Assembly: GCA_964507445.1 (NCBI GenBank)
Contig: CAZDQF010000005.1
Location: forward strand, 38,436-102,435
Reading direction: 5' to 3'
DNA: 64,000 bases
Source of the DNA: an uncultured Isosphaeraceae bacterium
GTDB lineage: Bacteria; Planctomycetota; GCA-002687715
The notes beneath the pieces are model-generated. The model was given only the letters and a program-made list of their open reading frames with translations. It ran no database searches and had not been told where the DNA came from. The position numbers were made by a program, and so were the translations under genes. Positions 1 to 64,000 of the stretch are shown here, one piece after another (within the stretch, counting starts at the first letter, position 1; the number at the start of each line of letters is the position of its first letter).

Positions 1-435
1 GACCAGGAGACGGGGGCTCTCTCGTGGGGACGAGATCACTCCAACAACGTCGGTGGGTCAGGGGGCGACCACGGCGAGCAGGTCCATCACCCCGTCCTCC
101 GCGACGGCCTCCTCTTCGTGGAGCCGATCGCCTATCACCTGAAGGACGGTGAGCGGTGGAAGCCTGACGGCAAGGCGGCCTGGTACATGCCCCCGCGCCG
201 CGGGTGCGGCGCGTTCTCCGCATCCGATCAGTGCCTGTACTTCCGCAACCACAATCCGATCGCTCTGCCCATCGCCAAGGAAGCACGCCAGAGCAAGATC
301 ACGGCCGTCACCCGCCCCGGATGCTGGATCAGCATCCTGCCCGTGGGCGGCATGGTGCTCTTGCCGGAGGCCAGCTCCGGGTGCGTCTGCTCGTTCCCGA
401 TCCAGACGTCCCTGGGGTTCGTACCCCGCAGGTGA
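1..435 (+). CDS. C-terminal fragment of an unidentified protein; the gene continues upstream of the window
   Basis: Frame-1 reading frame is open from nt 1 to a TGA stop at 433-435. Composition is balanced, unlike the Pro/Arg-rich spurious frames. No family recognised. Confidence 0.3.
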   Translation, partial: DQETGALSWGRDHSNNVGGSGGDHGEQVHHPVLRDGLLFVEPIAYHLKDGERWKPDGKAAWYMPPRRGCGAFSASDQCLYFRNHNPIALPIAKEARQSKITAVTRPGCWISILPVGGMVLLPEASSGCVCSFPIQTSLGFVPRR

Positions 436-437
436 CC

Positions 438-1235
438 TCAGTCGATCCGGAGCGAGAGGCAGGTAGGCCCGCCGTTCCCCTTGATGAACTCGCTGAGCGG
501 GACCGGCGTGACGTGAAAGCCGAGGCGCGTCAGGGCCCTGCAGGTCCCCGAAGCCTCCGCCGGAACGATGACCTGGCCGTTCACCGGCAGGACGTTCGCA
601 CCCTCAGCCTCCGGCGCCACCACCAGCTCCATGCCCGGGAAGGTGTCGGGCCTCACCATCCCCGCTGCGTGGAGCACCAGACCGCGACCCAGGTAGGTAC
701 AGCACGACTTGAGGTGCAGCGCTCCCTCGACGGGGACGGGTCTCACGGTCATCCCGACTTCGTGAGCGACGCTGGCGAGAAAATCCAGACCACCCCGTGA
801 AGATCGCTCGGACAACCCCACATAGAGATCGTCGCCAATACGGAGGACGTCGCCACCGTCCAAGGTCATCCCTGCAGGCATCCCGTGGACGACGCCGCAC
901 TCCTGAAGGTGCGACCGCACCCCCGCCGCCTCTCCGGAACGCGCGAACACCGCAGACCGCGCCAAGACGACCTGGCGGCGCGGGAGAATCACCGCCGTGT
1001 CTTCGATGAAGGGAGCGTCTGGCAACGGGTCGTCAGCCCTTAGCACGACGACCTGGGCATCGGCTTGGCGCAGCGCCCGCACGTACTGCTTGTGCTGGGC
1101 GCGGGCCAACGTCACGTCGATCCGCTCGTTGAACCCCGGCCGCTTGAGGCATCGGTGGTAGGAGTCGGGCACGTCCCTCACGAGCGCGAGTCGGACCCTG
1201 TGCTCGACGTCAACTGGTCCAGGAGTGGTGGGCAT
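438..1235 (-). CDS. amidinotransferase-superfamily enzyme, dimethylarginine dimethylaminohydrolase (DDAH)-like
   Basis: 265 aa with ATG at 1235 (plus-strand cat 1233-1235). The C-terminal segment HLKSCCTYL...GGPTCLSLRID, with a Cys close to the C-terminus, is typical of the DDAH / arginine-deiminase fold. Confidence 0.55.
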   Translation of the reverse strand: MPTTPGPVDVEHRVRLALVRDVPDSYHRCLKRPGFNERIDVTLARAQHKQYVRALRQADAQVVVLRADDPLPDAPFIEDTAVILPRRQVVLARSAVFARSGEAAGVRSHLQECGVVHGMPAGMTLDGGDVLRIGDDLYVGLSERSSRGGLDFLASVAHEVGMTVRPVPVEGALHLKSCCTYLGRGLVLHAAGMVRPDTFPGMELVVAPEAEGANVLPVNGQVIVPAEASGTCRALTRLGFHVTPVPLSEFIKGNGGPTCLSLRID

Positions 1236-1389
1236 GACTGATGGTGCTCTCTCGGCCTTCCCCTCGAAACCACCCGCCTCTGTATTGATCGGCCTCGCAG
1301 CCTCCCGATCGTGATCAAGTATGATCAGACGCTACCATTCCCGCGTCGCCGTACGCCTTTCCACGCATCAAGACTTCCCGGGAGCACTG

Positions 1390-2307
1390 GTGAGCCACCT
1401 CGGAGACCTCCCAAGCGAACAGATCAACCCGCGGTCCATGGGGCTCGACCTCCTCTCCTCCGAGGAGATCGTGGACGTCATCAACACCGAAGATCGTCGT
1501 GTGGCGGAAGCGGTCAACAAGGTCCGCGCCTCGCTCTCGACAGCGGTCGATCGAGCCGCCGAGAGCATCCGATCTGGAGGGCGGATTCACTCGTTCGGAG
1601 CTGGAACATCCGGTCGCCTGGCGGTCCTCGACGCCTCCGAAGCCCATCCGACCTTCGGGGTCTCCCCAGACCTCGTCCAAGGCCACATCGCAGGCGGAGA
1701 CAGGGCCCTCAGGTCTCCGGTGGAGGGCGCTGAAGATGACCCGGACGCGGGCGCCGCCGCCGTGGACGCCGCCGCCGTGACCGGCGGAGACGTGGTCATC
1801 GCCCTGTCCGCCAGCGGACGCACGCCCTGGTGCGTGGGGGTGCTACGCCGTGCTTCTGCTCTTGGCGCGTTCACCGTGGCCGTGACGTGCAACGAAGCGG
1901 CGCCCATGAAGTCGGAAGCAGACCTCTCCATCATCCCCTTGGTGGGCCCCGAGGTGATCACGGGCTCTACCCGCATGAAGGCCGGCACGGCGCAGAAGCT
2001 GGTCCTCAACACCATCACCACCGGGGCCATGGTCAGGGCCGGATTCACCTACGGGAACCTCATGGTCGGGCTGACGCCCACCAATGAGAAGTTGAGAGAA
2101 CGGGCTCGGCGCCTCGTCCGCAAGATTACGGGACACGACAACGTCGACGTCCCCCTCGAACAGTGTGGCTGGAGCGTCCGCGCCGCCTGCCTCATGCTGA
2201 TGCATCGTCTCAGTCCAGAGACAGCCCATCAACGCCTCGCGGCGTACCAGGGCTCGCTGCGCGAAGCGTTGCAACATACTGATGCCAAAGGGCGACGGGA
2301 CGAGTGA
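1390..2307 (+). CDS. murQ: N-acetylmuramic acid 6-phosphate etherase
   Basis: SIS-domain protein. GAGTSGRLAVLDASE and GSTRMKAGTAQKLVLN are hallmark MurQ motifs, and the N-terminus aligns with E. coli MurQ. The ORF track starts at 1321; I prefer GTG 1390, which has a GGGAG ribosome-binding site 6 nt upstream. Stop TGA 2305-2307. Confidence 0.85.
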   Translation: MSHLGDLPSEQINPRSMGLDLLSSEEIVDVINTEDRRVAEAVNKVRASLSTAVDRAAESIRSGGRIHSFGAGTSGRLAVLDASEAHPTFGVSPDLVQGHIAGGDRALRSPVEGAEDDPDAGAAAVDAAAVTGGDVVIALSASGRTPWCVGVLRRASALGAFTVAVTCNEAAPMKSEADLSIIPLVGPEVITGSTRMKAGTAQKLVLNTITTGAMVRAGFTYGNLMVGLTPTNEKLRERARRLVRKITGHDNVDVPLEQCGWSVRAACLMLMHRLSPETAHQRLAAYQGSLREALQHTDAKGRRDE

Positions 2308-2444
2308 CCGGGTCTGCTGCCGCGCAGAATCAACGGCCCTGTGGATTGGGTCCCGATGAGCGGCTCGACCGTGGTAGCCTTGATGTCGGTAGCCAATACC
2401 ACTTCACACTCCACACACTCTCTTGCCCTCAGTACCACTTCGCC

Positions 2445-4118
2445 ATGAAAGTCGCTGCCGTCGCCGCGGTCATGCTCGCGGCCTCCGTCTTTGCGCAACA
2501 ACCCAACGGCCCTGAGCCCAGGGACTTGCGCGGGACCAATTACACGCCGGGGATGCAGGCCCTCTTCAACAACGTCGTTGGCATGCTCCCCAGCCCCGCC
2601 GAACCAGGAGCCACTGCGGTCGGTCAATTCGACGCCGCCATGGTCGACGAAGAGCTCAAGAGGATGCGGCTGTCGGGCGTGAACAACGTCCGCCTGCTCC
2701 CCTCTTTCTGGGCCTGGGTCATTGACCGAAACGGCTATATGCAGTGCCTGAAGACGCTCTCACGGCTGTGCAGCCAGCACGGCATCACCATCACCTATCA
2801 GGTCTGGAGCTCCATCCCCAAGACCTCGGCCGTCATGTCCGTGAGCGGGGTCGTGAGCAAGGAGCTATGGACCGAGTTGAGCGGCAGTGACCCCAGCGCT
2901 CCGACGAACTACGGCGTCCTCAACGGCTGCTTGCTCCGGTCCATTCAACACCACCAGGATTTTGTGATCCAAGGCGGCTACATCCCCGCTGGGGAGCCGT
3001 GGCAATCCTCCATCTTCGATGAACCCGGCAACGAGCTGATCGCGCTCTCCGGTGACTACGGCGCCTGGCCGTACAACATGAAGACGCGGATCAACGCGTA
3101 CCTGGAGCAGATCGCCATCTTCTTTGCCACGGATCCGGACGGGGCAGCCGCGTTTCACGGCTACGACCTGTTCAACGAGCCCGACGCCATTGAGACGATC
3201 CCGATCACCAACTACCTGCAGTTCATCAAGACGACCTACGACAAGTTGAGCCTGCACCACTCTGACGCTCGCTTCACCATCGGCTGGGCCAACGACGACT
3301 GGCGCGCGGACACCTATGACGAGATGGCCGAGTCCATGGGGATCGGACGGACGTACTACTCGTTCCACTCCTACACACATCCAATCCCCTTCGCCGAGCG
3401 GTTGAAAGACCGCAAGGCCCACGCGGAAGCGGCAGGCGTCGACCTGGTCTGCTCGGAGTTCCATCGCACGGATTACACCGCCGGGACGCTCAAGTACCAG
3501 CTGGCCGCGTTGGACCGGGAAGACACCGGCGGGCAGATCTGGGGCTTCCTTCAGTCCAATCTATTCCTGAAGTGGCCGTCCGGGAGTCACCCCATCGACG
3601 GGCTCTACATCCCGTCGCTCCTGCCTGGGGACGTGCCGCACTTCGAGCCCAACAACGAGACCGATCTGGCGGCGTTCGAGGCCTGGACCAACGGCGACCT
3701 GTCCGCCCCTCCCTACACCACCATCGAGATCCTCAGTTCCGACTCGGGCCCGCTCACGAGCGTGGTCCCGGGGGGCAGCTACAACGTCGCCCTCAGCAGC
3801 TCCAAGACCGACTGTCCCGCCCAGCTGCACGCCTCCCTCCGGCCCATCGCTCCGCCAGCCTGCCTTGCCACCGTGGGACCAGGGTGCATGGTCTTCCCGG
3901 GTCTCGGCCCGGTGAGCGCGTCCACCAACTTGTGGAGCGTGCCCCTGGGAATCCTGACCTCCACCTACAAGCTGTTCCCCAACGCCCTCAACATTCCGGT
4001 CTCCGCCACCCCCGGGGAAGTGGTGACCGTCTACGCCTACGCCGGCACCTACCCGTGGCATGATTTCAATCTGAACACGGGGGAGATCACCGCACCGCTG
4101 GCACTGACTGTTCAGTAA
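2445..4118 (+). CDS. secreted glycoside hydrolase, GH5-like (cellulase superfamily)
   Basis: Internal ATG 2445 gives the signal peptide MKVAAVAAVMLAASVFAQQ. HGYDLFNEPD is an NEP-type catalytic acid/base motif of clan GH-A / GH5. The ORF-track start 2304 looks like a 5' over-extension. Confidence 0.5.
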   Translation: MKVAAVAAVMLAASVFAQQPNGPEPRDLRGTNYTPGMQALFNNVVGMLPSPAEPGATAVGQFDAAMVDEELKRMRLSGVNNVRLLPSFWAWVIDRNGYMQCLKTLSRLCSQHGITITYQVWSSIPKTSAVMSVSGVVSKELWTELSGSDPSAPTNYGVLNGCLLRSIQHHQDFVIQGGYIPAGEPWQSSIFDEPGNELIALSGDYGAWPYNMKTRINAYLEQIAIFFATDPDGAAAFHGYDLFNEPDAIETIPITNYLQFIKTTYDKLSLHHSDARFTIGWANDDWRADTYDEMAESMGIGRTYYSFHSYTHPIPFAERLKDRKAHAEAAGVDLVCSEFHRTDYTAGTLKYQLAALDREDTGGQIWGFLQSNLFLKWPSGSHPIDGLYIPSLLPGDVPHFEPNNETDLAAFEAWTNGDLSAPPYTTIEILSSDSGPLTSVVPGGSYNVALSSSKTDCPAQLHASLRPIAPPACLATVGPGCMVFPGLGPVSASTNLWSVPLGILTSTYKLFPNALNIPVSATPGEVVTVYAYAGTYPWHDFNLNTGEITAPLALTVQ

Positions 4119-4225
4119 GGCGTTTCAACCAAAGGGCTTAGATAAGAAGGAGCCTTCCCGACACGACCAACATCTCTCCTTTTTTCGAATTTCCCTATAA
4201 AACCGCAATATCTTACATATACTGC

Positions 4226-4450
4226 TGTGCATCGAGATCACACCGGGGCCCCGGCAACGGGAGCTCTGGCACGTGGCAAAGGGAACTACGGGGAAGGAGT
4301 CCGAGACAGGTTCTGGCGTGGCTCGCGAGCCGACGCGCACCACTGGGGGGTGGACGCAGCGACAGCCGCGAGCGCAGGAGACTTCGGTCACCCGCGTCAG
4401 GTCATGACTCGGTCCGAGCGCCGCGCCGAAAGGTGCGGCGCTTTTTTTTG
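4226..4450 (+). ncRNA. candidate small RNA or 3'-UTR element
   Basis: GC-rich segment of about 225 nt, bounded upstream by an AT-rich island with TATACT at 4218-4223 and downstream by the intrinsic terminator at 4417-4450. No convincing ORF; the 108-aa ORF at 4227-4553 reads through the terminator and is Gly/Arg/Ala-rich. No match to tmRNA, SRP RNA or RNase P motifs. Confidence 0.2.
4417..4450 (+). terminator. rho-independent terminator
   Basis: AGCGCCGCGCC-GAAA-GGTGCGGCGCT forms an 11-bp GC-rich stem with one G-U pair and a GAAA tetraloop, followed by TTTTTTTT. The T-run is on the plus strand only. Confidence 0.6.
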
Positions 4451-4549
4451 GGGGTGGTCTTTCTTGATCTGGGCCGAAACCAGCCGAGACAATCGAAGCA
4501 AGCGCAGGCCGTTGGCCCGCACGTACCGGCAGGAGCCGGCAGGAGAAGC

Positions 4550-7300
4550 ATGAGCAGCCAGGGTTTCACATCGCAGGACGCCAAGGTCGATCAGGTCGAT
4601 GGTCCGGCCTGGCACCCAACGCTGCCTGCCCGCCTCGGCCGCTACCGGATCCTCAAGAAGCTGGGCGGCGGCGGCATGGGGGTCGTCCTCCTCGCCCGCG
4701 ACGATCAGCTGGACAGGGACGTGGCCATCAAGGTGGTCCGCCCGGATCAGGCGCTCCTGGATGAACCTCATCCTCGATTTCAGCGAGAGATCGACGCCGT
4801 CGCCCGGCTCCATCACCACGGGATCGCACCCATCCACGACGCGGGGTTCGACGCCGGGCTCTCCTGGTACGCCATGGAGTGGATCCCGGGGTGCACCCTG
4901 TCGGAGCTCGTGAAGGAACTGGGGGCGAGTGACCCCAGGACACTGACCGGTCTCGACGCCCATCGAGCCGTGGCCCAGCTCTCCGCAACCAAGCACCCTC
5001 CCGTGGTCCCGCAGGCGGAGCCGAACGAGCTCTTCGACGGCACATGGGCCACGTTCGCGTTCCGCGTCACCGAGCGCATCGCCGGCACCCTCGATCACGC
5101 CCACGCTCAGGGCACGCTTCATCGGGACGTGAAGCCATCCAACGTCATGATCACGCCCGACGGACGGGTCTTCCTGATCGACTTCGGGCTCGCCATTCAC
5201 GAAGAGCAGGAGACCATCACTCACACCGGCGTAGCGGTCGGATCGCTGCCTTACATGGCGCCCGAACAACTCCAGGGTCTGACCTCAGCCCTGGACGGGA
5301 GGACGGATATCTACGCCCTCGGGGTGACCCTCTATGAGCTCGCCACCCTTCGACAACCGTTCCGTTCGTCCAATGACGAGGCGACCCGCCGACGCATCAT
5401 CCATCAGGACATCCCGCGAGCGCGTGTCCTGAACCCGGACCTCAGCTGGGATCAGGAGACGGTCATCAGCGTGGCCATGGACCCGGTTCCCAGCCGCCGC
5501 TACCGGTCGACCGCCGCAATGGCCTCGGATCTCGCCAACGTCTGCGCCGGCCGGGCCGTGAACGCGCGACGGGCGGCCGCTCACGTCCGGTTGTCCCGCT
5601 GGATACGGATGCACCCCACCGCCACGACGGGTGTAGGCCTGGGCCTCATGACCATCGCAGCCCTGACCTGGGGCCTCGTGCGTGCCAAGGAAGACGCTGA
5701 CAGGATCTCCCGTGCCCTGACCGCCGCAGACAGCGCCCGGGTCGCCGCAGACAGCAGCCGCCTGCAGATGACGGAGCTCATCTCGAGCGAGTTTGAGTTC
5801 CTCAACTCAGGCGACACGGACGGCCGCATCGTGGACCTCGAGGGGATCTACGAGAGCCGGCGCCGGCGACTGGCGAGCCTCGAGCTGTCCCCGGCCGAGA
5901 CCGCCTTCTATCGTTACAACCTGGCCCGCATCGCCAACAGGCTCTCCCGCCATCGGGACGCTCGTGACGACGACGCGACGGCGCTGGCGATCTACCGCGA
6001 GCTCTTCGACGGCGATCACGAGATGATCGCGACCTCCCTCGACAAGCTGGCCAACGACTATCAGTTCCTCGATGACATCGACGCGGCGGAGGCCCTGTGT
6101 GAGGAGTCCCTCGCCATGCGCGCCAGGATGCACGGGGAGGACTCTCTCCCCTACGCTCGGAGCCTCTCCACCCGAGCCGGGATTCAACGCCGGCGCGGCG
6201 ACATCGATCAGGCACATCGGACCTACCAGAGCGTCCTGAAGGTGTATGAACGAGAGCTGGAAGCGGCGTCGTCATCCCGCCATCCCTTGAGCGATGCGCT
6301 GCTCATGAGCCTCAGAGAATCCGCAGGTGAGATCCACCACGGACTTGGGATAACGCTGCTCAGGTCTTCTGATCCTCGGGGCGCCCGGGAGCACTTCGAA
6401 GCAGCTCTGGCGCACTTCGCCAGGTCCCGGGGTGTCCCGGTGGATCAGGCTTCCTGTCAGTATCATCTGGCTATCTGCGCCCGCGTCACGGGCGAACTCG
6501 ACGCGGCCCGCGAGCACCTCGAACAAGCGGCGGAGATCCAACAACGATACCTCGGACCGGATGACATCCTGGCCCACCAGATTTGCAGTGAACGCGGCCA
6601 CGTGGAGTGGGCTGCGGGACGACGCGAAGACTCCGTCACCTTCCTGATGGACGCGGTAGACGGGTTCTCCCGATCGGAGATCGAAGACCGGTCCAAGGCC
6701 CCCGCCACGCGCGTCGTCCTCGCGAGCTACCTCATGAAGATGAACCGTGACGCCGACGCCATCGCGCAGCTGGAGGCGGCGGAGACGGAGGCCGCAGCCG
6801 TCAACGACCCGCTCATCGCAGGCAGCGTCCAGTGGGCGCTCGCGGACATCGCCGAGAAGCTGGGACGGGCCGAGGAGGCGATCCCGAGGAGACGGACCTA
6901 CATCAAGGCTCACGAGCAGTCCCTCGGACGCGACCATGCCCGCGTCATCACCCTCAGGCTGGTTCAGTGCCGCACCCTCGCCCGGTCAGGAGCCACCCAG
7001 GACAGTCGCCGTTGCCTGGAGGGAATCCTGGAGTGGCTGGCAGATCGAGAAGGCGCGCAGGCCCGTCTCGTCACCCGCTCCCTGGGTCCCCTCTACCTGG
7101 CAGACCTCTTCGAAGCGCTGATCGAAGCTGACGACTCCGAGGGCGCCATCAAACTGGCGGTCGAGGTGGCGACCCAGCGCTTCCGCGTTGAACAGCCCAA
7201 TCCGGATGAGCGCCTCGCCTACCTCAGCCGGCTGACCGACATCTTCACCGAAATGGGCGAGGCGCTGATCGCCCGCGAGATCCGCAAGCGCATGCAATGA
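4550..7300 (+). CDS. Ser/Thr protein kinase with C-terminal TPR-like repeat region
   Basis: ATG 4550 with an AGGAGA ribosome-binding site. Kinase motifs GGGGMGVV, AIKVV, HRDVKPSNVM, IDFGLA and APE, then a single transmembrane helix around residue 380 and about 550 aa of helical repeats. The ORF-track start 4433 lies inside the terminator. Confidence 0.85.
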   Translation: MSSQGFTSQDAKVDQVDGPAWHPTLPARLGRYRILKKLGGGGMGVVLLARDDQLDRDVAIKVVRPDQALLDEPHPRFQREIDAVARLHHHGIAPIHDAGFDAGLSWYAMEWIPGCTLSELVKELGASDPRTLTGLDAHRAVAQLSATKHPPVVPQAEPNELFDGTWATFAFRVTERIAGTLDHAHAQGTLHRDVKPSNVMITPDGRVFLIDFGLAIHEEQETITHTGVAVGSLPYMAPEQLQGLTSALDGRTDIYALGVTLYELATLRQPFRSSNDEATRRRIIHQDIPRARVLNPDLSWDQETVISVAMDPVPSRRYRSTAAMASDLANVCAGRAVNARRAAAHVRLSRWIRMHPTATTGVGLGLMTIAALTWGLVRAKEDADRISRALTAADSARVAADSSRLQMTELISSEFEFLNSGDTDGRIVDLEGIYESRRRRLASLELSPAETAFYRYNLARIANRLSRHRDARDDDATALAIYRELFDGDHEMIATSLDKLANDYQFLDDIDAAEALCEESLAMRARMHGEDSLPYARSLSTRAGIQRRRGDIDQAHRTYQSVLKVYERELEAASSSRHPLSDALLMSLRESAGEIHHGLGITLLRSSDPRGAREHFEAALAHFARSRGVPVDQASCQYHLAICARVTGELDAAREHLEQAAEIQQRYLGPDDILAHQICSERGHVEWAAGRREDSVTFLMDAVDGFSRSEIEDRSKAPATRVVLASYLMKMNRDADAIAQLEAAETEAAAVNDPLIAGSVQWALADIAEKLGRAEEAIPRRRTYIKAHEQSLGRDHARVITLRLVQCRTLARSGATQDSRRCLEGILEWLADREGAQARLVTRSLGPLYLADLFEALIEADDSEGAIKLAVEVATQRFRVEQPNPDERLAYLSRLTDIFTEMGEALIAREIRKRMQ

Positions 7301-7319
7301 GCCCAGCCTCAGGGGCGCG

Positions 7320-8021
7320 TCACCGCAAGAGGAAGTCCATGCTCGCCCCCGGCTGGAACTCCTCCGGGTCCTGGCCGCGGCGGAACAGCCGCGCGCCACG
7401 CTCACCTTCCAGGCGGACCTCCTCCCCGACGACCCGCAACCACGCCCCCTCTCGCAACCCGACCACGGGGGATTCGTTCATCTCGTGGTACTCACGGATG
7501 CGGTCCTCCCTGGTCTCTCCCTTGTGCCTGGAGTCCGGATCCGGGTCCAGGTAGTGCGGGTTCAACTGAAAGGAGACCAGGCCCAGGGCGTCGAAGGTGG
7601 GGGGCTGCACGATGGGCATGTCGTTGGTGGTCATGATGGTCGTGCAGGCGACGTTCGAGCCGGCGCTGCTGCCCATGTAGGGCATACCCTCGGCGACCCG
7701 CCCCCGGATGGCCTCCACGACCCCCGTCTCATGGAGCCTGGTCAACAAGCGGAAGGTGTTCCCGCCGCCGATGAACATGGCCTCCGCCGTGCGCACCGCC
7801 TCCAGTGGTTCCTCGTGCTCATGGATACCCGAGACCCGCAGCTCCATGGCCTCCAGCCGCTCCCTGACGACCGTCGTGTAGCGATCCAGGTCGTGCAGCG
7901 CCCAGGGGACGAACAACACCGTGTCCACCCCGGCCATGGTCTCGCGGACGGCGTGTTCCACGTGGTCCATGTAGCCGTGACCATGAAAAGCCGAGCTGCT
8001 ATTGAGGAGAAGGTTGCGCAT
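7320..8021 (-). CDS. pepE: dipeptidase E (peptidase S51, alpha-aspartyl dipeptidase)
   Basis: 233 aa with FIGGGNTF and SAGS nucleophile-elbow motifs typical of PepE. ATG at 8021 (plus-strand cat 8019-8021). Confidence 0.8.
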   Translation of the reverse strand: MRNLLLNSSSAFHGHGYMDHVEHAVRETMAGVDTVLFVPWALHDLDRYTTVVRERLEAMELRVSGIHEHEEPLEAVRTAEAMFIGGGNTFRLLTRLHETGVVEAIRGRVAEGMPYMGSSAGSNVACTTIMTTNDMPIVQPPTFDALGLVSFQLNPHYLDPDPDSRHKGETREDRIREYHEMNESPVVGLREGAWLRVVGEEVRLEGERGARLFRRGQDPEEFQPGASMDFLLR

Positions 8022-9243
8022 GGCCCGGTATCATACGCCGGTGAACTCTGGAATATCACCGCCGCTGGCACAGCACTGGGGCCTCGATCCCGAGGTCATC
8101 TTCCTCAACCACGGCTCGTTCGGCGCCTGCCCCCGGCTCGTGCTCGACCGACAGTCCGAGCTGCGCGCGCAGCTCGAGCGCCAGCCGGTGGACTTCTTCG
8201 TCCGCCAGTACTACCCGCTGCTCGACGAAGCGCGGCATGGGTTGGCCACGTTCCTGTCCGCGGACCCCGAGGGGCTGGCCTTCGTCCCCAACGCGACGAC
8301 GGGCGTCAACAGCGTCCTGCGCTCTCTCCAGCTGGGGCCGGATGATTCCCTCCTCGTCTCGAACCACGCCTACAACGCGTGCCGCAACGCGCTGGAGTTC
8401 GTCGCCGGGACGGCCGGAGCCAGCGTCGATGTGGTCGACATCCCGTTCCCCTCCGGCGGCGCCGACGAGGTGGTGTCCGCCATCACCTCCCAGGTCACGG
8501 ACCGCACGAGGCTCCTGCTCATCGATCACGTGACCAGCGCGACGGGGCTCGTGCTGCCGATCCAGCGCATCGTCAGGGAGCTGGAGCCGAGAGGTGTCCA
8601 GGTGTTGGTGGACGGAGCGCACGCGCCGGGCATGATCCCGCTGAGCCTCGACGAGCTGGGCGCCACCTACTACACGGGTAACTGCCACAAGTGGATCTGC
8701 GCACCCAAGGGAGCCGCCTTCCTCTGGGTGTCGAGCCGGGCACGGGACGACGTCCGGCCGGCGACCATCAGCCACGGCGCCAACATGCCGACGGACTCGA
8801 GGACGCGATTCCGCCATGAGTTCGACTGGATGGGGACCGATGATCCCACGGCTTACCTGTGCGTACCGGACGCGCTTCGGGTGATGGAGGGGATGGTGGA
8901 CGGCGGATGGAGCGCCGTCATGGATCGCAACCGCGACCTGGCCCTGGCGGCGCGGCGGATGCTCTCAGAACGGCTGGGGCTGGAGCTCCCCTGCCCTGAC
9001 GACATGATCGGGTCCATCGCCGCCTTGTATCTGCCGGACGGCCCCCATCATCCACCCGCCCCCCTCTACGAGGACCCCCTCCAGAGAACCCTGTGGGACG
9101 AACACCGGATCGAGGTCCCCATCGGCCCCTTCCCGAGCGCGCCCCGGCGTCTCCTGCGGATCTCCGCCCAGCTGTACAACTGCATGGAGCACTACGAGCG
9201 ACTCGCGGACGCCGTTCAGCGCGAACTTCAGACCGGCGACTGA
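8020..9243 (+). CDS. class V aminotransferase-fold PLP enzyme (isopenicillin-N epimerase / cysteine desulfurase-like)
   Basis: FLNHGSFGACP N-terminus, a GNCHKW PLP-lysine motif, and family-level similarity over about 400 aa. Start is uncertain (ATG 8020 or GTG 8041); the 5' end overlaps the pepE start head-to-head. Confidence 0.7.
   Translation: MARYHTPVNSGISPPLAQHWGLDPEVIFLNHGSFGACPRLVLDRQSELRAQLERQPVDFFVRQYYPLLDEARHGLATFLSADPEGLAFVPNATTGVNSVLRSLQLGPDDSLLVSNHAYNACRNALEFVAGTAGASVDVVDIPFPSGGADEVVSAITSQVTDRTRLLLIDHVTSATGLVLPIQRIVRELEPRGVQVLVDGAHAPGMIPLSLDELGATYYTGNCHKWICAPKGAAFLWVSSRARDDVRPATISHGANMPTDSRTRFRHEFDWMGTDDPTAYLCVPDALRVMEGMVDGGWSAVMDRNRDLALAARRMLSERLGLELPCPDDMIGSIAALYLPDGPHHPPAPLYEDPLQRTLWDEHRIEVPIGPFPSAPRRLLRISAQLYNCMEHYERLADAVQRELQTGD
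8022..8036 (-). promoter_or_regulatory. -10-like TATGAT lying 8 nt upstream of the pepE ATG (leaderless-type promoter)
   Basis: Sense-strand sequence is GTATGATACCGGGCC followed by ATG. Part of the recurrent TAnnnT-N6-9-ATG pattern described in findings. Confidence 0.3.
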
Positions 9244-10736
9244 CCGTACGCCCGGGTAGCGCCGCGCAGGACTGACGCCAGCGCGGTCAGCTGCGACGGA
9301 CGGAACCCGTAGGAGAAGACCACCGTAGCGGCCACGTCGGCCACAGCCACGGCGTCGAAGGGACTGCGGATGGCCGCCACGACGGCGTTCGGGTGCTCCT
9401 CCAGGCAACGCCTCGCGTATCGGGCCTGGGACGGGATGAACCGTGCGTTGGTGGTCGCGACGACGAGGGCGCGCCCGGCGGCGGCGGCCAGCACTTCGTC
9501 GACCTCGGCCTCCGTCGGCTCCGTGGAGAGCTTCATCACCTCGGTCTCGCCGAGGGCTTCCGCCAGGACCTCGCCGTCCTCTTCACCGCGCAGGGGGTCT
9601 TCCACCTGGGTCTCGCGACGCAGGGTCGGCAGGGCCAGCACGCAGGGACCGGCCAGGGGCAACGCGGCGCCATCCGATCGCGCGATCGTGACCGCACGGC
9701 CTGCGATGGCCGACGCGACCGTGGCTCCGTGTTCGGGATCAGGAGGCGCAGCGCTGTCATGGACTGGCAGGGATGCGAGGCGCTCGTGCACGCGATCCGC
9801 GTCTCCATACCAGGATGCGCCCTCGCTCAATCCGCCCCTGAGCAGCTCCGCCGCCCGGAGGTGAAGCCGCGCGTCGTGGGCGATGCACAGCACGTCGTGG
9901 CCGGCGGCGCACGCCCCCCGGACCACGTCGTCGAATCCGAAGTGGCGCTCCATGGCGCCCATCTCCAGATCATCAGAGACCACGACGCCGTCGAAGCCGA
10001 GTTCGTCACGGAGCAGGCCCTCCACCACGGGACGGGAGAGGGTCGCAGGGCGGTCCCGGTCCAGCCCTCCGAACACGACGTGGGAGGTCATGACCAGCGG
10101 CGCTCCGGCCAGCAAGCAGGCTCGGAACGGCAGCAGGTGCGGCTCCTGATCCCCGGGAGGTATCACGGGGAGGTCCAGGTGAGCGTCGACGGTGGCGTCC
10201 CCCTTGCCGGGGAAGTGCTTCAACGTCGGCAACACGCCACCCCGCAGGGTGCCGCGCACCAGAGCCGCGCCCAACCGGGTGACCAGCTCCGGGGACGCTC
10301 CGAAGCTGCGGATCGTGACCCCCGGGTTGTCGTCTCGGGTGGCGAGATCCAGGACCGGCGCCAGGTTGACCCGGATTCCGAGGTCGAACAACTCCCGCGC
10401 GGAGGCCTCGCCCTGCTGCTCCGCCAGGTGCTCGCCCATGGACGGCTCCGGGAACGTCACCGCTCCGAGCGCCATGTTCCCCGGGAAGACCGTCAACTCA
10501 CGATGAAAGCGGGTGACGAGCCCCCCCTCGTGATCCACCGAGATCACCAGGTCCTCCCCGAGGAGCTCGTGGAGTCCGGCGATCAACGCTCGCACGCCTG
10601 CGAGAGACTGGACGTTGCGCCGAAAGAGCACGACCCCGCCGGGCCGCACGGCCCGCAGCAGATCGCACGTGGAGTCGTCCAGATCGGGACCCGGGATCCC
10701 GATCCAGAGGCGACGGGTCGCCGGATCAGAAGTCAC
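9228..10736 (-). CDS. nagZ: beta-N-acetylhexosaminidase (GH3) with C-terminal domain
   Basis: KHFPGKGDATVDAHLDLPVI matches the NagZ KHFPGHG...DSH region, and the GH3 N-terminal fold is present. GTG start 10736 has an AGGAGAA ribosome-binding site 6 nt upstream. The 3' end overlaps the aminotransferase 3' end by 16 nt. Confidence 0.8.
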   Translation of the reverse strand: MTSDPATRRLWIGIPGPDLDDSTCDLLRAVRPGGVVLFRRNVQSLAGVRALIAGLHELLGEDLVISVDHEGGLVTRFHRELTVFPGNMALGAVTFPEPSMGEHLAEQQGEASARELFDLGIRVNLAPVLDLATRDDNPGVTIRSFGASPELVTRLGAALVRGTLRGGVLPTLKHFPGKGDATVDAHLDLPVIPPGDQEPHLLPFRACLLAGAPLVMTSHVVFGGLDRDRPATLSRPVVEGLLRDELGFDGVVVSDDLEMGAMERHFGFDDVVRGACAAGHDVLCIAHDARLHLRAAELLRGGLSEGASWYGDADRVHERLASLPVHDSAAPPDPEHGATVASAIAGRAVTIARSDGAALPLAGPCVLALPTLRRETQVEDPLRGEEDGEVLAEALGETEVMKLSTEPTEAEVDEVLAAAAGRALVVATTNARFIPSQARYARRCLEEHPNAVVAAIRSPFDAVAVADVAATVVFSYGFRPSQLTALASVLRGATRAYGQSPV

Positions 10737-10887
10737 GCAGTTCTCCTGGTTGGACCGTGGTTTCTCGCATCTGCCGCTCCGCTCGGGTCACGGGACAGCA
10801 ATAGCACATGGAGCGCCCCAACGGGAGGCCACCTGAGCAGCGTCACAAGCACCTCTACGCCGGGATGAAGGCCCCCGTCTGCGCCGT

Positions 10888-10901
10888 TAGGATGACCCCC
10901 C
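10888..10901 (+). promoter_or_regulatory. -10-like TAGGAT lying 8 nt upstream of the ATG of the giant flavoprotein gene
   Basis: TAGGAT at 10888-10893, then GACCCCCC, then ATG 10902. No Shine-Dalgarno sequence. Same architecture as at pepE, the PhoD-family gene, the HAD gene and the symporter gene. Confidence 0.3.
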
Positions 10902-13900
10902 ATGCCGCGGTCGAACACCAAGGTCCTGATCGTTGGAGGCGGAGCTGCGGGGATCACCGCGGCCATCGGCCTCGCCAAGCGAGACATCCCTGTGGTGGTG
11001 CTCGAGGGCGGCCTCTACGCCGGCGCCGAGAATTGGTCCGGCGCCGTCTACTTCTGTGAGAACCTCGTGCGGCCGGAGATTCTCGGAGAGGACGGCCTCG
11101 CCCAGACGCCCGTAGAGCGCCGCGTCGTCCAACGAGGCCTCCTCGCCTCCGACGGCGAGCTGGCCGTCGGCGCGTCCGTCAGATCCCCCGCCGCCTTCAA
11201 CCACTGCTACACCGTGCTGCGCCCGGTGTTCGACCACGACCTGGCCGAGAAGGCGCGGATTCACGGAGCCGAGATCCTCACCGGCACCACCGCGTTGGCG
11301 CTCCTCAGGGATGGCGACCGGGTCCGCGGGGTGCTCACGGACCGGGGCCCCATCTACGCAGATGTGGTGTTCCTCGCGGAGGGAGACGCCTCCAATCTGG
11401 TGACGCGGGAGGGGCTCGAGACCAAGAACCCTGGGGAGTCCGGGATCGTACGTCCCGAGTTTCTCCAAGGCATCAAGGAGGTGCTGCAGCTACCGGAAGG
11501 AGAGATCGAGAGGCGCTTCGGGGTTCAAGAAGGAGAGGGGGCCTGCTTCGAGATCCTCCTGCGAAATGGCACCGTGAAGGGCGCCACCGCGCCTCTCAAC
11601 GCTGGCGCGTTCCTCTACACCAACCGCGACAGCCTGAGCATCGGTCTCGTCGCACCCCTGCACAACCTCAAGCAGGTGGGCGTACGCCACAACCAGTTGA
11701 TGGAGTGGCTCAAGGGGATGCCCGCGCTCGAGGGGCTGCTGGACGGAGCCCGCCCGGTCTCTTTCGGAGCCAAGCTGATCCGAGGCGGCGGCTTCAAGGA
11801 GATGCCCCGGCTGGCCCTGGACGGGTGCGCCGTAGGAGGAGCAGCCACGGGCATCGGCCTGGACTTCCCCTGCCCCAACTACACCGGCCCCGCCACCTTC
11901 ATGGGGTGGGCGTTCTCGGAAGCGGTGGCCGACATTCTCGATGACGGCGGCGCGTTCACCCGCGAGGCCCTGGAGGCACGCTACGTCGAGACCGTGCAGT
12001 CCAGCTCGTACCTCACCGACGTGCACAGCCTGAAGGACTGGCCCGCCTTCGTCTCCGAAACCCGACACTTCTTCGACACCCAGGTGGACGTCGCCACGGC
12101 CATGGCGGACGCCGCCACGAACCCCGAACGCTCCGGGCACCTGGCCGTCGCGCGCGCCGCCCTCGACGCGACGTCCGGTCATCGCAAGGCGCTCATGGCC
12201 GAGCTCAATCGAGCCGGCGCCGCCCTCGGTTTGACCCGGGGACTCGGCAAGGACATCCTCCTCGCGGTCCCGTGGTGGGTCATCAACTGCGTCATCGGCT
12301 GGTTCCCTCGCAGGACCTCCACGGACGCAACCCTCGTCCCCCACCTGCTCCACGGCGCGGGCGTGACCCGCGAGAGCGCACCCTGGCTGATCCGGTACGT
12401 CCGCTGGATCATGGCCCCGGGTCTGGCGGAAGCTCTCCACCACCTGTATCGCAACGACGGTGCCGCCCTCCCCGAGAAGCTCCGGGCCAGCCGTCGAGCC
12501 CTGCTCAACCGGATCTCCCTGGTTGATCTGGTGCTGGCACCGCTGCTCCTCCTGGTCCTGACGCTCCTCAACCTCGTGGCCAGGCGACGGGAGACGGACC
12601 GGCGGACGGCCCTCGATCAGGTCTCCCCGGAAGTGGATCACGACTCCAAGCTGGCGTGGCTCACCTACCGCAGCGACGAACACACTCACATCCGTTTCCA
12701 CGCCGCCTACGACGAGCATGGACTGCCGGACGACGCCAGCTCCTCCCTCTTCAACGTGTGCCCCGCGTGGGTGTACAAGCAAGAGGACAGCCCCGCGGGG
12801 GACGGGTCCGTAGCGGTGCTCCACGAGAACTGCATCCGCTGCGAGACCTGCTGGCGGGCCGATGATCGACGGGTGGACTGGGGACGCACGCGGGGTCAAC
12901 GCTTGGTCTTCGAGTCCTACACCAGCGCCGACGCCTGGCTCAGGGAGTCCCGGGAGGCAGCGAACCTGGCCCGCGCCGCGCGGGCAGGAACGGCTCAGCC
13001 CATCCCGCCCATCGTGGATCCGGATCCGGTCGCCCTCGACGCCGCCGATCGTGCGGACGCATCCGCAGCCGGCACGCGGATCAGCCGTCACCTTCGGAGC
13101 TTCCGCTCCCTGATGCGACACATGCCGTCGGTCCTCCTCGGGTCGGACCGCAAGCTCCTCGATGCTCTCGGCAGAGAGGTCATCCGAGGAGTGGAGGACC
13201 TCGGCGAAGCGCTGGGCCGACACGACGCCGCGGACCTGAAGTCCCGTCGCGACGCGCTGGCGGGCTGGGTGCGACTCGCCACCGACCACCTGGACACGGA
13301 GCGCTTCTTCCACTTCGAAGCGGATCTGGGCGTGCTGGAGAGCCACCACATGGTGGAGGTTCGTGCGCTCACGGGTGTAGGCCTGTCTCGGCCGCCGCGG
13401 CGCGCCAGCTTCGGCATGGGCGCTCGTCGCGCGGCGCTCCGCGCCCTCCTGGAGCAACGGTTGGATCGCGACACCGTGGCCGCCTGTGAGGCCAGCATGC
13501 AACCGACGGACGACGCTCGCCGAGCCTTGCTGGATGTGGTCGCGGCGCTCTGCGACCCCGATTCCGGTGAACCCGTCGCCCCCGGATCCGTCGCCCGAGA
13601 CGCCGCGTTGGAGGAGATGGCCCGTTTGTCACCCTCCCTGGCTGTGCTCACGGCCGGTCATCTTGCGGTCTGTGACCTGGTCCATCGAGCGGAGACCCCC
13701 GCCCGTCCCGTCCCCGCCCTGTCGGAGGTGCGCGACGATCTGCGCACCGGACGGGTCATCGGAGGCATCCTCCGCGGGGAGTTCTGGCTCAACGACGACG
13801 CCGTGTCCGGACAGAGCGAGGCCTGCCTCCTCGGGGGGCTGGGCGTGCTCGCCCTGCCCACGGGGGATGGCTTCTGCCTGCTCGTTCCGGGCGACGACGG

Positions 13901-16900
13901 CGTGACCACACGCATCGTCGGGGGCCTCGGACTGCGCGGAGCGGGCCCCGGGACCGTAACCCTGGACGCGGTCGTGCCGCGCGCGTTCTTCTCCGGAGAA
14001 CCAGCCGGTGACTGGCTCCGTGAGCGCGCCTGTTGGGACCTGGTCGCCGTCGCGCGGGGCATGAGCGCCTACCTCCTGGAACGAGCCCTCGATCACGCCG
14101 CCTCCCGCGTCCAGTTCCCCGGCATGTTCAAGGACCACCGCGGCCGAGACTCCATCGCCAAGTTCGGCGCCGTGCAGGAGATGCTCGGCGTCATGACCGA
14201 GAACCAGGAGGTCCTGGAAGCGCTTCGTGACCGCGCGGGCATGGGCCGTCCCGCCGCTGCCCTCGCCATCAACCTGCTGGGACCCTCGCCCCGATCCACC
14301 GCCTACCTGGCCGGACAGGTCCTGGGGGGGACCGCCTACTCGGAAGAGGACCCGGTGTGTCGCTTCTTCCGCGACGCCGCCACGCTCACCCGCCTGCCGA
14401 TCCACCTGGCCCAGATCTGGGGCGAGGTGGGAGACACGGCCCTCGGCATGGGGCCGGAGGGGCCGGACCTGCCTGACCTGGACATGGAGCCACGCCCCCT
14501 GGCAGCCCCGGACGAAGCCTCCCGTCTGGTGGCGACGCCGATTCGGGACGTGGACGACGCCGTGCGAGCGTTCACCGCCGCGGTGGGTGAGCTTGAGGAG
14601 GCCGATCGCGCCGCCTTGAGGCGGGAAGTGGGGCGCCTCACCCTCGACGTCGCCGCCGTACGGGCGCTGGCGTCCCGCGTCGAAGCCCGGCTGGAAGACG
14701 GCGCCCGAGGCGGCATCTCCAGCGCCGCTCTCGAAGGGCTCTGCGAACGGACCGCCGCACGCGCGCGGCGACTGACCCTACGCCTGGGTGACGTCCCGGC
14801 GCTCTGCGAGCTTGGCCGACAGCTCCTCGACAACCACACCGTCAGCACGCCGCCCAACGGAGACGGGGCCACCTACGGTGACTACCTGAGCAGCGACGGG
14901 TCGTTCACGTCCGGCGACCTGCTGATGAAGCCGTCGCAGAACGACCTCGTCCTCACGCCCGAGCTGATCCACGCGGACCCGGAGCTCGCCGCGTTGAAGC
15001 AGCAGATCGACGACACCTGGAAGTCGCGCTACCGCGACCGCCGTCCGGGGGAAGAGCCCTACACGCGCTACGTGGAGAGGCTCCATCACGTCCCCTTGAC
15101 CGACATCCGCACCCTCCTGGACGAGGGCTACTTCCGGCTCATCATCCCCACGGCCCACGGGGGCGAGGGCGCCAAGAAGGTCGCCTACTACCTCGCCACC
15201 ACCGCCATGATGCGCCACGGGGACCCGACCCAGGCCATCATCGTCATGGGGTCCACGTCCATCGGCACGACACCGCTCCTCCTCGGCCTGGAGCAGGACC
15301 TGCCGGAGGCCCGCCGCACGCTGACCTCACTCATGGAGAGACGGGACGAGGTGGAGGCGGCCGCCGCCGGCGACGGTCAGGCACGCAAGGCGTTGCGGTC
15401 CCTCCTCGGCAACAAGGCGGTGCGCGGCCTCCTCCCCCGCGACCTCCGGGGTTGGGAGGCCAAGGTGCAGGAGGAGCTGGACTCGCTCCCCGGCCGGGAG
15501 GCGGCCCACGCGTTCTTCCTGCGGCTCATCGCCTCGGGCAGCATCTCCGCCTTCGCCCTCACCGAACCAAGCGCGGGCTCCGACACCGCCCGCGTCCGCA
15601 CCAAGGCGGAGCTCTGCCATGTTCCCGTGGAGGCCGATCCCCGGGGCTTCTGGACCTTCCGACCTGAAGGCGCTCCGGAGGACACGGTCCGGAACCTCTT
15701 CACCTACGACAGCCTCGAGTTCGCCGACGACGGGATCACCTTCGTCGGCGCGGACGGCCAGCGCACGCCGCTCGACGTCCGCGACTTCGATCACCAAGGC
15801 GACGTCCGCAGCTCGGCGGAGAGCAAGCACCGATACGTGGTCCTGGACGGCGAGCGGATCGACGTGCACGACATCGGCAGGGTGACGGAGCAGGACGGAG
15901 CCACGGTCTACCCCTACTACCGGGTCAACGGCGCCAAGATGTGGATCACCAACGGTTCCACCGCCGGCGTCATGATCCTGTACGCCAGGACCGGACGCGG
16001 ACCCACAGGGTTCATGCTCGACGCCCACGCCGAGGGTCTCGTCATCGGCAAGGACGAAGAGAAGATGGGGCAGCGTGGCTCGGCCACCAACGAGCTGGCC
16101 CTGAGCGACGTGCGCATCCCACGGGATCAGGTCATCGGCATCGAAGGCCGCGGCCAGGAGAACGCCCTCGAGACGCTGAACGTGGGCAGGGCCGGACTGG
16201 CGGTGAGCTGCACCGGGCTGATCCAGGAGGTGGTGGAGGACCTGCGCGCGCACTTCTCCGATGACGACGCGGAGCCCACACCGGAGCAGCTCCTCGAACT
16301 CGGGAAGATCGCCCTGGACGCGGTGAACGCGGAGTCCCTCGGGTGGCAACTGGCGGGGCGCTTCGACCACGGCGGCACGGTCTCCGTGCGGATGGAGTCG
16401 GCCCTGGCCAAGGCCTCCAACACGGAGGCCTATCACCGGGTCCTCACCCGCGCCGAGCGCGTCCTCAGTCCACGATTCGTCCTCGACGACCACGAGTTGG
16501 AGAAGCGGCGCCGGGACGCGCGGGTCCTCACCATCTACGAGGGGACCAGCGAGATCCAGCGCTTCCTCATGCTGAGAGACCTGGTGGACGGCCTGAGGGA
16601 AGATCAGGGGCAAGGCGCTCCGGAGACGGAGCTGTGGGGTCCGTTCTCCGCAGCGCGAGGCGACCTCTTCAAGCATGTGGGCGCCGTTCAGCGAGGGCTC
16701 GGCCCCCGCGCCTGGCAGCAGGCGGGGCTTCAGCCGGTGGTCTTCCCGCTTGTGGAGGGGCTCATGGCGCTCGGTGGCTACACCGCCACCGTCCAGAGGC
16801 TGCAGGTCGCCGAACGGCTGCTGGACGAGAACGACCCGGCGGCGGCGGAGCTGCTCGGGTTCATTCGACGCGCCGCCCAGCTCAGCGGAGAGGACCTGGA

Positions 16901-18941
16901 GCGGCGCCGCGTCAGCGGCTACGCACGGCACCAGGTCTCCATGGAGCGCCTGCGTGAAGGCACCGACGTCCACGCTCGCACCCTCGCTGACCGAGCCCTC
17001 CTGCGCCACGCCGATCCACCTTCGCCGGTCGAGACCATGCCGACCTCCAGCATCACCAGGCCAGTCCGCGTGGCGCTGATCATCGACCCGAGGCCGGTGG
17101 TGGCGCCGACGCCAAGGCTCCATGGCGGGACGTTGCGAGAGCACGCGGCGGAGTTGAGCGACCTGGACCGCGGGATACTGAGCCAACTCCGACGCCTCCG
17201 GGCCACCGCGGACGCGGCTGTCGACGTCACCGTCGTCGGCGTCGGACGGATCGCCACCATGGACGTGCTCCGGGAGACCCTGGCCCTGGGAGCTGACCGG
17301 GCCTTCCTGTTGAACACGGGCACCCGCAACCTGTTCGCGACCGACGTGGCCGGCGCCATCGCAGAGTTGGTGAGAGCCAACGAGGAGCTCGGTGACGCCG
17401 CTTTCGATGTCGTCCTGGGAGCCGCGGATCGCGGGTCCCTGCTGCTCCCCCTGGCCCGAAGGCTGGAGCTGGTGCCCTTCGAAGGCAGCCGCTGCTTCGG
17501 CCTCACGGCGACGACCGATCAACTGGAGTTCCAGGTGAGACCATCCCGGGGTGAGGACATTCAACTCGCCGGGCCCTGTCTCCTGACCATCGAGGACCCC
17601 AGGACGGCGGCGGAGTTCACCTGGAGCATGGAGGGGTGGGGCGCCGCCCAGGCCGTGGACGTGACCGTCGTGGACTTCATCCCCGAGGACGCTCCGTCCA
17701 TCAGGCTCGAGGCCACCATCTCATCGGCGTCGTCGGAGGTCCCGGCGGAAGTCGGCCCCATGGACGTGACCGACGCCGCGGCGCACTTCGCGGAAGCCAC
17801 GGGACTGGACGGGGCACCGGAGACCCGAGGCTTCTACGAGGGGGAGATCACCCGGATGCCGCCGGGCATGTTCTTCCACGGGCTGGGCGCCGTGGCCGTG
17901 GCGGAGGCGGACCAGGAAGGCGGCGTGGCCACCAACATCGCCGGCCCCGCGAACGCGGCGTCCGCCGCCGCGGCGGGGGGTCCTCTCGGCGCGTTGCTCA
18001 TCGTCCCGTCCCAGGATCCGGATGTCGTGAGGAGGGCCGCCGGTGAGACCCTCGCCGTCGCGCCGGGCAGCCGGGTCGGTGTGGTCGCCTGGGAAGGGCT
18101 CATGACCCGTTCCGTCATCACGAGGGCGCAGATCATGGAAGGGCTGCTGCGCGAACACCCCACCCCGGCGTTCTTCGCCACCCGGCTGAGGTCCGCGGCC
18201 TTGCTCTCCGGCGAGGGGCGCGCCCTGGCCGGCGAGGACATCGCGCTGGTGGACGGGGTGGATCGCGTCGGGGCATCAGGCAAGCGCTGCACCCTCTCCG
18301 GGCTCCGCTACGACCGGAAGATCCGGTACCACGCCGACAGCGACGGAGCGTCACCGCACGTGGTGGTGGCCTCGACGGTGGAGACCTCTGAGGCCGAAGC
18401 CGACCCCGCACCAGGGGACGGCGCGGTCATCCTGCTGGATGAGCTACCGCTCCCCAACCAGGAGGACGTCCTCGGCAAGGCGGTGGTGGACGCCGAGCAG
18501 CAGCTCGGTGTCTCCCTCGAGGACGCAGAGTTCATCATCGATGTGGGCTACGGCGTCGGCAGCCGGGACGGCATCGAGGAGGTCATCGAACCGCTCCAGC
18601 AAGCCCTTATCGATCTCGGCGTGAAGGGCGTCACCATCGGGGCCACCCGCAAGGTGACCCAGGACCTCGGCATCCTCCCGGATTCTCATCAGATCGGGCA
18701 GACCGGGGTGTCCGTCGACCCCCGCGTGATGCTCTGTGTCGGCGTCTCCGGCGCTCCGCAACATCTGGAGTACATCGGCGACCGGGCGGTCATCTTCGCC
18801 TTCAACAAGGACGCGGACGCGCCGCTCATGACCCTGAACGGTAGCAGACCGAAGCCGGTGGTGTATCCCATCGTCGGCGACCTGTTCCAACAGGTCCCCC
18901 TGTTCGTCCGGGCGCTGGAAGAGCGGTCGCGGGGTCAGTAG
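10902..18941 (+). CDS. giant multi-domain flavoprotein: FixC/ETF-QO-like FAD oxidoreductase, 2 TM helices, FixX-like ferredoxin, partial ACAD-like module, complete acyl-CoA dehydrogenase, EtfB-like and EtfA-like domains in one polypeptide
   Basis: Single uninterrupted 2,679-aa reading frame. Domains in order:
- nt 10902-12220: GxGxxG VLIVGGGAAGITAA and FixC / ETF-ubiquinone-oxidoreductase-like FAD domain.
- nt 12255-12305 and 12516-12580: hydrophobic helices.
- nt 12751-12856: CPAW...ENCIRCETCW ferredoxin-like segment.
- nt about 13500-14400: ACAD C-terminal-like module (RVQFPGMF...FGAVQEM...GGTAYSEEDPVCRFFRDA).
- nt 14950-16600: full ACAD (FALTEPSAGSD, YRVNGAKMWITNG, IYEGTSEIQR).
- nt 17035-17800: EtfB-like.
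- nt 17800-18941: EtfA-like, with ILPDSHQIGQTGVSVDPRVMLCVGVSGAPQHLEYIGDRAVIFAFNKDADAPLM as the ETF-alpha FAD-domain signature. Confidence 0.8.
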   Translation: MPRSNTKVLIVGGGAAGITAAIGLAKRDIPVVVLEGGLYAGAENWSGAVYFCENLVRPEILGEDGLAQTPVERRVVQRGLLASDGELAVGASVRSPAAFNHCYTVLRPVFDHDLAEKARIHGAEILTGTTALALLRDGDRVRGVLTDRGPIYADVVFLAEGDASNLVTREGLETKNPGESGIVRPEFLQGIKEVLQLPEGEIERRFGVQEGEGACFEILLRNGTVKGATAPLNAGAFLYTNRDSLSIGLVAPLHNLKQVGVRHNQLMEWLKGMPALEGLLDGARPVSFGAKLIRGGGFKEMPRLALDGCAVGGAATGIGLDFPCPNYTGPATFMGWAFSEAVADILDDGGAFTREALEARYVETVQSSSYLTDVHSLKDWPAFVSETRHFFDTQVDVATAMADAATNPERSGHLAVARAALDATSGHRKALMAELNRAGAALGLTRGLGKDILLAVPWWVINCVIGWFPRRTSTDATLVPHLLHGAGVTRESAPWLIRYVRWIMAPGLAEALHHLYRNDGAALPEKLRASRRALLNRISLVDLVLAPLLLLVLTLLNLVARRRETDRRTALDQVSPEVDHDSKLAWLTYRSDEHTHIRFHAAYDEHGLPDDASSSLFNVCPAWVYKQEDSPAGDGSVAVLHENCIRCETCWRADDRRVDWGRTRGQRLVFESYTSADAWLRESREAANLARAARAGTAQPIPPIVDPDPVALDAADRADASAAGTRISRHLRSFRSLMRHMPSVLLGSDRKLLDALGREVIRGVEDLGEALGRHDAADLKSRRDALAGWVRLATDHLDTERFFHFEADLGVLESHHMVEVRALTGVGLSRPPRRASFGMGARRAALRALLEQRLDRDTVAACEASMQPTDDARRALLDVVAALCDPDSGEPVAPGSVARDAALEEMARLSPSLAVLTAGHLAVCDLVHRAETPARPVPALSEVRDDLRTGRVIGGILRGEFWLNDDAVSGQSEACLLGGLGVLALPTGDGFCLLVPGDDGVTTRIVGGLGLRGAGPGTVTLDAVVPRAFFSGEPAGDWLRERACWDLVAVARGMSAYLLERALDHAASRVQFPGMFKDHRGRDSIAKFGAVQEMLGVMTENQEVLEALRDRAGMGRPAAALAINLLGPSPRSTAYLAGQVLGGTAYSEEDPVCRFFRDAATLTRLPIHLAQIWGEVGDTALGMGPEGPDLPDLDMEPRPLAAPDEASRLVATPIRDVDDAVRAFTAAVGELEEADRAALRREVGRLTLDVAAVRALASRVEARLEDGARGGISSAALEGLCERTAARARRLTLRLGDVPALCELGRQLLDNHTVSTPPNGDGATYGDYLSSDGSFTSGDLLMKPSQNDLVLTPELIHADPELAALKQQIDDTWKSRYRDRRPGEEPYTRYVERLHHVPLTDIRTLLDEGYFRLIIPTAHGGEGAKKVAYYLATTAMMRHGDPTQAIIVMGSTSIGTTPLLLGLEQDLPEARRTLTSLMERRDEVEAAAAGDGQARKALRSLLGNKAVRGLLPRDLRGWEAKVQEELDSLPGREAAHAFFLRLIASGSISAFALTEPSAGSDTARVRTKAELCHVPVEADPRGFWTFRPEGAPEDTVRNLFTYDSLEFADDGITFVGADGQRTPLDVRDFDHQGDVRSSAESKHRYVVLDGERIDVHDIGRVTEQDGATVYPYYRVNGAKMWITNGSTAGVMILYARTGRGPTGFMLDAHAEGLVIGKDEEKMGQRGSATNELALSDVRIPRDQVIGIEGRGQENALETLNVGRAGLAVSCTGLIQEVVEDLRAHFSDDDAEPTPEQLLELGKIALDAVNAESLGWQLAGRFDHGGTVSVRMESALAKASNTEAYHRVLTRAERVLSPRFVLDDHELEKRRRDARVLTIYEGTSEIQRFLMLRDLVDGLREDQGQGAPETELWGPFSAARGDLFKHVGAVQRGLGPRAWQQAGLQPVVFPLVEGLMALGGYTATVQRLQVAERLLDENDPAAAELLGFIRRAAQLSGEDLERRRVSGYARHQVSMERLREGTDVHARTLADRALLRHADPPSPVETMPTSSITRPVRVALIIDPRPVVAPTPRLHGGTLREHAAELSDLDRGILSQLRRLRATADAAVDVTVVGVGRIATMDVLRETLALGADRAFLLNTGTRNLFATDVAGAIAELVRANEELGDAAFDVVLGAADRGSLLLPLARRLELVPFEGSRCFGLTATTDQLEFQVRPSRGEDIQLAGPCLLTIEDPRTAAEFTWSMEGWGAAQAVDVTVVDFIPEDAPSIRLEATISSASSEVPAEVGPMDVTDAAAHFAEATGLDGAPETRGFYEGEITRMPPGMFFHGLGAVAVAEADQEGGVATNIAGPANAASAAAAGGPLGALLIVPSQDPDVVRRAAGETLAVAPGSRVGVVAWEGLMTRSVITRAQIMEGLLREHPTPAFFATRLRSAALLSGEGRALAGEDIALVDGVDRVGASGKRCTLSGLRYDRKIRYHADSDGASPHVVVASTVETSEAEADPAPGDGAVILLDELPLPNQEDVLGKAVVDAEQQLGVSLEDAEFIIDVGYGVGSRDGIEEVIEPLQQALIDLGVKGVTIGATRKVTQDLGILPDSHQIGQTGVSVDPRVMLCVGVSGAPQHLEYIGDRAVIFAFNKDADAPLMTLNGSRPKPVVYPIVGDLFQQVPLFVRALEERSRGQ

Positions 18942-20473
18942 TTCAGCGCGCTCAGCGGCACACGGAGACGGTGGACACGATCTCCGGCGATGTTGATGAC
19001 CTCGTAGCTGACGCCGGGGTCTTCTCCGCCGGGCTCGAACCGCACGAATCCGAAAGAAGGCGTGGCGTTGTAGGAGAAGAGCGCCCTCTTCATCACCGCG
19101 TGCTTGTGGACGTTGGTCAGCCGGGAGGAGTTGAACTCGTAGATGGGGTATCCACCCGGGCGTTGGTTCAGCCAGGCGTCAGACCGGTGACGGTCAGCGG
19201 AGAGTTGCACCACGCCGGTGATCCTGTGCTCTGAGAGGAAGCGGTAGATCCCTGCCCGTTCCTGGGGATGCCCGTCCCACGTGTCCTTGCTCTTGCCCTT
19301 CGTCCCCGTCGCCCAGGGCACCGGGGAACAGATCACCTTGAACACCGCCTTCGAGTCCTTGAGTCCCTGCTTCAGCCAGCGCAGCTGATGGGGTCCGAGC
19401 ATGGAGCTGGAGCCGTCGCCCTTGGGCCTCTCACGGTACGCCCGTCCGTCGAGCATGAAGAAGTCCACGGCGCCCCAGGAGAAGCTGTACCAGCAACCCG
19501 GCCGCTCCACGCCGCCGCCGTACCCCGGGTTGGCCCAATTCTCGACGAACACATCCCAGACGTCCCGCTTCCACGGTGGGGTGTCCACCGCGGGGCCGCC
19601 CTTGCAGTCGTTGGTGCCGAAGTCGTGATCATCCCAGATGGAGAACGTCGGTACGCGGGCGGTGAGGGCGCGGTAAGGCGGGCTGGCCTGACGACGGTGA
19701 TAGCAGTACCGCTGAACGTCGGGGTGCTTGGGGTGATCGATGTAGACATTGTCCCCCAGGAGCAGCAGCAGGTCCGGGGAGGTCTTGGCGATGGTCGACC
19801 ACATGTGCTCATGCCGTGGCGTGAACCCGGCGCCGCCGCCGAAGGCGAGGGTGAACGCCCCCTTCGAACCGAGGGTCGGAGCCGTTCGGAACGCCAGCAC
19901 AGCAGCGGTCGGCTCTTCTCCGCTGTCAGGCCGCAGATCCACGGTCCCTTCGTAGGCCGTGTCCGACTCCAGGCCCGTCATGTGCAACACCGCGGTGCAA
20001 TCGGAGGCTGGCTCGGTGCGCGCCTCGACCCGGCGCCCCGCGACCGAGAGCACCACCGTGGCGGGGCTGGTGGTCCGGACCCACACCCGCGCATCGTGAG
20101 GACCCACGGCACCCACCATGGGGCCCATGGCGATGCGGGGCGTCTCGCAGAGCTCGGGGTAGCGATCTCGAAGCGGACGCAGCCAATGCTGGAAGGCCAC
20201 GGCCAGTCGCCCCTCGGGGAACCCGAGACGACGCACCCGTTCCACCGCCGCCGCGGCCGCGGCCGGATTCTGCTGCGCCGCCTCGGCGATGGCGACCATG
20301 AACCAGTCTTCAGGGTCATCATCGTTGGCCGCGATACGGCCGCGGAGGGTCTTGAGGGCCACCGCGGGCTTGCCGTCGACGATCTGACGCAACGCGTCAC
20401 GGTGGATCTTCTTGTACTGGCCCTGAGCCGCGAGGCACCCGACCATGGTCAGGAAGATGATGCAGGTTCGCAT
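18935..20473 (-). CDS. PhoD-family alkaline phosphatase / metallophosphatase, secreted
   Basis: IWDDHDFGTND and GDNVYIDH are PhoD-family motifs. Internal ATG 20473 gives the signal peptide MRTCIIFLTMVGCLAAQ; the ORF-track start 20728 is over-extended. The 3' end overlaps the giant gene by 7 nt. Confidence 0.8.
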   Translation of the reverse strand: MRTCIIFLTMVGCLAAQGQYKKIHRDALRQIVDGKPAVALKTLRGRIAANDDDPEDWFMVAIAEAAQQNPAAAAAAVERVRRLGFPEGRLAVAFQHWLRPLRDRYPELCETPRIAMGPMVGAVGPHDARVWVRTTSPATVVLSVAGRRVEARTEPASDCTAVLHMTGLESDTAYEGTVDLRPDSGEEPTAAVLAFRTAPTLGSKGAFTLAFGGGAGFTPRHEHMWSTIAKTSPDLLLLLGDNVYIDHPKHPDVQRYCYHRRQASPPYRALTARVPTFSIWDDHDFGTNDCKGGPAVDTPPWKRDVWDVFVENWANPGYGGGVERPGCWYSFSWGAVDFFMLDGRAYRERPKGDGSSSMLGPHQLRWLKQGLKDSKAVFKVICSPVPWATGTKGKSKDTWDGHPQERAGIYRFLSEHRITGVVQLSADRHRSDAWLNQRPGGYPIYEFNSSRLTNVHKHAVMKRALFSYNATPSFGFVRFEPGGEDPGVSYEVINIAGDRVHRLRVPLSALNY

Positions 20474-20488
20474 GGCCCGGTATCCTAC
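20474..20488 (-). promoter_or_regulatory. -10-like TAGGAT lying 8 nt upstream of the ATG of the PhoD-family gene
   Basis: Sense-strand sequence is GTAGGATACCGGGCC followed by ATG. It shares an identical 16-nt core with the pepE junction. Confidence 0.3.
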
Positions 20489-20492
20489 AGCC

Positions 20493-20843
20493 ATGAACGG
20501 ACTGAGCGCTGAGCAGGTAGCAGAGCTGCGGGCGGACCTGGCGACGCTGCACCAGGAGTTGGAGGCGCTCCTCACCATGGCCGACGACGGCGCCAGGCCC
20601 ATCGAGCTGGAGCAACCCATCGGCCGACTGTCTCGAATGGACGCCATGCAACAGCGAGAGATGGCCATGGCGAACCACGCCGCACACCAACGTCGCCTCA
20701 GTCTGGTGGACGAGGCCGTGGAGGCCATGGAGGACGGGAGCTACGGCCTCTGCGCCAACTGCGACCGGCCCATCGCGTTCAGCCGTCTCAAGGCGCTGCC
20801 GGAGACGATCTCCTGCCTGCCGTGCCAGGAGCGCCTCGAGTAG
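20493..20843 (+). CDS. DksA/TraR-family C4-type zinc-finger protein
   Basis: CANCDRPI...CLPCQE C4 zinc finger at the C-terminus after a coiled-coil region. Start ATG 20493 (MNGLSAEQ); the alternative ATG 20472 overlaps the start of the PhoD-family gene. Confidence 0.7.
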   Translation: MNGLSAEQVAELRADLATLHQELEALLTMADDGARPIELEQPIGRLSRMDAMQQREMAMANHAAHQRRLSLVDEAVEAMEDGSYGLCANCDRPIAFSRLKALPETISCLPCQERLE

Positions 20844-20859
20844 GCGATTCCCCCTGTCC

Positions 20860-21735
20860 TCACCGCCTGCCCGGCCGCAGCACCAGCCACATGCCGAGGA
20901 ACACTCCCGCCGCGGCGATGGAGTTGGCCACGGTCACCGGTTCTCCGTGGATCAGGACCCCCGTGAAGACCACCAACGCCGGCTGCGAGAACGTGTACAC
21001 CGCGGCCGTGGACGCGCTGAGCCGGGTGAGCGCGAAGAGATTCAGCAGGTAACCCAGGATGGTGGGAAAGAGAACGACAAAGCCGAGGGCCCACCACGAC
21101 GCGGCGCTCGCGGCCGCAGGGGCGAGGTCCGCGTCCCAGGACATGATCGGCAGCGACCACAGCGCGAAGAAGAACATCCACGCGGTGACCGCCATGGGGG
21201 GATGTTCTTTGAGCAGAGGCTTGGAGAGGACCAGGTAGACCGAGTACACCAGCATGTTGCTCAGCAGCAGCAGGTCTCCCAGCAGGTGAACGGCGCCCTC
21301 GTGGAAGAGGAGCTGGACGATGGCCACCAGCCCCACGACGATGCCCGCGATCCGCCGCCTGTCGGGCCGCTCCTGCCCCGCGATCAAAGCCACTCCGTAG
21401 GTGAGCGCCGGGATGAGCCCGACCATGAGTCCGGCGTTGGTGATGGGGGCCCGCTTCAGCCCTTCGAGGAAGCAGAACTGGTTCAGCGCGATCCCCATGA
21501 GGGCGGCCAGCTGGATCCGCACCAGGCTACGAAGCGGCGGGATCGCGGCCCCTCGGTGGAGCACGATGGCGATCATCCCCAGCACCAGGGCTCCGGTTCC
21601 GATACGCCAGACCGCCACGGCGGACGGCTCGAACCCCTCGAACGCCATCTTCCCGTAGAGCGGGAACAGGCCGAAGAAGAGCTGCGTGAAGCCGAGCGCC
21701 ACGTGGTGCGGGAGAGTGGAGCCAGCGCTGCCCAT
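20860..21735 (-). CDS. EamA-family (DMT superfamily) transporter
   Basis: 291 aa with about 10 hydrophobic helices and the duplicated EamA architecture. TAGTTT lies 8 nt upstream of the ATG. Confidence 0.7.
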   Translation of the reverse strand: MGSAGSTLPHHVALGFTQLFFGLFPLYGKMAFEGFEPSAVAVWRIGTGALVLGMIAIVLHRGAAIPPLRSLVRIQLAALMGIALNQFCFLEGLKRAPITNAGLMVGLIPALTYGVALIAGQERPDRRRIAGIVVGLVAIVQLLFHEGAVHLLGDLLLLSNMLVYSVYLVLSKPLLKEHPPMAVTAWMFFFALWSLPIMSWDADLAPAAASAASWWALGFVVLFPTILGYLLNLFALTRLSASTAAVYTFSQPALVVFTGVLIHGEPVTVANSIAAAGVFLGMWLVLRPGRR

Positions 21736-21758
21736 GGGCGGCTAAACTACGCCCTCTG

Positions 21759-22553
21759 ATGCCAAGGCACCATGTCGTCATCCTCGCCCTCGCCTTCGTG
21801 GCCGGGTCCTGCGGGCACCCTCCGGCCGTGAACCAGGGTCCATCCGCCGAACCCCGCGGCCTTCAGGTTCGCTCGGGTGTGGTCGGACACAGCGTTGAAG
21901 GTCGGCAGATCCGTTGGGAGGTCTACGGCGACGGGCCCGACGTCTGCATGATCATCGCCACCATTCATGGCAACGAGGCCGCCGGGACGCCGCTCCTCGC
22001 TTCCCTCAAGGCCCACCTGGACGATCACCCCGACCTGCTCGAAGGGCGGTCCCTCGTCCTGGTCCCTGTCGCCAACCCGGACGGCCTGGCCAAAGGGCGG
22101 AGGCACAACGTCAACGGCGTGGACCTCAACCGCAACTTCCCCGCCGACAACTTCCAGGCATCCCGCCGCCACGGCCCCCGCGCCCTCTCCGAGCCCGAAG
22201 CCAGAGCCCTCCGGGACCTCGTCTATCGTCACAACCCCGCTCGCGTGGTCAGCATCCACCAACCCATCGCCTGCATTGACTGGGACGGCCCCGGGGAGGG
22301 GCTGGCCCGGGCCATGTCGGAGCTCTCGGGCCTCGAAGCCAGGCGCATCGGCAGCCGCCCCGGCTCCTTCGGCTCATGGATCGGCGTGGACATGAACCGG
22401 CCCATCATCACCGTCGAGCTGCCCCGATCCGCCGACAGGCTGAGCGAGGAGGCCGCGTGGGATGCGTACGGCAGCATGCTCATCCAGAGCCTCATCTGGC
22501 CACGACGCCTGCAGGTCGTCCCTTACGCACAAGATCAGGAGACCGCACCGTGA
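21759..22553 (+). CDS. M14-family zinc carboxypeptidase / gamma-D-glutamyl-meso-DAP amidase (MpaA-like), lipoprotein
   Basis: HGNEAAG zinc-binding motif, NPDG, and the SIHQ motif of the succinylglutamate-desuccinylase / MpaA group. N-terminal lipoprotein-like signal LALAFVAGSCG. Confidence 0.65.
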   Translation: MPRHHVVILALAFVAGSCGHPPAVNQGPSAEPRGLQVRSGVVGHSVEGRQIRWEVYGDGPDVCMIIATIHGNEAAGTPLLASLKAHLDDHPDLLEGRSLVLVPVANPDGLAKGRRHNVNGVDLNRNFPADNFQASRRHGPRALSEPEARALRDLVYRHNPARVVSIHQPIACIDWDGPGEGLARAMSELSGLEARRIGSRPGSFGSWIGVDMNRPIITVELPRSADRLSEEAAWDAYGSMLIQSLIWPRRLQVVPYAQDQETAP

Positions 22554-22567
22554 ACGACTGGCGCGCC

Positions 22568-23398
22568 ATGCACGAGCAGAACAGGAGATCATGGAACGCT
22601 GTCACGGCGGCTCACAACAGCCACAAGCGCGACCAGGCGAAGTTCCTGAGCGCCGGAGGCAGCACCCTGTTCCCCGAAGAGCTGGAGCTTCTCGGAGACG
22701 TCTCAGGGAGAGACCTGGCACATCTGCAGTGCAACTGCGGTCAGGACTCCCTCTCCCTCTCGCAGATGGGGGCGCACGTCACGGGAGTGGACATCTCGGA
22801 TCGCGCCATCGATGTGGCGCAGGGGCTCGCCGACTCCACGGGCATCGCGTGCGCGTTCGTGCGCTCGGACCTGCTCGAGTGGCTTGAGTCCACGAGCGAG
22901 CGTTTTGATGTGGCGTTCGCCAGCTACGGGTGCGCGGGGTGGATATCGGATATCAACAGGTGGGCGCACGGCATCTCCCGCATCCTCAAGCCGAACGGGC
23001 AGCTGGTCTACATGGAGTTCCATCCGTTGGTGTGGAGCCTCGACGCCACGGGGCTCGCCGGCGACTCCTACTTCGTCCATGACCCGATCGTCGAGGAGGA
23101 AGGGGTCACCGACTATGTGGGTGAAGCCCTCGCGCCATCCGGATTCGAGCGCGGAGTGGAGGGCTTCACGAACCCCGAGCGCGCCTACAGCTTCCAGTGG
23201 CCCGCCGCCGCCATCATGCAGGCTCTCATCGACGCAGGCATGAGCTTGAACGTGGTGCGAGAGTACCCCTACGCCAACGGCTGCGAGCTGTTCGAGGGCA
23301 TGCAGAGGACCCCGGGCAACCGCTACACCCTCCCCGGTCACATGCCCTCCCTGCCGCTCATGCTCGGCCTGCGCGCTCAGCAACCAGCAGACAGCTGA
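22568..23398 (+). CDS. class I SAM-dependent methyltransferase
   Basis: GVDISDRAIDVA...FDVAFAS...LKPNGQLV are Rossmann-type methyltransferase motifs I-III. ATG 22568; the ORF-track start 22376 is an Arg/His-rich over-extension. Confidence 0.6.
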   Translation: MHEQNRRSWNAVTAAHNSHKRDQAKFLSAGGSTLFPEELELLGDVSGRDLAHLQCNCGQDSLSLSQMGAHVTGVDISDRAIDVAQGLADSTGIACAFVRSDLLEWLESTSERFDVAFASYGCAGWISDINRWAHGISRILKPNGQLVYMEFHPLVWSLDATGLAGDSYFVHDPIVEEEGVTDYVGEALAPSGFERGVEGFTNPERAYSFQWPAAAIMQALIDAGMSLNVVREYPYANGCELFEGMQRTPGNRYTLPGHMPSLPLMLGLRAQQPADS

Positions 23399-23425
23399 GA
23401 GAGCGGTAGACCGAGCCCGGACTGT

Positions 23426-23962
23426 TCAGAGCCCCATGGAGTCCAGGAGCCCTGCGGGGGTCGTCTCCACGGTCAGCAGTTGACGGGCCTCCGCGCTGAC
23501 AAAGCCCTCCGCCACCAGGTGATCGGCGAGGGACAGCCAGGGTTGGAAGAAGCCCTCCACGTCCAGCACGCCGATAGGGGCGCGCAGCTCGCCCAGCTGC
23601 TTCCAGGTGAGGACCTCGAGCATCTCGTCAAAGGTCCCGTATCCTCCGGGGAGCGCGATGAAGGCCTTGGACTCCGCGATCATCAGCTCTTTTCTCGGCA
23701 TCATCCCGGTGGTCACTTCCATCCGCTGCAGCCCCGGGTGCGCGATCTCCACCGTGTGAAGGAACCCTGGGATCACCCCGAGGACCTGTCCGCCGGCGTC
23801 GAGCACGGCGTCCGCACAGACCCCCATGAGACCGATGGACCCACCCCCGTAGACCAGGTCGTGGCCACGCTCGACGAGGACCCGGCCCAGCTCCACGGCG
23901 GCCGCCTCGAAGGCGGGGCGCGCCCCTTTCTGGGATCCACAGAAGACACAGACGGCTGACAT
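23426..23962 (-). CDS. LOG-family cytokinin riboside 5'-monophosphate phosphoribohydrolase / TIGR00730 protein
   Basis: VYGGGSIGLMG and PGGYGTFDE motifs are characteristic of the LOG family. 178 aa. TACAAT lies 9 nt upstream of the ATG. Confidence 0.75.
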   Translation of the reverse strand: MSAVCVFCGSQKGARPAFEAAAVELGRVLVERGHDLVYGGGSIGLMGVCADAVLDAGGQVLGVIPGFLHTVEIAHPGLQRMEVTTGMMPRKELMIAESKAFIALPGGYGTFDEMLEVLTWKQLGELRAPIGVLDVEGFFQPWLSLADHLVAEGFVSAEARQLLTVETTPAGLLDSMGL

Positions 23963-24020
23963 GGGCGCGGGATTGTAGCCCTGTGGAGCGAGCCCCGATA
24001 GGCTGCCGCTGTGCAGCTTC

Positions 24021-24034
24021 TAGACTGGGTTGTG
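24021..24034 (+). promoter_or_regulatory. -10-like TAGACT lying 8 nt upstream of ATG 24035 of the symporter gene
   Basis: TAGACT, then GGGTTGTG, then ATG. Same leaderless-type architecture. Confidence 0.3.
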
Positions 24035-26716
24035 ATGGCGGCATACGCCGCGTTGGTGCTCTGGATCGGATGGAGAACCGGACGCGGCCACCAGACCACG
24101 GACGAGCTCTTCCTCGGCGGTCGCCGCATACCCGCGTGGGCCGCGTTCCTGTCCATGGTCGCCACGGAGCTGTCCGCGGCCACCTACATCGCGGTGCCGG
24201 CCGCCGCCTACGGAGGAGACTGGGCGTACCTGCAGTTCGCGTTCGGCGCCCTGGCGGGCAAGGTCGTCCTGGGGGTGTGGTTCATCCGTCGCTACCACGC
24301 CATGGGCCTGGTGACGGTCTACGGGTTCCTCCAGCAGCGGTTCGGGCGCGGCGTGGAGCTGCTGGCGTCCTGGTTCTTCCTGGTCGGTCGCCTGTTCGCC
24401 TCCGGATCACGCCTCTTCATCGGCGCCCTGGCCTTCGCCACGGTCACGGGCCAACCCATGGTGCCTTCGATCCTCATGGCGGGGCTGGTGGCCGGGATCT
24501 ACACCCTGAGCGGCGGCATCAAGGCGGTCATCTGGACCGACACCCTGCAGGGAGCGGTGTTCATCTTCGCCGCCGTGACGGCGCTCGTCGTGGTGCTGGG
24601 AGAGACCGGCGGTCTCGGTGAGGTCTGGACCACGGCGGAATCCGCGGACAAGACTCAGGTGTTCCACTTCCCCGACCTTGGAGGACCCACGGCGGCCGAG
24701 ATCTGGGATGCGTTGCTCGGGAACTACATCACCGGAGCCAGCGCGTTCCTGGTGGCCTTGTTCGGGGGCTTCTTCCTGACCCTGGCGAGCCACGGCACCG
24801 ATCAGGATATGGTCCAGCGCCTGCTGACCACCCGCACGGGCAACAAGGGGGCCATGGCGCTGATCGGCTCGGCCATCACCAACTTCCCGCTGTCCGCCCT
24901 GTTCTTGTTCCTGGGCACATCCCTCTGGGTCTTCTATCGCCCCGACTCTCCCGACCCATGGACCGCTTACGACATCAGCGACTCGGGTCGGATCTTCCCT
25001 GTGTTCGTGCTCCACGAGATCCCCGCCGGTATCCGAGGGTTGATCTTCGCCGGGCTCTTCGCCGCCGCCATGTCCAGCATGGACTCCGCCCTCAACTCCC
25101 TGGCCACCACCTGGGTCGTGAACATCCGACGCAACGCTCAGGTGTCTCCCGAGGAGCGACTGCGGATGACCCGAAGGGCGACCGTCGTGCTCGGACTGCT
25201 CCTCATCGGCGCCGCCCTTGGGTGCGTGGCCTGGGCGCAGGCCATGAAGGCCAGCGGATTCGGGTTGCTGGACGTGGCCCTCGGGAGCATGACCATCCTC
25301 TACGGCGGCCTCCTGGGGGCGTTCCTGGTGGGCATGATGACCGAGCGGGGCAGCCAGGGGAGCGTCATGGCGGGCATGCTCGCCAGCGGCTGCCTCGGGC
25401 TCGTCCTCCTGTTCCAGCCGCTGTACACCGACGGGGCGAAGGTGGTGGTGGCGTGGCCCTGGTGGATCATCATCGGCACCGTCGTCTCCTTCGGCATCGG
25501 CGTCCTCGGGCGCAGCAAGCCGCGGCCTCCCGGGAAGCGGAGCCCACTGTGGTTCTTCCTCTACTGCGGCCTCGTGGTCTTGCTGCTGATGGAGGTAGGG
25601 GTGCGAGTCCTGAGCAAGGAGGCCCACGGTCACCTGCAGGTCGGCGACCTCAAGCTGGTGCCCTTTGCACGGGTCTCGGACGAGCACCGCCAGATCCTGA
25701 ACACGAAGCTGGATCAATTCACCTACAAGATCCCGGACCGGGAGCTGGGGTGGACCATCCGACCCAACGGCCGCAGCCGTGACGGCATGGGCGCCGCCAA
25801 CGCCATGGGCCTGCGCTCGGCGCCGTCTCCGGTCCGTCCCCCGTCCGACTCCGTGAGCCGGGTGCTGCTGCTGGGAGATTCCTACACCCACGGAGATGAG
25901 GTGCCCTGGAACGCCACCTGGGCGGCGCAGCTGCAACGCACCATGGGCGACAGCTACGAGATCCTCAACGGCGGCGTCGGCGGCTACGGCACGGACCAGG
26001 CGATCCTCCGCGGCCGGAGGCTTCGGGAGAAGCTGCGTCCTCAGTGGATCGTCCTCGGTATCCACACGGACGACATGCTCAGGAACGTCACCGTCATGCG
26101 GGCCATCCAGCACCCGTGGACCAACCTCCCCTGGCCCAAGCCCCGTTTCATCCTGGATGCGGACCAGGAGTCCGGCTTGAGGCTGGTCAATCACCCGGTG
26201 GAACCCTGGCCCCCGGAGAAGGTCATCGACGTGCTGGCGAACTACGACGACCACCCCGGGCTACGGGACTGGGATCGCCTGCGGTGGCCTGACCTCTACA
26301 CGGATCGTGCCTGGTACGGATCTCGCCTGCTGCGATGGGTGGCCTCCAGGAAGATCCACCGCGACCGTCACGAGGACCGGCAGGCCCTCATGCGGGACGA
26401 GAACGAGGCGGTGATGGTGACGGCTCTGCTCGCCCGCATGTTCTGTCGCGAGGTGACGGAGTCTGGCGCGCGACCCTTGGTGCTCTTGCTCCCCGCAGAC
26501 GACGAGATCCCCGGGTACGCGGAGGGCAAGAACCCGCGACTGCGGTACCTGCACGCGCAGCTGGAGCGGCTGGAGGTGCCCTTTGTGGATGCGGGGTCCG
26601 CCCTCTTCAAGGAACTCAAGCCTGGCGAAAGCCCCGCAGCCCTCTATCTCATGAGCCACATGAACCGGCGCGGCAACGGCGTCGTCGCGCGCACCCTCGC
26701 CCCCCTCCTCCGGTGA
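24035..26716 (+). CDS. sodium:solute symporter (SSS family) fused to a C-terminal SGNH/GDSL hydrolase domain
   Basis: The N-terminal 520 aa or so has 13 hydrophobic helices and SSS-family architecture. It is followed by an extra helix (WFFLYCGLVVLLLMEV), then GDSL block I LLLGDSYTHGDE, block II NGGVGGYGTDQ and an SHMN-type block V. The alternative start GTG 24011 adds 8 aa. Confidence 0.75.
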   Translation: MAAYAALVLWIGWRTGRGHQTTDELFLGGRRIPAWAAFLSMVATELSAATYIAVPAAAYGGDWAYLQFAFGALAGKVVLGVWFIRRYHAMGLVTVYGFLQQRFGRGVELLASWFFLVGRLFASGSRLFIGALAFATVTGQPMVPSILMAGLVAGIYTLSGGIKAVIWTDTLQGAVFIFAAVTALVVVLGETGGLGEVWTTAESADKTQVFHFPDLGGPTAAEIWDALLGNYITGASAFLVALFGGFFLTLASHGTDQDMVQRLLTTRTGNKGAMALIGSAITNFPLSALFLFLGTSLWVFYRPDSPDPWTAYDISDSGRIFPVFVLHEIPAGIRGLIFAGLFAAAMSSMDSALNSLATTWVVNIRRNAQVSPEERLRMTRRATVVLGLLLIGAALGCVAWAQAMKASGFGLLDVALGSMTILYGGLLGAFLVGMMTERGSQGSVMAGMLASGCLGLVLLFQPLYTDGAKVVVAWPWWIIIGTVVSFGIGVLGRSKPRPPGKRSPLWFFLYCGLVVLLLMEVGVRVLSKEAHGHLQVGDLKLVPFARVSDEHRQILNTKLDQFTYKIPDRELGWTIRPNGRSRDGMGAANAMGLRSAPSPVRPPSDSVSRVLLLGDSYTHGDEVPWNATWAAQLQRTMGDSYEILNGGVGGYGTDQAILRGRRLREKLRPQWIVLGIHTDDMLRNVTVMRAIQHPWTNLPWPKPRFILDADQESGLRLVNHPVEPWPPEKVIDVLANYDDHPGLRDWDRLRWPDLYTDRAWYGSRLLRWVASRKIHRDRHEDRQALMRDENEAVMVTALLARMFCREVTESGARPLVLLLPADDEIPGYAEGKNPRLRYLHAQLERLEVPFVDAGSALFKELKPGESPAALYLMSHMNRRGNGVVARTLAPLLR

Positions 26717-27891
26717 ACCGACCTGGATTCGATACCCGACCGGTGGTCCTGGCCTACGTGGGCTTCTTCGCCTACCTCGGCTCCGCGGGCCCGTGGCTGA
26801 CCACCTATCTGGCAGATCGCGGGTTCGGTCACGGCGTCGCCGGGACGCTCATGGCCACGTTGACCGCGTCCGCCATCACCGGCAGCCTGCTGGCGGCGCG
26901 GGTCGCGGACGCGCGACGAAACCGGCGTCAGCTGCAGCGCTTCCTCTCCCTGGGAGCCACCGCCGCGACCCTCTGCTGGCTGTGGGTCACCGAACCCTGG
27001 ATGGGATACGGGGTGGTCATCCTGCAAGGCCTGTGCATCGGGCCTCAGATCCCCATGCTCGACGCCACCACCATCGACGGCCTGGGCAAGGAGCGCCGAC
27101 GCTACGGCCGTATCCGCGTGTGGGGGTCCCTGTCCTGGGGCGTCGCGACCCTGGTGATCGGCGCCAGCAGGCAGTACGAAGCGGGAGCGGAGTGGATCAT
27201 CCCCGTGTCCATGTCCGGGTGGCTCCTCATCTACCACCTCTCCACCTGGACCATGGCGGACACGCAAGCACCGGCGGAGCACCAGCGGCCGCAACTCGAC
27301 CTGAAGGCGGCCTTCCGCTGCGCGCCCCTCATGCTGCTGCTGTTCACGTCCGCGCTTCACGGCGTCGCGTTCAGCAACTACGAGTATTTCTCCGCCCGGA
27401 CCTTTGAAGAGTTCGGTGTCTCCCCCTTCGGGATCTCCGGCATCCTGATGGTCGGGATCCTGTGCGAGTCGGTGGTGTTCTGGACGGCGCCTTTGCTGCT
27501 CGCCCGTTGGAACCCGCTGCACCTCGCAATCGTCGCCTTGCTGGCCACGGGCGTCCGCTGGTGGGTCATGCCGCAGATCGGCTCCGTCGCCGGGTTCGCC
27601 CTCCTGCAACCCACCCACGCGTTCAGCTTCGCCCTCTGGTACAGCGCCGCCCTCCACCTCATCTCCCGGTTCGTCCATGAAGAGGTGCGGACCAGCGGAC
27701 AGACCCTGCTGTTCATCTCCCTGTCGGGAGGCATGGCCGTCGGCGTCGCCGTCGGCGGCACGCTCCGTGAGCAGCTCGGGACGACGGCCACCTTCCAGGG
27801 GGCCGCGGTGGTCGAGCTGCTGGCGGCGGCGGTCCTGATCCTGTCCGCTGGCCTCTTCAGCCGCAGAGAAACGGTCGGCGCCAGGGACTGA
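26712..27891 (+). CDS. MFS transporter, MFS_1_like / PPP (HcaT-like) family
   Basis: 12 hydrophobic helices. YGRIRVWGSLSWGVAT resembles the HcaT YGKVRLWGSVAF motif. GTG start 26712 overlaps the upstream stop (GTGA), so the two genes are translationally coupled. Confidence 0.65.
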
Positions 27892-27904
27892 GCGCGAGGG
27901 CGGG

Positions 27905-29617
27905 CTACTTGTCTTCTACCAGCGCCGACTCGCGATCCAGCTCTGGCTCCTGCAACGGCGCTGGCTTGGAGCCGCTGTCCCGCAGGGTCTTCAGCAGATC
28001 CCGAGCGAAGCGGATCGGGGTCCCGTAGTTGGCGCCGGTGAAGTTACGGCTGATGGCCGTGTTGATCCCCACCACCATCTGATCCTCATTGAAGACCGGC
28101 CCGCCGCTGCCGCCGTTATAGGTCACCGCGTCGTACACCAACTGCGTGTCGCTCTTGCTGGAGAGCGCACCCTTGGTGAAGACCGGCTCGATGCCCTTCA
28201 TCTGGGTGAGGTTCTTGACCAGGCTGTGATTCGCGTCGTCCGAGCGATTGACCAGGTCCTTGAGGGTGCTGGTGGGCAACTTTTGCATGAGGCCCGAGAG
28301 ACCCTCCGGGTACCCGATGACATACACGTCCATCCCCGCCTCGAGGGAGTTCTTCGGGCCTGACAGCGGGAGCACCGGGAGGTCATCGGGTACCGAGACG
28401 AGCCGGACCACGGCGATGTCCTGGTCCTCATGAACGGTCATGCGCTGCAACGGCACGGGCTCGACGCGCCCCGGAAAACAGGCGATGAACACCTCTCTTA
28501 CGGCCCGGAAGCCGCGGTCCAGGAGCGGTGAGCCGAAGGAGTCGTCTTCGTACCAAGGATCGATGACGTGGCGGTTTGACAGCACCAGCCCCGACTTGTC
28601 GATCAGGAACCCTGAACCGGAGACCCAATCCATGTGCTTGGGCCCTTCGCCACCGAGGGTCACCGGGACCCGAACCTTGGGGTCGGGCTTGCCCGTCTTC
28701 GGATCAATGACCCAGCGGAGGAACTGCTTGCGCTCCGGGTGATAGAAGGAGATCCCGACGTAGATGAAGCAGACGCCGCGGTGATAGTCCTTGTGGATGC
28801 GCTTCGCCGCACCGGCCTGGAGTTCAGCGGCGCTCATGCGGGCGACTACGTCCTGGGTCTTGGTCGAGAGATCCTGCATCTCCGCCTCTCGCTTCTTCGA
28901 TCGAACCGTGAGGCGAGCCAGCTCGTCAGCAATCTCGTCGTCCAGCTTCCTCGCTTGATCGGTCAGGCGCCGCTCCATGTCCTCTCGCTCGACACGGCTC
29001 TGGGTCAGGAGCGCCAGCAACCGATCGCCCTCCTCCTGATCCGCCCGGTGACGCGCGTCCATGACCCGGACGGTCTCCTGGGAATCGAGCATCGTCTTCA
29101 CCAGCACGACCCCCAGTCCGATGATCACGGCCCCCATCACGGTCAGCGCCACCTGGAAACGACGGGTGCTGTTGGCAACGGCCTCCTTGACCAGTTGACG
29201 AGCGAACACGGTCATCCGCGTGGCGCGGGTCGCCCGGGGACGGTCCGCAGAGACCACATCTCGGGCATCCCCCACCATCTGGTGGAAGGTCTTGGTGGGT
29301 CTCCGAGCCTGGGAGAGGCGGAACCGGAACAACGGCCCCTCCTGTCCAAGCCGCACCAGGTCGTTCTGCTGAATGGCCGCTTCCATGACGGGCTCGTCGT
29401 TGAGGAGCACGGGAGCGTCCGTCAGGCTACGGATGAACCAACGGCCCTCCCGGTCCTCGAGCTCCAGGTGCCGCGGCGCCACGGGCCGACGAGCAGAGGG
29501 CGGGATGCGGACCACGCAGTCTCCGTCGGAACCGATGACGACAGGGTTCGCCTGGGGGGTGAGCGTCACTCCCTTGAGGCTCCCGGAGAGGCAGAACAAG
29601 ACCGGATGAACAGGCAT
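27905..29617 (-). CDS. FHA-domain protein with transmembrane helix, coiled-coil and C-terminal trypsin-like (S1) serine protease domain
   Basis: ATG 29617. N-terminal FHA domain (GSDGDCVVRIP...HLELE...RSLTD...GPLFRF), a helix VALTVMGAVIIGLGVVLV, a charged coiled-coil, then a protease domain with NRHV (His), a DIAVV-type Asp and GGSGGPVF (Ser). Confidence 0.7.
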   Translation of the reverse strand: MPVHPVLFCLSGSLKGVTLTPQANPVVIGSDGDCVVRIPPSARRPVAPRHLELEDREGRWFIRSLTDAPVLLNDEPVMEAAIQQNDLVRLGQEGPLFRFRLSQARRPTKTFHQMVGDARDVVSADRPRATRATRMTVFARQLVKEAVANSTRRFQVALTVMGAVIIGLGVVLVKTMLDSQETVRVMDARHRADQEEGDRLLALLTQSRVEREDMERRLTDQARKLDDEIADELARLTVRSKKREAEMQDLSTKTQDVVARMSAAELQAGAAKRIHKDYHRGVCFIYVGISFYHPERKQFLRWVIDPKTGKPDPKVRVPVTLGGEGPKHMDWVSGSGFLIDKSGLVLSNRHVIDPWYEDDSFGSPLLDRGFRAVREVFIACFPGRVEPVPLQRMTVHEDQDIAVVRLVSVPDDLPVLPLSGPKNSLEAGMDVYVIGYPEGLSGLMQKLPTSTLKDLVNRSDDANHSLVKNLTQMKGIEPVFTKGALSSKSDTQLVYDAVTYNGGSGGPVFNEDQMVVGINTAISRNFTGANYGTPIRFARDLLKTLRDSGSKPAPLQEPELDRESALVEDK

Positions 29618-29651
29618 CACCGTCGATGATAGCGAGTGTGGGCGAAAATCG

Positions 29652-31001
29652 TCAGGGCCGAGTTGGCGGCATCGTTCGCTGACGACGGAACCGGAACAGG
29701 TAGAACCACACCGCCGCGAGGATCCAGCACACTCCGATCCAGGCTGCATTGCGGTTCTCATCCACCTGGAACGCTCCGTAGATGATCGCCAGCTCCAGCA
29801 GCAGGAACCCGAGCGGGACCACGGGATAGAGGGGAACCCGGAACGGACGATGCGCGCCCGGTGACCTGGTTCGCAGGATCACCAGCGCCAGCGCCGTCAG
29901 GCAGAAGAACGGAGCCTCCACGAACACGACCCCCGTCAGGAGACGCCCGACGCCGTCCTTTCCGGCCCCCACGGCGAACACAAGACCGAGGACCCCCACC
30001 AGGAGGATCGCCGGCAAGGGGGTCTTGAAGCGAGAGTGTACGCGGGCGAACACCTGGAAGAACCGACCGTCCTGGGCCATGCCGCACAGGAGCCGGGGAC
30101 CCGAGAGGAGCTGGGCGTTGAGCACGCCGAGAGCGGAGAACGCCACCGCCGCGGCGATCAGCTTGCTCCCGGTCGATGGGAGCACCGTGGACACGGCGTC
30201 CGCGGCCAGGGTGTCGCTCGTGGAAACGCCCTCGTACCCCAGGAGCGCGAAGTACGCCCAGTTCGCGACCAGGTAGACCAGGATCACCAGGACCACGCCG
30301 GCGATGATGGACAGGGGGATGTTGCGCCTCGGGTTCTTGATCTCGCCGCCGATCCACAGAGCGTGCTGCCACCCTCCGAAGGAGAACAGGGCCGGGACCA
30401 GGGCCGCGAACAACAACCGCAGCCAGGGTTCGCCCGAGGAGTCGGCGGCGGGCGCCGTCACCCCTCCGCCTGCGCTCTGAGGAGTGAAGATGAGGGGCAG
30501 GGCGCCCACCATGACCAGGGTCCCGACCTTGGCGAACACGGTCACGTTCTGGATCGCCGCACCCTGCTTGACGCCGACCACGTTCGCCAACGCCAGACCG
30601 CCGATGAGGGTCGCTGCCATGGCGGTCACCGCCACGCCCCCCGGGACCTCACCCGTCACCAGCAGCCCGATATTCTCGGCGCAGATGATGGCGATGATGG
30701 CCGCGGCCCCCGGGAGAATGGCCGTTGAGTAACAGAAGACGAAGCAGAAGGCGACGAAGGGCCCGAACGCATCGCGCAGGACCTCATACTGGCCTCCCGT
30801 GCGCCCGTACATGCCGCCCAGCTCAGCGAACACCAGCGCACCCAGCAGCGCCACGAAGCCCCCCAAGGCCCAGGTCCACATGGCGAGCTGAGCGCTCCCG
30901 GCGACCTGCGCCACGGTGGTGGGTGTGAAGAAGATGCCGACGCCGACGATCGCGCCCACGACGATGCAGGTGGCGCTCAACGGGCCCAGGACCCGCTCCA
31001 T
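29652..31001 (-). CDS. amino acid permease (APC superfamily)
   Basis: 12 helices with a Gly-rich helix 1 (IVVGAIVGVGIFF). I prefer ATG 31001; the track's GTG 31031 has a GGGGAG directly abutting it, which is too close to serve as a ribosome-binding site. Confidence 0.75.
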   Translation of the reverse strand: MERVLGPLSATCIVVGAIVGVGIFFTPTTVAQVAGSAQLAMWTWALGGFVALLGALVFAELGGMYGRTGGQYEVLRDAFGPFVAFCFVFCYSTAILPGAAAIIAIICAENIGLLVTGEVPGGVAVTAMAATLIGGLALANVVGVKQGAAIQNVTVFAKVGTLVMVGALPLIFTPQSAGGGVTAPAADSSGEPWLRLLFAALVPALFSFGGWQHALWIGGEIKNPRRNIPLSIIAGVVLVILVYLVANWAYFALLGYEGVSTSDTLAADAVSTVLPSTGSKLIAAAVAFSALGVLNAQLLSGPRLLCGMAQDGRFFQVFARVHSRFKTPLPAILLVGVLGLVFAVGAGKDGVGRLLTGVVFVEAPFFCLTALALVILRTRSPGAHRPFRVPLYPVVPLGFLLLELAIIYGAFQVDENRNAAWIGVCWILAAVWFYLFRFRRQRTMPPTRP

Positions 31002-31018
31002 GGGGGCGCCCCCGTTGG

Positions 31019-31678
31019 TCACCGCAACCACCTCCCCGAGCGCAACGGATCGGCGTCTTCGTTGAAGCGGAGCGTCAGCACCGCCGGACCGGACGTCCCC
31101 GGGGGGAGACTGAACCGAACGGGGCTCTCCGCCGATCCCGGCAACCGAACCCCATCCAGCCCCACCTCGACGTGATCGCCACGCAGCCCTTCCAGCAGGA
31201 GGCAGGTGGAGCCTTCGGGGATGTCCACGTCACCGAAGCATGCTCCGAGCCCCAGTATTCTCGGAGCCACCAGGGAGACGCCCTCCGATTCCTCCGGGGG
31301 GTTCCAGGCATAAGACCACGTCAGCCGATGGTCGCCGGCGGCCAGGTCGTCGGGCAGGACATACCCCTCCCGGTCTTCCGCCATGGCTCGCTTCGACGGG
31401 ACACAGTAGGCGCCGTCCAGCTCCAGGGTCCGCAGCCCGGTGGCGTTCACCTCCACCTCCAACCGACTCAGCTTCACCGGGCATGAAAAGGACGCCTCCA
31501 GCTCGAGGATGGCGAAGTCCCCCTCCGCCACCAACCGCTCCTGGAGCGTGGCGATGGAGAGGGGTCCCACCTGCTCCCCATCAACGTCCGCCCGCACCTC
31601 ATCGAGGGTCCGGGCGACGGACTGTTCGTCCAGCAAGGGACGGAAGCCATCGATCGACAAAGCAACACCCGCGTCCAT
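31019..31678 (-). CDS. hypothetical protein
   Basis: 219 aa with balanced composition. Its ATG 31678 directly abuts the stop of the upstream epimerase, and it sits in a minus-strand operon. No family recognised. Confidence 0.45.
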   Translation of the reverse strand: MDAGVALSIDGFRPLLDEQSVARTLDEVRADVDGEQVGPLSIATLQERLVAEGDFAILELEASFSCPVKLSRLEVEVNATGLRTLELDGAYCVPSKRAMAEDREGYVLPDDLAAGDHRLTWSYAWNPPEESEGVSLVAPRILGLGACFGDVDIPEGSTCLLLEGLRGDHVEVGLDGVRLPGSAESPVRFSLPPGTSGPAVLTLRFNEDADPLRSGRWLR

Positions 31679-32569
31679 TTACCGCCCCTTCCCCATGAGA
31701 TCTGCGAGCGCCGCGTCGATGTCCTGGAAGCGGGACCGGAAACCAGACGCGTCCGCCCGCTCAGGCAACACCCGCTGGCTGCCCAGCAGGACCTCCGCCA
31801 CCTCTCCCAACATCAGTCGGATGGCAAACCCGGGCACCGGCAACCAGGAGGGGCGGCCGATGGACCTACCCAGGGCCTGACAGAATCGCTTCATGGTCAC
31901 GGGATTCGGCGAGGTCCCGTTGACGGCGCCCCGGACGTCGTCCTTGTCCATGGCGTGGAGGATCAAGTCCACCAGGTCATCGCCATGAATCCAGCTCATC
32001 CACTGCCTGCCGCTGCCAACCGGGCCCCCCGCGAAGAACCGGAACGGCGGCAACATGGCCTTGATAGCGCCCCCGTCGGGACCGAGGACGACGCCGATGC
32101 GCAACAGGACGGTCCTGACGCCGTGGGACTCCGCCTCCGCTCCGGCCGCCTCCCAGTCCTTGCAGGTGTCCACGAGGAACGCGCCGGAAGGCCCCGGGCC
32201 AGAAGACTCAACCAGCTCTTCGTCGCCACGGTCACCATAGAAGCCGATGGCAGAAGCCTGGATCAGGACCTTGGGACGCGGCTCGTGGGCGAACCGCGCG
32301 ACCAGGTCCCGGGTCAGGTCCACCCGACTGGATCTCATGATCTCCTTCTGGGCTGCGGACCACCTGCGGGCGAACAGGTTCTCGCCGGTCAGGTTGATGA
32401 CCGCATCGGCGTCCAGGGGACCGTCCGTGCAAGGCGCCCAGGTGATCCCGGGGTCCGCGGGGCGATCCGGATTCCTCGTCAGCACGACCACGTGGTCTCC
32501 TCGATCCGCCAACCGGCGGGCCAGGCGCCTGCCGATGAACCCGCTCCCCCCAGCGATGACGACTCTCAT
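31679..32569 (-). CDS. TIGR01777 / YfcH-family NAD-dependent epimerase (with DUF1731 C-terminus)
   Basis: MRVVIAGGSGFIGRRL Rossmann N-terminus. The length and C-terminal region match the SDR-family YfcH epimerases. Confidence 0.75.
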   Translation of the reverse strand: MRVVIAGGSGFIGRRLARRLADRGDHVVVLTRNPDRPADPGITWAPCTDGPLDADAVINLTGENLFARRWSAAQKEIMRSSRVDLTRDLVARFAHEPRPKVLIQASAIGFYGDRGDEELVESSGPGPSGAFLVDTCKDWEAAGAEAESHGVRTVLLRIGVVLGPDGGAIKAMLPPFRFFAGGPVGSGRQWMSWIHGDDLVDLILHAMDKDDVRGAVNGTSPNPVTMKRFCQALGRSIGRPSWLPVPGFAIRLMLGEVAEVLLGSQRVLPERADASGFRSRFQDIDAALADLMGKGR

Positions 32570-32606
32570 GATCGAGATGATAGCGATCCGAGGTCGGGGC
32601 GTTACC

Positions 32607-32996
32607 ATGCCGGGGATGAACCCGCTCCCTCCCATGCACGGCCTGCGCCACGTCGCCCTTTATGTGTCGGATGTGGAACGCTCCGTGGCGTTCTACCGGG
32701 ATGTGTTCGGGATGCACGAGGAATGGCGCCCGGACCCGGACAACGCCTACCTCACCGGCGGCTCCGACAACCTCGCTCTCCACAAGGGACGGGTGGAGGT
32801 GTCGACGAACCTCGATCACATCGGCTTCCTGGTCCCCAACGCAGAAGACGTGGATGCCTGGCAAGCGCGCCTGATAGACCACGGACACACACCCGAACAG
32901 CCAGCGAAGACCCACCGGGACGGCGCCCGGTCGTTCTATGTCAGGGACCCGGACGGGCACCTGGTCCAGGTCCTTCACCATCCTCCCATCTCCTGA
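32607..32996 (+). CDS. VOC-family (glyoxalase/bleomycin-resistance/dioxygenase) protein
   Basis: LRHVALYVSDVERSVAFYRDVFGM...LDHIGFLVPN...VRDPDGHLVQV is the paired beta-alpha-beta-beta-beta VOC fold signature. The track start 32247 is over-extended. Confidence 0.65.
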   Translation: MPGMNPLPPMHGLRHVALYVSDVERSVAFYRDVFGMHEEWRPDPDNAYLTGGSDNLALHKGRVEVSTNLDHIGFLVPNAEDVDAWQARLIDHGHTPEQPAKTHRDGARSFYVRDPDGHLVQVLHHPPIS

Positions 32997-33020
32997 ACAC
33001 CGCGAGCGGAGCCCAGCCCC

Positions 33021-33842
33021 ATGAAGCCGCTGTTGATGTCGCTCCTGTTGCTGCTGACCTCCTGTCAAACCGACCAGCGCGGCGACCTGGTGGTGGTCGC
33101 CCATCGCGGGGGCGCCATGGAGGTGCCCGAGAACACCATGGCGGCGTGCCGCTGGGCCATCGCTGAGGGCTTCGAAGCGGTGGAGATCGACGTCCGCCTG
33201 ACCGGAGACGGCCGCGCGGCCATGATCCACGACCGCACCGTGGACCGCACCGCCGGGCGCCCGGCCTCGGCGCCTGTGCGACAACTGGACCTGCAGACAC
33301 TCAACCGCTTCGACGTGGGCGCGCCCTTTGATCGGCGCTTCGAGGGTGAGCGCATCGTTCCCCTCGAGACGGTGCTTCAGCTGCCCTGGGGTGAGCGCAC
33401 CCGGTTGATGATCGAGGTGAAGAGGGAAGGGGACCACAAGGCCACGGAATCTGTACCAGACGATCGAGCCCTGGCAGACGCGGTGGCCCGAGCGATCGGG
33501 CAGGCCCCCAATCGCTCGGGGCTGCTGCTCGGGAGCTTCAGCGCCACCCTCCTCGGAGAACTCCGCACCCGGCTCCCGGATGTCCCCCTGATCGGCATCG
33601 CCAGCACCCGGGAAGACCTGGCCCCGCATCTGAAGCTCCCCCTGACAGCCGTGGCCCTGAACCGAAAGCACGTCACCCGCTCCTTCACCGAAGACATGTC
33701 TCGGCGTGGACTCGGCGTGTGGTGCTGGACCGTGAGAGATCCATCGGAGCTCGCCCCTCTGCTCGAAGCGGACGTGGACGGGGTCATCACCGATATCCCC
33801 ACCATGGTCCGGAAGCTGCTTCGCGGGCAGACGGGGGAGTGA
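33021..33842 (+). CDS. glycerophosphodiester phosphodiesterase family protein, lipoprotein
   Basis: VVAHRGG...PENT...EIDVRLTGDG...IHD are GDPD motifs. Lipoprotein signal MKPLLMSLLLLLTSC. Confidence 0.75.
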   Translation: MKPLLMSLLLLLTSCQTDQRGDLVVVAHRGGAMEVPENTMAACRWAIAEGFEAVEIDVRLTGDGRAAMIHDRTVDRTAGRPASAPVRQLDLQTLNRFDVGAPFDRRFEGERIVPLETVLQLPWGERTRLMIEVKREGDHKATESVPDDRALADAVARAIGQAPNRSGLLLGSFSATLLGELRTRLPDVPLIGIASTREDLAPHLKLPLTAVALNRKHVTRSFTEDMSRRGLGVWCWTVRDPSELAPLLEADVDGVITDIPTMVRKLLRGQTGE

Positions 33843-33973
33843 CCTCCCTGTCGGCGTCGCAAACCTGCTGAAGCCAACGGGTTCTCCCATGCCCTCTTTG
33901 CCCGGGAAGATATCCCCGGTGGCGCTCGTCTCAACCACCATGGCGCCAGGGTGCGCCTGAACGGAGACGACCC

Positions 33974-34054
33974 ATGTCACGGAATCAGTTGATCCTCGTC
34001 GCGCTGCTCGCGGTGCTGGCCCTGTTCACCCTCGCCCCCCTGGCCTTCACCTGA
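33974..34054 (+). CDS. possible 26-aa hydrophobic small membrane peptide
   Basis: MSRNQLILVALLAVLALFTLAPLAFT with a GGAGA motif 8 nt upstream. Below the ORF-track cutoff; support is weak. Confidence 0.25.
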   Translation: MSRNQLILVALLAVLALFTLAPLAFT

Positions 34055-34096
34055 CCCGCTTGCGGCACCGTCTCCGACCACGCAGGATCGGAGCAG

Positions 34097-34555
34097 ATGC
34101 TGCAACCTGATAGACCGCTCCCCCCTTATCCCTACACCCCCGGGACCCGCCCCCACCCGACCCGCCACCCGGACGGTCATTCGTTTCAACACACGAGACC
34201 CGAACCGGTCCTGCCCGATCCTGGCGCCTGGGGAGCTGATCCCGATCACCGGCACGCCTGCGACCTCTTCAACAACGGGTACTACTGGGAAGCCCACGAA
34301 GCCTGGGAGCACCTCTGGCATCTGACGGAGAAGGCCTCCCCTGAGTGGCACGCGCTACGCGGCCTCATCCAGGCCGCCGCCTACCGGCTCAAGCGCGCCA
34401 TGGGACACGAGCGCGCCGCCGACGTCCTCCACCGGAAAGCCGTGGCCAACCTCGAAGCGGCGACCCGCGACCGTCCCATGGTCCTGGCCTTGGACTGCGC
34501 GCGGTTCGCGCGAGCGCTCTCGTCGAGATCGGTTTCTGTGATTCCCGAGGAATAG
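34097..34555 (+). CDS. DUF309-domain protein
   Basis: CDLFNNGYYWEAHEAWEHLW matches the DUF309 signature. The N-terminus is Pro-rich and the true start is uncertain. Confidence 0.55.
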   Translation: MLQPDRPLPPYPYTPGTRPHPTRHPDGHSFQHTRPEPVLPDPGAWGADPDHRHACDLFNNGYYWEAHEAWEHLWHLTEKASPEWHALRGLIQAAAYRLKRAMGHERAADVLHRKAVANLEAATRDRPMVLALDCARFARALSSRSVSVIPEE

Positions 34556-34623
34556 GTCAGCGGACCTCCCCGTCGAAGCCCGCGAACGAACGACACCGGA
34601 GCGGACCTGCGGGAGTCACATCC

Positions 34624-35328
34624 ATGCGCAACCTGAACAACATCCTCGTCCTTGCCTTCCTGGCCTCCCTGGCGTGGGGACAGGAGCCCGCGACGAAGAG
34701 GAACCAGGGCTCAGCAGCCAGGCTCGTCTCCGTGGAGGGCGGCTATCGGCTCTTCCCGATCAAGGAGGACATTCACGCCGAGGAGATCCTCGTGCTGTGG
34801 AACAACGCCACCTCCACGCGACTGAGCTGGTCTCCGCTGACCTTCAAGGAGCACCATCGCGCTCGATTCTCGGGCATCGTGGAGATTGACAGCCAGGATC
34901 TGGACCGCTTCTTCGAGAGCATGCTCCAGGACCTGGGGTTCGGCCTGATCCCATCCGGATCTCCTCAGGCCAACGTCTACCAGGTCTACCCCATGGGGGG
35001 CGACAGATCTCCTTTCATCATGCGAGCGAAGCTGGTGGAGCCTGACGAGGCCGCTCGTTGCGCTCAACATCCCGCCCGGTTCTTCCTCACTCACGTCACG
35101 GCGAGGCACGCGGAAGCGAATGAGATCGCGTATTCCCTGAACGGCCTGCTGAGGATCAGGTGCCTGGAGATCGTGGCCGTCAACTCCAGCAACCGGATCA
35201 CCATCAGCGGCTTCGGGCCTACGGTCGCCAACGCAGTGGAGTTGGTTCGGAAGCTCGACCAACCACTGCCTGAAACCGTGGCCAAGAGCCGGAGCGCCCG
35301 GTTCGGCAAGCCCACCAAGTCCAAGTAG
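34624..35328 (+). CDS. secreted hypothetical protein, possible secretin-N-like domain
   Basis: ATG 34624 gives the signal peptide MRNLNNILVLAFLASLAWGQ. The C-terminal ITISGFGPTVANAVELVRKLD resembles STN / secretin-N modules. Stop at 35328 is followed by a terminator. Confidence 0.5.
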   Translation: MRNLNNILVLAFLASLAWGQEPATKRNQGSAARLVSVEGGYRLFPIKEDIHAEEILVLWNNATSTRLSWSPLTFKEHHRARFSGIVEIDSQDLDRFFESMLQDLGFGLIPSGSPQANVYQVYPMGGDRSPFIMRAKLVEPDEAARCAQHPARFFLTHVTARHAEANEIAYSLNGLLRIRCLEIVAVNSSNRITISGFGPTVANAVELVRKLDQPLPETVAKSRSARFGKPTKSK

Positions 35329-35396
35329 ACGAGATCGAATCAACCTGCTCCTGGGGAGCAGGGAGCTGACTGACACTGACGAGTGGGAGGACGTTG

Positions 35397-35443
35397 AAGG
35401 GGTGTGGCGTTTGTTGGGGAACGCGCCACGCCCCTTCTCTTTT
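35397..35443 (+). terminator. rho-independent terminator
   Basis: GGGGTGTGGCG-tttgttggggaa-CGCCACGCCCC forms an 11-bp stem with one G-U pair, followed by TTCTCTTTT. It lies 70 nt after the stop at 35328. Confidence 0.55.
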
Positions 35444-35474
35444 GTCGCGACGTCGCGCGACGCCGCCCACGCGA

Positions 35475-37841
35475 CTACGGCACGATGGCCATCACGGTCT
35501 GCCCCATGTAGGGGCCGTTGGGGTCGGTGATGGAACCTGCGCCCACCATGCCCACGGGGACCGCCGGCGCGGGGTGTCCGGAGAGCCACAGGTTGCGCAA
35601 GGTGATGGCGTCCGGGTGAGGGGTGGTGGAGACGATTCCGTCACCGCCGTTGGCGAGGAAGTCGATGTACTCAAAGGACGACGTCTGATAGAGCACGGTG
35701 GCCCGGACCTTGATGGGTCTGGTAACCCCGGCGGGTACCGGGATCTGATACAGGGTCGTGTCCCAGTGCTGGTTATCCGGGTAGAGCCCACCCTCAGGCC
35801 ACGGGGCGAGGTTCGGGTCGTAAGCACCCGTTCCACCAATCCCCTTGATCAGGGTCGCGCCCTTGGGCGGGATGCGGTTGTCCTTGACCGTGATGTTGTT
35901 CAGGGCGAAGTGGAAGGTCTCACCGTACAGGCCCAGGGCCGGGTAGTTCATCCCGTGCTTGGACTCGTAGATCTTGAGCTGCGGGTCCGCGATGAGCTCG
36001 CTGTTGGCATCCAGCGTGCCGGACTGCCAGAACGGCGTCCCGGCGGCGTCGAGGGCTTCGATCTGGATCCACATCTGGCGTCCCTCCACGTACCCGGTGG
36101 GGAGCTTGTGCCCGGTCAGGTTGGTGACCGTCACCGCCGCGGAGATGGTCCCAGGAGTCGGCTCCGAGGCGGTCAGGTCCACGTCGGCGGACTCCTTCAG
36201 CTTGTTGATGGCCCGGGTCGTCACCGTGTCGTACAGCTGGTTCCGTGAAGGCGGTCCGAAGTGGTAGCCCCCTTGGAAGTTGTTGCCGCTGGTCCAGGGC
36301 AGGTCCACCTGCGGGTACATCAGCTTGAGGATCTGCGGGATCCACGCGTTGCCACCGACGAACTCATGCTGCCTCAAGGCGCTGCGTACCTTGTTCCACG
36401 GACCGTAGAGCGGGTCCAGCCCTGCCAGGGTGCACCCCATGGCGTTCGACTGAGCCGGCATGTGACAGTCCTGGCAACTCTGGTGGTCCGGGCTGTTGGG
36501 GTCTGAGTAGGCGGAGTTGAGCCACTCCGTGTAGGTCCGCTCGATGGCGTGGCCCGACTCGGGCTGGGTGATGTTGTGGCAGGACCCGCAGAAGGTGGAC
36601 TCCCCCAGGTTGGCCCCGTGCTCCGTGTCGTGGGCCGGAGAGACCGCGCTGCCCGGCTGGGTCGGCGGCATGTGCGCCACCGGTGGCACGAACGTCCCCG
36701 TGACCGGGCCGACGTGGGCGCCGTAACCGGTGGTCCCACCCGCGTGACCGTAGGAGTAGGTGCCCGGGTAGGGACCGCGCTTGCCCGTGGCCTGAGAGAT
36801 CACCAGCTGGCTGTTGTCCGGCTGCCCCGGCGTCCTGAATCGACTCGGAGAGACATTGCCCACATAGTCCGTGGTGCGATGACAGGTGTCGCACATCACC
36901 CCTTCCATGTCGAAGGAGTGGTTGTGGTCGTAGACCCCGGGGGTGAAGGCGGAGGTCACGCCGTCTCCTTCGAAGCCGGAGCGACCGCCCTGCCAGGCGT
37001 TGGGAGAGTGGCAGCGGATGCAGAAGTCCGCGGCGAACTCGCCGCCATGGGACGACACCCCCTGAGCCTGCAGATAGTCATAACCGGCGACGGAGATGGC
37101 GAACTGCGCGTTGAACAGCGGGTCGCGCATGGAGTTCGCCATCATGGTGCCCATGTAGGACGGCCAGATGTCGTCAGCCGACCCGTGGCAGGTGTAGCAG
37201 TAGAAAGAGCTCTGGAACACGCCGTGGACCGGCTTGCCGTTATCGAAGACCTGGGTGGGCCCGGGGAATCCGTTGAGGTCCAGGGTGGGCAGGTCACCGG
37301 GGAGGGTCCCGGCCGGGGGCAGGATGCTCTCCACGCCCTTGGCGGCGAGGATCGGGTCGAAGTGGAGGTGGGCAGGGGTCAGCGGATTGGCGGTGACCGT
37401 GACCACCGACGGGGCGGTGAGGGTCACTCCCGCCGCCGAGTTGGCGTCACCGACAGCGCCCTGCGCGCCCATGGTCACCCCCGGGGGCACGGCCCAGGGC
37501 ACGGGCCATTCGCCCCAGAACTCCCCGTTCCCGTCCGTCTTGTGGGCCGGGTTGTTGAAGCCGTCCAGCAACCACGCGTCGAAGGAGGACAGGTTGATGA
37601 ACCCCGCCACGCCCGTGTCGGGGCCGGGGATCAATGCCTGTCCGAGCACCAGAGCGACCAGGGAGTTGGGCGCTCCGGACAAGTACCCGTGGACCACGTC
37701 CCCCTGCAGCACGGTCTGGCTTCCGGTCTGACCCTGCACCAGCAAGGACGCGGCGGGAGAGTTGGTCTGGGTTCCCTGCTGCGCGGCAGTGGGGATGACG
37801 AGCAACAGCACCGCGAGCGGCGCGAGACAGCGTTGATTCAT
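35475..37841 (-). CDS. secreted pentaheme c-type cytochrome
   Basis: 788 aa with signal peptide MNQRCLAPLAVLLLVIPTAAQQ. Five CxxCH motifs: CYTCH, CIRCH, CDTCH, CGSCH and CQDCH. Confidence 0.8.
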   Translation of the reverse strand: MNQRCLAPLAVLLLVIPTAAQQGTQTNSPAASLLVQGQTGSQTVLQGDVVHGYLSGAPNSLVALVLGQALIPGPDTGVAGFINLSSFDAWLLDGFNNPAHKTDGNGEFWGEWPVPWAVPPGVTMGAQGAVGDANSAAGVTLTAPSVVTVTANPLTPAHLHFDPILAAKGVESILPPAGTLPGDLPTLDLNGFPGPTQVFDNGKPVHGVFQSSFYCYTCHGSADDIWPSYMGTMMANSMRDPLFNAQFAISVAGYDYLQAQGVSSHGGEFAADFCIRCHSPNAWQGGRSGFEGDGVTSAFTPGVYDHNHSFDMEGVMCDTCHRTTDYVGNVSPSRFRTPGQPDNSQLVISQATGKRGPYPGTYSYGHAGGTTGYGAHVGPVTGTFVPPVAHMPPTQPGSAVSPAHDTEHGANLGESTFCGSCHNITQPESGHAIERTYTEWLNSAYSDPNSPDHQSCQDCHMPAQSNAMGCTLAGLDPLYGPWNKVRSALRQHEFVGGNAWIPQILKLMYPQVDLPWTSGNNFQGGYHFGPPSRNQLYDTVTTRAINKLKESADVDLTASEPTPGTISAAVTVTNLTGHKLPTGYVEGRQMWIQIEALDAAGTPFWQSGTLDANSELIADPQLKIYESKHGMNYPALGLYGETFHFALNNITVKDNRIPPKGATLIKGIGGTGAYDPNLAPWPEGGLYPDNQHWDTTLYQIPVPAGVTRPIKVRATVLYQTSSFEYIDFLANGGDGIVSTTPHPDAITLRNLWLSGHPAPAVPVGMVGAGSITDPNGPYMGQTVMAIVP

Positions 37842-37971
37842 GGCTCTGACAAGTAGGGAGGAACAGGTGGCGATGTGCGAAGCGAGGGCGCGGCCATGTT
37901 AGCAATGTACCCCCATCGGAACCGATGCCGATTCAGGAACTAATGAGCATTGGCACGCGGGTTTGTTGAGC

Positions 37972-38847
37972 TCAACCGCCCTTCACCGCCATGCTCACCG
38001 AGTACAGGGAGGTCCGGGCCGTGATGAAGAGCGTCTTGCGCTCCTTACCTCCGAAACAGACGTTCGCCGGTCCCTCTGGCAGGTCGATGGTCTCGATGTG
38101 GGCGCCCTTCTTGTCGTGGATGAACACCTTCCCGCGGGTGGTCAGGTAGAGGTTCCCCCGTTCATCCAGGGTCATGCCATCGGAGCCGGAACCCGGGATG
38201 AACACGGTCCGGTCGTTGAGGCGCCCACCGGACCCGATGCTGTACCGCATGATGTTCTTCCCCCCGGCGTCCGCCACGTAGAGGGTCTTGCCGTCACGGG
38301 TCCCCACGATGCCGTTGGGCTTCACCAGGTCATCGATGACCCGGCGCAGGGAAGAACGGTCCGGCGGCAACCAGTAGACATGGAAGCCGCCTTGTTGAAG
38401 GTCCGACTGCTTGCCGTACCGGGGGTCCGTGAACCAGATCCCCTGGTCCGGGTCGATCCAGAGATCGTTGGGGCTGTTGAGCGGCTTGTTGTCATGGGCC
38501 GCCACGAGCACCGTGCGCTCGCCGTCCCCGGCGAGACGACTGAGGCGGCGGGCTCCCCCCTCGCAGGCGTGGAGGCGCCAGCGAGCGTCGAAGTACAGGC
38601 CGTTGGCGGCGCCCGAGTTCTCGAGGAAGGTGGAGAGCTTCCCGTCCACGGACCACCGGTGGATACGGTTGTTGGGGATGTCCGTGAAGTAGACGTTGCC
38701 GCGCTGGTCCGCCGCGGGACCTTCCGTGAAACGGAACCCGGTGGCCAGGCGCCGCACCTTGGCTCCTTCGGCGACGAGGGAATCCTGACCCCATAACGGA
38801 CCGATCAGGGACAGGAGAACGACCAGAGCGGGGATGTTGTGCCACAT
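37972..38847 (-). CDS. SMP-30 / gluconolactonase / LRE-family beta-propeller protein, secreted
   Basis: Signal peptide MWHNIPALVVLLSLIGPLWGQ. EGPAADQRGNVYFTD, NGLYFDA, PNDL and PNGI repeats are typical of SMP-30/regucalcin lactonases. TATACT lies 8 nt upstream of the ATG. Confidence 0.75.
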   Translation of the reverse strand: MWHNIPALVVLLSLIGPLWGQDSLVAEGAKVRRLATGFRFTEGPAADQRGNVYFTDIPNNRIHRWSVDGKLSTFLENSGAANGLYFDARWRLHACEGGARRLSRLAGDGERTVLVAAHDNKPLNSPNDLWIDPDQGIWFTDPRYGKQSDLQQGGFHVYWLPPDRSSLRRVIDDLVKPNGIVGTRDGKTLYVADAGGKNIMRYSIGSGGRLNDRTVFIPGSGSDGMTLDERGNLYLTTRGKVFIHDKKGAHIETIDLPEGPANVCFGGKERKTLFITARTSLYSVSMAVKGG

Positions 38848-38896
38848 GGGGCACGAGTATAGGCCCGTCTTCGCCGAGACGCCTTACAATGCCGCC

Positions 38897-40939
38897 ATGA
38901 TCCGTTTCGCCCTCCCCGTGCTCATCGCCTGCCTCCTCTCACCCCAGGTCCCGGCCCAACGCAAGCGTCGCCCCAAGCCCACTCCCCAGACCCTGGCCTG
39001 CGGATCAGAGATCCCGTGGCGCGCCACGGTGGAGGAGGCCCTCTCCGACGCCCGAGCGAGCGGTCGACCGGTGTTCTGGTATGTGCCGACGGTGCGGGGC
39101 AGCCGCATGGACCGGAAGCCGGAGATCGATCTCTACATGATGACGGGCCCCTTCGCCGACCCCGACGTCGCCTCCGTCATCAGCCGCAAGTTCATCCCCG
39201 TGAGGTGGGCGCCCAAGGACGCGCTGCAGGAGAAGTACCGCCTGCTGCACGGCAGGTTCATCGAACCGGGGTTCCTGATCCTGGAACCGAACGGCGACGA
39301 GGTGTTCCGCGTCGACGAGATCACGACCCTCTCCGCAGAGTGGTGGGTCTGGCAGCTCCGCAACGCCCTGTCCATGCGACCCAACCTGAACCACCCGTCA
39401 GCAGAGGCAGCCGCCGCGGCCAAGGCCAACGACTCCATGGCCCTCGCTGAAGCGTTGCTTGCGGAGGGCGACCTGGAGGGCGCTGGCAAGGTCGCCGCCA
39501 CCCTCGAGAGAGCGGGGCGGCTCGCCCCCGAAGCAGGCATCACCATCGCCCGGGTGGCCCGGCGCCTGCACGACGGAGACAAGGCGAGGCGGTGGCTCGA
39601 CGGGCTGCAGGACTACGACCGCTGGCCCGCGGCCCTGGTGGAGTCCATGAGGCTCGCCCTGGGACAGGACGACGCCTCCGGATGTCTGGCCATCTTCGCC
39701 AAGGCCGGCAAGCCGTCTCCGGAGGCCCGGTTCCTGCAAGGTGTGGCCCTGCACCTCCTCAACCGGGACGGCGAAGGGAGGAAGGCCTGGGAAGCCCTGG
39801 TGGCGGACGGCGGTGACAATCGGTGGGTCAACAAGGCCTCCGCCGAGCTGCAACGCCTCGGGCCGTTCGTCCGGGCGTTCGAGCGCTTCGACTGGATGCC
39901 GGACGACGCCATGGTGAAGCAGCCGGACGGCACCCGCGTGCCTCGCGCCGCGGATCGGGCGCCGTGGCTGTCTGAACGCAGCGTTCATCTCCTGCTGCGC
40001 ACCCAGCGCTCCCACGGTGGCTGGGACGACAGCAACTACGACTTCGGCGGTACGGACAGCCTGCCCAACGTCTACGCCGCGGGGACCGCCCTGGCGGGCA
40101 TCGCCCTCATGGAGTGGCGTCACGTGGATGAGGAGCGGATCGACGACGCCGTGGAGAAGGCGCTCACCTACCTGCTGAACGAGGGCAACATCGCCGGTGA
40201 CGATCGCAACGAGATCGTCTGGGCACATGCCTACCGGCTGATCTTCCTGGAGCACTACCTCCGCCACCCCGGCGCCCGCCGCAAGCCCGCCGCGCGCGCC
40301 AAGGCCATCGAGCTGGTCAAGGCCCTGTCAGCGAGCCAGCTCAAGTCCGGCGCCTGGCGCCACGAGTACCCGAACCCCATGGCCACCGCCAGCGTGGTCC
40401 ACGCCCTGTTCCGCATCAAGGACGCGAAGGTCCCCACCGGCAAGGAGGTGACCAAGCGCGCCGCGGACGCCCTGGAGCTGTGCCGGAGCGAAGATGGCAC
40501 GTTCAGCTACGGCATCCCCCGGTCCGGTCGCCGCAAGGGGCGCCCTTCTCCCCCGGAGTTCGCCGCCGGTCGCATGCCAGCCTGCGAGATGGCCCTGCTC
40601 ATGGCGGGTCGTTCCGATCAGCAGAGGCTGACGGCTGCTCTGGACACGAGCTTTGAACACCACGGCTTGCTGGAGGCCATCCGCAAGTACGACGACCACT
40701 CGGACCGCTACGGCAACGGCGGGTTCTTCTTCTGGTACGACATGTACGGTCGCACGGAGGCCATCAAGAAGGTGGAGGCGGTGGACGCCCGGGAGTCCTA
40801 CCGGAAGCGCATGCTGAAGCTCGTGCTCGACCTGCCGGAGATGGACGGCGGGTTCGTGGATTCTCACGAGCTCGGCAAGACCTACGGCACCGCCATGGGG
40901 TTGATCTGCCTCAAGGCGGCGCTGCCCACCCGACAATAG
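38897..40939 (+). CDS. secreted thioredoxin-like domain protein with prenyltransferase/squalene-oxidase (PSQ) type repeats
   Basis: Signal peptide MIRFALPVLIACLLSPQVPAQ. N-terminal thioredoxin-like module (GRPVFWYVPTV...FLILEPNGDEVF). The C-terminal region has RSHGGWDDS, SQLKSGAWRHE and RSEDGTFSYG repeats resembling QxxDGGW terpenoid-cyclase/PSQ repeats. TACAAT lies 6 nt upstream of the ATG. Confidence 0.6.
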   Translation: MIRFALPVLIACLLSPQVPAQRKRRPKPTPQTLACGSEIPWRATVEEALSDARASGRPVFWYVPTVRGSRMDRKPEIDLYMMTGPFADPDVASVISRKFIPVRWAPKDALQEKYRLLHGRFIEPGFLILEPNGDEVFRVDEITTLSAEWWVWQLRNALSMRPNLNHPSAEAAAAAKANDSMALAEALLAEGDLEGAGKVAATLERAGRLAPEAGITIARVARRLHDGDKARRWLDGLQDYDRWPAALVESMRLALGQDDASGCLAIFAKAGKPSPEARFLQGVALHLLNRDGEGRKAWEALVADGGDNRWVNKASAELQRLGPFVRAFERFDWMPDDAMVKQPDGTRVPRAADRAPWLSERSVHLLLRTQRSHGGWDDSNYDFGGTDSLPNVYAAGTALAGIALMEWRHVDEERIDDAVEKALTYLLNEGNIAGDDRNEIVWAHAYRLIFLEHYLRHPGARRKPAARAKAIELVKALSASQLKSGAWRHEYPNPMATASVVHALFRIKDAKVPTGKEVTKRAADALELCRSEDGTFSYGIPRSGRRKGRPSPPEFAAGRMPACEMALLMAGRSDQQRLTAALDTSFEHHGLLEAIRKYDDHSDRYGNGGFFFWYDMYGRTEAIKKVEAVDARESYRKRMLKLVLDLPEMDGGFVDSHELGKTYGTAMGLICLKAALPTRQ

Positions 40940-40995
40940 GGAGACCCCGGCGCTCCGCGAGGACGGGGCACGTCCCCTGCGCTATCCTCTGGCCC

Positions 40996-42522
40996 ATGTG
41001 GTCGGACATCGGCATCGGAATCGGCGTCGTCCTGGCGATCGTGGCCATCCGCGATCTCCTCCAGAAGAAGCACGCCATCATCCGGAACTTCCCGGTGATC
41101 GGTCACTTCCGCTACATGATCGAGGCCATCGGGCCCGAGTTGCGGCAGTACATCGTCGCCAAGAACGACGAAGAGCGCCCCTTCTCCCGGGATCAGCGCC
41201 GCTGGGTCTACACCTCATCCAAGAAGCAGAACAACTACTTCGGGTTCGGCACGGACAACGACCTCGAGACGGCTCCGGGGCACATCATCCTGAGGCACAG
41301 CGCCTTCCCCGTCGCACCGGCGGCCCCCGACGATCAGCTCCACCTGATCCCTTGCGCCAAGGTCATGGGCGGCGCCCGTGGTCGGGCCAAGGCGTTCAGG
41401 CCAGACAGCGTCTTCTCCGTCTCGGCCATGAGCTTCGGCAGCCTCTCCGCCAACGCGGTGCAGGCCCTCAACCGCGGCTGCGCCGAGTCCCGCTCCCTGC
41501 ACAACACCGGCGAGGGCGGCATCAGCGAGCATCACCGCAAGGGCGCCGGGCTCATCTACCAGCTCGGCACCGGGTACTTCGGCGCCCGGGCTCCCGACGG
41601 GACCTTCTCCATGGATCGGTTCCTGGAGACCGTCGCCTCCGCGGACGTCCGCGCCGTGGAGGTGAAGCTGAGCCAGGGGGCCAAGCCAGGCAAGGGCGGC
41701 GTCCTTCCGGCGGCCAAGGTCACCCCGGAGATCGCTCGCACCCGCGGCATCCCCGTGGGCGAGGCATGCCTGAGCCCCGCCCATCACACGGCGTTCCAGG
41801 ACTCCTCCGGCCTCCTGGACTTCGTTGAAGAGCTCGCGGAGCGCACGGGCATCCCCGTGGGCATCAAGTCCGCGGTCGGCGACATCGGCTTCTTCGAGGA
41901 GCTGGCCCACCAGATGGAGACCACGGGCCGCGGCGTGGACTTCATCCAGATCGACGGCAGCGAAGGCGGCACCGGGGCCGCCCCCCTCGCGTTCACGGAC
42001 CACGTCTCCATGCCGTTCAAGCTGGGATTCACCCAGGTCTGGCGGACGTTCGCGGAGCGCGGCATCCAGGACGACGTGGTGTGGATCGGATCAGGGAAGC
42101 TGGGCTTCCCCGCCCCCGCCTGCCTCGCCTTCTCCCTCGGTTGCGACATGATCGGCATGGCACGGGAACCCATGCTCGCCATCGGCTGCATCCAGGCTCA
42201 GCAGTGCCACACGGGGCACTGCCCCACCGGAGTCGCGACACAGGGCAAGTGGCTCATGCGCGGCCTCGACCCCACCCACAAGGCCTACCGCATGGCCAAC
42301 TTCATGGTCACGCTGCGCAAGGAGACCCTGGAGTTGTGCCACGCCATGGGAGCGGAGCACCCGGGGCTCCTGAGCCCCGATCAGTTTGCCATCCTGGACG
42401 ACCGCTTCGGATCCAACTCCGCCGACACGATGTTCTCCTATGAACCAGGGTGGGGCCATCCAGCGGAGGGCCTTCGAGACGAGCTGGTGACCCTCATGAA
42501 ACGAGACGCTGATGTCGCCTGA
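40996..42522 (+). CDS. FMN-binding glutamate synthase-family protein (GltB domain-2-like, COG0069)
   Basis: N-terminal membrane helix, then the FMN/Fe-S glutamate-synthase central-domain fold: SAMSFGSLS, NTGEGG, KLSQGAKPGKGGVLP, GIKSAVGD, IDGSEGGTGAAP. Confidence 0.75.
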   Translation: MWSDIGIGIGVVLAIVAIRDLLQKKHAIIRNFPVIGHFRYMIEAIGPELRQYIVAKNDEERPFSRDQRRWVYTSSKKQNNYFGFGTDNDLETAPGHIILRHSAFPVAPAAPDDQLHLIPCAKVMGGARGRAKAFRPDSVFSVSAMSFGSLSANAVQALNRGCAESRSLHNTGEGGISEHHRKGAGLIYQLGTGYFGARAPDGTFSMDRFLETVASADVRAVEVKLSQGAKPGKGGVLPAAKVTPEIARTRGIPVGEACLSPAHHTAFQDSSGLLDFVEELAERTGIPVGIKSAVGDIGFFEELAHQMETTGRGVDFIQIDGSEGGTGAAPLAFTDHVSMPFKLGFTQVWRTFAERGIQDDVVWIGSGKLGFPAPACLAFSLGCDMIGMAREPMLAIGCIQAQQCHTGHCPTGVATQGKWLMRGLDPTHKAYRMANFMVTLRKETLELCHAMGAEHPGLLSPDQFAILDDRFGSNSADTMFSYEPGWGHPAEGLRDELVTLMKRDADVA

Positions 42523-44680
42523 CGAGACCGCGACCACGGGTGAGGTGAGGTCGCTCTGCGCTGGAGGTTCCGCCCCGCCCCGCCCGCCCGAGTCCTTCGA
42601 CCCTGAACCGGTCAAACGGGGTGAGGTCCGTCAGTCCCGGATGGGCCGTCGACGCGCCGTGGTTCTGTTGCTCGTGCACGTCGCGATCTTCGCCCACATC
42701 CTCCAGTGGCTGCTCCAGGGTCGCACCCTCTCCCCGGTGGAACCCTCGGAGGCCATGTACACCATCGCCACCGGGGTCGTGAACGCAGGGGCGATCCTGC
42801 TGATCCTCTCCCTGCTCTCCACCATGATCCTGGGGCGCTGGTTCTGTGGCTGGACCTGTCACCTGGTGGCGCTGCAGGACCTGTGCGCGTGGTTGCTGAA
42901 GAAGGTCGGGATCCGGCCTCGTCCCCTGAGGTCCCGGCTGCTGGTGTGGGTGCCGCTGCTCGCCGGCATCCACCTCTTCTTCTTCCCGCTCTTCGCGAGG
43001 TGGTGGCAAGGCACGCCCGCACCAGATTTCTCCAACGGCCTCATGCGCGACGATTTCTGGGAGACGTTCCCGGGGCCCTGGGTGGCCGTCGGCACCGTCG
43101 CCGTCTGCGGGTTCGTCATCGTTTACCTGCTCGGAGCCAAGGGATTCTGCACCTACGCCTGCCCCTATGGCGGCCTGTTCGGCGTGGTGGACCGGGTCGC
43201 TCCGGGGAGGATACGGGTCACCGACGCCTGCAAGGGCTGCGGTCACTGCTCCGCGGTGTGCACGTCCAACGTCATGGTGGCCAAGGAGGTCCACGAGTTC
43301 GGCATGGTGGTGGATCCGGGCTGCATGAAGTGCATGGACTGCGTCAGCGTGTGTCCGGAGGACGCCCTCTACTTCGGCTTCGGCAAGCCGGCGCTGAAGG
43401 CCGCGCCCCGGGTCAAACATCGAAAGCCCCGGCCCGCGCAATTCCGCGTCGGAGAAGAGGTCGCTCTGGTCCTCTCGTTCTCACTGAGCATGCTGATCCT
43501 GCGCGGGGTCCCGCCGCTGTTCTCGGAGAAAGCCAGCGGCATCCTCTACGGCGAGATGCCGCAGCTCTTCGCCCTCGGTGTGTCCGCCATCGTCGCGTTC
43601 ACCAGCGTGCTTCTCTGGAGAACCCTCACGGGGACGGACGTCACCTTCCAGAAGTGGACCCTCAAGGCAGGGGGACGGGTGACACGCCCTGGCCGGGTGT
43701 GGTTGACCTTCGCCGTCCTCCTCCACCTCTGGGTGCTGCACTCCGGCGTGGTCCAGCTGCTGATGCTGAACTCACGCGGCCACTGGAGCGACACCGCTCC
43801 TCTGTCCGCAGATGTCTGGACCCAATCAGCCAACCTCGCTTCCCTGCCCGAGGACATGAGGGAGACCATCGACGCGGGAGAGCGGATCCTGAAGCGAGCC
43901 GATTCCATCGGCCTGTTCCCCGATCACCGTATCCACCGTGACCTCACCTGGTTCGCCATGTGCCGAGGAGACCTTGACGCCGCCGCGGAACACATCGACG
44001 TGGCCGTCCGCTATGCACCTCGGCTGCCTAATCTGCGCTACTTCCGCGCCTATGTCAGCGCCCTGCGAGAGCGGTTCGAGGACACCTGGGACTTCCTCGA
44101 AGACACGCGCCTCAAGAGCTCCGAGCACGGCCCCTACACCGCACCGGCGCAAGGGCTCCTCAGCGAGCTGGCGCAACGGGGCATGTTCGGGACCATCAAG
44201 GGCCTGCTCGCCGCGGCGCCAGAGGACATCGCCGCGCTCCCCGAGAACATGATGCTGGACGCAGAGGCCAGCATGGCCATGGGGTCCGCCGACGAGTGCT
44301 TTGACACGGTCACCCGGGTGCTGGCGGATCCCCGCAGCATCCAGAGGGTCTCGAACCTGGGAGCGCGGGTCGTCAACCTCGCGCAGCTGGACCCGAAGCG
44401 GGCCCTGGCCATGATCGAAGCGGCGAGGGCGACCCAGCCCGGCGCCTACCATCTCCACGTCCTCGGGGTCGAAGCCGCGGCCCTGGCCAGGGACATCAAG
44501 CAGGCGGAGCAGGTGGCCAGAGATGCGGTGAAGCGTTGGGGCGATCGTAAGCCGCAGGGGTTCCCCAGGGGCCACCCCTACATGCTGCTGGCCGATGTCC
44601 TCCAAGAGCGCGGCGAGCCCCAGGAGGCGGCGCGCATGCGAGCCCGCGCCCGCGCCGTCAATCCGCAGCGGGGGTGGTAG
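42512..44680 (+). CDS. membrane polyferredoxin (NapH/MauN-like 4Fe-4S binding protein) with C-terminal TPR-like domain
   Basis: WFCGWTCH, GFCTYACPYG, CKGCGHCSAVC and CMKCMDCVSVCP motifs within a 4-6 helix membrane domain. The C-terminal 330 aa is helical-repeat. ATG 42512 overlaps the upstream stop by 11 nt; ATG 42641 is an alternative start. Confidence 0.7.
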   Translation: MSPDETATTGEVRSLCAGGSAPPRPPESFDPEPVKRGEVRQSRMGRRRAVVLLLVHVAIFAHILQWLLQGRTLSPVEPSEAMYTIATGVVNAGAILLILSLLSTMILGRWFCGWTCHLVALQDLCAWLLKKVGIRPRPLRSRLLVWVPLLAGIHLFFFPLFARWWQGTPAPDFSNGLMRDDFWETFPGPWVAVGTVAVCGFVIVYLLGAKGFCTYACPYGGLFGVVDRVAPGRIRVTDACKGCGHCSAVCTSNVMVAKEVHEFGMVVDPGCMKCMDCVSVCPEDALYFGFGKPALKAAPRVKHRKPRPAQFRVGEEVALVLSFSLSMLILRGVPPLFSEKASGILYGEMPQLFALGVSAIVAFTSVLLWRTLTGTDVTFQKWTLKAGGRVTRPGRVWLTFAVLLHLWVLHSGVVQLLMLNSRGHWSDTAPLSADVWTQSANLASLPEDMRETIDAGERILKRADSIGLFPDHRIHRDLTWFAMCRGDLDAAAEHIDVAVRYAPRLPNLRYFRAYVSALRERFEDTWDFLEDTRLKSSEHGPYTAPAQGLLSELAQRGMFGTIKGLLAAAPEDIAALPENMMLDAEASMAMGSADECFDTVTRVLADPRSIQRVSNLGARVVNLAQLDPKRALAMIEAARATQPGAYHLHVLGVEAAALARDIKQAEQVARDAVKRWGDRKPQGFPRGHPYMLLADVLQERGEPQEAARMRARARAVNPQRGW

Positions 44681-45848
44681 TGAGCGACGGCCCCAGGGCC
44701 GTCAGGTCCAGGCCCGCGTCCGCCAGAACCACCACCGTCCCGCCGCAACCGCCGCCGGAGATGCGCGCCCCGTAGGCCCCCATGTCCCGCGCCGCGGTCG
44801 CGATGCGATCCGTCTCCTCGCATCCCAAGCCCATGGCTCCGTAGGACTCGTGGCTCTCATCGAGGCAACGTCCCGCCTCCGGGTAGTCCCCGCCGCGCAG
44901 GGCCTTCAGGAATCGACTCACCCGAACCCGCTCCTCCGGCGCGTGAGTGGCCGCCGCCCGCACCGGGTAGCTTTGCCCGGGACGGACCTCGGTCAGGTCA
45001 TCTCCGTGGTGACCCAACCGTTCCAGGAACTGATCGCCGGTCCGGGACTCGGGCAGGTCCGCCAGGGCTACTTGACGCGCGTTCATGATCGCGCGCCCCA
45101 TGAACGCCGCGGCGCGGGCCGCGGCATAGGCATCGCCGGCCACCGTGTGCCGGACACCGGAGACCACGCCCACCAGGCGCACGTCATCCGGAACCCTGAG
45201 AGGCGACGGCCGCGTCATGTCCGCGCAGTCCAGCGGGAACAACCGTCCTGGCTCGCCGAAGGCCACCGCCATCTGGTCCATGAGGCCGCAAGGAGCGCCC
45301 GCCACCTCGTGCTCCGCACGCTGCGCCACCAACGGCGTCACCGCCGGGTCCAGGTCCGCGCCAAGGGCCGCACACGCGACCCGCAACGAAGCCACCTCCA
45401 CCGCCGCGGACGAGGCGGCCCCCGCCCCGGGCGGGAGGTCACCGTGGATCAACAACCGCAGACCGCGCGGAGGGACCGCGTGATCACGGGCGAGGACCGC
45501 CAGGGGACCGAGGGCATAGGCGGCCCACCCGCTCGCCTCCTGACGGGTCAGCGCGCGCCTCAGTCCGTCCACGTCGCGAAGCGTGGCCGCCGGCAACGCG
45601 ACGTCTGCGCCGCAGGATCGATCCGTGGTCCGCGCCACCACCTCGTCATCGTCGCAGCCGCTGGCCAGCGCCAGGACCCCCTGGTCCGTGGGCAGCTGGA
45701 GCACCAGCCCCCCGCAGTAGTCCGCCACCCCGCCGAGGACATCCAGGCGCCCCGGAGCCCAGGCCTCGTGGACCTGGCAACCAGGTGGAAAGAACGCGGC
45801 GCCCGCCTCCCGGGCGGCGACCAGCAAGGCGAGACGGCCCATCGCCAC
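44658..45848 (-). CDS. galK: galactokinase (GHMP kinase family)
   Basis: APGRLDVLGGVADY, PPGAGAASSAAVEVAS (GHMP motif II), GLMDQ and GGGCGGTVV align with E. coli GalK. galT lies upstream on the same strand. The 3' end overlaps the polyferredoxin gene by 23 nt. Confidence 0.65.
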   Translation of the reverse strand: MAMGRLALLVAAREAGAAFFPPGCQVHEAWAPGRLDVLGGVADYCGGLVLQLPTDQGVLALASGCDDDEVVARTTDRSCGADVALPAATLRDVDGLRRALTRQEASGWAAYALGPLAVLARDHAVPPRGLRLLIHGDLPPGAGAASSAAVEVASLRVACAALGADLDPAVTPLVAQRAEHEVAGAPCGLMDQMAVAFGEPGRLFPLDCADMTRPSPLRVPDDVRLVGVVSGVRHTVAGDAYAAARAAAFMGRAIMNARQVALADLPESRTGDQFLERLGHHGDDLTEVRPGQSYPVRAAATHAPEERVRVSRFLKALRGGDYPEAGRCLDESHESYGAMGLGCEETDRIATAARDMGAYGARISGGGCGGTVVVLADAGLDLTALGPSLTTTPAAD

Positions 45849-45857
45849 GGACTGTCC

Positions 45858-46394
45858 CTATTGCCGGCGGAACACGATCGGGAGGGTGGCCCCGGGGGAA
45901 ACCGGGAGATCGCCTTCGAGGACGTCGGCTTTCAGGATGAAGGTCAACTGCGGATCCGACTCCTCCGCCGAGACCAGGGTCACCTTCTGCCCGCTCACGG
46001 AGTAGGTGGCCCGGGTCTCCTTGCCCATACCGGTCATCTGGCAGACCCCGTCGGAGCCGAATCGGAGGGCCATCTTCCCGACCACCGCGAGCATCGGGGC
46101 CGCCTTCTTCTCTGCCGCCGCGCGGGCCGCGTCAAACTCCGGGGTCCCTGGTTTCGCCCCCGTGTCCTTCATGCTGTGGTCGAGGATCGACCCCTTCAGC
46201 AGCTCGAAGTCCACGACCCATTCGCCGGACAGGTCCGGCTGTTCGGATTCCCCGGCCGTGCTCTCCGGGATCTGCTCCCCAGCCCCTTGCGCGCCCCCCT
46301 CAACGGAGCCCGCCTCTTCCTTCTCAGCCGCATCCCCACACCCGACAAGCAGGATCGCCAACCCTATCACCAAGACCATCGTCATCGATTTCAT
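45858..46394 (-). CDS. lipoprotein of unknown function
   Basis: ATG 46394 gives MKSMTMVLVIGLAILLVGCG, a lipobox. Then a Glu/Gly-rich linker and a beta-rich domain of about 110 aa. Confidence 0.5.
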   Translation of the reverse strand: MKSMTMVLVIGLAILLVGCGDAAEKEEAGSVEGGAQGAGEQIPESTAGESEQPDLSGEWVVDFELLKGSILDHSMKDTGAKPGTPEFDAARAAAEKKAAPMLAVVGKMALRFGSDGVCQMTGMGKETRATYSVSGQKVTLVSAEESDPQLTFILKADVLEGDLPVSPGATLPIVFRRQ

Positions 46395-46465
46395 GTCAGG
46401 TCCCTCACTGCCATCTCGGAGTTCCCTGGGAACATAAGCACGCGCTCTGCTGCGAACAAGCGCCC

Positions 46466-47440
46466 TCATGAACCCACCCCCCGCAGCTCCTCGGCGGTGG
46501 ACTCGGGAGCGGTGTCCGCCAGGAACACATCACCACCCAGCTCGGGACCCGCCAGGTGCTTCATCAGATGAGGCTTCCGAAGAGGCGGCTGGAGCTCGAT
46601 GTGGAAGTGGAAGCCGGGCGCGGGGGCGCGCAGAGGAGCGTTGTGGAAGGTCATGACGTAGGGGAACGGCTGGGACCACAGGCCATCGTAGCGGCACAGG
46701 ATGTCGTGGAGCCCCCCCGCGAGGTCCGCCAACAGACCGTCCGAGGCGTCCTTGATGCCGGGGATGGGCATCCGCGGCACCACCAGCACCTCGTAGGCCC
46801 AACGGGCGAAGTGAGGCACGAGCACCACCACATCCCCGTGCACCGCGACGACCCGCTCACCCTCCTCCAGCTCGCGCTGGACCACGTCTTGCAGGAGGCT
46901 CCGGCCTGTCTGTCGATGATGATCGGCGGCGACACGGACGTGACGGGCGGCGGCGCCCATGACGAAGTCCGTCCCGTAGAGCTGCCCGTGGGGGTGGGGG
47001 TTGCTCACCCCCACGACCTCCCCCCGATTCTCGAAGATCAGCACATGCTCGATGACCGGATCGGCGGCGCAGCGACGTTCCTCTTCCCGGAACGTCTCCA
47101 GGACCCGGGTAACGCCGGAGACGCCCAGGGACCGCAGGCTCAGGTCGTGGCGAGGGTCGAAGCAAATCACCCGTGCCGTCCCCCTGGCGGAAGCCGCCCG
47201 CAGGGGCTCGGTGGCTTCGCTGGCCGGCGGCGCGGCGCCACCAACGCAGGGGCGGTCGTTATCGAAGGCGTAGGTCGCCTCGTAGGCAGGGTTCGCGACG
47301 CCGGAGACCCGAACGTTGCCAGGGCAGAAGGTGCAGGTCTCATCGTACGGGGCCTCCGATGTCGGCAGGATCTCCGCGCGATGCCCCTCCCACGGTCGGT
47401 CCTGCCGATGAGCCGCCACCACCACCCACTGCTCCCGCAA
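46466..47440 (-). CDS. galT: galactose-1-phosphate uridylyltransferase
   Basis: CTFCPGNVRVSG zinc motif and SNPHPHGQ active-site HPH motif; aligns with E. coli GalT. Confidence 0.8.
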   Translation of the reverse strand: MREQWVVVAAHRQDRPWEGHRAEILPTSEAPYDETCTFCPGNVRVSGVANPAYEATYAFDNDRPCVGGAAPPASEATEPLRAASARGTARVICFDPRHDLSLRSLGVSGVTRVLETFREEERRCAADPVIEHVLIFENRGEVVGVSNPHPHGQLYGTDFVMGAAARHVRVAADHHRQTGRSLLQDVVQRELEEGERVVAVHGDVVVLVPHFARWAYEVLVVPRMPIPGIKDASDGLLADLAGGLHDILCRYDGLWSQPFPYVMTFHNAPLRAPAPGFHFHIELQPPLRKPHLMKHLAGPELGGDVFLADTAPESTAEELRGVGS

Positions 47441-47469
47441 CGGGTGCCAACGCCGCTCCCAGGTCCGGC

Positions 47470-48123
47470 TCAGGGCTCCAGCTCCGCGAACACGGAATCC
47501 GGCAACTGCTTGCGCAGGCGTTCCAGGGCCCGCTTGTAACGGACCGCCACCGTATTGGGCTGCTCTCCGAGGATGGTGGCCACGTCCTTGTTGGAGTTCT
47601 GTTCGACGCCCCGTAGAACCACGACCTCCCGATCCTTCTCCGCCAGGCCCTCCAGCGCCTTCAGGATCTCACCGCCGAGCTCGCCACGAATGGCCGCGGA
47701 GACCACGCTGGTCTGGGCGGCGGAGAGCCGCGCCACCGCTTCCTCGCCCTCCGAACCGTCGCCGGCGGGCTCCTCCTTCAGGGGCTTGCCGGTGATGTGC
47801 TTCTGGACGAGGTTGTTGAACCGGTACAACAGAGTGGTGCTGAGGAAACGAACCAGGACCGGGGTGTGCCGGCCGTCGCGATCTCCCAGCCGGCCCAACC
47901 GGGGCAGGGCCACCGCCCACACATCCGCCACCAGGTCCTCGGGGTCGAAGACGCTCGCCAGGCGGCCGGAGAGCCTGTAGCGCGCCTGGGTCAGCAGCAA
48001 CGGGCTGAGGCGCCGCACCACCCAACCCAGGCTCTCCATGTCGCCGGCCATGGCCTGACGAACGTGGAGGGTCGTCTGGGGGACCTCCTCCGAAGGTAAG
48101 CCGTTATGGGGTCCGGGTTTCAT
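47470..48123 (-). CDS. ECF-type RNA polymerase sigma factor (sigma-70 family)
   Basis: Region 2 (DLVADVWAVALPRL) and region 4 helix-turn-helix (NSNKDVATILGEQPNTVAVRYKRALERLR). Confidence 0.75.
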   Translation of the reverse strand: MKPGPHNGLPSEEVPQTTLHVRQAMAGDMESLGWVVRRLSPLLLTQARYRLSGRLASVFDPEDLVADVWAVALPRLGRLGDRDGRHTPVLVRFLSTTLLYRFNNLVQKHITGKPLKEEPAGDGSEGEEAVARLSAAQTSVVSAAIRGELGGEILKALEGLAEKDREVVVLRGVEQNSNKDVATILGEQPNTVAVRYKRALERLRKQLPDSVFAELEP

Positions 48124-48290
48124 GACATGGCGCCCTCCGTCGGCGGGCTCCAGGCTACACTAAGAAATCCTGACGTTCCCCGTCCGGAAACAAGAGCGCC
48201 CGTTACATCCGCTGAACGCCCTCGCTCCAGGGGGCGGGCGAAGGACCTTCGCCCGGTGCCCGTTCTCTGTTTCCAACCGCGAGCAATCAG

Positions 48291-49625
48291 ATGACAAACA
48301 AACTCCTGTGGACCATCAGTGGATGCCTGATCCTCACCGCCCTTGCCGCTGCCCAGCCCACGGCTCCGCAGACCTACCTCACCAGACCCGTGGCCACGGG
48401 CATCGGCGCATCCGGCGACTCCATGGCCGTCAACGCGTGGGGCACGACCTACGTTCTGAACCTGAGCCCAGCGGGCGTATCGGACAGCATCACCGCCGTA
48501 TCCCGGGCCGGCGTGGTGGACTCCGCCTACGCGACGGGGCTCGGCCGCGCCAGTCAGATCGCCTTCAACCCGCAGGACGGGCACTGCTACGTCGCGTTTC
48601 ACAGCCCGGTGCTCCCCGTGGTGCTGAGCAGGATCTACAAGCTCGATTCCTCGGGCCCGGTACAGGTCGGCTCGACCCCGCTGATCGCTGAGGGGTTCGC
48701 CATCGACGACGACGGTCGGTGGATCTTCGGCACCAACGTGTCCGTGGGCGGTCCCGGCATCTACAAGCAGCTCCCGGGTTCATCCCTCATGTTCTTCGGT
48801 CTGGGTTTCGGCAGTAACAGCACCATCATGTCCATGGCCGGGAATGACGACGTGCTCATCGCCGACGGGCTGGAGGTCCGACGGCAGATCCCGGCCGCCC
48901 TGGTGGCGATCCCGTACTGGTCCACCCCCTTCATCCCCAACAACGTGACCAGGGTGAAGTCCGTCGCTCGCTCACCTTTCGATCAGGTGGGCCAGGGCGC
49001 CATGGTTGGCGTCAACACCTTCACGACCCTGTGCAATTGCGGCTTCGGAAACGCCTACCCGGGGTCCGCGACCGCGGGCTCATCGACGCCCCTGGCGACG
49101 GAGGCCTTCACGGGCTTCGGAGCCGGCATGGTCGCCATCGCTCCAGGTCCCGACGACAACCTGTACTGGCTCACGAGAGACTCCGCCCCTGGAACCGGGA
49201 TCAGCAAGACCCTCTATCGCATCGAGGAGCAGACCGGCGCCGGTATCCCGGGCTCCCTCAAGGTCACCGTCCTCGCCTCCCCCGTGGGGAGCGTGGTGGA
49301 CGTCCAGATCTGGGGCGAGGGCGGAGCCCCGGTCCTGTTCGGAGCGTTGGCCGCCCCCATGACCACTCCGTCGTTTGAGATCTACACGCCGTACGGCTGG
49401 ATCATGAACCTGTTCCACCCCAACTACATCCCGGTGTTGGACGGCGTGGGCATGTTCGGACCGGCCAACCCGCTGGCGGTGCTTCCCGCGAACGGCAACG
49501 GGCAGTGGACGTTCCCGGTCCCGGCCCTGGGCATCAGCCTCGGAGCGCAGGCCCTGATCTCGGACACGAAGGCGCCCAACGGGTCCTTCAACATCACCAA
49601 CATCGAGGTGCGCTACCTTCCGTGA
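48291..49625 (+). CDS. secreted hypothetical protein
   Basis: Signal peptide MTNKLLWTISGCLILTALAAAQP. 444 aa, Gly/Ser/Thr/Pro-rich and beta-rich. Divergent from the ECF sigma factor gene. Confidence 0.5.
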   Translation: MTNKLLWTISGCLILTALAAAQPTAPQTYLTRPVATGIGASGDSMAVNAWGTTYVLNLSPAGVSDSITAVSRAGVVDSAYATGLGRASQIAFNPQDGHCYVAFHSPVLPVVLSRIYKLDSSGPVQVGSTPLIAEGFAIDDDGRWIFGTNVSVGGPGIYKQLPGSSLMFFGLGFGSNSTIMSMAGNDDVLIADGLEVRRQIPAALVAIPYWSTPFIPNNVTRVKSVARSPFDQVGQGAMVGVNTFTTLCNCGFGNAYPGSATAGSSTPLATEAFTGFGAGMVAIAPGPDDNLYWLTRDSAPGTGISKTLYRIEEQTGAGIPGSLKVTVLASPVGSVVDVQIWGEGGAPVLFGALAAPMTTPSFEIYTPYGWIMNLFHPNYIPVLDGVGMFGPANPLAVLPANGNGQWTFPVPALGISLGAQALISDTKAPNGSFNITNIEVRYLP

Positions 49626-49746
49626 TCCGTGACCGCACGACCGTGCGGGTCTCTTGACCTCGTCTGTAAACGGGGGGGGATGCGCGACGGGCGTCAGCCT
49701 CGCCGCTCACCCCCCGGTACCATGCTGGCTCAACGGAGCCCGCATC

Positions 49747-51762
49747 ATGAAGGTCACCACAACCGCTGCCCTCGCCGTCCTCCTCTGCCTCCTCCTGAAC
49801 GACGGCGCCACCGGTCAGCAGCGGCCCAACATCCTCTTCGTCTTCACCGACGATCACGCACCCCACGCCATCTCCGCCTACGGATCGAAGATCAACCAGA
49901 CACCGAACATCGACCGCATCGCCCGTGAAGGCATGACCTTCGACCGGTGTTACTGCGGCAACTCCATCTGCGCCCCCAGCCGCGCCACCATCCTCACGGG
50001 GAAGCACAGCCACCAGAACGGCGTCGTGGACAACCGGGCCACCTTCGACGGCGCCCAGGTCACCTTCCCGAAGCTCCTCAGGAGCGTCGGCTACGAGACC
50101 GCGGTGATCGGCAAGTGGCACCTGAAGTCCGACCCCACGGGCTTCGATCACTGGGAGGTGCTGCGCGGCCAGGGCCCCTACTGGAACCCTCCCCTCAAGA
50201 CCGCGTCGGGCACGGTCAACCACGTGGGCTACACCACGGACGTGATCACGGACCGGGCGCTCCGCTGGCTCGAGACCGGCCGCGACGAGGCGAAGCCGTT
50301 CATGCTCATGTACCAGCACAAGGCGCCGCACCGGGAGTGGCAGCCCAACATCAAGCACCTCAACCTCTACGACGACGTCACCATCCCGGAGCCAGCGACC
50401 CTGTTTGACGACTGGGAGAACCGGACCTCCGCCGCCGGGACCCAGACCATGACCATCGCCAACCACATGAGCAGGCGAGACCTCAAGTTCACCCCGCCGG
50501 GCAACCTCACCCCTGATCAGCTCCAGGCATGGCGTGAGGCCTACGGCCCCAAGAACGCCGCGTTCGAGCAGGCCGGCCTGGAAGGCGAGGAGCTCATCCG
50601 CTGGCGTTATCAGCGCTACGTCAAGGACTACCTCCGGTGCATCGCCTCCGTGGATGAGAACCTGGGGAGGGTGCTGCGCTACCTGGACGAGAACGGCCTC
50701 GCCGAGAACACCGTGGTCATCTACAGCTCGGACCAGGGCTTCTACCTGGGAGATCACGGCTGGTACGACAAGCGCTGGATGTACGAGGAGTCCTACCGCA
50801 TGCCGTTGGTGGTTCGCTGGCCCGGGACCATCAAGGCCGGGAGCCGCTCGTCCCACCTGGTGCAGAACATCGACTTCGCCCAGACCTTCCTGGAGATGGC
50901 CGGCCTCGAAGCTCCCGACGACATGCAGGGACGGAGCCTGGTCCCGGTCATGAAGGGAGAGGCCCGGGAGTGGCGCAAGTCCCTGTACTACCACTACTGG
51001 GAGTTCCCCGGCGCCCACAGCGTTCGGCGCCACTACGGCGTCAGCACCGATCGCTACAAGCTCATCCACTACTACCGCCTCGGGGAGTGGGAGCTGTTCG
51101 ATCTCCAACGGGACCCGGACGAATTGAAGAGCGTGCACGGCGACGAGGGGTACGCCGAGATTCGCGAGACCCTCGAAGCGGAGCTCCGACGGCTTCGGGA
51201 GCACTACGGCGACGTGGACCCGGACCTGCAGGACCCACCGACTCCGGGGGCCCGCGACCCACGAAGGGTCAAGCTCAAGAAGGTCCTGGACCTGCCGAAG
51301 ACGGGGACCTCACACCCGCAGCGGCTGCCGTGCGCCAGGATGCCCCTGTCCGTGGGAGCCCGTTGCGTCCCCGAGACCGGCGGCGGAACCCTGCTGGCCC
51401 AGGGAGGGAACGCCTACGGCTGGGCCCTGGCCATGACCGACGGCATCCCCCGTTTCTGCGTCCGAAGCGGCAGCGCCCTCAAGGAGGTGGTTGCGCCACA
51501 ACCGGTCTCCCTGAACGAACCCCACGTGATCTGCGGGGTCATCGGCAAGGACGGCGGGCTCGCCCTCTGGGTCGATGGCAAGAAGGTGGCCTCCGCCCCA
51601 GGGCACTTCATCGCGCGAGAGCCCTCGGACGGGCTGAGCATCGGCCAGGACTCGGGGTCGCGGGTGGACGGACGATCCGATGACACGAAGTTCAACGGAT
51701 CGCTGACGGACATCCGCGTATTCGAAGGCGCCCTCGCCCGGCGAGGCATCCGACGCTGGTGA
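49747..51762 (+). CDS. sulfatase (arylsulfatase family) with C-terminal LamG/concanavalin-like extension
   Basis: Signal peptide [25 protein letters not shown] metal site, [11 protein letters not shown] Cys-type formylglycine motif and GKWH. An extension of about 220 aa ([22 protein letters not shown]...[15 protein letters not shown]) follows. GGAG ribosome-binding site 9 nt upstream. Confidence 0.8.
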
Positions 51763-51780
51763 TGGCAGCCGCGACGCGGC

Positions 51781-52452
51781 TCACTTCACCGCGGGGAACG
51801 GCCTCACCTTTGCGCGCTTGGCGTCATCGCTCCAGATCTTGATGCGCCGGACGCGGCCCTCGTCATCGAATGAACCGAAGCCGATCCAGCCGCGACCGTG
51901 GGTAGCGTCCTCGGCGAGCATGATGGGCTCGGTCATGTTGTCGAACCACACCCTGATGCGAGCCCCCTTGCGCTCCAGGCGCACCTTGTGCCACTTGTCC
52001 TTGCCCCAGTCGATCCCCTTGGTCGTCTTCTTGGCGAACGAGCGGCGAGGTTTGCGGTCCACCAGGAACACGTTGTGGGCGTTCTTGTCCGCCTTGGTGG
52101 CCATGTGCACGTAGTAGAAGCGCGTGGGATCCTGGAAGCCGAAGAACAGGCACTGGTCCCGGTGCCCGTACTCCTTGCCGGTCTGCAACATCTCGCACTC
52201 GAGGACGAAGTCCCCGAAAGTCCAGTCGGCGATGAGGGCGATGTTGTGAGGCGAACGCTGCGGGGTCTTGTACTTCTGACCGGGGACATGCTGCAGCCAA
52301 CCACCGTCGGCGTGAGGCTTGACGGACCACACCCGAGGATCGCTGAAGACGAAGCCCCTGGCCGCGTCCGCGGACGTGAATGCCTGGGTGTATGCCGGCG
52401 CCTCTTGCAGAGAGAGCGGCGCGAGGGAAGCGAGGATCAACGTGAGGGCCAT
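51781..52452 (-). CDS. DUF1080 / 3-keto-disaccharide hydrolase-like (LamG-type jelly-roll) protein, secreted
   Basis: Signal peptide MALTLILASLAPLSLQEAPA. DFVLECEM, WHKVRLERKGARIRVWFDN and GWIGFGSFDD follow the PF06439 pattern. Confidence 0.6.
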   Translation of the reverse strand: MALTLILASLAPLSLQEAPAYTQAFTSADAARGFVFSDPRVWSVKPHADGGWLQHVPGQKYKTPQRSPHNIALIADWTFGDFVLECEMLQTGKEYGHRDQCLFFGFQDPTRFYYVHMATKADKNAHNVFLVDRKPRRSFAKKTTKGIDWGKDKWHKVRLERKGARIRVWFDNMTEPIMLAEDATHGRGWIGFGSFDDEGRVRRIKIWSDDAKRAKVRPFPAVK

Positions 52453-52502
52453 GAGAAGTCTCCGCCCGCATCATAGTGGGCGCGGACCGGCCCTGCCCCC
52501 CG

Positions 52503-55133
52503 TCACTCGTGGGGGTAGGTCAGCGAGAGGCGCACCCCAAGGGAACGCACCCGTTCCTCGGGCGCGGCGTAATGACGCGCGGCCGAGGTGCAGAAAGGCG
52601 CGGCCAGAGCGAAGGAGCCGCCCCGATGCACCCGCACGGGGCTCTGACCGGACGCTCGCAGGCCGTCCCGCGGACGGACCGAGCAGGTGTATCCGGCCAT
52701 GCCGTCCCGGCACCACTCCGAGACGTTGCCGATGACGTCGTGGAGCCCGAACCCGTTGGGAGCGTAGGACCCGACCACGGCAAGGTCCGCGCGGCCGTCG
52801 TCCAGCCCTGCCGTGGGGATGGAGGTGAGCCTCCTCCCGGAAAAGGACCCCTCATCCAGGATGTTGGCGAACCCCCGCAACGAAGTCACGCTGCTCCCGG
52901 TCGGGAACACGGCCCGTGAACCGCCTCGGGCCGCATGCTCCCACTGCGCCTCCGTCGGCACCTCGAGACCGAGGGCCCGGGCCACCCTCGACACCTCCTC
53001 CCAGGAGACGTATCCCGCCGGGATGTTCTCGGCCAACTCTCCCGCCTCGGACCCGTCACGCTCGCGCGCGAGGAACCTCCGCCACTGGTTCTCCGTCAAC
53101 TCGTACTTGGAGATGAAGAAGGCGGACAGCCGTACCTGGTGGACCGGTCCCACGTCCACCTCCGCGAACCGGTCGACGTTGTGCTCTTCATCCGCTCCCT
53201 CAGCAGGAGGGGACGCCCCCATGTGAAAGCTCGCCGGAGGCAGGAGCACCAGGATGATGCCTCCGGCCAGGCCCGGGCGCCAACGCCTCTGGCCCTCATC
53301 CCACCTCGGGGCGGCGCCGGACTCCACGTGCCAGAAGTTCCAGAGCCCCGAACGCTCGTCCCTGCCCAGCGGCACCAGACCAGGAACGGGCCTCAGCGAG
53401 ACTTCCGTGAACGCCCCACCACGACTCAGGTCTCTCAGGCACCGATCCCACGCCTCACGAGCGTTCAACAAGGAGCGCGTCCGATAGGTCCTGGATCGCC
53501 TCAGGCGATCCGTGACGGAAGCCATGGCGTCATCCAGTTGCACGTACAGATCGATGAGCTCTTCCAGCTGCTCCTCGAAGAACTGGTCCCTCTCGTCCGC
53601 GTAGGACCAGTGCAGGCGGAGGTCCGTCACCAGAGCCAGGCGCTCCCGCTCCTCGCTCCAGGAAGCACGTCGCTCGTCGCTGACGTCACTTGTCCGGAGC
53701 GACGCCTCCAGCTCTTCCATGCGACGAACCTCGTTCGGATAACCGAGTCGCCGCTCGGCAGAAGAGTAGGGCAACGCACGGATCCTGAGGCGTCTCAAGG
53801 ACCGGGCGTGCACGCCCTCGTTTCTCGCCAGGGACCGAGCGTCTCGCAACCACTCCCGACATGAGTCGACCAACCTCGGACCCACGGGCCAGAGCCCCTG
53901 GTGGCTGGCGAGCAGCCGGCGCAGCTTGACCGTGTCCGACAGCTGCAGCACGTCGTCCAGCGCCTGGGTCAACTCTCGCTCGGCCCGTTGTGCCCGGTCC
54001 GCCTCCTGCTGTTCCTGGCGCCAGAAGCTCCACGACACGGTGGCGGCGATGGTGAGCACCGTGAGAATGAGGGCGATCATCCCCACCGCCCACCGGTGCC
54101 GTGTCAGGGTCTTCCTGAGCAGGTACCACCGGCCGTCTCCTCGCGCCTCCACCGCCACCCCCGCGAGCCAGCGGTCCAGGTCACGGCCGAGGGCCTCCGC
54201 GGATTGAAACCTCCGGTCCGGTTCCTTCTGCAACGCACACATGATGATGGCGTCCAGATCCCGGCCTACTTGTGGATTGATCCGGACGACCGGCTCCGGG
54301 TCGGTGTGGGTGATGGCCCTCACCAGCCCTGCGATCGACGCCGCGCCCTGCCACGCGCGCTGGCCCGCGAACGACTCGTACAACAACAAGCCGAGAGCGT
54401 GCACGTCGGTCCGCACGTCCACGAGGGAAGGGTCGTCAGCCAGCTGCTCGGGGGACGCGTAGGGCAGGGTCCCGGCGAACTCTCCGGTCTGGGTCAGCTC
54501 CCGGGAGCGGGTGGCGTGGAACGCCGGCTTGGCGACGCCGAAGTCGAGGATGTGTGGATCTCCGGCTCCATCGATGAGGATGTTCGACGGCTTGAGGTCA
54601 CGGTGAATGACACCACGCTGATGGGCGAAGTGGACGGCGCGACAGAGCTTGCGGAACAGCTCCACCCGGCGCCGCAGGGGTGGCTCTTCATCTTCCATCC
54701 AGACGTCCAGGTGGCGGCCGTCGATGAACTCCATGGCGAGGAACCGCGCCCCCGCGACCTGACCGCTGTCGTAGAGCCGGACGATGTTGGGGTGCTCGAG
54801 CATGCGGATGATCTCGAACTCCAGCTCCATCCGCTTGACCGCCTGGGGAGAAGCGCCCTGCTCCGTGATGATCTTGAGCGCCACGGGGCGCTGGGTGCTC
54901 TGCTGCAGGGCCTTGACCACCAGTCCCTGGCCACCCCGGCGGATCACCTCCTGGAAGACGTAGCCCTCCGGCATGGGAGGCAGTGGCTGCGCCACGGAGT
55001 CCGTGTCCTCGACCGGGAGGTCGTGGCGGTGGTGCTGCAACAGGCCCACCAGGGAGTCGTGGACGTTCATCCCCGCCAGGAACTCCAACTCCCGGTCATC
55101 ACTCTGTTCGCGGCGACGCCACGGCACCCTCAC
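52503..55133 (-). CDS. Ser/Thr protein kinase fused to C-terminal formylglycine-generating-enzyme (FGE/SUMF1) domain
   Basis: Kinase motifs VALKII, HRDLKPSNILID, DFGVAKP and SPEQ. A membrane helix GMIALILTVLTIAATVSW and a long helical region follow. The C-terminal 300 aa carries FGE-sulfatase motifs (YVSWEE...EAQWEHAARGG...GNVSEWCRD...RVHRGGSF). GTG 55133 lies 1 nt after the sigma-factor stop; alternative ATG 55070. Confidence 0.8.
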   Translation of the reverse strand: MRVPWRRREQSDDRELEFLAGMNVHDSLVGLLQHHRHDLPVEDTDSVAQPLPPMPEGYVFQEVIRRGGQGLVVKALQQSTQRPVALKIITEQGASPQAVKRMELEFEIIRMLEHPNIVRLYDSGQVAGARFLAMEFIDGRHLDVWMEDEEPPLRRRVELFRKLCRAVHFAHQRGVIHRDLKPSNILIDGAGDPHILDFGVAKPAFHATRSRELTQTGEFAGTLPYASPEQLADDPSLVDVRTDVHALGLLLYESFAGQRAWQGAASIAGLVRAITHTDPEPVVRINPQVGRDLDAIIMCALQKEPDRRFQSAEALGRDLDRWLAGVAVEARGDGRWYLLRKTLTRHRWAVGMIALILTVLTIAATVSWSFWRQEQQEADRAQRAERELTQALDDVLQLSDTVKLRRLLASHQGLWPVGPRLVDSCREWLRDARSLARNEGVHARSLRRLRIRALPYSSAERRLGYPNEVRRMEELEASLRTSDVSDERRASWSEERERLALVTDLRLHWSYADERDQFFEEQLEELIDLYVQLDDAMASVTDRLRRSRTYRTRSLLNAREAWDRCLRDLSRGGAFTEVSLRPVPGLVPLGRDERSGLWNFWHVESGAAPRWDEGQRRWRPGLAGGIILVLLPPASFHMGASPPAEGADEEHNVDRFAEVDVGPVHQVRLSAFFISKYELTENQWRRFLARERDGSEAGELAENIPAGYVSWEEVSRVARALGLEVPTEAQWEHAARGGSRAVFPTGSSVTSLRGFANILDEGSFSGRRLTSIPTAGLDDGRADLAVVGSYAPNGFGLHDVIGNVSEWCRDGMAGYTCSVRPRDGLRASGQSPVRVHRGGSFALAAPFCTSAARHYAAPEERVRSLGVRLSLTYPHE

Positions 55134-55134
55134 G

Positions 55135-55731
55135 TCAGTCCAGGCTCTCGAACGCTGCCTGCAACTCCGACATGCGACGCAGGACCCGGTACTTCGACAG
55201 ATAGACCGAGCGCCGCGATATCCCCAGCTCCTCCGCCACTTGCGCGGCGGGGAGGCCGTGAAGAGATGTCAGCAGGAAGGCGCGATACGGCGCGTAGGAG
55301 AACTCCATCCGGACCCGCTGCAGGCATCGGGCCAACACCTCCCGATCCCAGGCCTCCTCGAATCGAGCAGCGGCGCTGGGGTCTTCGATGTCGAGGCCAC
55401 GATCCTCGGAGTCGGCGTCGCAAGACACGGTGCGCCGGGCGGCCAGGGTGCCGCGGGAACGGAAGTGATCAACCATCAAGCGGTGGGTGATGGTGAACAA
55501 CCAGGAACGAAGCCCACCCTTGGCTCGCTCGTAGCGCCCCTCCTGATACGCCGAAGCAAATCGCATGAGGGCGGCCTGGGCCAGGTCCTCCGCATCGGCG
55601 TCCTGCATGCCGGACTTGCGGGTGTGGGCCACCAGGATGGGCAGGACGCGGTCAACGAAGCCACCCCACGCTTCGGCATTGCTGAAGTCACGCAGGTCTG
55701 CCAGCAAAGCTGACGTCGTGCTCCACTCCAT
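55135..55731 (-). CDS. ECF-type RNA polymerase sigma factor
   Basis: Internal ATG 55731 (MEWSTTS...). Region 2 (ADAEDLAQAALMRF) and region 4 (LPAAQVAEELGISRRSVYLSKYRVLRRM). Translationally coupled to the downstream kinase-FGE gene. Confidence 0.75.
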   Translation of the reverse strand: MEWSTTSALLADLRDFSNAEAWGGFVDRVLPILVAHTRKSGMQDADAEDLAQAALMRFASAYQEGRYERAKGGLRSWLFTITHRLMVDHFRSRGTLAARRTVSCDADSEDRGLDIEDPSAAARFEEAWDREVLARCLQRVRMEFSYAPYRAFLLTSLHGLPAAQVAEELGISRRSVYLSKYRVLRRMSELQAAFESLD

Positions 55732-56060
55732 GACGCTCTCTTCTCCCGGGGGCGCAAGATCCCCCGCGTCCGTCTTGGACGTCGGCCCAGATCGCAGCGG
55801 GGCACGGAACTCCTGGAGGTACGAAGTCGGGTTCCGGTTTTTGAGAGAAAAAAACCGCGGCGTTGGGGAGAGGCAACGCAAAGGCGACTCCGTTCCGGTC
55901 AGTAACCCTGGTGGGCAGAGGACGGGCCGAAACGGAGTCGCCGTAGCCATCGTGACCCGAGGTCACCGCCGTCGGCCAGCGCGAAATCCCCTAATCTGGC
56001 CGCAGGATTACCGGAAACTCCGTCTATGGAGCCGTTGCACGCCACCCCCATCCGAGCCCC

Positions 56061-57269
56061 TCAAGGCTGGAGAAGTTGGCTCCAGACCCGCTCCACGCGC
56101 CCGAACACCGCCGCCCAGGTGAATCGGCGGAGGTCCAGAGGCTCCGCGTCAGCCTCTCTCAGGGATCTCTGGATGGCCTCCCCCAACCGGACCGAGAAGT
56201 CCCTACGACCCCCCTCGGAGGGCCGGTCGATGCCCGCCATGGCCGGAAGGTTCACGGGGCGCAGGCAATCTCCGAGCCCACTGGCCAGTTCGTTCATGAC
56301 CCCCGGAAGGGCCGTGGCCACCAGCCGGCAACCGCTGGCGGCGGCCTCCACCAAGACCAGCGGCAGGCCTTCGAAGTAGGACGGCAGGACGAACACCCGG
56401 GTCTGGCGCAGCAACCGCGCCAGCTGTTCCTGATCGAGACGGCCGTGCCAGGTCACGTTGGGGAGCGCAGCCATCCGGTCCCGAGCGGACTCCGCTTCCG
56501 GCCCCGCGCCGTCCCCTGCCACGTGGAGCGGGAACCCGTGTCGCTCCGCCGCATCCAGGAGCTCCGGCAGGCCTTTCGCCGCGCTCAACTTGCCGGCGTA
56601 GGCCACCCCATCACGCGCAACACCGTCGCCTCGGTCAAACAGGTCCTCGCGGTAACCAGCCCCCACCACCTGCACGCGCTCCGGGAACAACCCATAGGCC
56701 TCCGTGTAGGCCTCCCGATGCTGACCGTGGAGGGTCAACCAGGCGTCCGCGTCGCGACACGCGCTGGTGACCCGTGCCCGCAGATGGTCGCAGGTGGCCA
56801 GCTGACGGAGCGCCGTGCCGTGGGTGTGGATCACCACGGGGACGGAGGCGGCCACCTCCCGGACGACGCCCGCGACGACCCAGCCATGATGAGCGTGAAT
56901 CACCTGGGGCCTCACGCGCTGCACCACCGCCTTGAGGTGCCGACGCCAGGCCCCTCCGTAGACCTCGAGCTGCTCCTCGTCCATCTCGGACCAGACGGTG
57001 CTGACGTAGGGCATCACGTCCGACATGCCGGGGACCGGAAACGGCACCGCGGCCTCGCTCTCCGCAGGGGTGGTCGCGAAGGTGAGGGGGTGCACGCGGT
57101 CAGGGTCCAGCCCTCCGACCTCCGGTCTCGGATCTGAAGCCGGGACTCCGCAGACAACGTGCTGGTCCCAGCCGCAGCGCGTCGCCTCCCGCACCAACGC
57201 GTCGAGGGTGACGCCGCTGCCGGTGAGGAAAGGTCGCTGAGACAGCACATGCAGCACGCGGCCGCTCAT
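56061..57269 (-). CDS. glycosyltransferase family 4 (GT-B fold)
   Basis: IHAHHGW in the N-terminal domain and E-x7-E-type GLPLVLVEAAASG in the C-terminal domain. Confidence 0.7.
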   Translation of the reverse strand: MSGRVLHVLSQRPFLTGSGVTLDALVREATRCGWDQHVVCGVPASDPRPEVGGLDPDRVHPLTFATTPAESEAAVPFPVPGMSDVMPYVSTVWSEMDEEQLEVYGGAWRRHLKAVVQRVRPQVIHAHHGWVVAGVVREVAASVPVVIHTHGTALRQLATCDHLRARVTSACRDADAWLTLHGQHREAYTEAYGLFPERVQVVGAGYREDLFDRGDGVARDGVAYAGKLSAAKGLPELLDAAERHGFPLHVAGDGAGPEAESARDRMAALPNVTWHGRLDQEQLARLLRQTRVFVLPSYFEGLPLVLVEAAASGCRLVATALPGVMNELASGLGDCLRPVNLPAMAGIDRPSEGGRRDFSVRLGEAIQRSLREADAEPLDLRRFTWAAVFGRVERVWSQLLQP

Positions 57270-57297
57270 GGCCTCCTCCTCGGTGAGCCCCGGATCA

Positions 57298-59733
57298 TCA
57301 ACACCGGACCCGAGCGCTCTTGGGGTCGTAGGCAGGCCGCAAGGAGGCCCGGGCAGACACGGGATGACCGTTCACGACCACGTCGTAACGACCGGCCACG
57401 AGCCAGTCCTTGGTGACCCGCTCCGGACCCCGGACGTAGCCGAGCCCCACGGCGCCTCCCAACGTGTGACCGTAGGCGCCCGACGTCGTGTGACCCACCA
57501 CCGCTCCGTCGCGGAGGATCGGTTCCTGACCCCACAAGACCGGCTCCGGGTCTTCCAGGACGAGCTGGACGAGCCGACGGGTGACCCCGGACTCCCGCTG
57601 CCGCACCACCACCTCCCGGCCCAGGAAGTCCTTGGACAGGTCACAGAACATGGAGAGCCCGGCCTGGACAGGGGTATCGTCGGGGCTGAGCTCCGCGCCC
57701 CACGCCCGGTAGGCCTTCTCGAGCCTGCAGGCGTTCACCGCGTAGTGACCCGCGTCCCGGAGCCCCAGGTCTTCCCCTGCCTCATGCAGCGCCGTGTGCA
57801 CGCGCACCATGTCCGACGGGTCCACATGGACCTCGTAGCCCAGCTCCCCCACGTAGGTGATGCGCAGCGCGCTCACCGTGGCCCCGGCCAGCTGGAAGCG
57901 CTGCGCCGTGCCGAAGGGGAAGCTCTCGTTGCCGAGGTCGTGATCCGTCAGCCGGCTCATCAACGCCCTCGTGTGGGGGCCCATGATCCCGATGACGCCC
58001 ACCGCCTGCGTCACGTCCTCCACCTCCACACCCATACCCCGGGCGTTGGCTCGGACCCACGCCAGGTCGTGCCAGCGTTGGCCGCTGGAGGTCACCAGGA
58101 TGAAGCAATCCGGGAGACGCAACACCGTCAGGTCACTCTCGAAGGTCCCCCGCTGGTTGAGCATGGCCGTGTACACCAGCTTGCCGGGGTCCACGTCCAC
58201 GTTGTTGGCGCACAGGCGCTGCAGGAGGTCGCGGCTCTCCGGGCCCGACACCCGGATCTTGCCGAAGGAGGACTGGTCGAACAGAGCCACCCCCTCGCGA
58301 ACAGCCCGGACCTCCTCCGCCACCGCGCCATGCCAGTTCTGACGGCCCCAGGCGTACTCGTTCACAGGGTCCTCGCCAGGTCGAGCGAACCAGTTGGGCC
58401 GCTCCCAGCCCGCCCGCTGACCGAAGCACGCGCCTCGCGCCGCCAGGGAGTCGTGCAACGGTGACTCGAGCAGCCCCCGCCCGGTCTCCATCTCCCGGTT
58501 GGGCCAGGCCATCTGGTAGTGGAGCCCGAGCACCTCGCCGACCCGCGATTGAAGAAAGGACGGGTCGTTGTGCATCGCGCCGAAGCGGGTCGGGTCCACG
58601 CTCCACAGATCCATGGTCGCGGAGCCTTCCGTCATCCACTCAGCGAGCACGCGGCCGGCGCCTCCGGCGGTGGCGATGCCGACGCTGTTGAAGCCGGCGG
58701 CGATCCAGAGACCGTCAACGCCGGGTCCGGGACCCAGGATGAAGCTGTTGTCGGGGGTGAAGCTCTCGGGTCCGTTGATGAAGTCCGGGAACTCCGCGTC
58801 ACGCAGGGCGGGGATGAGCTTGCGGCCAGCGGCCAGGGGGTCGGCGAATCCCGGCCAGTCGGGTTCGAAGAGACCGAAGCTGAAGTCCCCGGGCACCGGG
58901 TCCACATCCCAGGGCTTGCTGCGGTCCTGGAACGCCCCCAGCATCATGCGATCCCCTTCCGGGCGCACGTAGATCTTGAGGTCCGGGTCCCGGAGCATGG
59001 GCAGGTCATCGTGGGTGCCGGCGATGGGCTCGCTCACCACGTAATGGTGCTCCACGGGCCAGAGCGGCACGGTCAATCCGCACCGGGCCGCCAGGTCCCG
59101 TGTCCACATCCCTCCACACAGGGCCACGTGTTCGGCGGAGACATCACCTTGATCGGTTCGCACGCCGACCACCCTGTCACCTTCCCGCAACACCTCCGTG
59201 ACGCGGACACCCTCCTGAAGAACGGCGCCTCGTGAGCGCGCCCCTGCGGCGAGAGACGCCACCAGGTCCTGGGGCACCACGCGGCCGTCGTGAGGCAGCC
59301 ACGCGCCACCGAGCACCTGCGCCGCGTCCATGTGAGGCCAGAGCTCGGCGCAGCGGTCCCGGTCGATGATCTCGGCCTCCACTCCGAAGACCTCGGCCAT
59401 GGCGACGGTGCGGCGCAGCTGCACCATGCGCTCCTCGCTGCGGCCGACGATCAGGCTGCCGGTCTGACGCCACGAGCAGGAGACCCCGGTCTCGGCTTCG
59501 AGCCGGGAGTACAGCTCCACGCTCTCCTTGTTGATCCTGGTCAGGGAATTGGAGGTCCGCAACCGACCCACCATGCCCGCCGCGTGCCAGGTGGAGCCGC
59601 CGGCCAGCTCTCCCTGCTCGAGCAGCAGGACCTCGTCGTGTCCGTGACGGACCAGGTGGTAGGCGAGGCTCGTCCCCATGGCACCGCCCCCCACGATCAC
59701 GATCCGGGAAGCTGCGGGGAGCGCCTGGGCCAT
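57298..59733 (-). CDS. FAD-dependent oxidoreductase fused to aminomethyltransferase (GcvT) folate-binding domain; dimethylglycine/sarcosine dehydrogenase family
   Basis: IVIVGGGAMGTSLAYHL FAD motif and a DAO domain of about 420 aa, then a GcvT-like domain (GHTTSGAYGHTLGGAVGLGYV). 811 aa. Confidence 0.75.
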   Translation of the reverse strand: MAQALPAASRIVIVGGGAMGTSLAYHLVRHGHDEVLLLEQGELAGGSTWHAAGMVGRLRTSNSLTRINKESVELYSRLEAETGVSCSWRQTGSLIVGRSEERMVQLRRTVAMAEVFGVEAEIIDRDRCAELWPHMDAAQVLGGAWLPHDGRVVPQDLVASLAAGARSRGAVLQEGVRVTEVLREGDRVVGVRTDQGDVSAEHVALCGGMWTRDLAARCGLTVPLWPVEHHYVVSEPIAGTHDDLPMLRDPDLKIYVRPEGDRMMLGAFQDRSKPWDVDPVPGDFSFGLFEPDWPGFADPLAAGRKLIPALRDAEFPDFINGPESFTPDNSFILGPGPGVDGLWIAAGFNSVGIATAGGAGRVLAEWMTEGSATMDLWSVDPTRFGAMHNDPSFLQSRVGEVLGLHYQMAWPNREMETGRGLLESPLHDSLAARGACFGQRAGWERPNWFARPGEDPVNEYAWGRQNWHGAVAEEVRAVREGVALFDQSSFGKIRVSGPESRDLLQRLCANNVDVDPGKLVYTAMLNQRGTFESDLTVLRLPDCFILVTSSGQRWHDLAWVRANARGMGVEVEDVTQAVGVIGIMGPHTRALMSRLTDHDLGNESFPFGTAQRFQLAGATVSALRITYVGELGYEVHVDPSDMVRVHTALHEAGEDLGLRDAGHYAVNACRLEKAYRAWGAELSPDDTPVQAGLSMFCDLSKDFLGREVVVRQRESGVTRRLVQLVLEDPEPVLWGQEPILRDGAVVGHTTSGAYGHTLGGAVGLGYVRGPERVTKDWLVAGRYDVVVNGHPVSARASLRPAYDPKSARVRC

Positions 59734-60840
59734 TCAACGAATCTCCATGTCTGACAACGTCCTGCCCACGGCGTCCAACAAGGCGCGCACGTCATCCGGA
59801 GAGAGGTGCCCGATGGTCCCGATGCGGAAGCACCGAGCCTGCGTCAGCTTGCCGGGGTAGATCACGAACCCCCGTTCGTTGAGCCGCTCGTAGAACCCCT
59901 CGAACGTGAAACTCGGATCGTCCGGGTAGTGAAAGGCGGTGATGATCGGGCCCTGGACCTGCTCTGATAGGTAGGGGGTGAAGCCCAGCTCCTTCATGCC
60001 GCGGACGAGCAGTCGGTGGTTCTCCGCGTAGCGACGTCCGCGGGCCACGGGCCCTCCCTCCGCCTCCAGCTCCCGCAGGGCTTGCCGGAACGCCAGCAGG
60101 GCGTGGGTGGGAGGGGTGAAGCGGAACTGCCCATTGTCCTCCAGGCCACGCCACTGAGCGAGGAGGTCCAGGCTGACGGTGCGGGCGCGACCCGCGCTGG
60201 CGAGCAGAGCGTCGCGCCGACAGATGACGAAGCAGAACCCCGGCACGCCCTGGATGCACTTGTTGGCGCTGGAGACGAGGTAATCCACGCCCCAGTCGTC
60301 GAGGTCCACCTCCACGGCGCCGAAGGCGCTCATGGAATCGACGATGAAGACCTTGTCGTGTCCGGCCACGAGCCGTCCCATGGAGCTCACCGGGTTCATG
60401 ATCCCGGTGGTGGTCTCGCAATGAACCGTGGCCACCGCCGCGATCCCCGGGTCCTCGGTCAGCGAGCGCTCGAGCGCGCCCAGGTCCGGCGTCTCGTCCT
60501 CCGGGCAACGCAGCTCAAGGGTCTCGACGCCGTGCACCCGGGCGATGGCCGCCATGCGATCCCCGTACGCCCCGTTGATGACCACCAGCAACTTGCCCTG
60601 CGGCGGCAGGACCGAAGACACCACCGCCTCCAGGCCGGAGGTGCCGCTACCTTGCATGGGGATGGCCTCGTATCCAGCCTCCTGGGAGGTGGACGCGAGC
60701 TTGAGGAGGTCACGTCGGATCTCACCCACCGCGTCGATGAACGACCGGTCCCGCGAACCGAGGTCGTGCAACATCGCTTCCTTGACGCCGGGACTGGTGG
60801 TGAGAGGGCCAGGAGTGAAGAGTGGTTTGTCCTGCGACAC
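59734..60840 (-). CDS. phnW: 2-aminoethylphosphonate--pyruvate transaminase
   Basis: LFTPGPLTTSPGVKEAML, SSANKCIQGVPGF, FVIYPGK and CFRIGTIG align closely with Salmonella PhnW. GTG 60840 with a GGAG motif 9 nt upstream. The ORF track over-extends to 61509. Confidence 0.8.
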   Translation of the reverse strand: MSQDKPLFTPGPLTTSPGVKEAMLHDLGSRDRSFIDAVGEIRRDLLKLASTSQEAGYEAIPMQGSGTSGLEAVVSSVLPPQGKLLVVINGAYGDRMAAIARVHGVETLELRCPEDETPDLGALERSLTEDPGIAAVATVHCETTTGIMNPVSSMGRLVAGHDKVFIVDSMSAFGAVEVDLDDWGVDYLVSSANKCIQGVPGFCFVICRRDALLASAGRARTVSLDLLAQWRGLEDNGQFRFTPPTHALLAFRQALRELEAEGGPVARGRRYAENHRLLVRGMKELGFTPYLSEQVQGPIITAFHYPDDPSFTFEGFYERLNERGFVIYPGKLTQARCFRIGTIGHLSPDDVRALLDAVGRTLSDMEIR

Positions 60841-60891
60841 GGGGTCGGACTCCGTGGGAAGGCTATCGGATCCCGTGGACAGCAGCAACGG

Positions 60892-60903
60892 TAGGATGCC
60901 GCC
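60892..60903 (+). promoter_or_regulatory. -10-like TAGGAT lying 6 nt upstream of the HAD-hydrolase ATG
   Basis: TAGGAT at 60892-60897, then GCCGCC, then ATG 60904. Confidence 0.3.
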
Positions 60904-61650
60904 ATGCCGAGCGGAATCACCCTGGACCTGTGGGACACCGTCATTCATGACGACTCGGACGAACCGAAGCGCTCGAGACAGGGGCTGCGATGCAAGGCGG
61001 ACGCCCGGATCGACATCGTCGAGCGCGCCGTTGCCACGGCGGACGCGGGGGTCTTGAGAGAGGATGTGGTGCGTGCATCCCAACTGGCAGCGGAGACGTT
61101 TCGTTCCACCTGGCGTGACCAGCACGTCACCCTCGGGGTGCCGGAGCGGATGGGGTTGATCCTGAGCGCCCTGCGAGTCGAGTTGATCCCGGAGGTCCGC
61201 ACGCGCGCCATCACCGAGCTGGAGGAGCTGGAGTTGGACCCGCCCCCCGATCCGGTGCCGGGGGCGGTCGAAGGGGTCGCTACCCTCGCATCCAGGTGGC
61301 CCCTGGCCATCGTCTCCGACACCGTGTTCTCCCCGGCCCGCTGCCTGCGGGAGATCCTCCGGCTCCACGGCCTCCTGGATCACTTCAACGCCCTGGTGTT
61401 CAGCGACGAAGCGGGCTGTTCCAAGCCGGATCGACGAGTGTTCGAACGCGCCGTGAGCGAGCTGGGCGTGGACAGGGAGAAGACGGTCCACGTGGGTGAC
61501 CGTGAACACAACGACGTGAAGGGCGCCCGGCGGGCCGGAATGAAGACCGTGCTGTTCATCGGCACCCGGGACACGGACCTTGCCGGCACCACCGCTGACG
61601 CCGTTTGCAGGAGCTGGGATGAGCTCCCGGATATCATCAGCGCCCTATGA
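60904..61650 (+). CDS. HAD-superfamily hydrolase (subfamily IA-like)
   Basis: N-terminal LDLWDTVIHDD (HAD motif I variant), then SDT..., K..., GDREHNDV motif IV. A PhnX-like phosphonatase role is possible but not demonstrated. Confidence 0.6.
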   Translation: MPSGITLDLWDTVIHDDSDEPKRSRQGLRCKADARIDIVERAVATADAGVLREDVVRASQLAAETFRSTWRDQHVTLGVPERMGLILSALRVELIPEVRTRAITELEELELDPPPDPVPGAVEGVATLASRWPLAIVSDTVFSPARCLREILRLHGLLDHFNALVFSDEAGCSKPDRRVFERAVSELGVDREKTVHVGDREHNDVKGARRAGMKTVLFIGTRDTDLAGTTADAVCRSWDELPDIISAL

Positions 61651-63656
61651 GATTCCTCGTCATCGACGGATACACCAAGGCGGCCCGAGACGAGCTGGAA
61701 GCCGGAGGCGCGTCGACCGCGGCGACCCTCTATGAACGCATGCTCCTGCGCTGGGCCCCGGAGGGATCCTCCGTGGACCTGCTGTTCCCGTCGGATACTG
61801 GCATCGCGGACGACTTCGCGGTGGACCGATACGACGGCATCGCCTGGACCGGATGCAGTCTCTGCGTCAACGACACGGACAAGCCCGAGGTGACCTGTCA
61901 GGTGGACCTGCAGCGCCGAGCATACCTGGCAGGAGTCCCCGGGTTCGGCTCATGCTGGGCGGCCCAGGTCGCGGTCGTGGCGGCGGGAGGAGCGGTGGCT
62001 CCGAACCCCAACGGCCGGGAGATGGGCGTGGCGCGGAAGATCGCGTTGACCGGCGAAGGGCGGGCGCACCCCATGTTCGAAGGCAAGCCCCACGTGTTCG
62101 ACGGCTTCACCAGCCACGACGACGAGGTGACCCGGCTGCCGGAAGGTGCGACCCTCCTCGCGTCCAATCCATGGACCCGCGTCCAGGCGGTGGAGGTGGT
62201 CTACGAAGGGACGCCCTTCTGGGGACTGCAGTACCACCCGGAGTACGACCTCCACGAGATGGCTCGGCTCATGCACACCCGCGCGGACAAGTTGGTGGCC
62301 CTCGGGTTCTTCAAGGACCGGGACGCGGCTCAACGCCACGTCGACGACCTGGAGACCGTACACGCCGACCCGTCGCGAACGGACCTCGCCTGGTCGCTCG
62401 GCATCGACGCGGACCTCCTCGACCCGGAGATCCGACAGGCGGAGACACGGAACTGGATCCGGTCCCTCCTGGTGCTCCTGTTGATGACCGGCCTCGTCGC
62501 CGCGCAGCGGACCAACTACGACGAGTCCAAGGTCCCCGCCTACACGCTCCCCGACCCGCTCGAAGGTGTCGCCACGCCGGCGGAGTGGACGGAGCGCCGG
62601 GCCCACCTGATGAAGCTCTTGGAAGGCCACGTCTACGGGCGCATGCCAAGAGCGCCCGTGCGCACGTTCGTCAAGGAGACCGAGCCCGACCCCAAGGCGC
62701 TCGACGGGCTGGCGACGCGGCGTGAGATCACCATCCGGTTCAAGGACGAGGGGTCCGGTCCGGCCATGACCGTGCTCCTCTACCAGCCGAACAAGCGCGA
62801 GGGGCCGGCCCCGGCGTTCCTGGGCCTGAACTTCTGGGGCAACCACGCGGTCGACGAGGACCCGGGGATCACCATCAACCCCGCCACCCGCGGTCGGGCC
62901 CGCGGCTCCCGGGCCCACCGATGGGCCATCCCCACCATCATCGACCGCGGCTACGCCCTGGCCACCATCTACTACGGTGACATCGACCCGGACCGCTTCG
63001 ACGGCTACAAGGACGGGGTCCACCCCCTCTTCCCCATGAACCAGGGCTCCGCCAGGGAGAAGGACGCGTGGGGCTCCATCTGCGCGTGGGCCTGGGGGCT
63101 CTCCCGCGCCCTGGACTGGATGGTGCAGGATGAGGCCATCGACGGCGGCAAGGTGGCGGTCATGGGGCACTCCAGGCTCGGCAAGACCGCCCTGTGGGCA
63201 GGCGCCTGCGACGAGCGCTTCAAGCTGGTCATCTCCAACAACTCGGGGTGCGGCGGCGCGGCGCTGTCCCGCCGTCGATACGGAGAGACCGTCAAGCGCA
63301 TCAATGACGTCATGCCCCACTGGTTCTGCGACCGGTTCAAGGAGTACAACGGCAACGAGGACGCGCTCCCCGTGGATCAGCACACCCTGATCGCGTGCAT
63401 CGCTCCCAGGGCGTGCCTCGTGAGCAGCGCCGAGGAGGATCGCTGGGCCGATCCTAAGGGCGAGTTCCTCGCCGCCCGCGGCGCGGACCCGGTCTATCGG
63501 TTGCTCGGCACGTCCGGGCTCCCGGTCAGCTCCATGCCGACGCCGGGCAATGCCTCTCTCGGACGATTGGGATACCACATACGACCGGGCAAGCACGACG
63601 TGACCGACGCGGACTGGGACGTCTTCCTCCGCTTCGCCGATCGCTTCCTCCGTTGA
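61647..63656 (+). CDS. class I glutamine amidotransferase-like domain fused via a hydrophobic segment to a CE15-like (glucuronoyl esterase-type) alpha/beta hydrolase
   Basis: The N-terminal 270 aa has GFGSCWAAQ (Cys nucleophile context) and GLQYHPE (His). A hydrophobic stretch IRSLLVLLLMTGLVAAQ spans nt 62457-62510. The C-terminal 385 aa has a GHSRLGK nucleophile motif (compare CE15 GCSRxG) and a downstream His. The 5' end overlaps the HAD gene stop (ATGA). Confidence 0.6.
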   Translation: MRFLVIDGYTKAARDELEAGGASTAATLYERMLLRWAPEGSSVDLLFPSDTGIADDFAVDRYDGIAWTGCSLCVNDTDKPEVTCQVDLQRRAYLAGVPGFGSCWAAQVAVVAAGGAVAPNPNGREMGVARKIALTGEGRAHPMFEGKPHVFDGFTSHDDEVTRLPEGATLLASNPWTRVQAVEVVYEGTPFWGLQYHPEYDLHEMARLMHTRADKLVALGFFKDRDAAQRHVDDLETVHADPSRTDLAWSLGIDADLLDPEIRQAETRNWIRSLLVLLLMTGLVAAQRTNYDESKVPAYTLPDPLEGVATPAEWTERRAHLMKLLEGHVYGRMPRAPVRTFVKETEPDPKALDGLATRREITIRFKDEGSGPAMTVLLYQPNKREGPAPAFLGLNFWGNHAVDEDPGITINPATRGRARGSRAHRWAIPTIIDRGYALATIYYGDIDPDRFDGYKDGVHPLFPMNQGSAREKDAWGSICAWAWGLSRALDWMVQDEAIDGGKVAVMGHSRLGKTALWAGACDERFKLVISNNSGCGGAALSRRRYGETVKRINDVMPHWFCDRFKEYNGNEDALPVDQHTLIACIAPRACLVSSAEEDRWADPKGEFLAARGADPVYRLLGTSGLPVSSMPTPGNASLGRLGYHIRPGKHDVTDADWDVFLRFADRFLR

Positions 63657-63738
63657 TCGATGCCCCCTCGAGCTCCGGGGATCTTCCCGACACAGGGCCA
63701 CGGGATTAACCTAACGACGCTCCGCTACCAGCCGAGAT

Positions 63739-64000
63739 GTGCCGTTGGCAGTTAAAATCACCAATCCGTACGACGGGTCCGAAGTCTGCGCCCTGACGCA
63801 CACGGAGGACGATGCCCTGGATCGCGTGGTCGCGTTCGCCCACGCGGCTCAGGAGGCATGGGCCCGGGTCCCGCTCCCAGAACGGGTGGACCGGGTGCGG
63901 GCTGCCATGGGCTATTTCCGAGACCACGGCGACGAGGTGGCGAGGGATGTCTCCCTGCAGATGGGCAAGCCCATCTCGCAGGCCCTGGGAGAGGTCGAGA
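63739..64000 (+). CDS. aldehyde dehydrogenase family protein, N-terminal fragment (possible phosphonoacetaldehyde dehydrogenase)
   Basis: GTG 63739. ITNPYDGSEV...ALDRVVAFAHAAQEAW matches the NAD-dependent ALDH N-terminal pattern. The gene runs off the window. Confidence 0.5.
   Translation, partial: MPLAVKITNPYDGSEVCALTHTEDDALDRVVAFAHAAQEAWARVPLPERVDRVRAAMGYFRDHGDEVARDVSLQMGKPISQALGEVE

Follow-up and report, generated by a model that had tools for sequence, protein, structure and literature searches.

TAnnnT-led gene starts in an uncultured marine Planctomycetota lineage point to leaderless mRNAs alongside Shine-Dalgarno-led genes

In a 64,000-nucleotide stretch of DNA from an uncultured Isosphaeraceae bacterium (hereafter the window) and in 10 kb more of its contig, roughly two in three genes at the head of a transcription unit (15 of 22) carry a TAnnnT hexamer shortly before the start codon and lack a ribosome-binding site. 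Judging from the sequence, leaderless or near-leaderless mRNAs, with leaders of 0-3 nt, very probably coexist with Shine-Dalgarno (SD)-led genes in this genome, an assessment that draws on these 74 kb and on 41 kb from two relatives. In high-GC bacteria, leaderless genes are known by a TAnnnT motif about 10 nt before the start (PMC3160421, PMC6028130), an association backed by dRNA-seq in Deinococcus deserti (PMC4007540). The mechanism is already well known; what is new is the lineage.

Distribution and spacing of the TAnnnT hexamer

Among the 48 genes of the 74 kb, 18 have a hexamer that starts at positions -16 to -12, compared with 0.65 expected from the remaining positions between -80 and +80 (Poisson 3e-20); if only the gene callers' starts are used, 16 genes remain, and three of the 18 starts were picked partly with the motif in mind. 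The motif frequency at gene starts, which the first-pass annotation had named as a check on its leaderless reading, is thus far above background. All ten TAnnnT-led starts of that annotation were re-read in the sequence and found exactly as described in hexamer, spacer and coordinate, and six or seven further starts of this kind were added (Table 1). The spacers of the 18 sites are 6 nt (six sites), 7 nt (two), 8 nt (six), 9 nt (three) and 10 nt (one) long.

An annotation-free count of TANNNT-N(k)-ATG on both strands, for k from 0 to 30, has its maximum at k = 8, where seven of the 11 matches are called gene starts; 100 dinucleotide-preserving shuffles gave 2.16 ± 1.33 matches at this spacing and never reached 11. 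For k = 6-9 the total is 20, compared with about 1.2 per k at other spacings and with 8.7 ± 2.8 in 300 shuffles (shuffle maximum 18). In calibration, this profile test showed the signal at actinobacterial loci but not at those of Pseudomonas, Planctopirus and Gemmataceae. Only 103 TANNNT hexamers occur on the two strands of the window, and 35 of them fall in the intergenic 4.4% of the sequence.

Positions T1, A2 and T6 of the hexamer are invariant, while the middle is degenerate. When 19 candidates were aligned on the hexamer, a G was frequent 2 nt upstream of it, and no convincing -35 element was apparent in this alignment. A scan for E. coli-type promoters (TTGACA-17-TATAAT) found nothing at the giant-gene site and recovered, among the candidates, only the promoter of the trypsin-like protease gene, where a -35-like CTGACG lies 18 nt upstream. 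A C directly before ATG is present in 13 of the 18 TAnnnT-led genes, but also in 20 of the 30 other genes, and is therefore not specific to these starts. Rfam and tRNA scans of the window returned no matches, so that no known leader RNA bears on the question.

Table 1. Gene starts preceded by TAnnnT, overlapping hexamers of divergent pairs, and SD-led starts used for contrast (positions in the window)
Feature	Region	Strand	Signal and start	Remark
Giant gene, 2679-aa flavoprotein (10902-18941)	10888..10904	+	TAGGAT(10888-10893)-N8-ATG 10902	C-rich 8-nt spacer
pepE	8019..8043	-	TATGAT(8035-8030)-N8-ATG 8021	
Class-V aminotransferase gene	8019..8043	+	TATCAT(8029-8034)-N6-GTG 8041	Absent from first-pass annotation
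pepE/aminotransferase pair	8029..8035		TATCAT/TATGAT; starts 8021(-), 8041(+)	19-bp spacer
PhoD-family gene	20471..20495	-	TAGGAT(20487-20482)-N8-ATG 20473	
DksA/TraR zinc-finger gene	20471..20495	+	TATCCT(20481-20486)-N6-ATG 20493	Absent from first-pass annotation
PhoD/DksA-TraR pair	20481..20487		TATCCT/TAGGAT; starts 20473(-), 20493(+)	19-bp spacer
EamA gene	21733..21761	-	TAGTTT(21749-21744)-N8-ATG 21735	
M14 peptidase gene	21733..21761	+	TAAACT(21743-21748)-N10-ATG 21759	Absent from first-pass annotation
EamA/M14 pair	21743..21749		TAAACT/TAGTTT; starts 21735(-), 21759(+)	23-bp spacer
LOG gene	23960..23977	-	TACAAT-N9-ATG 23962	
SSF-GDSL symporter gene	23999..24013	+	TAGGCT-N6-GTG 24011	Probable true start
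Trypsin-like protease gene	29615..29631	-	TATCAT-N8-ATG 29617	Absent from first-pass annotation
Epimerase gene	32567..32582	-	TATCAT-N7-ATG 32569	Absent from first-pass annotation
SMP-30/gluconolactonase gene	38845..38861	-	TATACT-N8-ATG 38847	
Gene called as 701 aa (thioredoxin/PSQ in first-pass annotation)	38885..38899	+	TACAAT-N6-ATG 38897	680 aa from this start
Glu_synthase-domain gene	40983..40998	+	TATCCT-N7-ATG 40996	
HAD hydrolase gene	60892..60906	+	TAGGAT-N6-ATG 60904	
GATase-esterase gene	61632..61649	+	TATCAT-N9-ATG 61647	Within 3' end of HAD gene; absent from first-pass annotation
Kinase-TPR gene	4533..4552	+	GGCAGGAGAAGC-ATG 4550	SD-led
nagZ		-	Start 10736	SD-led
murQ			GTG 1391	SD-led
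Sulfatase gene			Start 49747	SD-led
Glycosyltransferase gene		-	Start 57269	SD-led
Sigma factor gene		-	Start 48123	SD-led
Sigma factor gene		-	Start 55731	SD-led

Assignment of the start codons

The positions of conserved protein domains agree with the TAnnnT-led starts, as the Pfam profiles begin at residues 3-9 in the products of the giant gene, pepE, the epimerase gene and the LOG gene. In the giant gene an in-frame TGA occupies 10893-10895, and the start codon is pinned down by the Rossmann FAD motif, which begins at residues 6-8. Position 1 of the Peptidase_S51 profile aligns with residue 4 of PepE, and position 8 of the SLOG profile with residue 9 of the LOG protein. The Epimerase profile begins with its position 1 at residue 3 (MRVVIAGG...); thus, the start giving 296 aa is right and the call of 270 aa is wrong. 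In addition, in-frame stop codons lie 2-3 codons upstream of several TAnnnT-led starts (3 codons in the HAD gene).

At least five starts in the window were called inconsistently or wrongly (8020/8041, 24035/24011, murQ, 38834/38897 and 22568/22550), and the -10 rule together with the orthologs resolves the discordant calls. If the gene called as 701 aa began at 38834 or 38846, as the gene callers have it, it would run into the divergent gene; read from ATG 38897, the protein begins with MIRFALPVLIACLLSPQVPAQ, a typical signal peptide. For the symporter gene, the first-pass annotation had proposed TAGACT-N8 before ATG 24035; the hexamer (24021-24026) and its spacing are present, but this ATG lies inside the frame that opens at GTG 24011 and is probably not the real start. 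We prefer GTG 24011 because an equivalent start, preceded by TAGGCT-N6 here, is conserved in three genomes, with TAGGCT-N6-GTG at locus L013 and TATGGT-N7-ATG at locus L014 of the relatives; the N-terminus x-Q/E-x-x-DWVV is conserved as well. Gene callers tuned to SD sites misplace starts in genomes of this kind, which affects the protein catalogues of metagenome-assembled genomes (MAGs), signal-peptide prediction and heterologous expression.

Operon position and Shine-Dalgarno pairing

The hexamer is closely associated with the first genes of transcription units: it precedes the 15 of 22 divergent, unit-leading genes mentioned above, compared with only 3 of 25 co-directional genes (Fisher 1e-4). 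The site of the GATase-esterase gene is the sole TAnnnT-led start at an overlapping co-directional junction, and could reflect a promoter inside the HAD gene or coincidence.

The pairing with the anti-SD sequence shows the opposite distribution. Median duplex energies are -2.85 kcal/mol for TAnnnT-led genes and -6.25 kcal/mol for the other genes (p=4e-4), with -3.8 kcal/mol for random 18-mers, which bears out the earlier remark that the listed starts have no SD site. Only two of the 18 TAnnnT-led genes reach a duplex of -5.5 kcal/mol or below, in both cases by a pairing that involves the hexamer region itself, whereas 63% of the motif-less genes have a duplex of this strength or stronger and the SD-led contrast genes range from -5.8 to -11.6 kcal/mol. 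The GGAG-type sites previously claimed for the kinase gene, nagZ and the sulfatase gene are present as described, and that of murQ holds only if the gene starts at GTG 1391 (GGGAGCACTG-GTG). With TAnnnT-led leading genes that lack an SD site and GGAG-type genes elsewhere, our data support the suggestion that two initiation modes coexist. In the SD-bearing leading genes, a TANNNT hexamer is found 17-65 nt upstream of the start, with the SD site between the two.

Conservation of the hexamer and probable exchange of initiation modes

The relatives compared were two Planctomycetota MAGs, CPC9 and ARS1434, whose proteins in the orthologous loci are 50-80% identical to those of the window. In their 41 kb the characteristic spacing is again enriched (12 matches vs 4.2 expected). 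The hexamer is kept at N6-N10 before the PhoD, DksA, EamA, M14, LOG, pepE, aminotransferase and symporter genes, while spacers and flanks diverge. In CPC9 the pepE/aminotransferase pair has the same architecture (L013, 5721-/5741+). At L013 the PhoD and DksA genes start with TAGGAT-N9-ATG and TATCCT-N7-ATG in different flanks, and the orthologous EamA/M14 pair with TAGCCT-N8-ATG and TAGGCT-N10-ATG, so that the N10 spacer of the M14 gene is conserved in two genomes. The LOG gene has TACAAT-N8-ATG at L013 and TATGAT-N8-ATG at L014.

Beyond these relatives the picture changes. Orthologs of the giant gene keep the box at two loci (TAGGAT-N8-ATG at L105 and TAGGAT-N6-ATG at L092), and more distant ones have GGAGG or AGGAAGGA instead of TAGGAT; similarly, the LOG orthologs of Planctopirus and Gemmataceae have AAGAAGG or GAGGA in place of the hexamer. 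The more distant giant-gene loci L094-L101, a small sample, gave no spacing peak, and there was no enrichment at the other Planctomycetota loci examined (Planctopirus and Gemmataceae). The giant and LOG genes thus provide a concrete case in which to study the exchange of initiation modes, in a phylum known only for its low usage of SD sites.

Taken together, the operon position, the weak SD pairing, the conservation and the replacement by GGAGG in distant orthologs point to a putative promoter element rather than a signal for the ribosome. Because GGAGG persists in the distant orthologs and the signal is lacking at the Planctopirus and Gemmataceae loci examined, we lean, by a modest margin, towards the view that leaderless initiation is dominant for leading genes in one marine lineage of the Planctomycetota, represented by this genome, CPC9 and ARS1434, and that it emerged inside the phylum at the expense of SD-led starts. 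If so, a Gram-negative PVC lineage would join the few bacterial groups in which leaderless genes abound, and it would also possess ultra-compact, 19-bp bidirectional modules from which two leaderless mRNAs are made.

Divergent pairs with overlapping putative -10 boxes

Three divergent gene pairs are separated by only 19-23 bp, and in each of them the two putative -10 boxes overlap reciprocally by 5 bp (Table 1). In all three pairs the A(-11) of one promoter is base-paired with the T(-7) of its partner, and this geometry is kept at L013. Such a spacer would act as a bidirectional promoter with room for one polymerase at a time, so that in pairs such as PhoD/DksA-TraR a polymerase bound for one gene would exclude a polymerase bound for the other.

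This arrangement resembles the bidirectional promoters of Warman et al. (2021), which, as summarised in PMC10268837 and PMC12825309, derive from the symmetry of the -10 element and have the reciprocal -11A/-7T pairing as their defining geometry. According to the same summaries, their divergent transcription starts are 7-25 bp apart with a mode of 18 bp; the distances of 20, 20 and 24 bp found here are between start codons, and the modal 18 bp refers to transcription starts. Unlike the systems described there, both transcripts here would be leaderless and come from annotated protein-coding genes, and a single spacer of 19-23 bp would hold two promoters and two translation starts. A compact bidirectional leaderless module of this kind would represent a minimal and testable regulatory architecture.

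Proposed mechanism and alternative explanations

We propose that the TAnnnT hexamers would be the -10 elements of housekeeping-sigma (sigma-70 family) promoters, which would direct RNA polymerase to begin on the A of the start codon or 1-3 nt ahead of it. Transcripts of this type would lack a 5' leader and an SD site, and ribosomes loaded with initiator tRNA would presumably recognise their 5'-terminal AUG or GUG directly, in the manner of Actinobacteria and Deinococcus, while the operon-internal genes and the remaining leading genes would use GGAG-type ribosome-binding sites. The fixed spacing of 6-10 nt and the -10 signature are in line with the first-pass reading that transcription starts at or just before the A of ATG.

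The exact length of the leader admits a variant of this model, which we consider possible though the less likely version: the hexamers would be true -10 boxes, but most transcripts would carry leaders of 1-3 nt (at N8-N10) and not be strictly leaderless. A canonical start lies 7 nt past the hexamer (PMC10268837), whereas spacers of N8-N10 account for 10 of the 18 sites and the M14 gene has kept N10 in two genomes; very short leaders are reportedly translated efficiently in D. deserti (PMC4007540). As the commonest spacer is 8 nt and not the canonical 6-7 nt, many transcripts may start 1-2 nt before AUG. Against this variant, the spacers are pyrimidine-rich (e.g., GACCCCCC and AGCCGCCC), so that RNA polymerase meets hardly any purine before the A of ATG with which to initiate; the alternative at 8-nt spacers is that the enzyme picks the first purine that follows a C-rich discriminator. 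If short leaders are present, the two classes of spacer, N6-7 and N8-10, might also differ in how efficiently their mRNAs are translated. Since published surveys class leaders of up to 5 nt as leaderless, this variant is a refinement of the leaderless model and not a true rival.

The other alternatives depart further from a promoter for leaderless mRNAs. The hexamer might be a non-SD translation signal on leadered mRNAs, an AT-rich, unstructured or S1-binding site (as inferred for group B genomes), with the promoters further upstream. It does occupy the position expected of a ribosome-binding site, and Planctomycetes use SD sites little, for which a bias towards leaderless and/or S1-dependent initiation has been suggested (PMC5397173, PMC10783764). 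However, a ribosomal signal should also precede operon-internal genes, where the motif is scarce; the pattern is T-A-n-n-n-T instead of AT-richness in general, hexamers of this class also occur upstream of the SD site in leadered genes, and with divergent spacers of 19-23 bp an upstream promoter would sit inside the neighbouring gene. We therefore regard this explanation as improbable, and marginally more so the idea that the short palindromic spacers are bound by a common transcription factor, instead of or besides serving as promoters. The 5' regions of pepE and the PhoD gene share TA(T/G)GATACCGGGCCATGCG and are identical at 29 of 41 positions, and three spacers are partly palindromic (e.g., CCGGTATCCTAC and CCGGTATCATAC), but the extra similarity is lost at L013, where only the T-A-n-n-n-T positions persist, and most sites (those of the giant, LOG, Glu_synthase, HAD and SMP-30/gluconolactonase genes) are not palindromic beyond the hexamer. 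Least credible of all, to the point of being negligible, is an artefact of chance or annotation, in which starts were picked for the motif or the TA stems from the upstream stop codons TAA and TAG. Gene callers do disagree on several starts and three were re-assigned here; nevertheless, the peak appears in the annotation-free spacing profile and against shuffles, the motif is kept in diverged orthologous loci, and the Pfam boundaries confirm the starts. An origin of the TA from in-frame stop codons was rejected, since the hexamer most often begins at -14, which is not in the reading frame of the gene.

Comparison with known leaderless systems

The closest counterparts are the 'TA-led' genes of Zheng et al. 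2011 (PMC3160421) and the 'group C' genomes of GeneMarkS-2 (PMC6028130), known from Actinobacteria and Deinococcus-Thermus. They share with our sites a TAnnnT -10 box with an uninformative middle, 6-8 nt before the start codon, the placement of this motif at the first genes of operons with SD sites at other genes, and a -35 element that is weak or absent. Zheng et al. also described orthologs that switch between leaderless and SD-led modes (PMC3160421), as the orthologs compared here appear to do. The archaeal leaderless genes (group D of GeneMarkS-2) likewise combine a promoter element at a fixed short distance with the lack of an SD site, but their element is TATA/BRE about 26 nt upstream, in contrast to a bacterial-type -10 box about 10 nt upstream here. 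Group B genomes (Bacteroidetes and Cyanobacteria) resemble the present one in having a non-SD motif near the start and little SD use; their motifs, however, precede leading and internal genes alike, whereas here the motif is found mostly at leading genes, with canonical GGAG elsewhere.

The host distinguishes the present case from the TA-led and group C genomes, as it belongs to an uncultured marine lineage of the Planctomycetota. This phylum was not among the groups with leaderless genes in the 2011 survey (PMC3160421), the main text and preprint of GeneMarkS-2 do not mention Planctomycetes, and the single planctomycete genome in ProTISA was classed as 'atypical only' (PMC2238952). Our search of the literature on leaderless mRNAs or transcription-start mapping in Planctomycetes found only general surveys, and the available surveys had apparently not reported a leaderless mode in Planctomycetota. 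Two quantitative differences from the TA-led and group C genomes were also noted: the modal spacer is 8 nt here as opposed to 6-7 nt, and the share of leading genes that carry the motif (15/22, in a small sample) is above the 25-50% of operons given for group C.

Source and gene content

The window (G+C 65-70%) has an identical counterpart within JGI Ga0105000_1000038, a marine metagenome contig of 211 kb. The gene calls for this contig, together with those for near-identical contigs, served as an independent gene map, and the sequence was lengthened at its left end by 2.7 kb and at its right end by 7.6 kb. Among the genomes of the species-representative collection, the closest are CPC9 and ARS1434, both marine MAGs named Planctomycetota bacterium, whose LOG proteins share 74% and 63% identity, respectively, with that of the window; synteny with CPC9 spans the giant gene to the symporter gene. 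The gene content (kinase-FGE-sulfatase fusions, sulfatases, ECF sigma factors and Laminin_G_3/PQQ proteins) fits the Planctomycetota assignment. The giant gene encodes one 2679-aa chain, in which an N-terminal FAD/Rossmann oxidoreductase is fused to the three acyl-CoA dehydrogenase domains (N, M and C; residues ~1386-1892) and an ETF-alpha FAD-binding domain (2539-2623). Such large-scale fusion of an enzyme to its own electron acceptor is unusual; orthologs are present on many metagenome contigs.

Start contexts and other features (Nk, spacer of k nt between hexamer and start codon; L013, CPC9 locus; L014, ARS1434 locus)
Feature	Position	Window	L013	L014	Remark
Giant gene	10902-18941 (+)	TAGGAT-N8			Metagenome orthologs: L105 (81% identity), TAGGAT-N8-ATG; L092 (67%), TAGGAT-N6-ATG
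pepE		TATGAT-N8	TATGAT-N8	TATCAT-N9	
PhoD		TAGGAT-N8	TAGGAT-N9		
DksA/TraR	20493	TATCCT-N6	TATCCT-N7		Absent from first-pass list
EamA		TAGTTT-N8	TAGCCT-N8		
M14 peptidase	21759	TAAACT-N10	TAGGCT-N10		Absent from first-pass list
LOG		TACAAT-N9	TACAAT-N8	TATGAT-N8	
Symporter	24011	TAGGCT-N6	TAGGCT-N6	TATGGT-N7-ATG	
Trypsin-like protease	29617	TATCAT-N8			Absent from first-pass list
Epimerase	32569	TATCAT-N7			Absent from first-pass list
GATase (669 aa)	61647-63656 (+)	TATCAT-N9			Absent from first-pass list; class-I glutamine amidotransferase and fungal-type glucuronoyl esterase domains; start overlaps HAD gene stop (ATGA)
SDR/symporter pair	65887/65924				Same kind of site, just beyond window
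223-aa gene		N17			SD-bearing leading gene
Second aminotransferase		N19			SD-bearing leading gene
Sulfatase		N23			SD-bearing leading gene
Sigma factor	48123	N28			SD-bearing leading gene
murQ		N65			SD-bearing leading gene
Second sigma-like gene (the sigma factor above)	47470-48123				
ECF-type sigma factor gene, kinase fusion	52503-55731 (-)				1-nt gap, then Ser/Thr kinase-FGE-sulfatase domain fusion (876 aa)
GDPD-DUF309 intergenic region	~33780-33934 (-)	TTGAGA-16-TATCTT			Full E. coli-like promoter match
pepE and PhoD promoter/5' regions	8005-8045 (-), 20457-20497 (-)				29/41 positions identical
MDSPARNDVS ORF (10 codons)	67775-67807 (L010 16873-16905)	TAGGAT-N10			3.8 kb past right end of window

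A hexamer at fixed spacing before start codons

The first-pass annotation had listed ten starts led by TAnnnT and proposed leaderless mRNAs; all ten sites are present exactly as described, and listing the 45 nt upstream of each called start yielded further ones (Table). On both strands, the spacing profile of TANNNT-N(k)-ATG (k = 0-30) has a sharp maximum of 11 matches at k = 8, seven of them called gene starts, and totals 20 matches at k = 6-9, with a background of about 1.2 per k. None of 100 shuffles reached 11 at N8 (2.16 ± 1.33), and 300 dinucleotide shuffles gave 8.7 ± 2.8 at N6-9, with a maximum of 18. The frequency of the motif at starts is also well above background when taken gene by gene, the hexamer beginning at -16 to -12 in 18 of 48 genes versus 0.65 predicted from the remainder of the -80 to +80 interval. 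The 64 kb hold 103 copies of TANNNT on both strands, one third of them in the intergenic 4.4% of the sequence, and no TATAAT; such scarcity is possibly the result of selection against spurious -10 boxes within genes.

The identical spacing test was positive on actinobacterial loci from the same search, used as calibration, and loci of Pseudomonas, Planctopirus and Gemmataceae tested negative; small samples of other Planctomycetota loci gave no spacing signal. Judged from these small samples, the leaderless trait appears to be specific to the lineage of the window.

Promoter or ribosome signal

That the motif is a promoter element, and not a ribosome signal, is indicated by four results. Of 22 divergent genes, 15 are preceded by it, versus 3 of the 25 co-directional ones (Fisher 1e-4). 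Divergently oriented genes must lead a transcription unit, and concentration of the motif at such genes is the criterion by which GeneMarkS-2 tells leaderless promoters, its group C, from the non-SD ribosome sites of group B (PMC6028130). Median anti-Shine-Dalgarno (anti-SD) pairing is -2.85 kcal/mol for motif genes, -6.25 for other genes and -3.8 for random 18-mers. At leading genes that bear an SD, the same class of hexamer lies further upstream, with the SD between hexamer and start, and predicted leader lengths are two-peaked, at 0-3 nt or at least 10 nt. Finally, the hexamer is invariant only at T1, A2 and T6, the bases recognised by sigma-70-type factors (PMC10268837). The first-pass observation is confirmed and extended, and the leading-gene bias, weak anti-SD pairing and hexamer invariance support, at the level of sequence, its leaderless interpretation. 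A -35 element was sought at the candidate sites and none emerges, an absence common for leaderless-type promoters in high-GC bacteria.

Full E. coli-like promoter matches were found only in the GDPD-DUF309 region and at the trypsin gene. Downstream of the former lies AAAGAGGG-N1-ATG, opening an unannotated minus-strand frame that extends into the GDPD gene at its 3' end.

Start codons

An in-frame TGA (10893-10895) precedes the ATG of the giant gene, and the Rossmann FAD motif (VLIVGGGAAG) of its protein starts at residues 6-8. The first residue aligned to the Pfam profile is 4 for pepE, 3 for the epimerase and 9 for LOG. The protein from ATG 38897 opens with a textbook signal peptide, favouring this first-pass start over the gene callers' 38834 and 38846. 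The symporter start proposed there, ATG 24035 (TAGACT-N8), is probably internal, since an equivalent of GTG 24011 is kept in three genomes, as is the N-terminus. For the aminotransferase beside pepE, the most likely start is GTG 8041 (TATCAT-N6), matching the L013 start, instead of the called ATG 8020. The SD attributed to murQ holds once its start is set at GTG 1391, with GGGAG upstream. Public calls on this contig and near-identical contigs conflict or look wrong at 8020/8041, 24011/24035, 1321/1391/1438, 38834/38846/38897, 22550/22568 and 32491/32569; the starts favoured by orthologs, domain boundaries and -10 or SD context are GTG 8041, GTG 24011, GTG 1391, ATG 38897, GTG 22550 and ATG 32569.

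Conservation and turnover of initiation mode

Proteins of the CPC9 locus are 62-80% identical to those of the window. Hexamer and spacing are kept at orthologous starts in CPC9 and ARS1434, while spacer sequences and flanks have diverged. In giant-gene orthologs of 49-61% identity, TAGGAT is replaced by GGAGG or AGGAAGGA, placed 7-12 nt ahead of the ATG, and SD-like sequences are likewise present at the LOG genes of Planctopirus and of a Gemmataceae MAG. This switching matches the pattern that Zheng et al. described for orthologs of leaderless genes (PMC3160421).

In Actinobacteria and Deinococcus-Thermus, leaderless genes are recognised by a TAnnnT some 10 nt ahead of the start (PMC2238952, PMC3160421), and group C genomes are leaderless in 25-50% of operons (PMC6028130). 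For Planctomycetes, the literature searched for leaderless genes gave indirect statements only: about 46-48% of genes use an SD, a low share (PMC10783764); a compositional bias of the 'leaderless and/or S1' kind was suggested (PMC5397173); ProTISA classed its single planctomycete genome among those with only atypical signals (PMC2238952); and the phylum is absent from the groups with leaderless genes in a 2011 survey (PMC3160421). The mechanism is already well established and the lineage is new for leaderless initiation; the interest is modest, chiefly for MAG gene-start annotation and as an example of initiation-mode turnover.

Putative bidirectional modules

Divergent start codons are separated by 19 bp in pepE/aminotransferase and PhoD/DksA and by 23 bp in EamA/M14. 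In all three pairs the two hexamers overlap by five bases, A2 of one pairing with T6 of the other. This reciprocal geometry is that of the bidirectional promoters of Warman et al., as summarised in PMC10268837; here each module would yield two leaderless mRNAs, both from protein genes. L013 keeps the arrangement. The pepE and PhoD regions additionally share TA(T/G)GATACCGGGCCATGCG, a similarity lost in the CPC9 ortholog loci.

Proposed mechanism

Initiation most likely involves two steps, as read from sequence. RNA polymerase with the housekeeping sigma factor would open the TAnnnT box and begin at the A of ATG, the first or nearly first purine past the pyrimidine-rich spacer, and the 5'-terminal AUG would then be decoded without an SD. 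Spacers of N6-7 match the canonical distance. At the 10 of 18 sites with N8-10, transcripts may carry 1-3 extra nt at the 5' end, or polymerase may start late; both strict and 1-3 nt leaders are counted as leaderless in published surveys. In Deinococcus deserti, good translation has been reported for mRNAs with very short leaders (PMC4007540).

Beyond the window, the TGA of the MDSPARNDVS ORF overlaps the ATG (ATGA) of an NTP_transf_3 gene, itself with a weak SD, and this ORF may be a leaderless upstream ORF coupled to that gene.

Follow-up and report, generated by a model that had tools for sequence, protein, structure and literature searches.

A conserved single-chain fusion of FixC, FixX, tandem acyl-CoA dehydrogenase, EtfB and EtfA modules in uncultured bacteria

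In the window, the whole stretch of 64,000 nt analysed here, one gene (10902..18941, + strand, one ORF) encodes a 2,679-aa protein that joins, in the order FixC-anchor-FixX-linker-ACAD'-ACAD-EtfB-EtfA, components that are normally five or six separate proteins. This five-component fusion, with its sixth, degenerate acyl-CoA dehydrogenase (ACAD) module, is real, colinear and conserved, and represents a new architecture made of known parts. Directly visible in the family are its modules and their order, the conserved catalytic and cofactor motifs, and the complementary way in which the two ACAD copies have decayed. We consider it fairly probable that the protein works as a self-contained, membrane-associated acyl-CoA:quinone oxidoreductase, the quinone being probably menaquinone, with a beta-oxidation-type dehydrogenation and the whole electron relay in one chain.

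The ATG at 10902 is the start codon of a 2,679-codon ORF, and a stop-free run of this length would arise by chance with p ~2e-23 at the local GC content of 69.7%. Codon-position GC is 0.73/0.49/0.87 and even across nine 300-codon bins, and this uniformity over 2,679 codons indicates a single coding frame throughout. The first-pass annotation had described an uninterrupted 8,040-nt frame whose modules are not adjacent genes; the ORF was reproduced exactly, and its colinear homologues are conserved. The sole ground for prior suspicion is that such components are usually separate genes, in which case a misassembly, a frameshift or a recent fused pseudogene would be hiding true and separate fixC, fixX, acd, etfB and etfA genes. 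However, an identical 2,679-aa protein is called on each of 21 independently assembled contigs, the three of these that were compared by nucleotide show 0 differences in 8,040 nt, and the whole module array is one ORF in 60 other genomes, including closed chromosomes and contigs >4 Mb. No hidden frameshift or stop was found in this assembly check. With catalytic and cofactor residues invariant across phyla and codon-position GC uniform, an artefact is effectively refuted by the 21 identical contigs and 60 colinear genomes, and we give it practically no weight. The gene is apparently monocistronic, with a divergent GH3 gene on one side and a convergent PhoD-like gene on the other. Its reported lack of a Shine-Dalgarno sequence was overstated, since the upstream TAGGAT includes AGGA, ending 9 nt before the ATG. 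Scans of the window for tRNAs and Rfam families gave no match.

A search for orthologous fusions, suggested at the first pass, revealed a widespread family whose arrangement is shared far beyond the source genome. We found colinear homologues, 2,470-2,970 aa long, in 239 species-representative genomes (MAGs in every case listed) that span at least five phyla: Planctomycetota, Gemmatimonadota, Acidobacteriota, Nitrospirota and Verrucomicrobiota. Public databases file them under generic labels, among them 'acyl-CoA dehydrogenase family protein', 'FAD-binding protein' and 'ETF-quinone oxidoreductase'. No cultured carrier appeared in a Gemmataceae-seeded protein search or in the scan of species-representative genomes, the matches listed being only MAGs. 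With the family-specific middle region as query, an exhaustive phmmer search of 1.84 billion representatives returned only 88 matches; every long one shares this layout and the short ones resemble contig fragments, with no stand-alone ACAD' family and no unfused or partial architecture evident among the 88. The arrangement had been thought undescribed, and our literature search, in which subscription journals were poorly covered, indeed found no paper on it; the only fusion of these components encountered there was the EtfB-EtfA of Sulfolobus.

The N-terminal module (aa 1-404, 10902..12113, +) is assigned by profile and AF2/Foldseek as a FixC/ETF-QO-type FAD-dependent quinone reductase, in agreement with the FAD domain first proposed. 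It carries the GxGxxG motif VGGGAAG at aa 10-17, which together with the core is invariant across 33 members from several phyla. The NCBIfam FixC model PRK10157 matches the protein with E=3e-38, but far under its equivalog cut-off, and the family profile of the module matches Thermotoga FixC (7koe_C) with E=2e-49. The AF2 model has a pLDDT of about 80-95 (as for our other models, it was built from a shallow alignment, of 15-18 sequences identical to database proteins), and Foldseek places it closest to the quinone-reducing FixC of Thermotoga EtfABCX (7koe_C, E=3e-29, target-normalised TM 0.85, rmsd 3.2 A). It is followed by a helical region with a membrane anchor (aa 405-570, 12114..12611, +; Kyte-Doolittle, family comparison and AF2), in which two hydrophobic helices had been claimed. 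Only that at aa 538-556 (nt 12513-12569) is strongly hydrophobic, with a Kyte-Doolittle score of 2.65 and a helix scoring at least 1.6 at the anchor position in most of 59 family members; the Trp-rich hydrophobic helix at aa 453-469 (nt 12258-12308) reaches ~1.56. A conserved YRND motif lies around aa 516-519, and in the AF2 model aa 320-555 form confidently predicted helices that pack against FixC. Because of the homology and the adjoining hydrophobic helices, we infer that the FixC module reduces quinone.

The ferredoxin-like segment that follows (aa 580-680, 12639..12941, +) was assigned to FixX by profile and Cys conservation, with one predicted [4Fe-4S] cluster. Its predicted ligands are Cys620 (nt 12759-12761), Cys644 (12831-12833), Cys647 (12840-12842) and Cys650 (12849-12851), and these four Cys and Pro621 are invariant in both the 33- and the 20-sequence alignments. 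Support from matches is weak but specific and sustains the original assignment: the only PDB matches of the family profile are FixX 7koe_D (E=0.003, residues 3-67) and ETF-QO 2gmh (E=0.009, residues 527-560), and Pfam Fer4_ETF_QO (PF05187), already on record for many homologues of the fusion, reaches E=0.004 in the window protein (17.8 bits, gathering 24). The AF2 model is poor across this module (pLDDT <50). A helical linker comes next (aa 690-890, 12969..13571, +), moderately conserved and with a family-conserved motif, RFFHFEADLGVLESHHM; the linker found no match in Pfam or the PDB.

This half of the protein resembles two known systems. The Thermotoga maritima FixABCX/EtfABCX complex (7koe) is like the fusion in its FixC fold, in having EtfB and EtfA, in its membrane association and in its FixX, to which the CPAxVY...CxxCxxC segment corresponds. 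Yet additional Cys precede the CPA motif in Thermotoga FixX, while the fusion has one Cys set: the Cys-rich stretch before CPADVY in 7koe_D has no counterpart in the fusion, and with only four conserved Cys there is no sign of a second [4Fe-4S] site of the Thermotoga type. Mitochondrial-type ETF-QO (2gmh) shares with the fusion its single cluster and the order FAD domain, then Fe-S domain. Unlike either system, the fusion has two hydrophobic helices inserted between FixC and FixX, is one chain and includes the ACAD.

The ACAD part consists of two copies that have decayed in complementary ways. The first, ACAD' (aa about 895-1320, 13584..14861, +), is a degenerate VLCAD-like ACAD fold according to profile, invariant columns and AF2. 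Its profile matches VLCAD 8ca1_B with E=7e-12 and also 2dvl and 1buc, and its model shows the ACAD-like helix/strand/helix layout with pLDDT mostly >85. ACAD' retains RVQFPG (R1069, Q1071) and GQVLGGTAYSEED (G1138-D1150) and lacks the catalytic Glu and YEGT motif, which refines the 'partial ACAD' of the first-pass annotation to a degenerate partner module. The second copy, the active ACAD (aa 1330-1895, 14889..16586, +; Pfam, profile and Foldseek), is complete, as had been proposed. It bears the motifs FALTEPSAGSD, NGAKMWITNG and RDARVLTIYEGTSEIQ, and the catalytic Glu1880 (IYEGT, nt 16539-16541). The stretch I1878-Y-E1880-G-T-x-E-x-Q does not vary among 33 sequences; in the alignment it lies opposite CarC IYEGTSQVQ, with the Glu at the MCAD/Bcd position. 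TEPxAGSD, KMWITN and YEGT-E-Q are likewise invariant in 33 members that represent several phyla. PF02771, PF02770 and PF00441 (Acyl-CoA_dh_N/M/1) match aa 1386-1892 with E=1e-5, 5e-15 and 9e-25, all above gathering, and the module profile matches CarC (6fah_C, E=1e-59) and Bcd (5ol2_C, E=4e-58). Two large family-specific insertions (aa about 1470-1530 and about 1580-1665) interrupt this module, from which the RxQFG and QxxGGxGY motifs are missing.

When aligned, RVQFPG and GQVxGG of ACAD' lie opposite RTQFG and QIMGGMGF of VLCAD, the second FAD motif taking the form GQVxGGxxYSE in ACAD'. Both are gone from the active copy, which has a gap at ERKQFGKRI of CarC and 'rllglagq' at its QIHGGYGY and keeps the catalytic Glu. 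By its sequence, ACAD' is thus a degenerate partner that appears to retain the motifs for binding FAD in trans, and from this complementary decay a fused pseudo-dimer is expected: the ACAD'-ACAD pair should form an intramolecular pseudo-dimer with one active site. The two-module AF2 model is confident overall, with pLDDT 82 and pTM 0.84 over 1,021 residues, and a single-chain Foldseek search with it gave TM 0.74-0.84 to ACAD monomers.

Precedents for such a pair exist in the alpha2beta2 ACADs of Mycobacterium tuberculosis (ChsE4-ChsE5 / FadE26-27 and ChsE1-ChsE2 / FadE28-29). ACADs hold their FAD at the dimer interface, and in the alpha2beta2 enzymes one fold houses the substrate site and the isoalloxazine and supplies the catalytic Glu, while the other contacts the FAD ADP-ribose (PMC11153573). 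The split of motifs between ACAD and ACAD' matches this division of labour, a likeness drawn with ChsE from its published description: judged by motifs, one copy has the only catalytic base and its partner keeps the FAD-ADP contacts. The separate alpha and beta polypeptides of those enzymes are not found here, however, as the halves are fused in one ORF, beta-like first, and embedded in a larger redox chain. Both halves also resemble the long VLCAD/FadE class. VLCAD/ACAD9 and the long bacterial FadE-type enzymes (2uxw, 8ca1, 2z1q, 3owa) are dimeric with an extra C-terminal helical domain, and the profile matches of both copies reach into this extension; NCBIfam FadE (Bacillus type) matches the window protein with E=1e-35. 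After the active core, a helical extension and then a linker (aa 1896-2043, 16587..17030, +) were delimited by the profile match to 2z1q_A and 3owa_A, which runs beyond the ACAD core to chain residues 500-528, an apparent resemblance to the C-terminal extension of the long VLCAD/FadE-type ACADs. Unlike the fusion, these enzymes are homodimers with two active sites and a separate, diffusible ETF.

The C-terminal part of the protein is an electron-transfer flavoprotein. A Pfam scan of the window protein in pieces detected no EtfB and only a sub-threshold FixX, so that Pfam on single segments was insufficient and family profiles were needed for both. The EtfB-like module (aa 2044-2260, 17031..17681, +; family profile and loop comparison) was accordingly seen by family profile only, which upholds the earlier call: the profile matched ten EtfB chains, including CarD (6fah_B, E=4e-23), 4kpu_B (E=2e-22) and human 1efv_B (E=2e-13). 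PF01012 matches the EtfB of nine of 11 members and not the window's own copy. The EtfA-like module (aa 2300-2679, 17799..18938, +; Pfam, profile and invariant columns) was likewise correctly recognised with its FAD-site signature. PF00766 matches it with E=9e-17, and the profile of the region covers CarE (6fah_A, E=9e-27), 5ol2_A and FixB 7koe_B along their entire EtfA length. In its FAD-binding domain II (aa about 2520-2672, nt 18459-18917) the RK, QIGQTG, SGAPQH and GDLF motifs are conserved, R2583, K2584, Q2597, G2599, Q2600, G2602, S2616-H2621 and D2660 being invariant or nearly so in 33 sequences. With ACAD these modules follow the usual bcd-etfB-etfA gene order, and the best matches of all three fall in Bcd-EtfAB (Clostridioides difficile 5ol2) and CarCDE (Acetobacterium woodii 6fah). 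Those complexes are multi-subunit, soluble and bifurcating, with homo-oligomeric ACADs, whereas the fusion adds a quinone reductase and a degenerate ACAD partner and has no conserved bifurcating-FAD site.

This absence bears on whether the protein could be a bifurcating or confurcating machine like FixABCX or Bcd-EtfAB, with NADH at a second FAD in EtfB and ferredoxin or flavodoxin as third partner. All nearest solved relatives come from bifurcating complexes (7koe, 6fah, 5ol2, 4kpu), yet the non-bifurcating EtfB chains 1o94_C and 1efp_B score nearly equal to the bifurcating ones. The GxQxIDxDxxQxG loop of EtfB, which we take to be the AMP or second-FAD binding loop of ETF structures, is deleted in the window (LGAADRGSLLLPLARRL, compared with AGRQAIDGDTAQVGSQIAQRL in CarD): the position reads LGAADRG---SLLL, and the VKxVxD strand is replaced by ALIIDPRP. 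Among 59 members the site varies freely by clade: the loop is deleted in Verrucomicrobiota as in the window's clade, Gemmatimonadota and Gemmatales have a degenerate form, and Acidobacteriota keep part of it; a DTxQG-type loop is kept in Acidobacteriota and some Planctomycetia, and such members could bind AMP or a second FAD. EtfA domain I, part of the bifurcating-FAD pocket, is poorly conserved: aa 2190-2535, which include it, contain zero invariant or near-invariant columns in 33 sequences. FixX, moreover, has one Cys set and not two. By sequence, the second FAD site of bifurcating (group 2) ETFs is therefore lacking in the window protein, and with the EtfB loop lost or variable and EtfA domain I unconserved the bifurcating flavin is not a conserved feature of the family. 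The loss of the nucleotide site in the window's clade also makes NADH bifurcation unlikely, unlike in FixABCX. The evidence argues against electron bifurcation, which we regard as highly improbable. The first-pass annotation had allowed a chain from substrate either to quinone or to ferredoxin; with the EtfB site deleted and EtfA domain I variable, its quinone half is favoured and its ferredoxin or bifurcating half is not.

A fused and bifurcating EtfB-EtfA does exist in Sulfolobus, which speaks for bifurcation in a fused ETF (PMC12042025). SaETF of Sulfolobus acidocaldarius is a single polypeptide with EtfB ahead of EtfA, as in the window protein. It stands alone at about 600 aa, carries two FADs along with bifurcating signatures, and has its ACAD and FixCX/ETF-QO partners encoded by separate neighbouring genes (PMC12042025). 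The window protein differs in having no EtfB nucleotide loop and in carrying these partners within the same chain.

For an acyl-CoA:quinone oxidoreductase, homologous complexes suggest which route the electrons take and in which direction, that quinone accepts them, and which cofactors are present. Acyl-CoA would be converted to enoyl-CoA at the active ACAD, with Glu1880 as the base, reducing the FAD of that module, whose adenosine-diphosphate end would be held by the upstream ACAD' in the single-site pseudo-dimer. Electrons would then move, one at a time, to the FAD of EtfA domain II, seated on a base that EtfB builds together with the EtfA N-terminal domain and that, in the window's clade, would have no nucleotide site of its own. 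From domain II they would pass to the single [4Fe-4S] of FixX, to the FixC FAD and finally to quinone at the membrane surface, where the hydrophobic helices between FixC and FixX would hold the protein. Three FAD and one [4Fe-4S] would be expected. In the Thermotoga complex, electrons reportedly leave the ET-FAD for the FixX clusters and reach menaquinone by way of the FixC FAD.

By textbook potentials, passing electrons from acyl-CoA to menaquinone is slightly endergonic in the standard state, which counts against this forward reading and makes the direction of electron flow less certain. Running in reverse, the protein would be a (mena)quinol:enoyl-CoA reductase, passing electrons from FixC/FixX through the EtfA flavin to enoyl-CoA at the ACAD, as an electron sink or for biosynthetic saturation. 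Menaquinol (about -74 mV) could reduce enoyl-CoA (about -10 mV), both textbook potentials, and the host phyla are regarded as menaquinone users. The closest sequence relatives, CarC/CarD/CarE and Bcd-EtfAB, work reductively, but this similarity leaves the direction unfixed, and ordinary oxidative short-chain ACADs score almost equally. In the four lineages examined (the window and three distant homologues), no fermentative or biosynthetic genes lie beside the fusion gene, and many carriers come from lineages usually taken to be aerobic heterotrophs, which also counts against the reductive direction. We regard it as unlikely. Neither were beta-oxidation genes found near the gene in these four lineages, nor any conserved neighbour common to them. 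Gene context therefore gives no clue to the substrate, and a gene free of conserved neighbours fits a unit that is independent of dedicated partner genes.

Complexes of ACAD with ETF and of ETF with quinone reductases are transient and hard to trap, and the shuttling of the ETF flavin domain between donor and acceptor is mostly deduced from separate structures. A natural protein of ~290 kDa, in which donor, shuttle and acceptor are fixed at 1:1:1, is a ready-made cryo-EM target for the entire path, and its structure would include the docking of ETF on a FixCX/ETF-QO-type acceptor. Across the family the EtfB nucleotide site may be kept, scrambled or deleted, and this natural series lends itself to asking what sets bifurcating ETFs apart from canonical ones. 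The family also provides a fused instance of the heteromeric, one-active-site ACAD principle outside actinobacterial steroid catabolism. Hundreds of generically labelled MAG proteins could share one consistent description, and metabolic reconstructions that seek separate etfAB or etf-QO genes in the carrier phyla may overlook the route through the fusion. More tentatively, at odds that we place a little short of even, the fusion may be a single-chain 'beta-oxidation respiratory module' of several uncultured, probably menaquinone-dependent phyla. An ETF head, tethered between the one-active-site ACAD pseudo-dimer as donor and the FixCX-type quinone reductase as acceptor, would replace the diffusible ETF, electrons would stay within one polypeptide up to the quinone pool, and the progressive clade-wise loss of the EtfB nucleotide site would record the passage of a bifurcating-type ETF ancestor to a purely structural scaffold.

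The giant gene (window 10902..18941, plus strand) is one ATG-initiated ORF of 2,679 codons, uninterrupted over 8,040 nt as the first-pass annotation had read it. At its GC content of 69.7%, 2,679 sense codons in a row have a probability of about 2e-23. GC by codon position (1/2/3) was 0.73/0.49/0.87, unchanged in 9/9 bins of 300 codons, and therefore one frame is coding end to end; the antisense ORFs within the gene, the longest up to 745 aa, are a chance product of a GC-rich coding region. The check for a hidden frameshift or stop revealed none: 21 contigs, assembled independently from several samples and in some cases 0.2-1 Mb long, yield an identical 2,679-aa product, and three of these copies compared at the DNA level showed 0 differences in 8,040 nt. 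We consider it extremely improbable that the single ORF is an artefact.

The fusion is conserved across its carriers. A database search gave 417 relatives, the best 120 of which were all 2,470-2,886 aa long with the same Pfam set, and a search seeded with a Gemmataceae member gave 491 matches at E<=1e-100, of which the 120 listed were all full length. A search for orthologous fusions had been proposed; scanning one genome per species showed a relative encoded in 239 genomes, and 60 of the retrieved loci carry the whole array colinearly as one uninterrupted ORF of >2,300 codons. Carriers belong to Planctomycetota (including Gemmatales and Planctomycetia), Gemmatimonadota, Acidobacteriota, Nitrospirota/Leptospirillia and Verrucomicrobiota, and include closed chromosomes (CP070722, CP070815, OZ244217); among the matches listed there was no cultured isolate, every named source being a MAG. 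The window protein has its nearest relative (63% identity) in a Planctomycetota MAG. Its middle region, specific to the family, is rare (88 matches in 1.84 billion representative proteins); it sits at the same position in all long matches, and ordinary ACADs are confined to the lowest ranks.

Two full-length members, at loci L013 and L060, lie on MAG contigs labelled 'uncultured Alcaligenaceae', and when the EtfB loop is aligned their sequences cluster with members of the Gemmatales/Planctomycetia type, suggesting a binning or taxonomy error and not a proteobacterial carrier. The Planctomycetota MAG CPC9 holds a full-length copy (L008, NYSS01000005.1; 63% identity to the window protein) and a second match covering aa 1-922 (L005, NYSS01000034.1; 65% identity) that reaches the end of another contig and could be either a further paralogue or a sign that the bin mixes strains.

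To map conservation along the window protein, we aligned it with 32 diverse homologues (alignment A1), and we compared the whole family profile and sub-profiles with solved structures. This established the modules, their order, the conservation of their motifs and the one-active-site logic discussed below; every module is a member of a known family. The N-terminal FAD domain (aa 1-404), originally described as FixC/ETF-QO-like, matches NCBIfam FixC (E=3e-38) and, by profile, Thermotoga FixC (7koe_C, E=2e-49). The AlphaFold2 model, which spans aa 8-700 (pLDDT 75.6, pTM 0.78), agrees: 7koe_C was by far its best structural match (E=3e-29, TM 0.85 on target, rmsd 3.2 Å), with ETF-QO and geranylgeranyl reductases ranked under it. 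The helical region that follows (aa 405-570) is confidently packed onto FixC by AlphaFold. It has a conserved YRND motif and two hydrophobic helices, the first Trp-rich (453-469) and the second strongly hydrophobic (538-556; Kyte-Doolittle 2.65); the second keeps its hydrophobicity in most of 59 members. Because FixC and FixX must share one membrane side, the two helices most likely form a hairpin or monotopic anchor.

The FixX-like ferredoxin segment noted earlier (aa 580-680) is supported, weakly but specifically: its profile matches residues 3-67 of FixX 7koe_D (E=0.003) and the ETF-QO cluster segment (E=0.009), the only matches in the whole PDB, and Cys620 (CPAxVY), Cys644, Cys647 and Cys650 (ENCIxCETCW) are invariant in alignments of 33 and 20 sequences. 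This part of the AlphaFold2 model is unreliable (pLDDT <50). Thermotoga FixX has an additional Cys-rich stretch that is missing here, so that one [4Fe-4S] cluster would be expected, as in ETF-QO. Next comes a helical linker (aa 690-890, window 12969-13571) with a family-conserved RFF(H/W)xEAD...L..HH motif; no relative of it was detected in Pfam or the PDB, and it is the sole part of the giant protein without an assignable fold family.

The module after the linker, ACAD' (aa about 895-1320), had been called a partial ACAD. Its identity as an ACAD stands (VLCAD is the best match, E=7e-12), but the fold is full and degenerate rather than partial, and a weak third stretch of its profile matches the extra C-terminal helical domain of VLCAD. 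The downstream, active ACAD (aa 1330-1895) is a complete acyl-CoA dehydrogenase, as proposed (E=1e-59 against CarC, E=4e-58 against Bcd), with two large insertions (aa about 1470-1530 and about 1580-1665); its match to FadE-type ACADs of the long kind extends beyond it into aa 1896-2000. ACAD' does not have the catalytic YEGT glutamate, and its invariant motifs R1069-V-Q-F-P-G and G1138-Q-V-x-G-G-T-A-Y-S-E align with VLCAD RTQFG and QIMGGMGF. The active ACAD retains FALTEPSAGSD, GAKMWITN and RDARVLTIYEGTSEIQ with Glu1880, and compared to CarC it has a gap at ERKQFGKRI and 'rllglagq' at QIHGGYGY. The pair shows complementary decay, with reverse patterns of kept and lost motifs. In ACADs the dimer interface houses FAD, and in the alpha2beta2 ACADs of mycobacteria isoalloxazine, catalytic Glu and substrate all lie with the alpha subunit while beta contacts the FAD ADP-ribose (PMC11153573). 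This alpha/beta division is the same as the motif split between active ACAD and ACAD', from which we infer that the two modules form a pseudo-dimer of alpha/beta type, fused and sharing a single active site. The model covering aa 885-1905, confident overall (pLDDT 82.3, pTM 0.84), contains two ACAD-like helix/strand/helix units; its structural matches are single ACAD chains, at TM 0.74-0.84.

Both ETF domains proposed from the first reading were confirmed. For EtfB (aa 2044-2260), the family profile scored best with CarD (E=4e-23) and Acidaminococcus EtfB (2e-22), followed by non-bifurcating EtfB proteins (about 4e-19) and human EtfB (2e-13); PF01012 matched 9/11 members, the window's own segment going undetected by Pfam. 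EtfA (aa 2300-2679) matches PF00766 (E=9e-17), its profile spans full CarE, 5ol2_A (Bcd-EtfAB) and FixB, and the domain II flavin site is invariant (RK, QIGQTG, SGAPQH, GDLF). The family-versus-CarD alignment has a gap at the EtfB loop GRQAIDGDTAQVG. In ETF structures, this loop binds AMP (canonical ETFs) or the bifurcating FAD (bifurcating ETFs). Across 59 members, '...VLLK' and 'DTxQG' are retained in Acidobacteriota and some Planctomycetia, the loop is scrambled in Gemmatimonadota and Gemmatales, and it is deleted in Verrucomicrobiota and the window's clade; in the window it reads LGAADRG---SLLLPLARRL, with the strand ALIIDPRP instead of VKxVxD. EtfA domain I (aa 2300-2520), the other wall of the nucleotide pocket, had no invariant or near-invariant column in the 33-sequence alignment. 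Conservation of the nucleotide site is absent across the family, its state differing by clade. Were a bifurcating flavin essential, it would not have been lost again and again; the window protein is therefore very unlikely to bifurcate. As a mechanism, electron bifurcation has a slim chance: loss of the site disfavours it in the window's clade, and it is less improbable in Acidobacteriota-type members.

We somewhat favour, as the most likely mechanism, an electron path from acyl-CoA to quinone. The ACAD module would dehydrogenate acyl-CoA, and its FAD would hand single electrons to the EtfA domain II flavin, from which they would pass to the FixX [4Fe-4S] cluster, the FixC FAD and quinone at the membrane. 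The FixX-to-FixC-to-menaquinone leg follows the route reportedly described in the 7koe structure paper. Path, direction, acceptor and a cofactor content of 3 FAD and one cluster are proposed by homology. The protein might instead run backwards, as a quinol:enoyl-CoA reductase. Textbook potentials make this plausible if the quinone is menaquinone, and the best relatives are reductive complexes; overall, we rate it rather unlikely.

Several elements are already known: the FixABCX, Bcd-EtfAB and CarCDE complexes, heteromeric one-active-site ACADs, and an EtfB-EtfA fusion like that within the giant protein, in Sulfolobus SaETF (PMC12042025). In a literature coverage that takes in only a minority of subscription journals, no description was found of a single polypeptide that unites quinone reductase, Fe-S module, ETF and a pair of ACADs, of a fused ACAD'/ACAD pair, or of a graded loss of the EtfB nucleotide site, and the earlier view of the fusion as undescribed is provisionally upheld. 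Family proteins are deposited in public databases under generic names.

The giant gene stands alone, with a divergent GH3 glycosidase gene upstream, a convergent PhoD-like phosphatase gene downstream and unrelated genes further away. Within the 165-nt intergenic region (10737-10901) between the GH3 gene (minus strand) and the giant gene, the first-pass annotation had noted TAGGAT and no Shine-Dalgarno sequence; the hexamer is present, but the AGGA within it ends 9 nt before the ATG and is plausibly a weak ribosome-binding site. The 3' end of the PhoD-like ORF (18935..20728, minus strand) overlaps the stop of the giant gene (18939-18941) by 7 nt (18935-18941), so that this convergent pair has no intergenic room in which a terminator could lie. 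Other assemblies give the PhoD gene a length of 512 aa, with a shorter 5' end than the window's 597-aa ORF. Elsewhere, 4433-7297 (plus strand) encodes a protein of 955 aa, unrelated to the giant gene, in which a Ser/Thr protein kinase (Pkinase E=2e-35) is followed by a long fused array of TPRs (TPR_12 E=6e-33). Neither a tRNA or tmRNA gene nor any Rfam family at gathering score was found in the entire 64-kb window. Neighbours are wholly different for the homologues compared, one from a Gemmatimonadota genome that is closed, one from a contig of Verrucomicrobia type and one from a contig of 4.3 Mb, and thus point to no operon and give no substrate clue. Such a lone gene fits a unit without need of dedicated partner genes.

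What the first reader, a model, noticed from the sequence alone, without database searches (positions are those of the whole stretch)
24011..27891. Sodium:solute symporter fused to an SGNH esterase and translationally coupled to an MFS permease
The first gene pairs an SSS-family permease of about 520 aa with a C-terminal SGNH/GDSL hydrolase (LLLGDSYTHGD, NGGVGGYGTDQ). One extra hydrophobic helix separates them, which by topology would place the esterase on the outside face (14 spans). The stop overlaps the GTG of an HcaT-like MFS transporter (GTGA). An esterase tethered to its importer suggests de-esterification of a substrate before uptake, for example an O-acetylated sugar or muropeptide. 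I do not recognise this fusion as described. MurQ, NagZ and an MpaA-like amidase elsewhere in the window make an amino-sugar link plausible, but not shown.
Basis: partly seen in the sequence, partly recalled or inferred. Interest (0 to 1): 0.6.

Follow-up and report, generated by a model that had tools for sequence, protein, structure and literature searches.

The report
Symporter–esterase fusion born by inversion
The symporter–esterase fusion gene is real, but it occurs in one near-clonal marine Planctomycetota population, where a 14.8-kb chromosomal inversion removed the symporter's stop codon, so it is best read as a recent accident rather than an evolved "de-esterify then import" machine.

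Summary
ORF 24011-26716 encodes a 13-helix sodium:solute symporter, a 14th helix and an outward-facing SGNH hydrolase. Its TGA overlaps the GTG of an MFS gene (GTGA).

The design interpretation is not supported. Among 5.8 billion proteins the fusion exists only in the window's own near-clonal cluster, which was assembled independently in at least 24 contigs. All relatives keep two separate operons:
- a symporter of about 500 aa, translationally coupled to a NagZ-like GH3 gene;
- a stand-alone SGNH protein of about 400 aa with an N-terminal membrane anchor, coupled to the MFS gene.

Both arrangements lie about 14 kb apart on opposite strands in the closest relatives. In the window the segment 10737-25531 is inverted. 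One breakpoint sits at the symporter stop / GH3 start overlap. The other lies about 12 codons into the SGNH gene. The reciprocal junction survives: the old SGNH 5' region and first codons now abut the GH3 start at 10736.

The join connects a cytoplasmic C-terminus to a cytoplasmic N-terminus, so it is topologically neutral. The catalytic Ser624 and His883 and the Na2 site are intact.

Most likely both halves keep their separate ancestral roles. The esterase's conserved partner is the MFS, not the symporter. This is a neat case of fusion birth, of modest general interest.

The parts
24011..26716 (+). Fused ORF of 901 aa: symporter, 14th helix and SGNH hydrolase.
   Evidence: The identical product is on at least 24 independent contigs.
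24011..25531 (+). Symporter-derived part, aa 1 to about 507. It has 13 transmembrane helices, with the N-terminus outside and the C-terminus inside. The Na2-site residues A352, S355 and S356 are conserved.
   Evidence: SSF 119 bits. AlphaFold2 helices with pLDDT above 90. Charge distribution in the loops. Closest solved structure is SiaT 5nv9, E = 2.5e-48, which has 13 helices with a periplasmic N-terminus and a cytoplasmic C-terminus (PMC5931594). Stand-alone homologues end 7 aa after GIGVLG.
25499..25546 (+). Cytoplasmic junction, aa 497-512 (GVLGRSKPRPPGKRSP), with 5 Lys/Arg and no acidic residue. The inferred inversion breakpoint is about 25531/25532, plus or minus a few bases.
25547..25624 (+). 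Helix 14, aa 513-538. It is the former N-terminal signal anchor of the stand-alone SGNH protein. E528 and R532 are conserved among orthologues.
   Evidence: Alignment with stand-alone orthologues. Models. There is no in-frame ATG, GTG or TTG between the symporter end and this helix.
25625..26713 (+). Periplasmic SGNH hydrolase domain. Ser624 is at 25880-25882, the Gly-rich block II at aa 653-663, an atypical block III D687-D688 followed by R691-N692, and His883 at 26657-26659.
26713..26716 (+). GTGA start/stop overlap between the fused ORF and the MFS gene. It is ancestral to the SGNH-MFS pair.
26713..27891 (+). MFS_1_like permease of 392 aa, the conserved operon partner of the SGNH gene.
10737..25531 (.). 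Segment of about 14.8 kb that is inverted relative to all known relatives. It runs from the old SGNH 5' end through the giant ORF, PhoD, DksA-like, EamA, M14, methyltransferase and LOG genes to the symporter.
   Evidence: tblastn synteny map against relatives. Gene orders in relatives. CPC9/TARA is one species carrying the ancestral order on both sides.
10726..10830 (-). Reciprocal junction. It holds the conserved SGNH 5' box TGTGCTAT..GTGACCC (10808 downwards) and a remnant of the SGNH N-terminal codons (ORF MRETTVQPGELRDF*, 10770 to 10726), abutting and overlapping the GH3 start.
9228..10736 (-). NagZ-like GH3 gene of 502 aa. It is the ancestral translationally coupled partner of the symporter and is now separated from it.
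   Evidence: Coupling in relatives.
21759..22553 (+). MpaA-like M14 peptidase, upstream of the symporter and syntenic in relatives.

Best explanation
This is a young, lineage-specific in-frame gene fusion made by one chromosomal inversion of about 14.8 kb.

Ancestral state (seen in every relative):
- A SiaT-like sodium:solute symporter of about 505 aa, whose stop codon overlapped the start of a NagZ-like GH3 gene.
- About 14 kb away on the other strand, a membrane-anchored periplasmic SGNH hydrolase of about 400 aa, whose stop overlapped the start of an MFS permease.

The event: the inversion broke just before the symporter's stop codon and about 12 codons into the SGNH gene. The symporter reading frame now runs into the SGNH frame.

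The product: a 13-helix symporter ends in the cytoplasm. The SGNH protein's arginine-rich N-terminus also lay in the cytoplasm before its anchor helix. The join is therefore topologically neutral. The old anchor becomes helix 14 and still places the esterase in the periplasm.

How it most likely works (inferred):
- The symporter half still imports its own substrate with sodium. That substrate is probably an acidic or peptidoglycan-derived amino sugar, given the ancestral NagZ coupling and the MpaA-like and MurQ neighbours.
- The esterase half still works at the outer face of the membrane together with the MFS permease. The MFS gene is now co-transcribed from the symporter's promoter.
- The GH3 gene has inherited the SGNH gene's old 5' region.

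Shown here: the fusion's reality, its uniqueness, its origin and its topology. Inferred: that both halves remain active and independent, and what their substrates are.
For: Uniqueness:
- A full-length search found the fusion only in the window's own 90% cluster. All 119 other top hits are 495-579 aa symporters.
- Hits to the C-terminal half are stand-alone proteins of 233-498 aa.
- An exhaustive profile search found 5,612 cluster representatives at E <= 1e-30. The best 150 are all 380-579 aa, with the match starting within about 107 residues of the N-terminus.

The fusion is real: at least 24 contigs carry it, with identical DNA in three samples.

Ancestral operons:
- Symporter followed by GH3 with a short start/stop overlap, in L001/L097, L005, L007 and L177; in L103 the GH3 follows after a short gap.
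- SGNH followed by MFS in L013-L019.
- Both are on one 40-kb contig in ERR3484147_670. Both are also present in CPC9/TARA, the closest relative.

The inversion:
- The window's gene order equals the relatives' order with the giant-ORF-to-symporter segment flipped.
- Junction 1 reads GIGVLG, then a 7-aa symporter tail, then GKRSPLWFFLYC of the SGNH protein.
- Junction 2 carries the SGNH 5' box and remnant codons next to the GH3 GTG.

Topology: 13 + 1 helices, positive-inside loops and SiaT homology.

Integrity:
- Ser624 and His883 are conserved.
- Na2-site residues S355 and S356 and D177 are conserved.
- The SGNH half deviates at 6 of 74 highly conserved columns, and five of those changes are conservative.
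- Its divergence from an outgroup (56%) lies within the range of neighbouring genes.
- GC3 is uniform across the halves.
Against: - No expression, protein or activity data exist.
- The population is near-clonal (at most 2 differences in 8.7 kb), so selection on the fused frame cannot be measured.
- The window's SGNH and MFS are no closer to the sister species than to the outgroup (58/56% and 60/62.5%). The symporter is clearly closer to the sister (80/65%). This heterogeneity is unexplained and could reflect faster evolution after the rearrangement.
- Tethering could impair either half.
- Substrates of all three proteins are unknown.
- No repeat or mobile element explains the inversion.
Confidence: 0.7

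Rival explanations
1. Functional chimera. The tethered periplasmic esterase removes an acyl group from a sugar or muropeptide right above the symporter's outer vestibule. The symporter then imports the product, so the fusion is adaptive.
For: - The esterase faces the same side as the symporter's entry.
- Both halves look intact.
- The symporter's closest solved relative carries an acetylated acidic sugar (PMC5931594).
- Weak fold matches include sialate and carbohydrate acetylesterases.
- The fusion is fixed in the sampled population.
Against: - No relative shows the two genes fused, adjacent or in one operon.
- The origin is a single rearrangement with a reciprocal product.
- The conserved partners are GH3 for the symporter and MFS for the esterase.
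- Only 2 of 5 SiaT ligand residues are kept.
- With no divergence within the cluster there is no sign of co-adaptation.
Confidence: 0.12
2. Tolerated damage. The fusion is neutral to mildly harmful. One half, most likely the esterase, is poorly expressed, misfolded or inactive, and is on its way to loss.
For: - The event also broke the symporter-NagZ operon and swapped promoters.
- The esterase cannot be translated on its own with a full anchor.
- The window's SGNH half deviates at more conserved sites (8.1%) than its nearest orthologues (0-2.8%).
Against: - The 2.7-kb frame is open.
- Ser and His are kept.
- Five of the six deviations are conservative.
- The downstream MFS is intact and still coupled.
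- The relative-rate excess is like that of GH3, EamA and the giant ORF.
Confidence: 0.13
3. Processed fusion. The polypeptide is cleaved after helix 14, for example by signal peptidase, which restores two separate proteins.
For: Helix 14 derives from an N-terminal export or anchor signal. A V-L-S|K site follows it.
Against: - The hydrophobic stretch is about 22 residues, which is anchor-like.
- E528 and R532 in it are conserved among orthologues.
- It is modelled with pLDDT of about 97, continuous with the domain.
- There is no A-x-A site.
Confidence: 0.04
4. Assembly or sequencing artefact: a chimeric contig or a lost stop codon.
For: None beyond the fusion being restricted to one cluster.
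Against: - At least 24 contigs from several assemblers and archives carry it, with identical sequence.
- The reciprocal junction is on the same contig.
Confidence: 0.01

Closest known systems
AT3-SGNH fused O-acetyltransferases (OafA, OafB, OatA)
   Same: A polytopic membrane domain is followed by one extra helix that carries a C-terminal SGNH domain to the periplasm (PMC7448272).
   Different: - The membrane part here is a LeuT-fold symporter, not an AT3 domain. There is no PF01757 hit.
- AT3-SGNH fusions are ancient, widespread and co-evolved. This one is confined to one near-clonal population and has no evidence of interplay between its domains.
SiaT, the sodium/sialic acid symporter of Proteus mirabilis (PDB 5nv9)
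   Same: - It is the best solved relative of the N-terminal half (E = 2.5e-48).
- It has 13 helices with the N-terminus outside and the C-terminus inside.
- The Na2-site Ser-Ser and the Na3-site Asp are conserved.
   Different: Of the ligand residues T58, S60, T63, Q82 and R135, only S60 and T63 are matched. The window has E53, S55, T58, A77 and A130 at those positions. Sialic acid specificity is therefore not supported. The ancestral partner is a NagZ-like GH3 gene, not nan genes.
Sensor kinases containing a symporter domain (CbrA, MxtR/CrbS)
   Same: A 13-helix domain of the same symporter family carries a C-terminal extension. In CbrA the two parts work largely independently (PMC7918813).
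   Different: Those extensions are cytoplasmic signalling domains joined without an extra helix. Here the extension is a periplasmic hydrolase behind a 14th helix.
TesA / lysophospholipase L1 and carbohydrate acetylesterases (SGNH hydrolases)
   Same: - Same fold.
- The block I GDS serine, the block II glycines and the block V histidine are present.
- TesA is the best named sequence relative of the core.
   Different: - This protein has about 400 aa, with an N-terminal anchor, an extra beta-rich N-terminal region and a helical insertion of about 90 aa.
- There is no Asp three residues before the His.
- Block III has Asp-Asp where the wider family has Glu-Asn.
- TM-score to any solved structure, normalised to the query, is at most 0.46.
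NanS-type sialate O-acetylesterase acting before a sialic acid transporter
   Different: - Those components are separate proteins.
- The structural match is only weak (E about 1e-4).
- There is no genomic link to nan genes here.
HcaT / PPP, NHS and OHS families of MFS permeases
   Same: The downstream permease matches MFS_1_like, Nuc_H_symport and the HcaT model over its full length.
   Different: It scores far below every equivalog cut-off (94.5 against 259). It has no solved relative by sequence. Its substrate is unknown.

Membership tests
Sodium:solute symporter family (PF00474, TIGR00813, TC 2.A.21) | Profile match above the curated cut-off. | tested here: met
   SSF 119.2 bits against 22.8. 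TIGR00813 190.3 against 184.
Sodium:solute symporter family (PF00474, TIGR00813, TC 2.A.21) | LeuT-type core with 13 helices, N-terminus outside and C-terminus inside. | tested here: met
   AlphaFold2 helices, with broken helices at aa 42-68 and 246-272. Positive-inside loops. Alignment to SiaT (PMC5931594).
Sodium:solute symporter family (PF00474, TIGR00813, TC 2.A.21) | Na2 site: two hydroxyl residues on helix 8 of the SiaT numbering (Tm8). | tested here: met
   S355 and S356 align to SiaT S342 and S343 and are invariant in 63 homologues.
Sodium:solute symporter family (PF00474, TIGR00813, TC 2.A.21) | Sodium-coupled uptake activity. | not testable with these tools
   Needs transport assays.
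SiaT sialic acid symporters | Neu5Ac-binding residues T58, S60, T63, Q82 and R135. | tested here: not met
   The aligned residues are E53, S55, T58, A77 and A130, so 2 of 5 match.
SGNH/GDSL hydrolases | SGNH fold. | tested here: met
   Model pLDDT 96. Foldseek probability 1.0 to TesA and to carbohydrate and sialate esterases. Lipase_GDSL_2 scores 37 bits against 32.9, and 106 of 112 family members match it.
SGNH/GDSL hydrolases | Block I GDS serine and block V histidine. | tested here: met
   Ser624 is conserved in at least 90% and His883 is invariant among 112 homologues.
SGNH/GDSL hydrolases | Block II glycine and block III asparagine (oxyanion hole). | tested here: inconclusive
   The Gly-rich block NGGVGGYG is conserved. 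At the block III position the wider family has E-N. The window and its close orthologues have D/Q-D (D687-D688), followed by the invariant R691 and then N692.
SGNH/GDSL hydrolases | Block V aspartate three residues before the histidine (DxxH). | tested here: not met
   The window has L880 at His-3, and orthologues have Gly or other residues. The Asp is absent across the family, so this is not decay specific to the fusion.
AT3-SGNH fused acyltransferases | An N-terminal AT3 (PF01757) domain of 10 helices. | tested here: not met
   Only SSF and Lipase_GDSL_2 are found.
AlgX/AlgJ/DltD-type SGNH-like O-acyltransferases | A match to the family profile and an MBOAT partner gene. | tested here: not met
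   ALGX matches 18 of 112 family members, but not the window's protein. No MBOAT appears among the 25 families listed of 67 found in 60 same-strand neighbours. Matches to AlgJ and AlgX chains are weak (E = 9e-5 to 7e-4).
HcaT (3-phenylpropionate MFS transporter) | Score above the equivalog cut-off. | tested here: not met
   94.5 bits against 259. The general MFS_1_like model is met at 144.8 bits against 25.2.
NagZ (beta-N-acetylhexosaminidase), for the symporter's ancestral partner | Score above the equivalog cut-off. | tested here: inconclusive
   186.9 bits against 207, covering the catalytic domain. The protein carries a further 200 aa or so at the C-terminus.

The most novel reading that the evidence does not exclude
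The accident produced a working "esterase-symporter". The periplasmic SGNH domain, held over the symporter's entrance by helix 14, de-acylates a peptidoglycan- or glycan-derived acidic sugar. The symporter and/or the co-transcribed MFS permease then import it. This would be a newly born, selectable substrate-channelling module.

A related reading: this NagZ-coupled symporter clade is an undescribed, AmpG-independent importer of cell-wall sugars.
Probability: 0.1. Interest if true: 0.6.

Novelty: new variant of a known kind. Interest (0 to 1): 0.3.

Why it matters
This is a clean natural example of how a multi-domain membrane protein can be born in one step.
- An inversion breakpoint falling at an overlapping stop/start signal deletes the stop codon.
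- Both joined ends were cytoplasmic, so the old signal anchor is reused as a linker helix and the membrane topology of neither part is disturbed.
- The same event swaps the regulation of two operons.

The case also shows why a striking fusion read from one genome should not be taken as evidence of functional coupling until its distribution is checked.

Two things here have more general potential than the fusion itself:
- the symporter clade coupled to a NagZ-like gene, a candidate importer of a peptidoglycan-derived sugar;
- the very large, uncharacterised family of membrane-anchored SGNH proteins of about 400 aa.

Tried and rejected
- A composite alignment of symporter and SGNH homologues for a full-length model was misaligned by MAFFT, which placed the SGNH rows on the symporter half. 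It was not used. The full-length model used symporter rows only, so its SGNH half is low-confidence. The separate model covers that half.
- Neighbours of 80 distant SGNH loci show no consistent partner. They have no MBOAT, MFS or symporter. SxtJ appears in 5 of 60. This gives no functional clue.
- Most of the 80 metagenomic symporter loci were distant (about 33% identity) and lack a GH3 neighbour.
- A programmed, switchable inversion was considered and rejected. There is no significant inverted repeat at the breakpoints (longest 9 nt, which is the 95th percentile of shuffles), and all assemblies show one orientation.
- An independent start for the esterase was considered and rejected. There is no in-frame start codon before helix 14 and no promoter-like site.
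- dN/dS could not be computed because there is no variation.
- Rfam gave no hit in the whole window.
- Literature searches found no symporter-SGNH fusion and no symporter of this family in peptidoglycan recycling. MurT of Tannerella is described only as a novel transporter family.
- An AmpG or acetyl-CoA-transporter-like role for the MFS was rejected on its profile matches.

Full report
**1.

ORF 24011-26716 (+) is open for 901 codons from a GTG.
- Gene callers elsewhere start it at the ATG at 24035, giving 893 aa. The N-termini of homologues (MQAIDW.., MELLDW..) align with the longer form.
- Pfam finds SSF over aa 34-457 (119 bits). It finds Lipase_GDSL_2 over aa 621-701, just above its cut-off. 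TIGR00813 passes its cut-off.
- The stop TGA (26714-26716) overlaps a GTG at 26713. That GTG opens a 392-aa MFS_1_like permease.
- Orthologous gene pairs use TTGA or GTGA at the same position and share the N-terminus (L/V)NRP.., so this start is the real one.
- The permease resembles HcaT only loosely (94.5 bits against a cut-off of 259). It has no solved relative by sequence.

**2. Fold and topology**

C-terminal half:
- An AlphaFold2 model of aa 505-901, built on 112 homologues, has mean pLDDT 96.
- Foldseek matches many SGNH hydrolases at probability 1.0, including TesA, carbohydrate acetylesterases and sialate esterases.
- None of these is close. TM-score normalised to the query is at most 0.46 and identity is at most 15% among the E <= 1e-4 matches.
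- Ser624 (GDS) and His883 are conserved across the family.
- The Asp usually found three residues before the His is absent throughout the family.
- At block III the wider family has Glu-Asn. The window and its close orthologues have Asp/Gln-Asp, followed by an invariant Arg.

N-terminal half:
- A full-length model gives pLDDT above 90 for aa 1-500, with 13 transmembrane helices.
- These include the two broken helices typical of the LeuT fold. A further helix follows at aa 514-538.
- Loop charges follow the positive-inside rule throughout. The junction loop at aa 497-512 has five Lys/Arg and no acidic residue.
- The best solved relative is SiaT (5nv9, E = 2.5e-48). SiaT has 13 helices with a periplasmic N-terminus and a cytoplasmic C-terminus (PMC5931594).

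**3. The fusion is real but unique**

- With the whole protein as query, the only fused hits among 5.8 billion proteins are the window's own 90% cluster. The other 119 listed hits, at 41-80% identity, are symporters of 495-579 aa.
- The cluster has three members. They differ by single residues or are truncated at a contig end.
- The 893-aa form lies on at least 24 contigs from JGI, ENA, NCBI and Logan assemblies.
- Three of those loci differ from the window at 0, 0 and 2 of 8,682 bases.
- This rules out an assembly artefact. It also shows that only one near-clonal population has been sampled.
- With aa 505-901 as query, all hits are stand-alone proteins of 233-498 aa. The nearest are 40-60% identical and cover 93-100% of the query, including the helix.
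- An exhaustive profile search of 1.84 billion representatives finds 5,612 at E <= 1e-30. The best 150 are all 380-579 aa, with the match beginning near the N-terminus.
- No symporter gene lies within 10 kb of any of 80 genomic SGNH-family loci.
- No SGNH or MFS gene lies beside any of 80 metagenomic symporter loci, and none of those symporters extends into an SGNH domain.

**4. What the relatives have**

- Upstream synteny is shared with the relatives at 80%, 72% and 65% symporter identity: PhoD, a DksA-like gene, EamA, an M14 peptidase, and sometimes a methyltransferase and a LOG gene.
- In all three the symporter is followed by a GH3 gene whose start overlaps its stop. The same holds in a closed 4.3-Mb genome at 56% identity, and a 36%-identity locus has the GH3 gene just downstream after a short gap.
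- The SGNH orthologues are each followed by the MFS gene. The pair usually has a 4-nt overlap. It sits divergently next to a giant ORF of about 2,700 aa.
- In ERR3484147_670 both operons lie on one 40-kb contig. The order is MFS and SGNH (both leftward), then giant, M20, PhoD, DksA, EamA, M14, symporter and GH3.
- The TARA scaffold carrying the 80% symporter is 99.9% identical in DNA to MAG CPC9 ("Planctomycetota bacterium"). CPC9 has SGNH-MFS next to the giant ORF. The closest known relative therefore carries the ancestral order on both sides.

**5. The inversion**

A tblastn map of the relatives' genes onto the window gives this order:
- Leftward from the giant ORF: kinase, PepE (minus strand), aminotransferase, GH3 (10736 to 9231, minus strand).
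- Then the giant ORF (10902-18941), PhoD, DksA-like, EamA, M14 and onward to the symporter.
- Then SGNH, MFS, an FHA-trypsin protease (minus), an amino-acid permease (minus), an epimerase (minus) and a glyoxalase.

This is exactly the ancestral order with the giant-ORF-to-symporter segment flipped.

Junction 1:
- Stand-alone symporters end seven residues after GIGVLG.
- The window reads GIGVLG-RSKPRPP-GKRSPLWFFLYC.
- From FLYC onward the window's sequence aligns with the anchor helices of the SGNH orthologues (..RRWRRRLGFVLYC....WRRRIGFALYC..).

Junction 2 (minus strand, 10830 to 10726):
- The box TGTGCTAT..GTGACCC precedes the SGNH start in CPC9, L015 and, in slightly variant form, L013. It is present here too.
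- It is followed by GAAACCACG (Glu-Thr-Thr, as in MVEVETTQ.. and MVGAETTQ..).
- There is a 14-codon remnant ORF, MRETTVQPGELRDF*. It runs straight into, and overlaps, the GH3 GTG at 10736.

The remnant of about 11 codons plus the part retained in the fusion add up to the length of the orthologues' N-terminal tails. Little or nothing was lost.

The breakpoints therefore lie within a few bases of the symporter stop / GH3 start overlap, and about 12 codons into the SGNH gene. The inverted segment is about 10737-25531, or 14.8 kb.

Several successive outgroups carry the unfused order, and the reciprocal product is present in the window. This fixes the direction of change.

No inverted repeat above chance marks the breakpoints. 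All assemblies share one orientation. A switchable inversion is therefore unlikely.

**6. Consequences**

- The symporter lost its stop codon because that codon was part of the overlap left behind with GH3.
- The esterase lost its start codon and its cytoplasmic tail.
- No in-frame start codon precedes helix 14. Export and anchoring of the esterase therefore now depend on the fusion.
- Both joined ends were cytoplasmic, so neither part's topology changes.
- SGNH-MFS now lies downstream of the symporter's promoter region. No promoter-like or terminator-like signal lies at the symporter-SGNH junction.
- GH3 now sits behind the old SGNH 5' region. An AGGAG lies about 6 nt before its GTG.

**7. 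Are the halves still functional?**

- The Na2-site serines (S355, S356) and the Na3 aspartate (D177) align with SiaT's. They are invariant in 63 homologues.
- The esterase keeps Ser624 and His883.
- The esterase deviates at 6 of 74 columns that are nearly invariant among 14 orthologues. Five of the six changes are conservative.
- Against the outgroup, the window's SGNH is 56% identical and CPC9's is 61%. This excess resembles that of GH3 (64 against 70), EamA (57 against 63) and the giant ORF (59 against 64).
- GC3 is uniform across the halves: 0.91, 0.88 and 0.89.
- Nothing indicates decay. Equally, nothing indicates co-adaptation, because the population offers no variation.
- One oddity remains. 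The symporter is much closer to CPC9 (80%) than SGNH (58%), MFS (60%) or the giant ORF (61%). For those three the window is about as far from CPC9 as from the outgroup.

**8. What each part probably does (inference)**

- *Symporter.* Its ancestral coupling to a NagZ-like GH3 (186.9 bits against a cut-off of 207), the MpaA-like M14 peptidase just upstream and MurQ in the window point to uptake of a peptidoglycan-derived or related acidic amino sugar.
  - It is not a SiaT orthologue, because only 2 of 5 ligand residues match.
  - Symporters of this family for acidic amino sugars are known: SiaT, and OngIT for GlcNAc1A (PMC9537276).
  - I found none described for muropeptides or MurNAc.
- *Esterase.* Its conserved partner is the MFS permease, but only within the close orthologue group. 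Distant family members have varied neighbours and no MBOAT among the families listed for their neighbours.
  - A periplasmic hydrolysis step feeding the MFS is the simplest reading.
  - The conserved Glu and Arg in the anchor helix, and the confident packing of that helix in the model, leave open a substrate at the membrane surface.
  - The substrate is unknown.

**9. Comparison with known systems**

- The architecture resembles AT3-SGNH acyltransferases: a polytopic domain, one extra helix and a periplasmic SGNH domain (PMC7448272). There is no AT3 domain here.
- It also resembles symporter-domain sensor kinases such as CbrA, whose two parts work largely independently (PMC7918813). Those extensions are cytoplasmic.
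- The symporter-SGNH architecture itself appears undescribed in what I could search.

**10. Verdict**

The feature is real and the architecture is new. It is a single-lineage product of one rearrangement joining two unrelated operons. The proposal that the esterase prepares substrate for its tethered importer is not supported by distribution, synteny or origin, although it cannot be excluded without experiments.

Noticed in passing
window 10726-10830 (-) and 9228-10736 (-): The NagZ-like GH3 gene now sits behind the former SGNH 5' region. A 14-codon remnant ORF (MRETTVQPGELRDF*) overlaps its GTG start, and an AGGAG lies about 6 nt upstream. The inversion therefore also swapped regulation between the two operons.
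   Followed up: partly
L001/L097, L005, L007, L177, L103; window 24011-25531: In relatives down to 56% identity the symporter's stop overlaps the start of a NagZ-like GH3 gene, and one 36%-identity locus has the GH3 just downstream. An MpaA-like peptidase lies upstream, and MurQ and PepE are nearby in the window. This clade is a candidate symporter-type importer of a peptidoglycan-derived sugar. Literature searches found none described.
   Followed up: partly
window 25547-26713; proteins P0123-P0383: The esterase belongs to a very large uncharacterised family of SGNH proteins of about 400 aa with an N-terminal anchor (5,612 representatives at E <= 1e-30). The family has an extra N-terminal beta region and a helical insert, and lacks the DxxH aspartate. 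In the MFS-linked orthologues block III carries Asp instead of Asn. Tandem paralogues are common (L020, L058, L062, L066, L070, L084, L095).
   Followed up: partly
window versus L001/L017/L019 (CPC9) and L007/L013: Identity to the sister species is uneven. The symporter is 80% and GH3 74%, but SGNH is 58%, MFS 60% and the giant ORF 61%. For the last three the window is as far from the sister as from the outgroup. This is unexplained: it could be rate change after the rearrangement, or differing gene histories.
   Followed up: partly
window 10902-18941 (+): A giant 2,679-aa ORF. Its relatives carry FAD-binding, acyl-CoA dehydrogenase and ETF-alpha domains in one polypeptide. It is 63% identical to the CPC9 protein.
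   Followed up: no
window 10798-10808 (-); L013, L015, L017, L019 upstream of the SGNH gene: A conserved box, TGTGCTAT..GTGA(C/G)CC, lies 10-20 nt before the SGNH start codon in several orthologues and is retained in the window. It may be a promoter or leader element. There is no Rfam match.
   Followed up: no
window 1321-2307 (+) and 2304-4118 (+): MurQ (364 bits) is followed, with a 4-nt overlap, by a 604-aa ORF that has no Pfam or NCBIfam match.
   Followed up: no
window 52503-55133 (-), 49654-51762 (+), 27905-29761 (-): Three other multi-domain proteins: a Ser/Thr kinase fused to an FGE-sulfatase domain; a sulfatase with a Laminin_G_3 tail; and an FHA plus trypsin-like protease that converges on the MFS gene with a 13-nt gap.
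   Followed up: no
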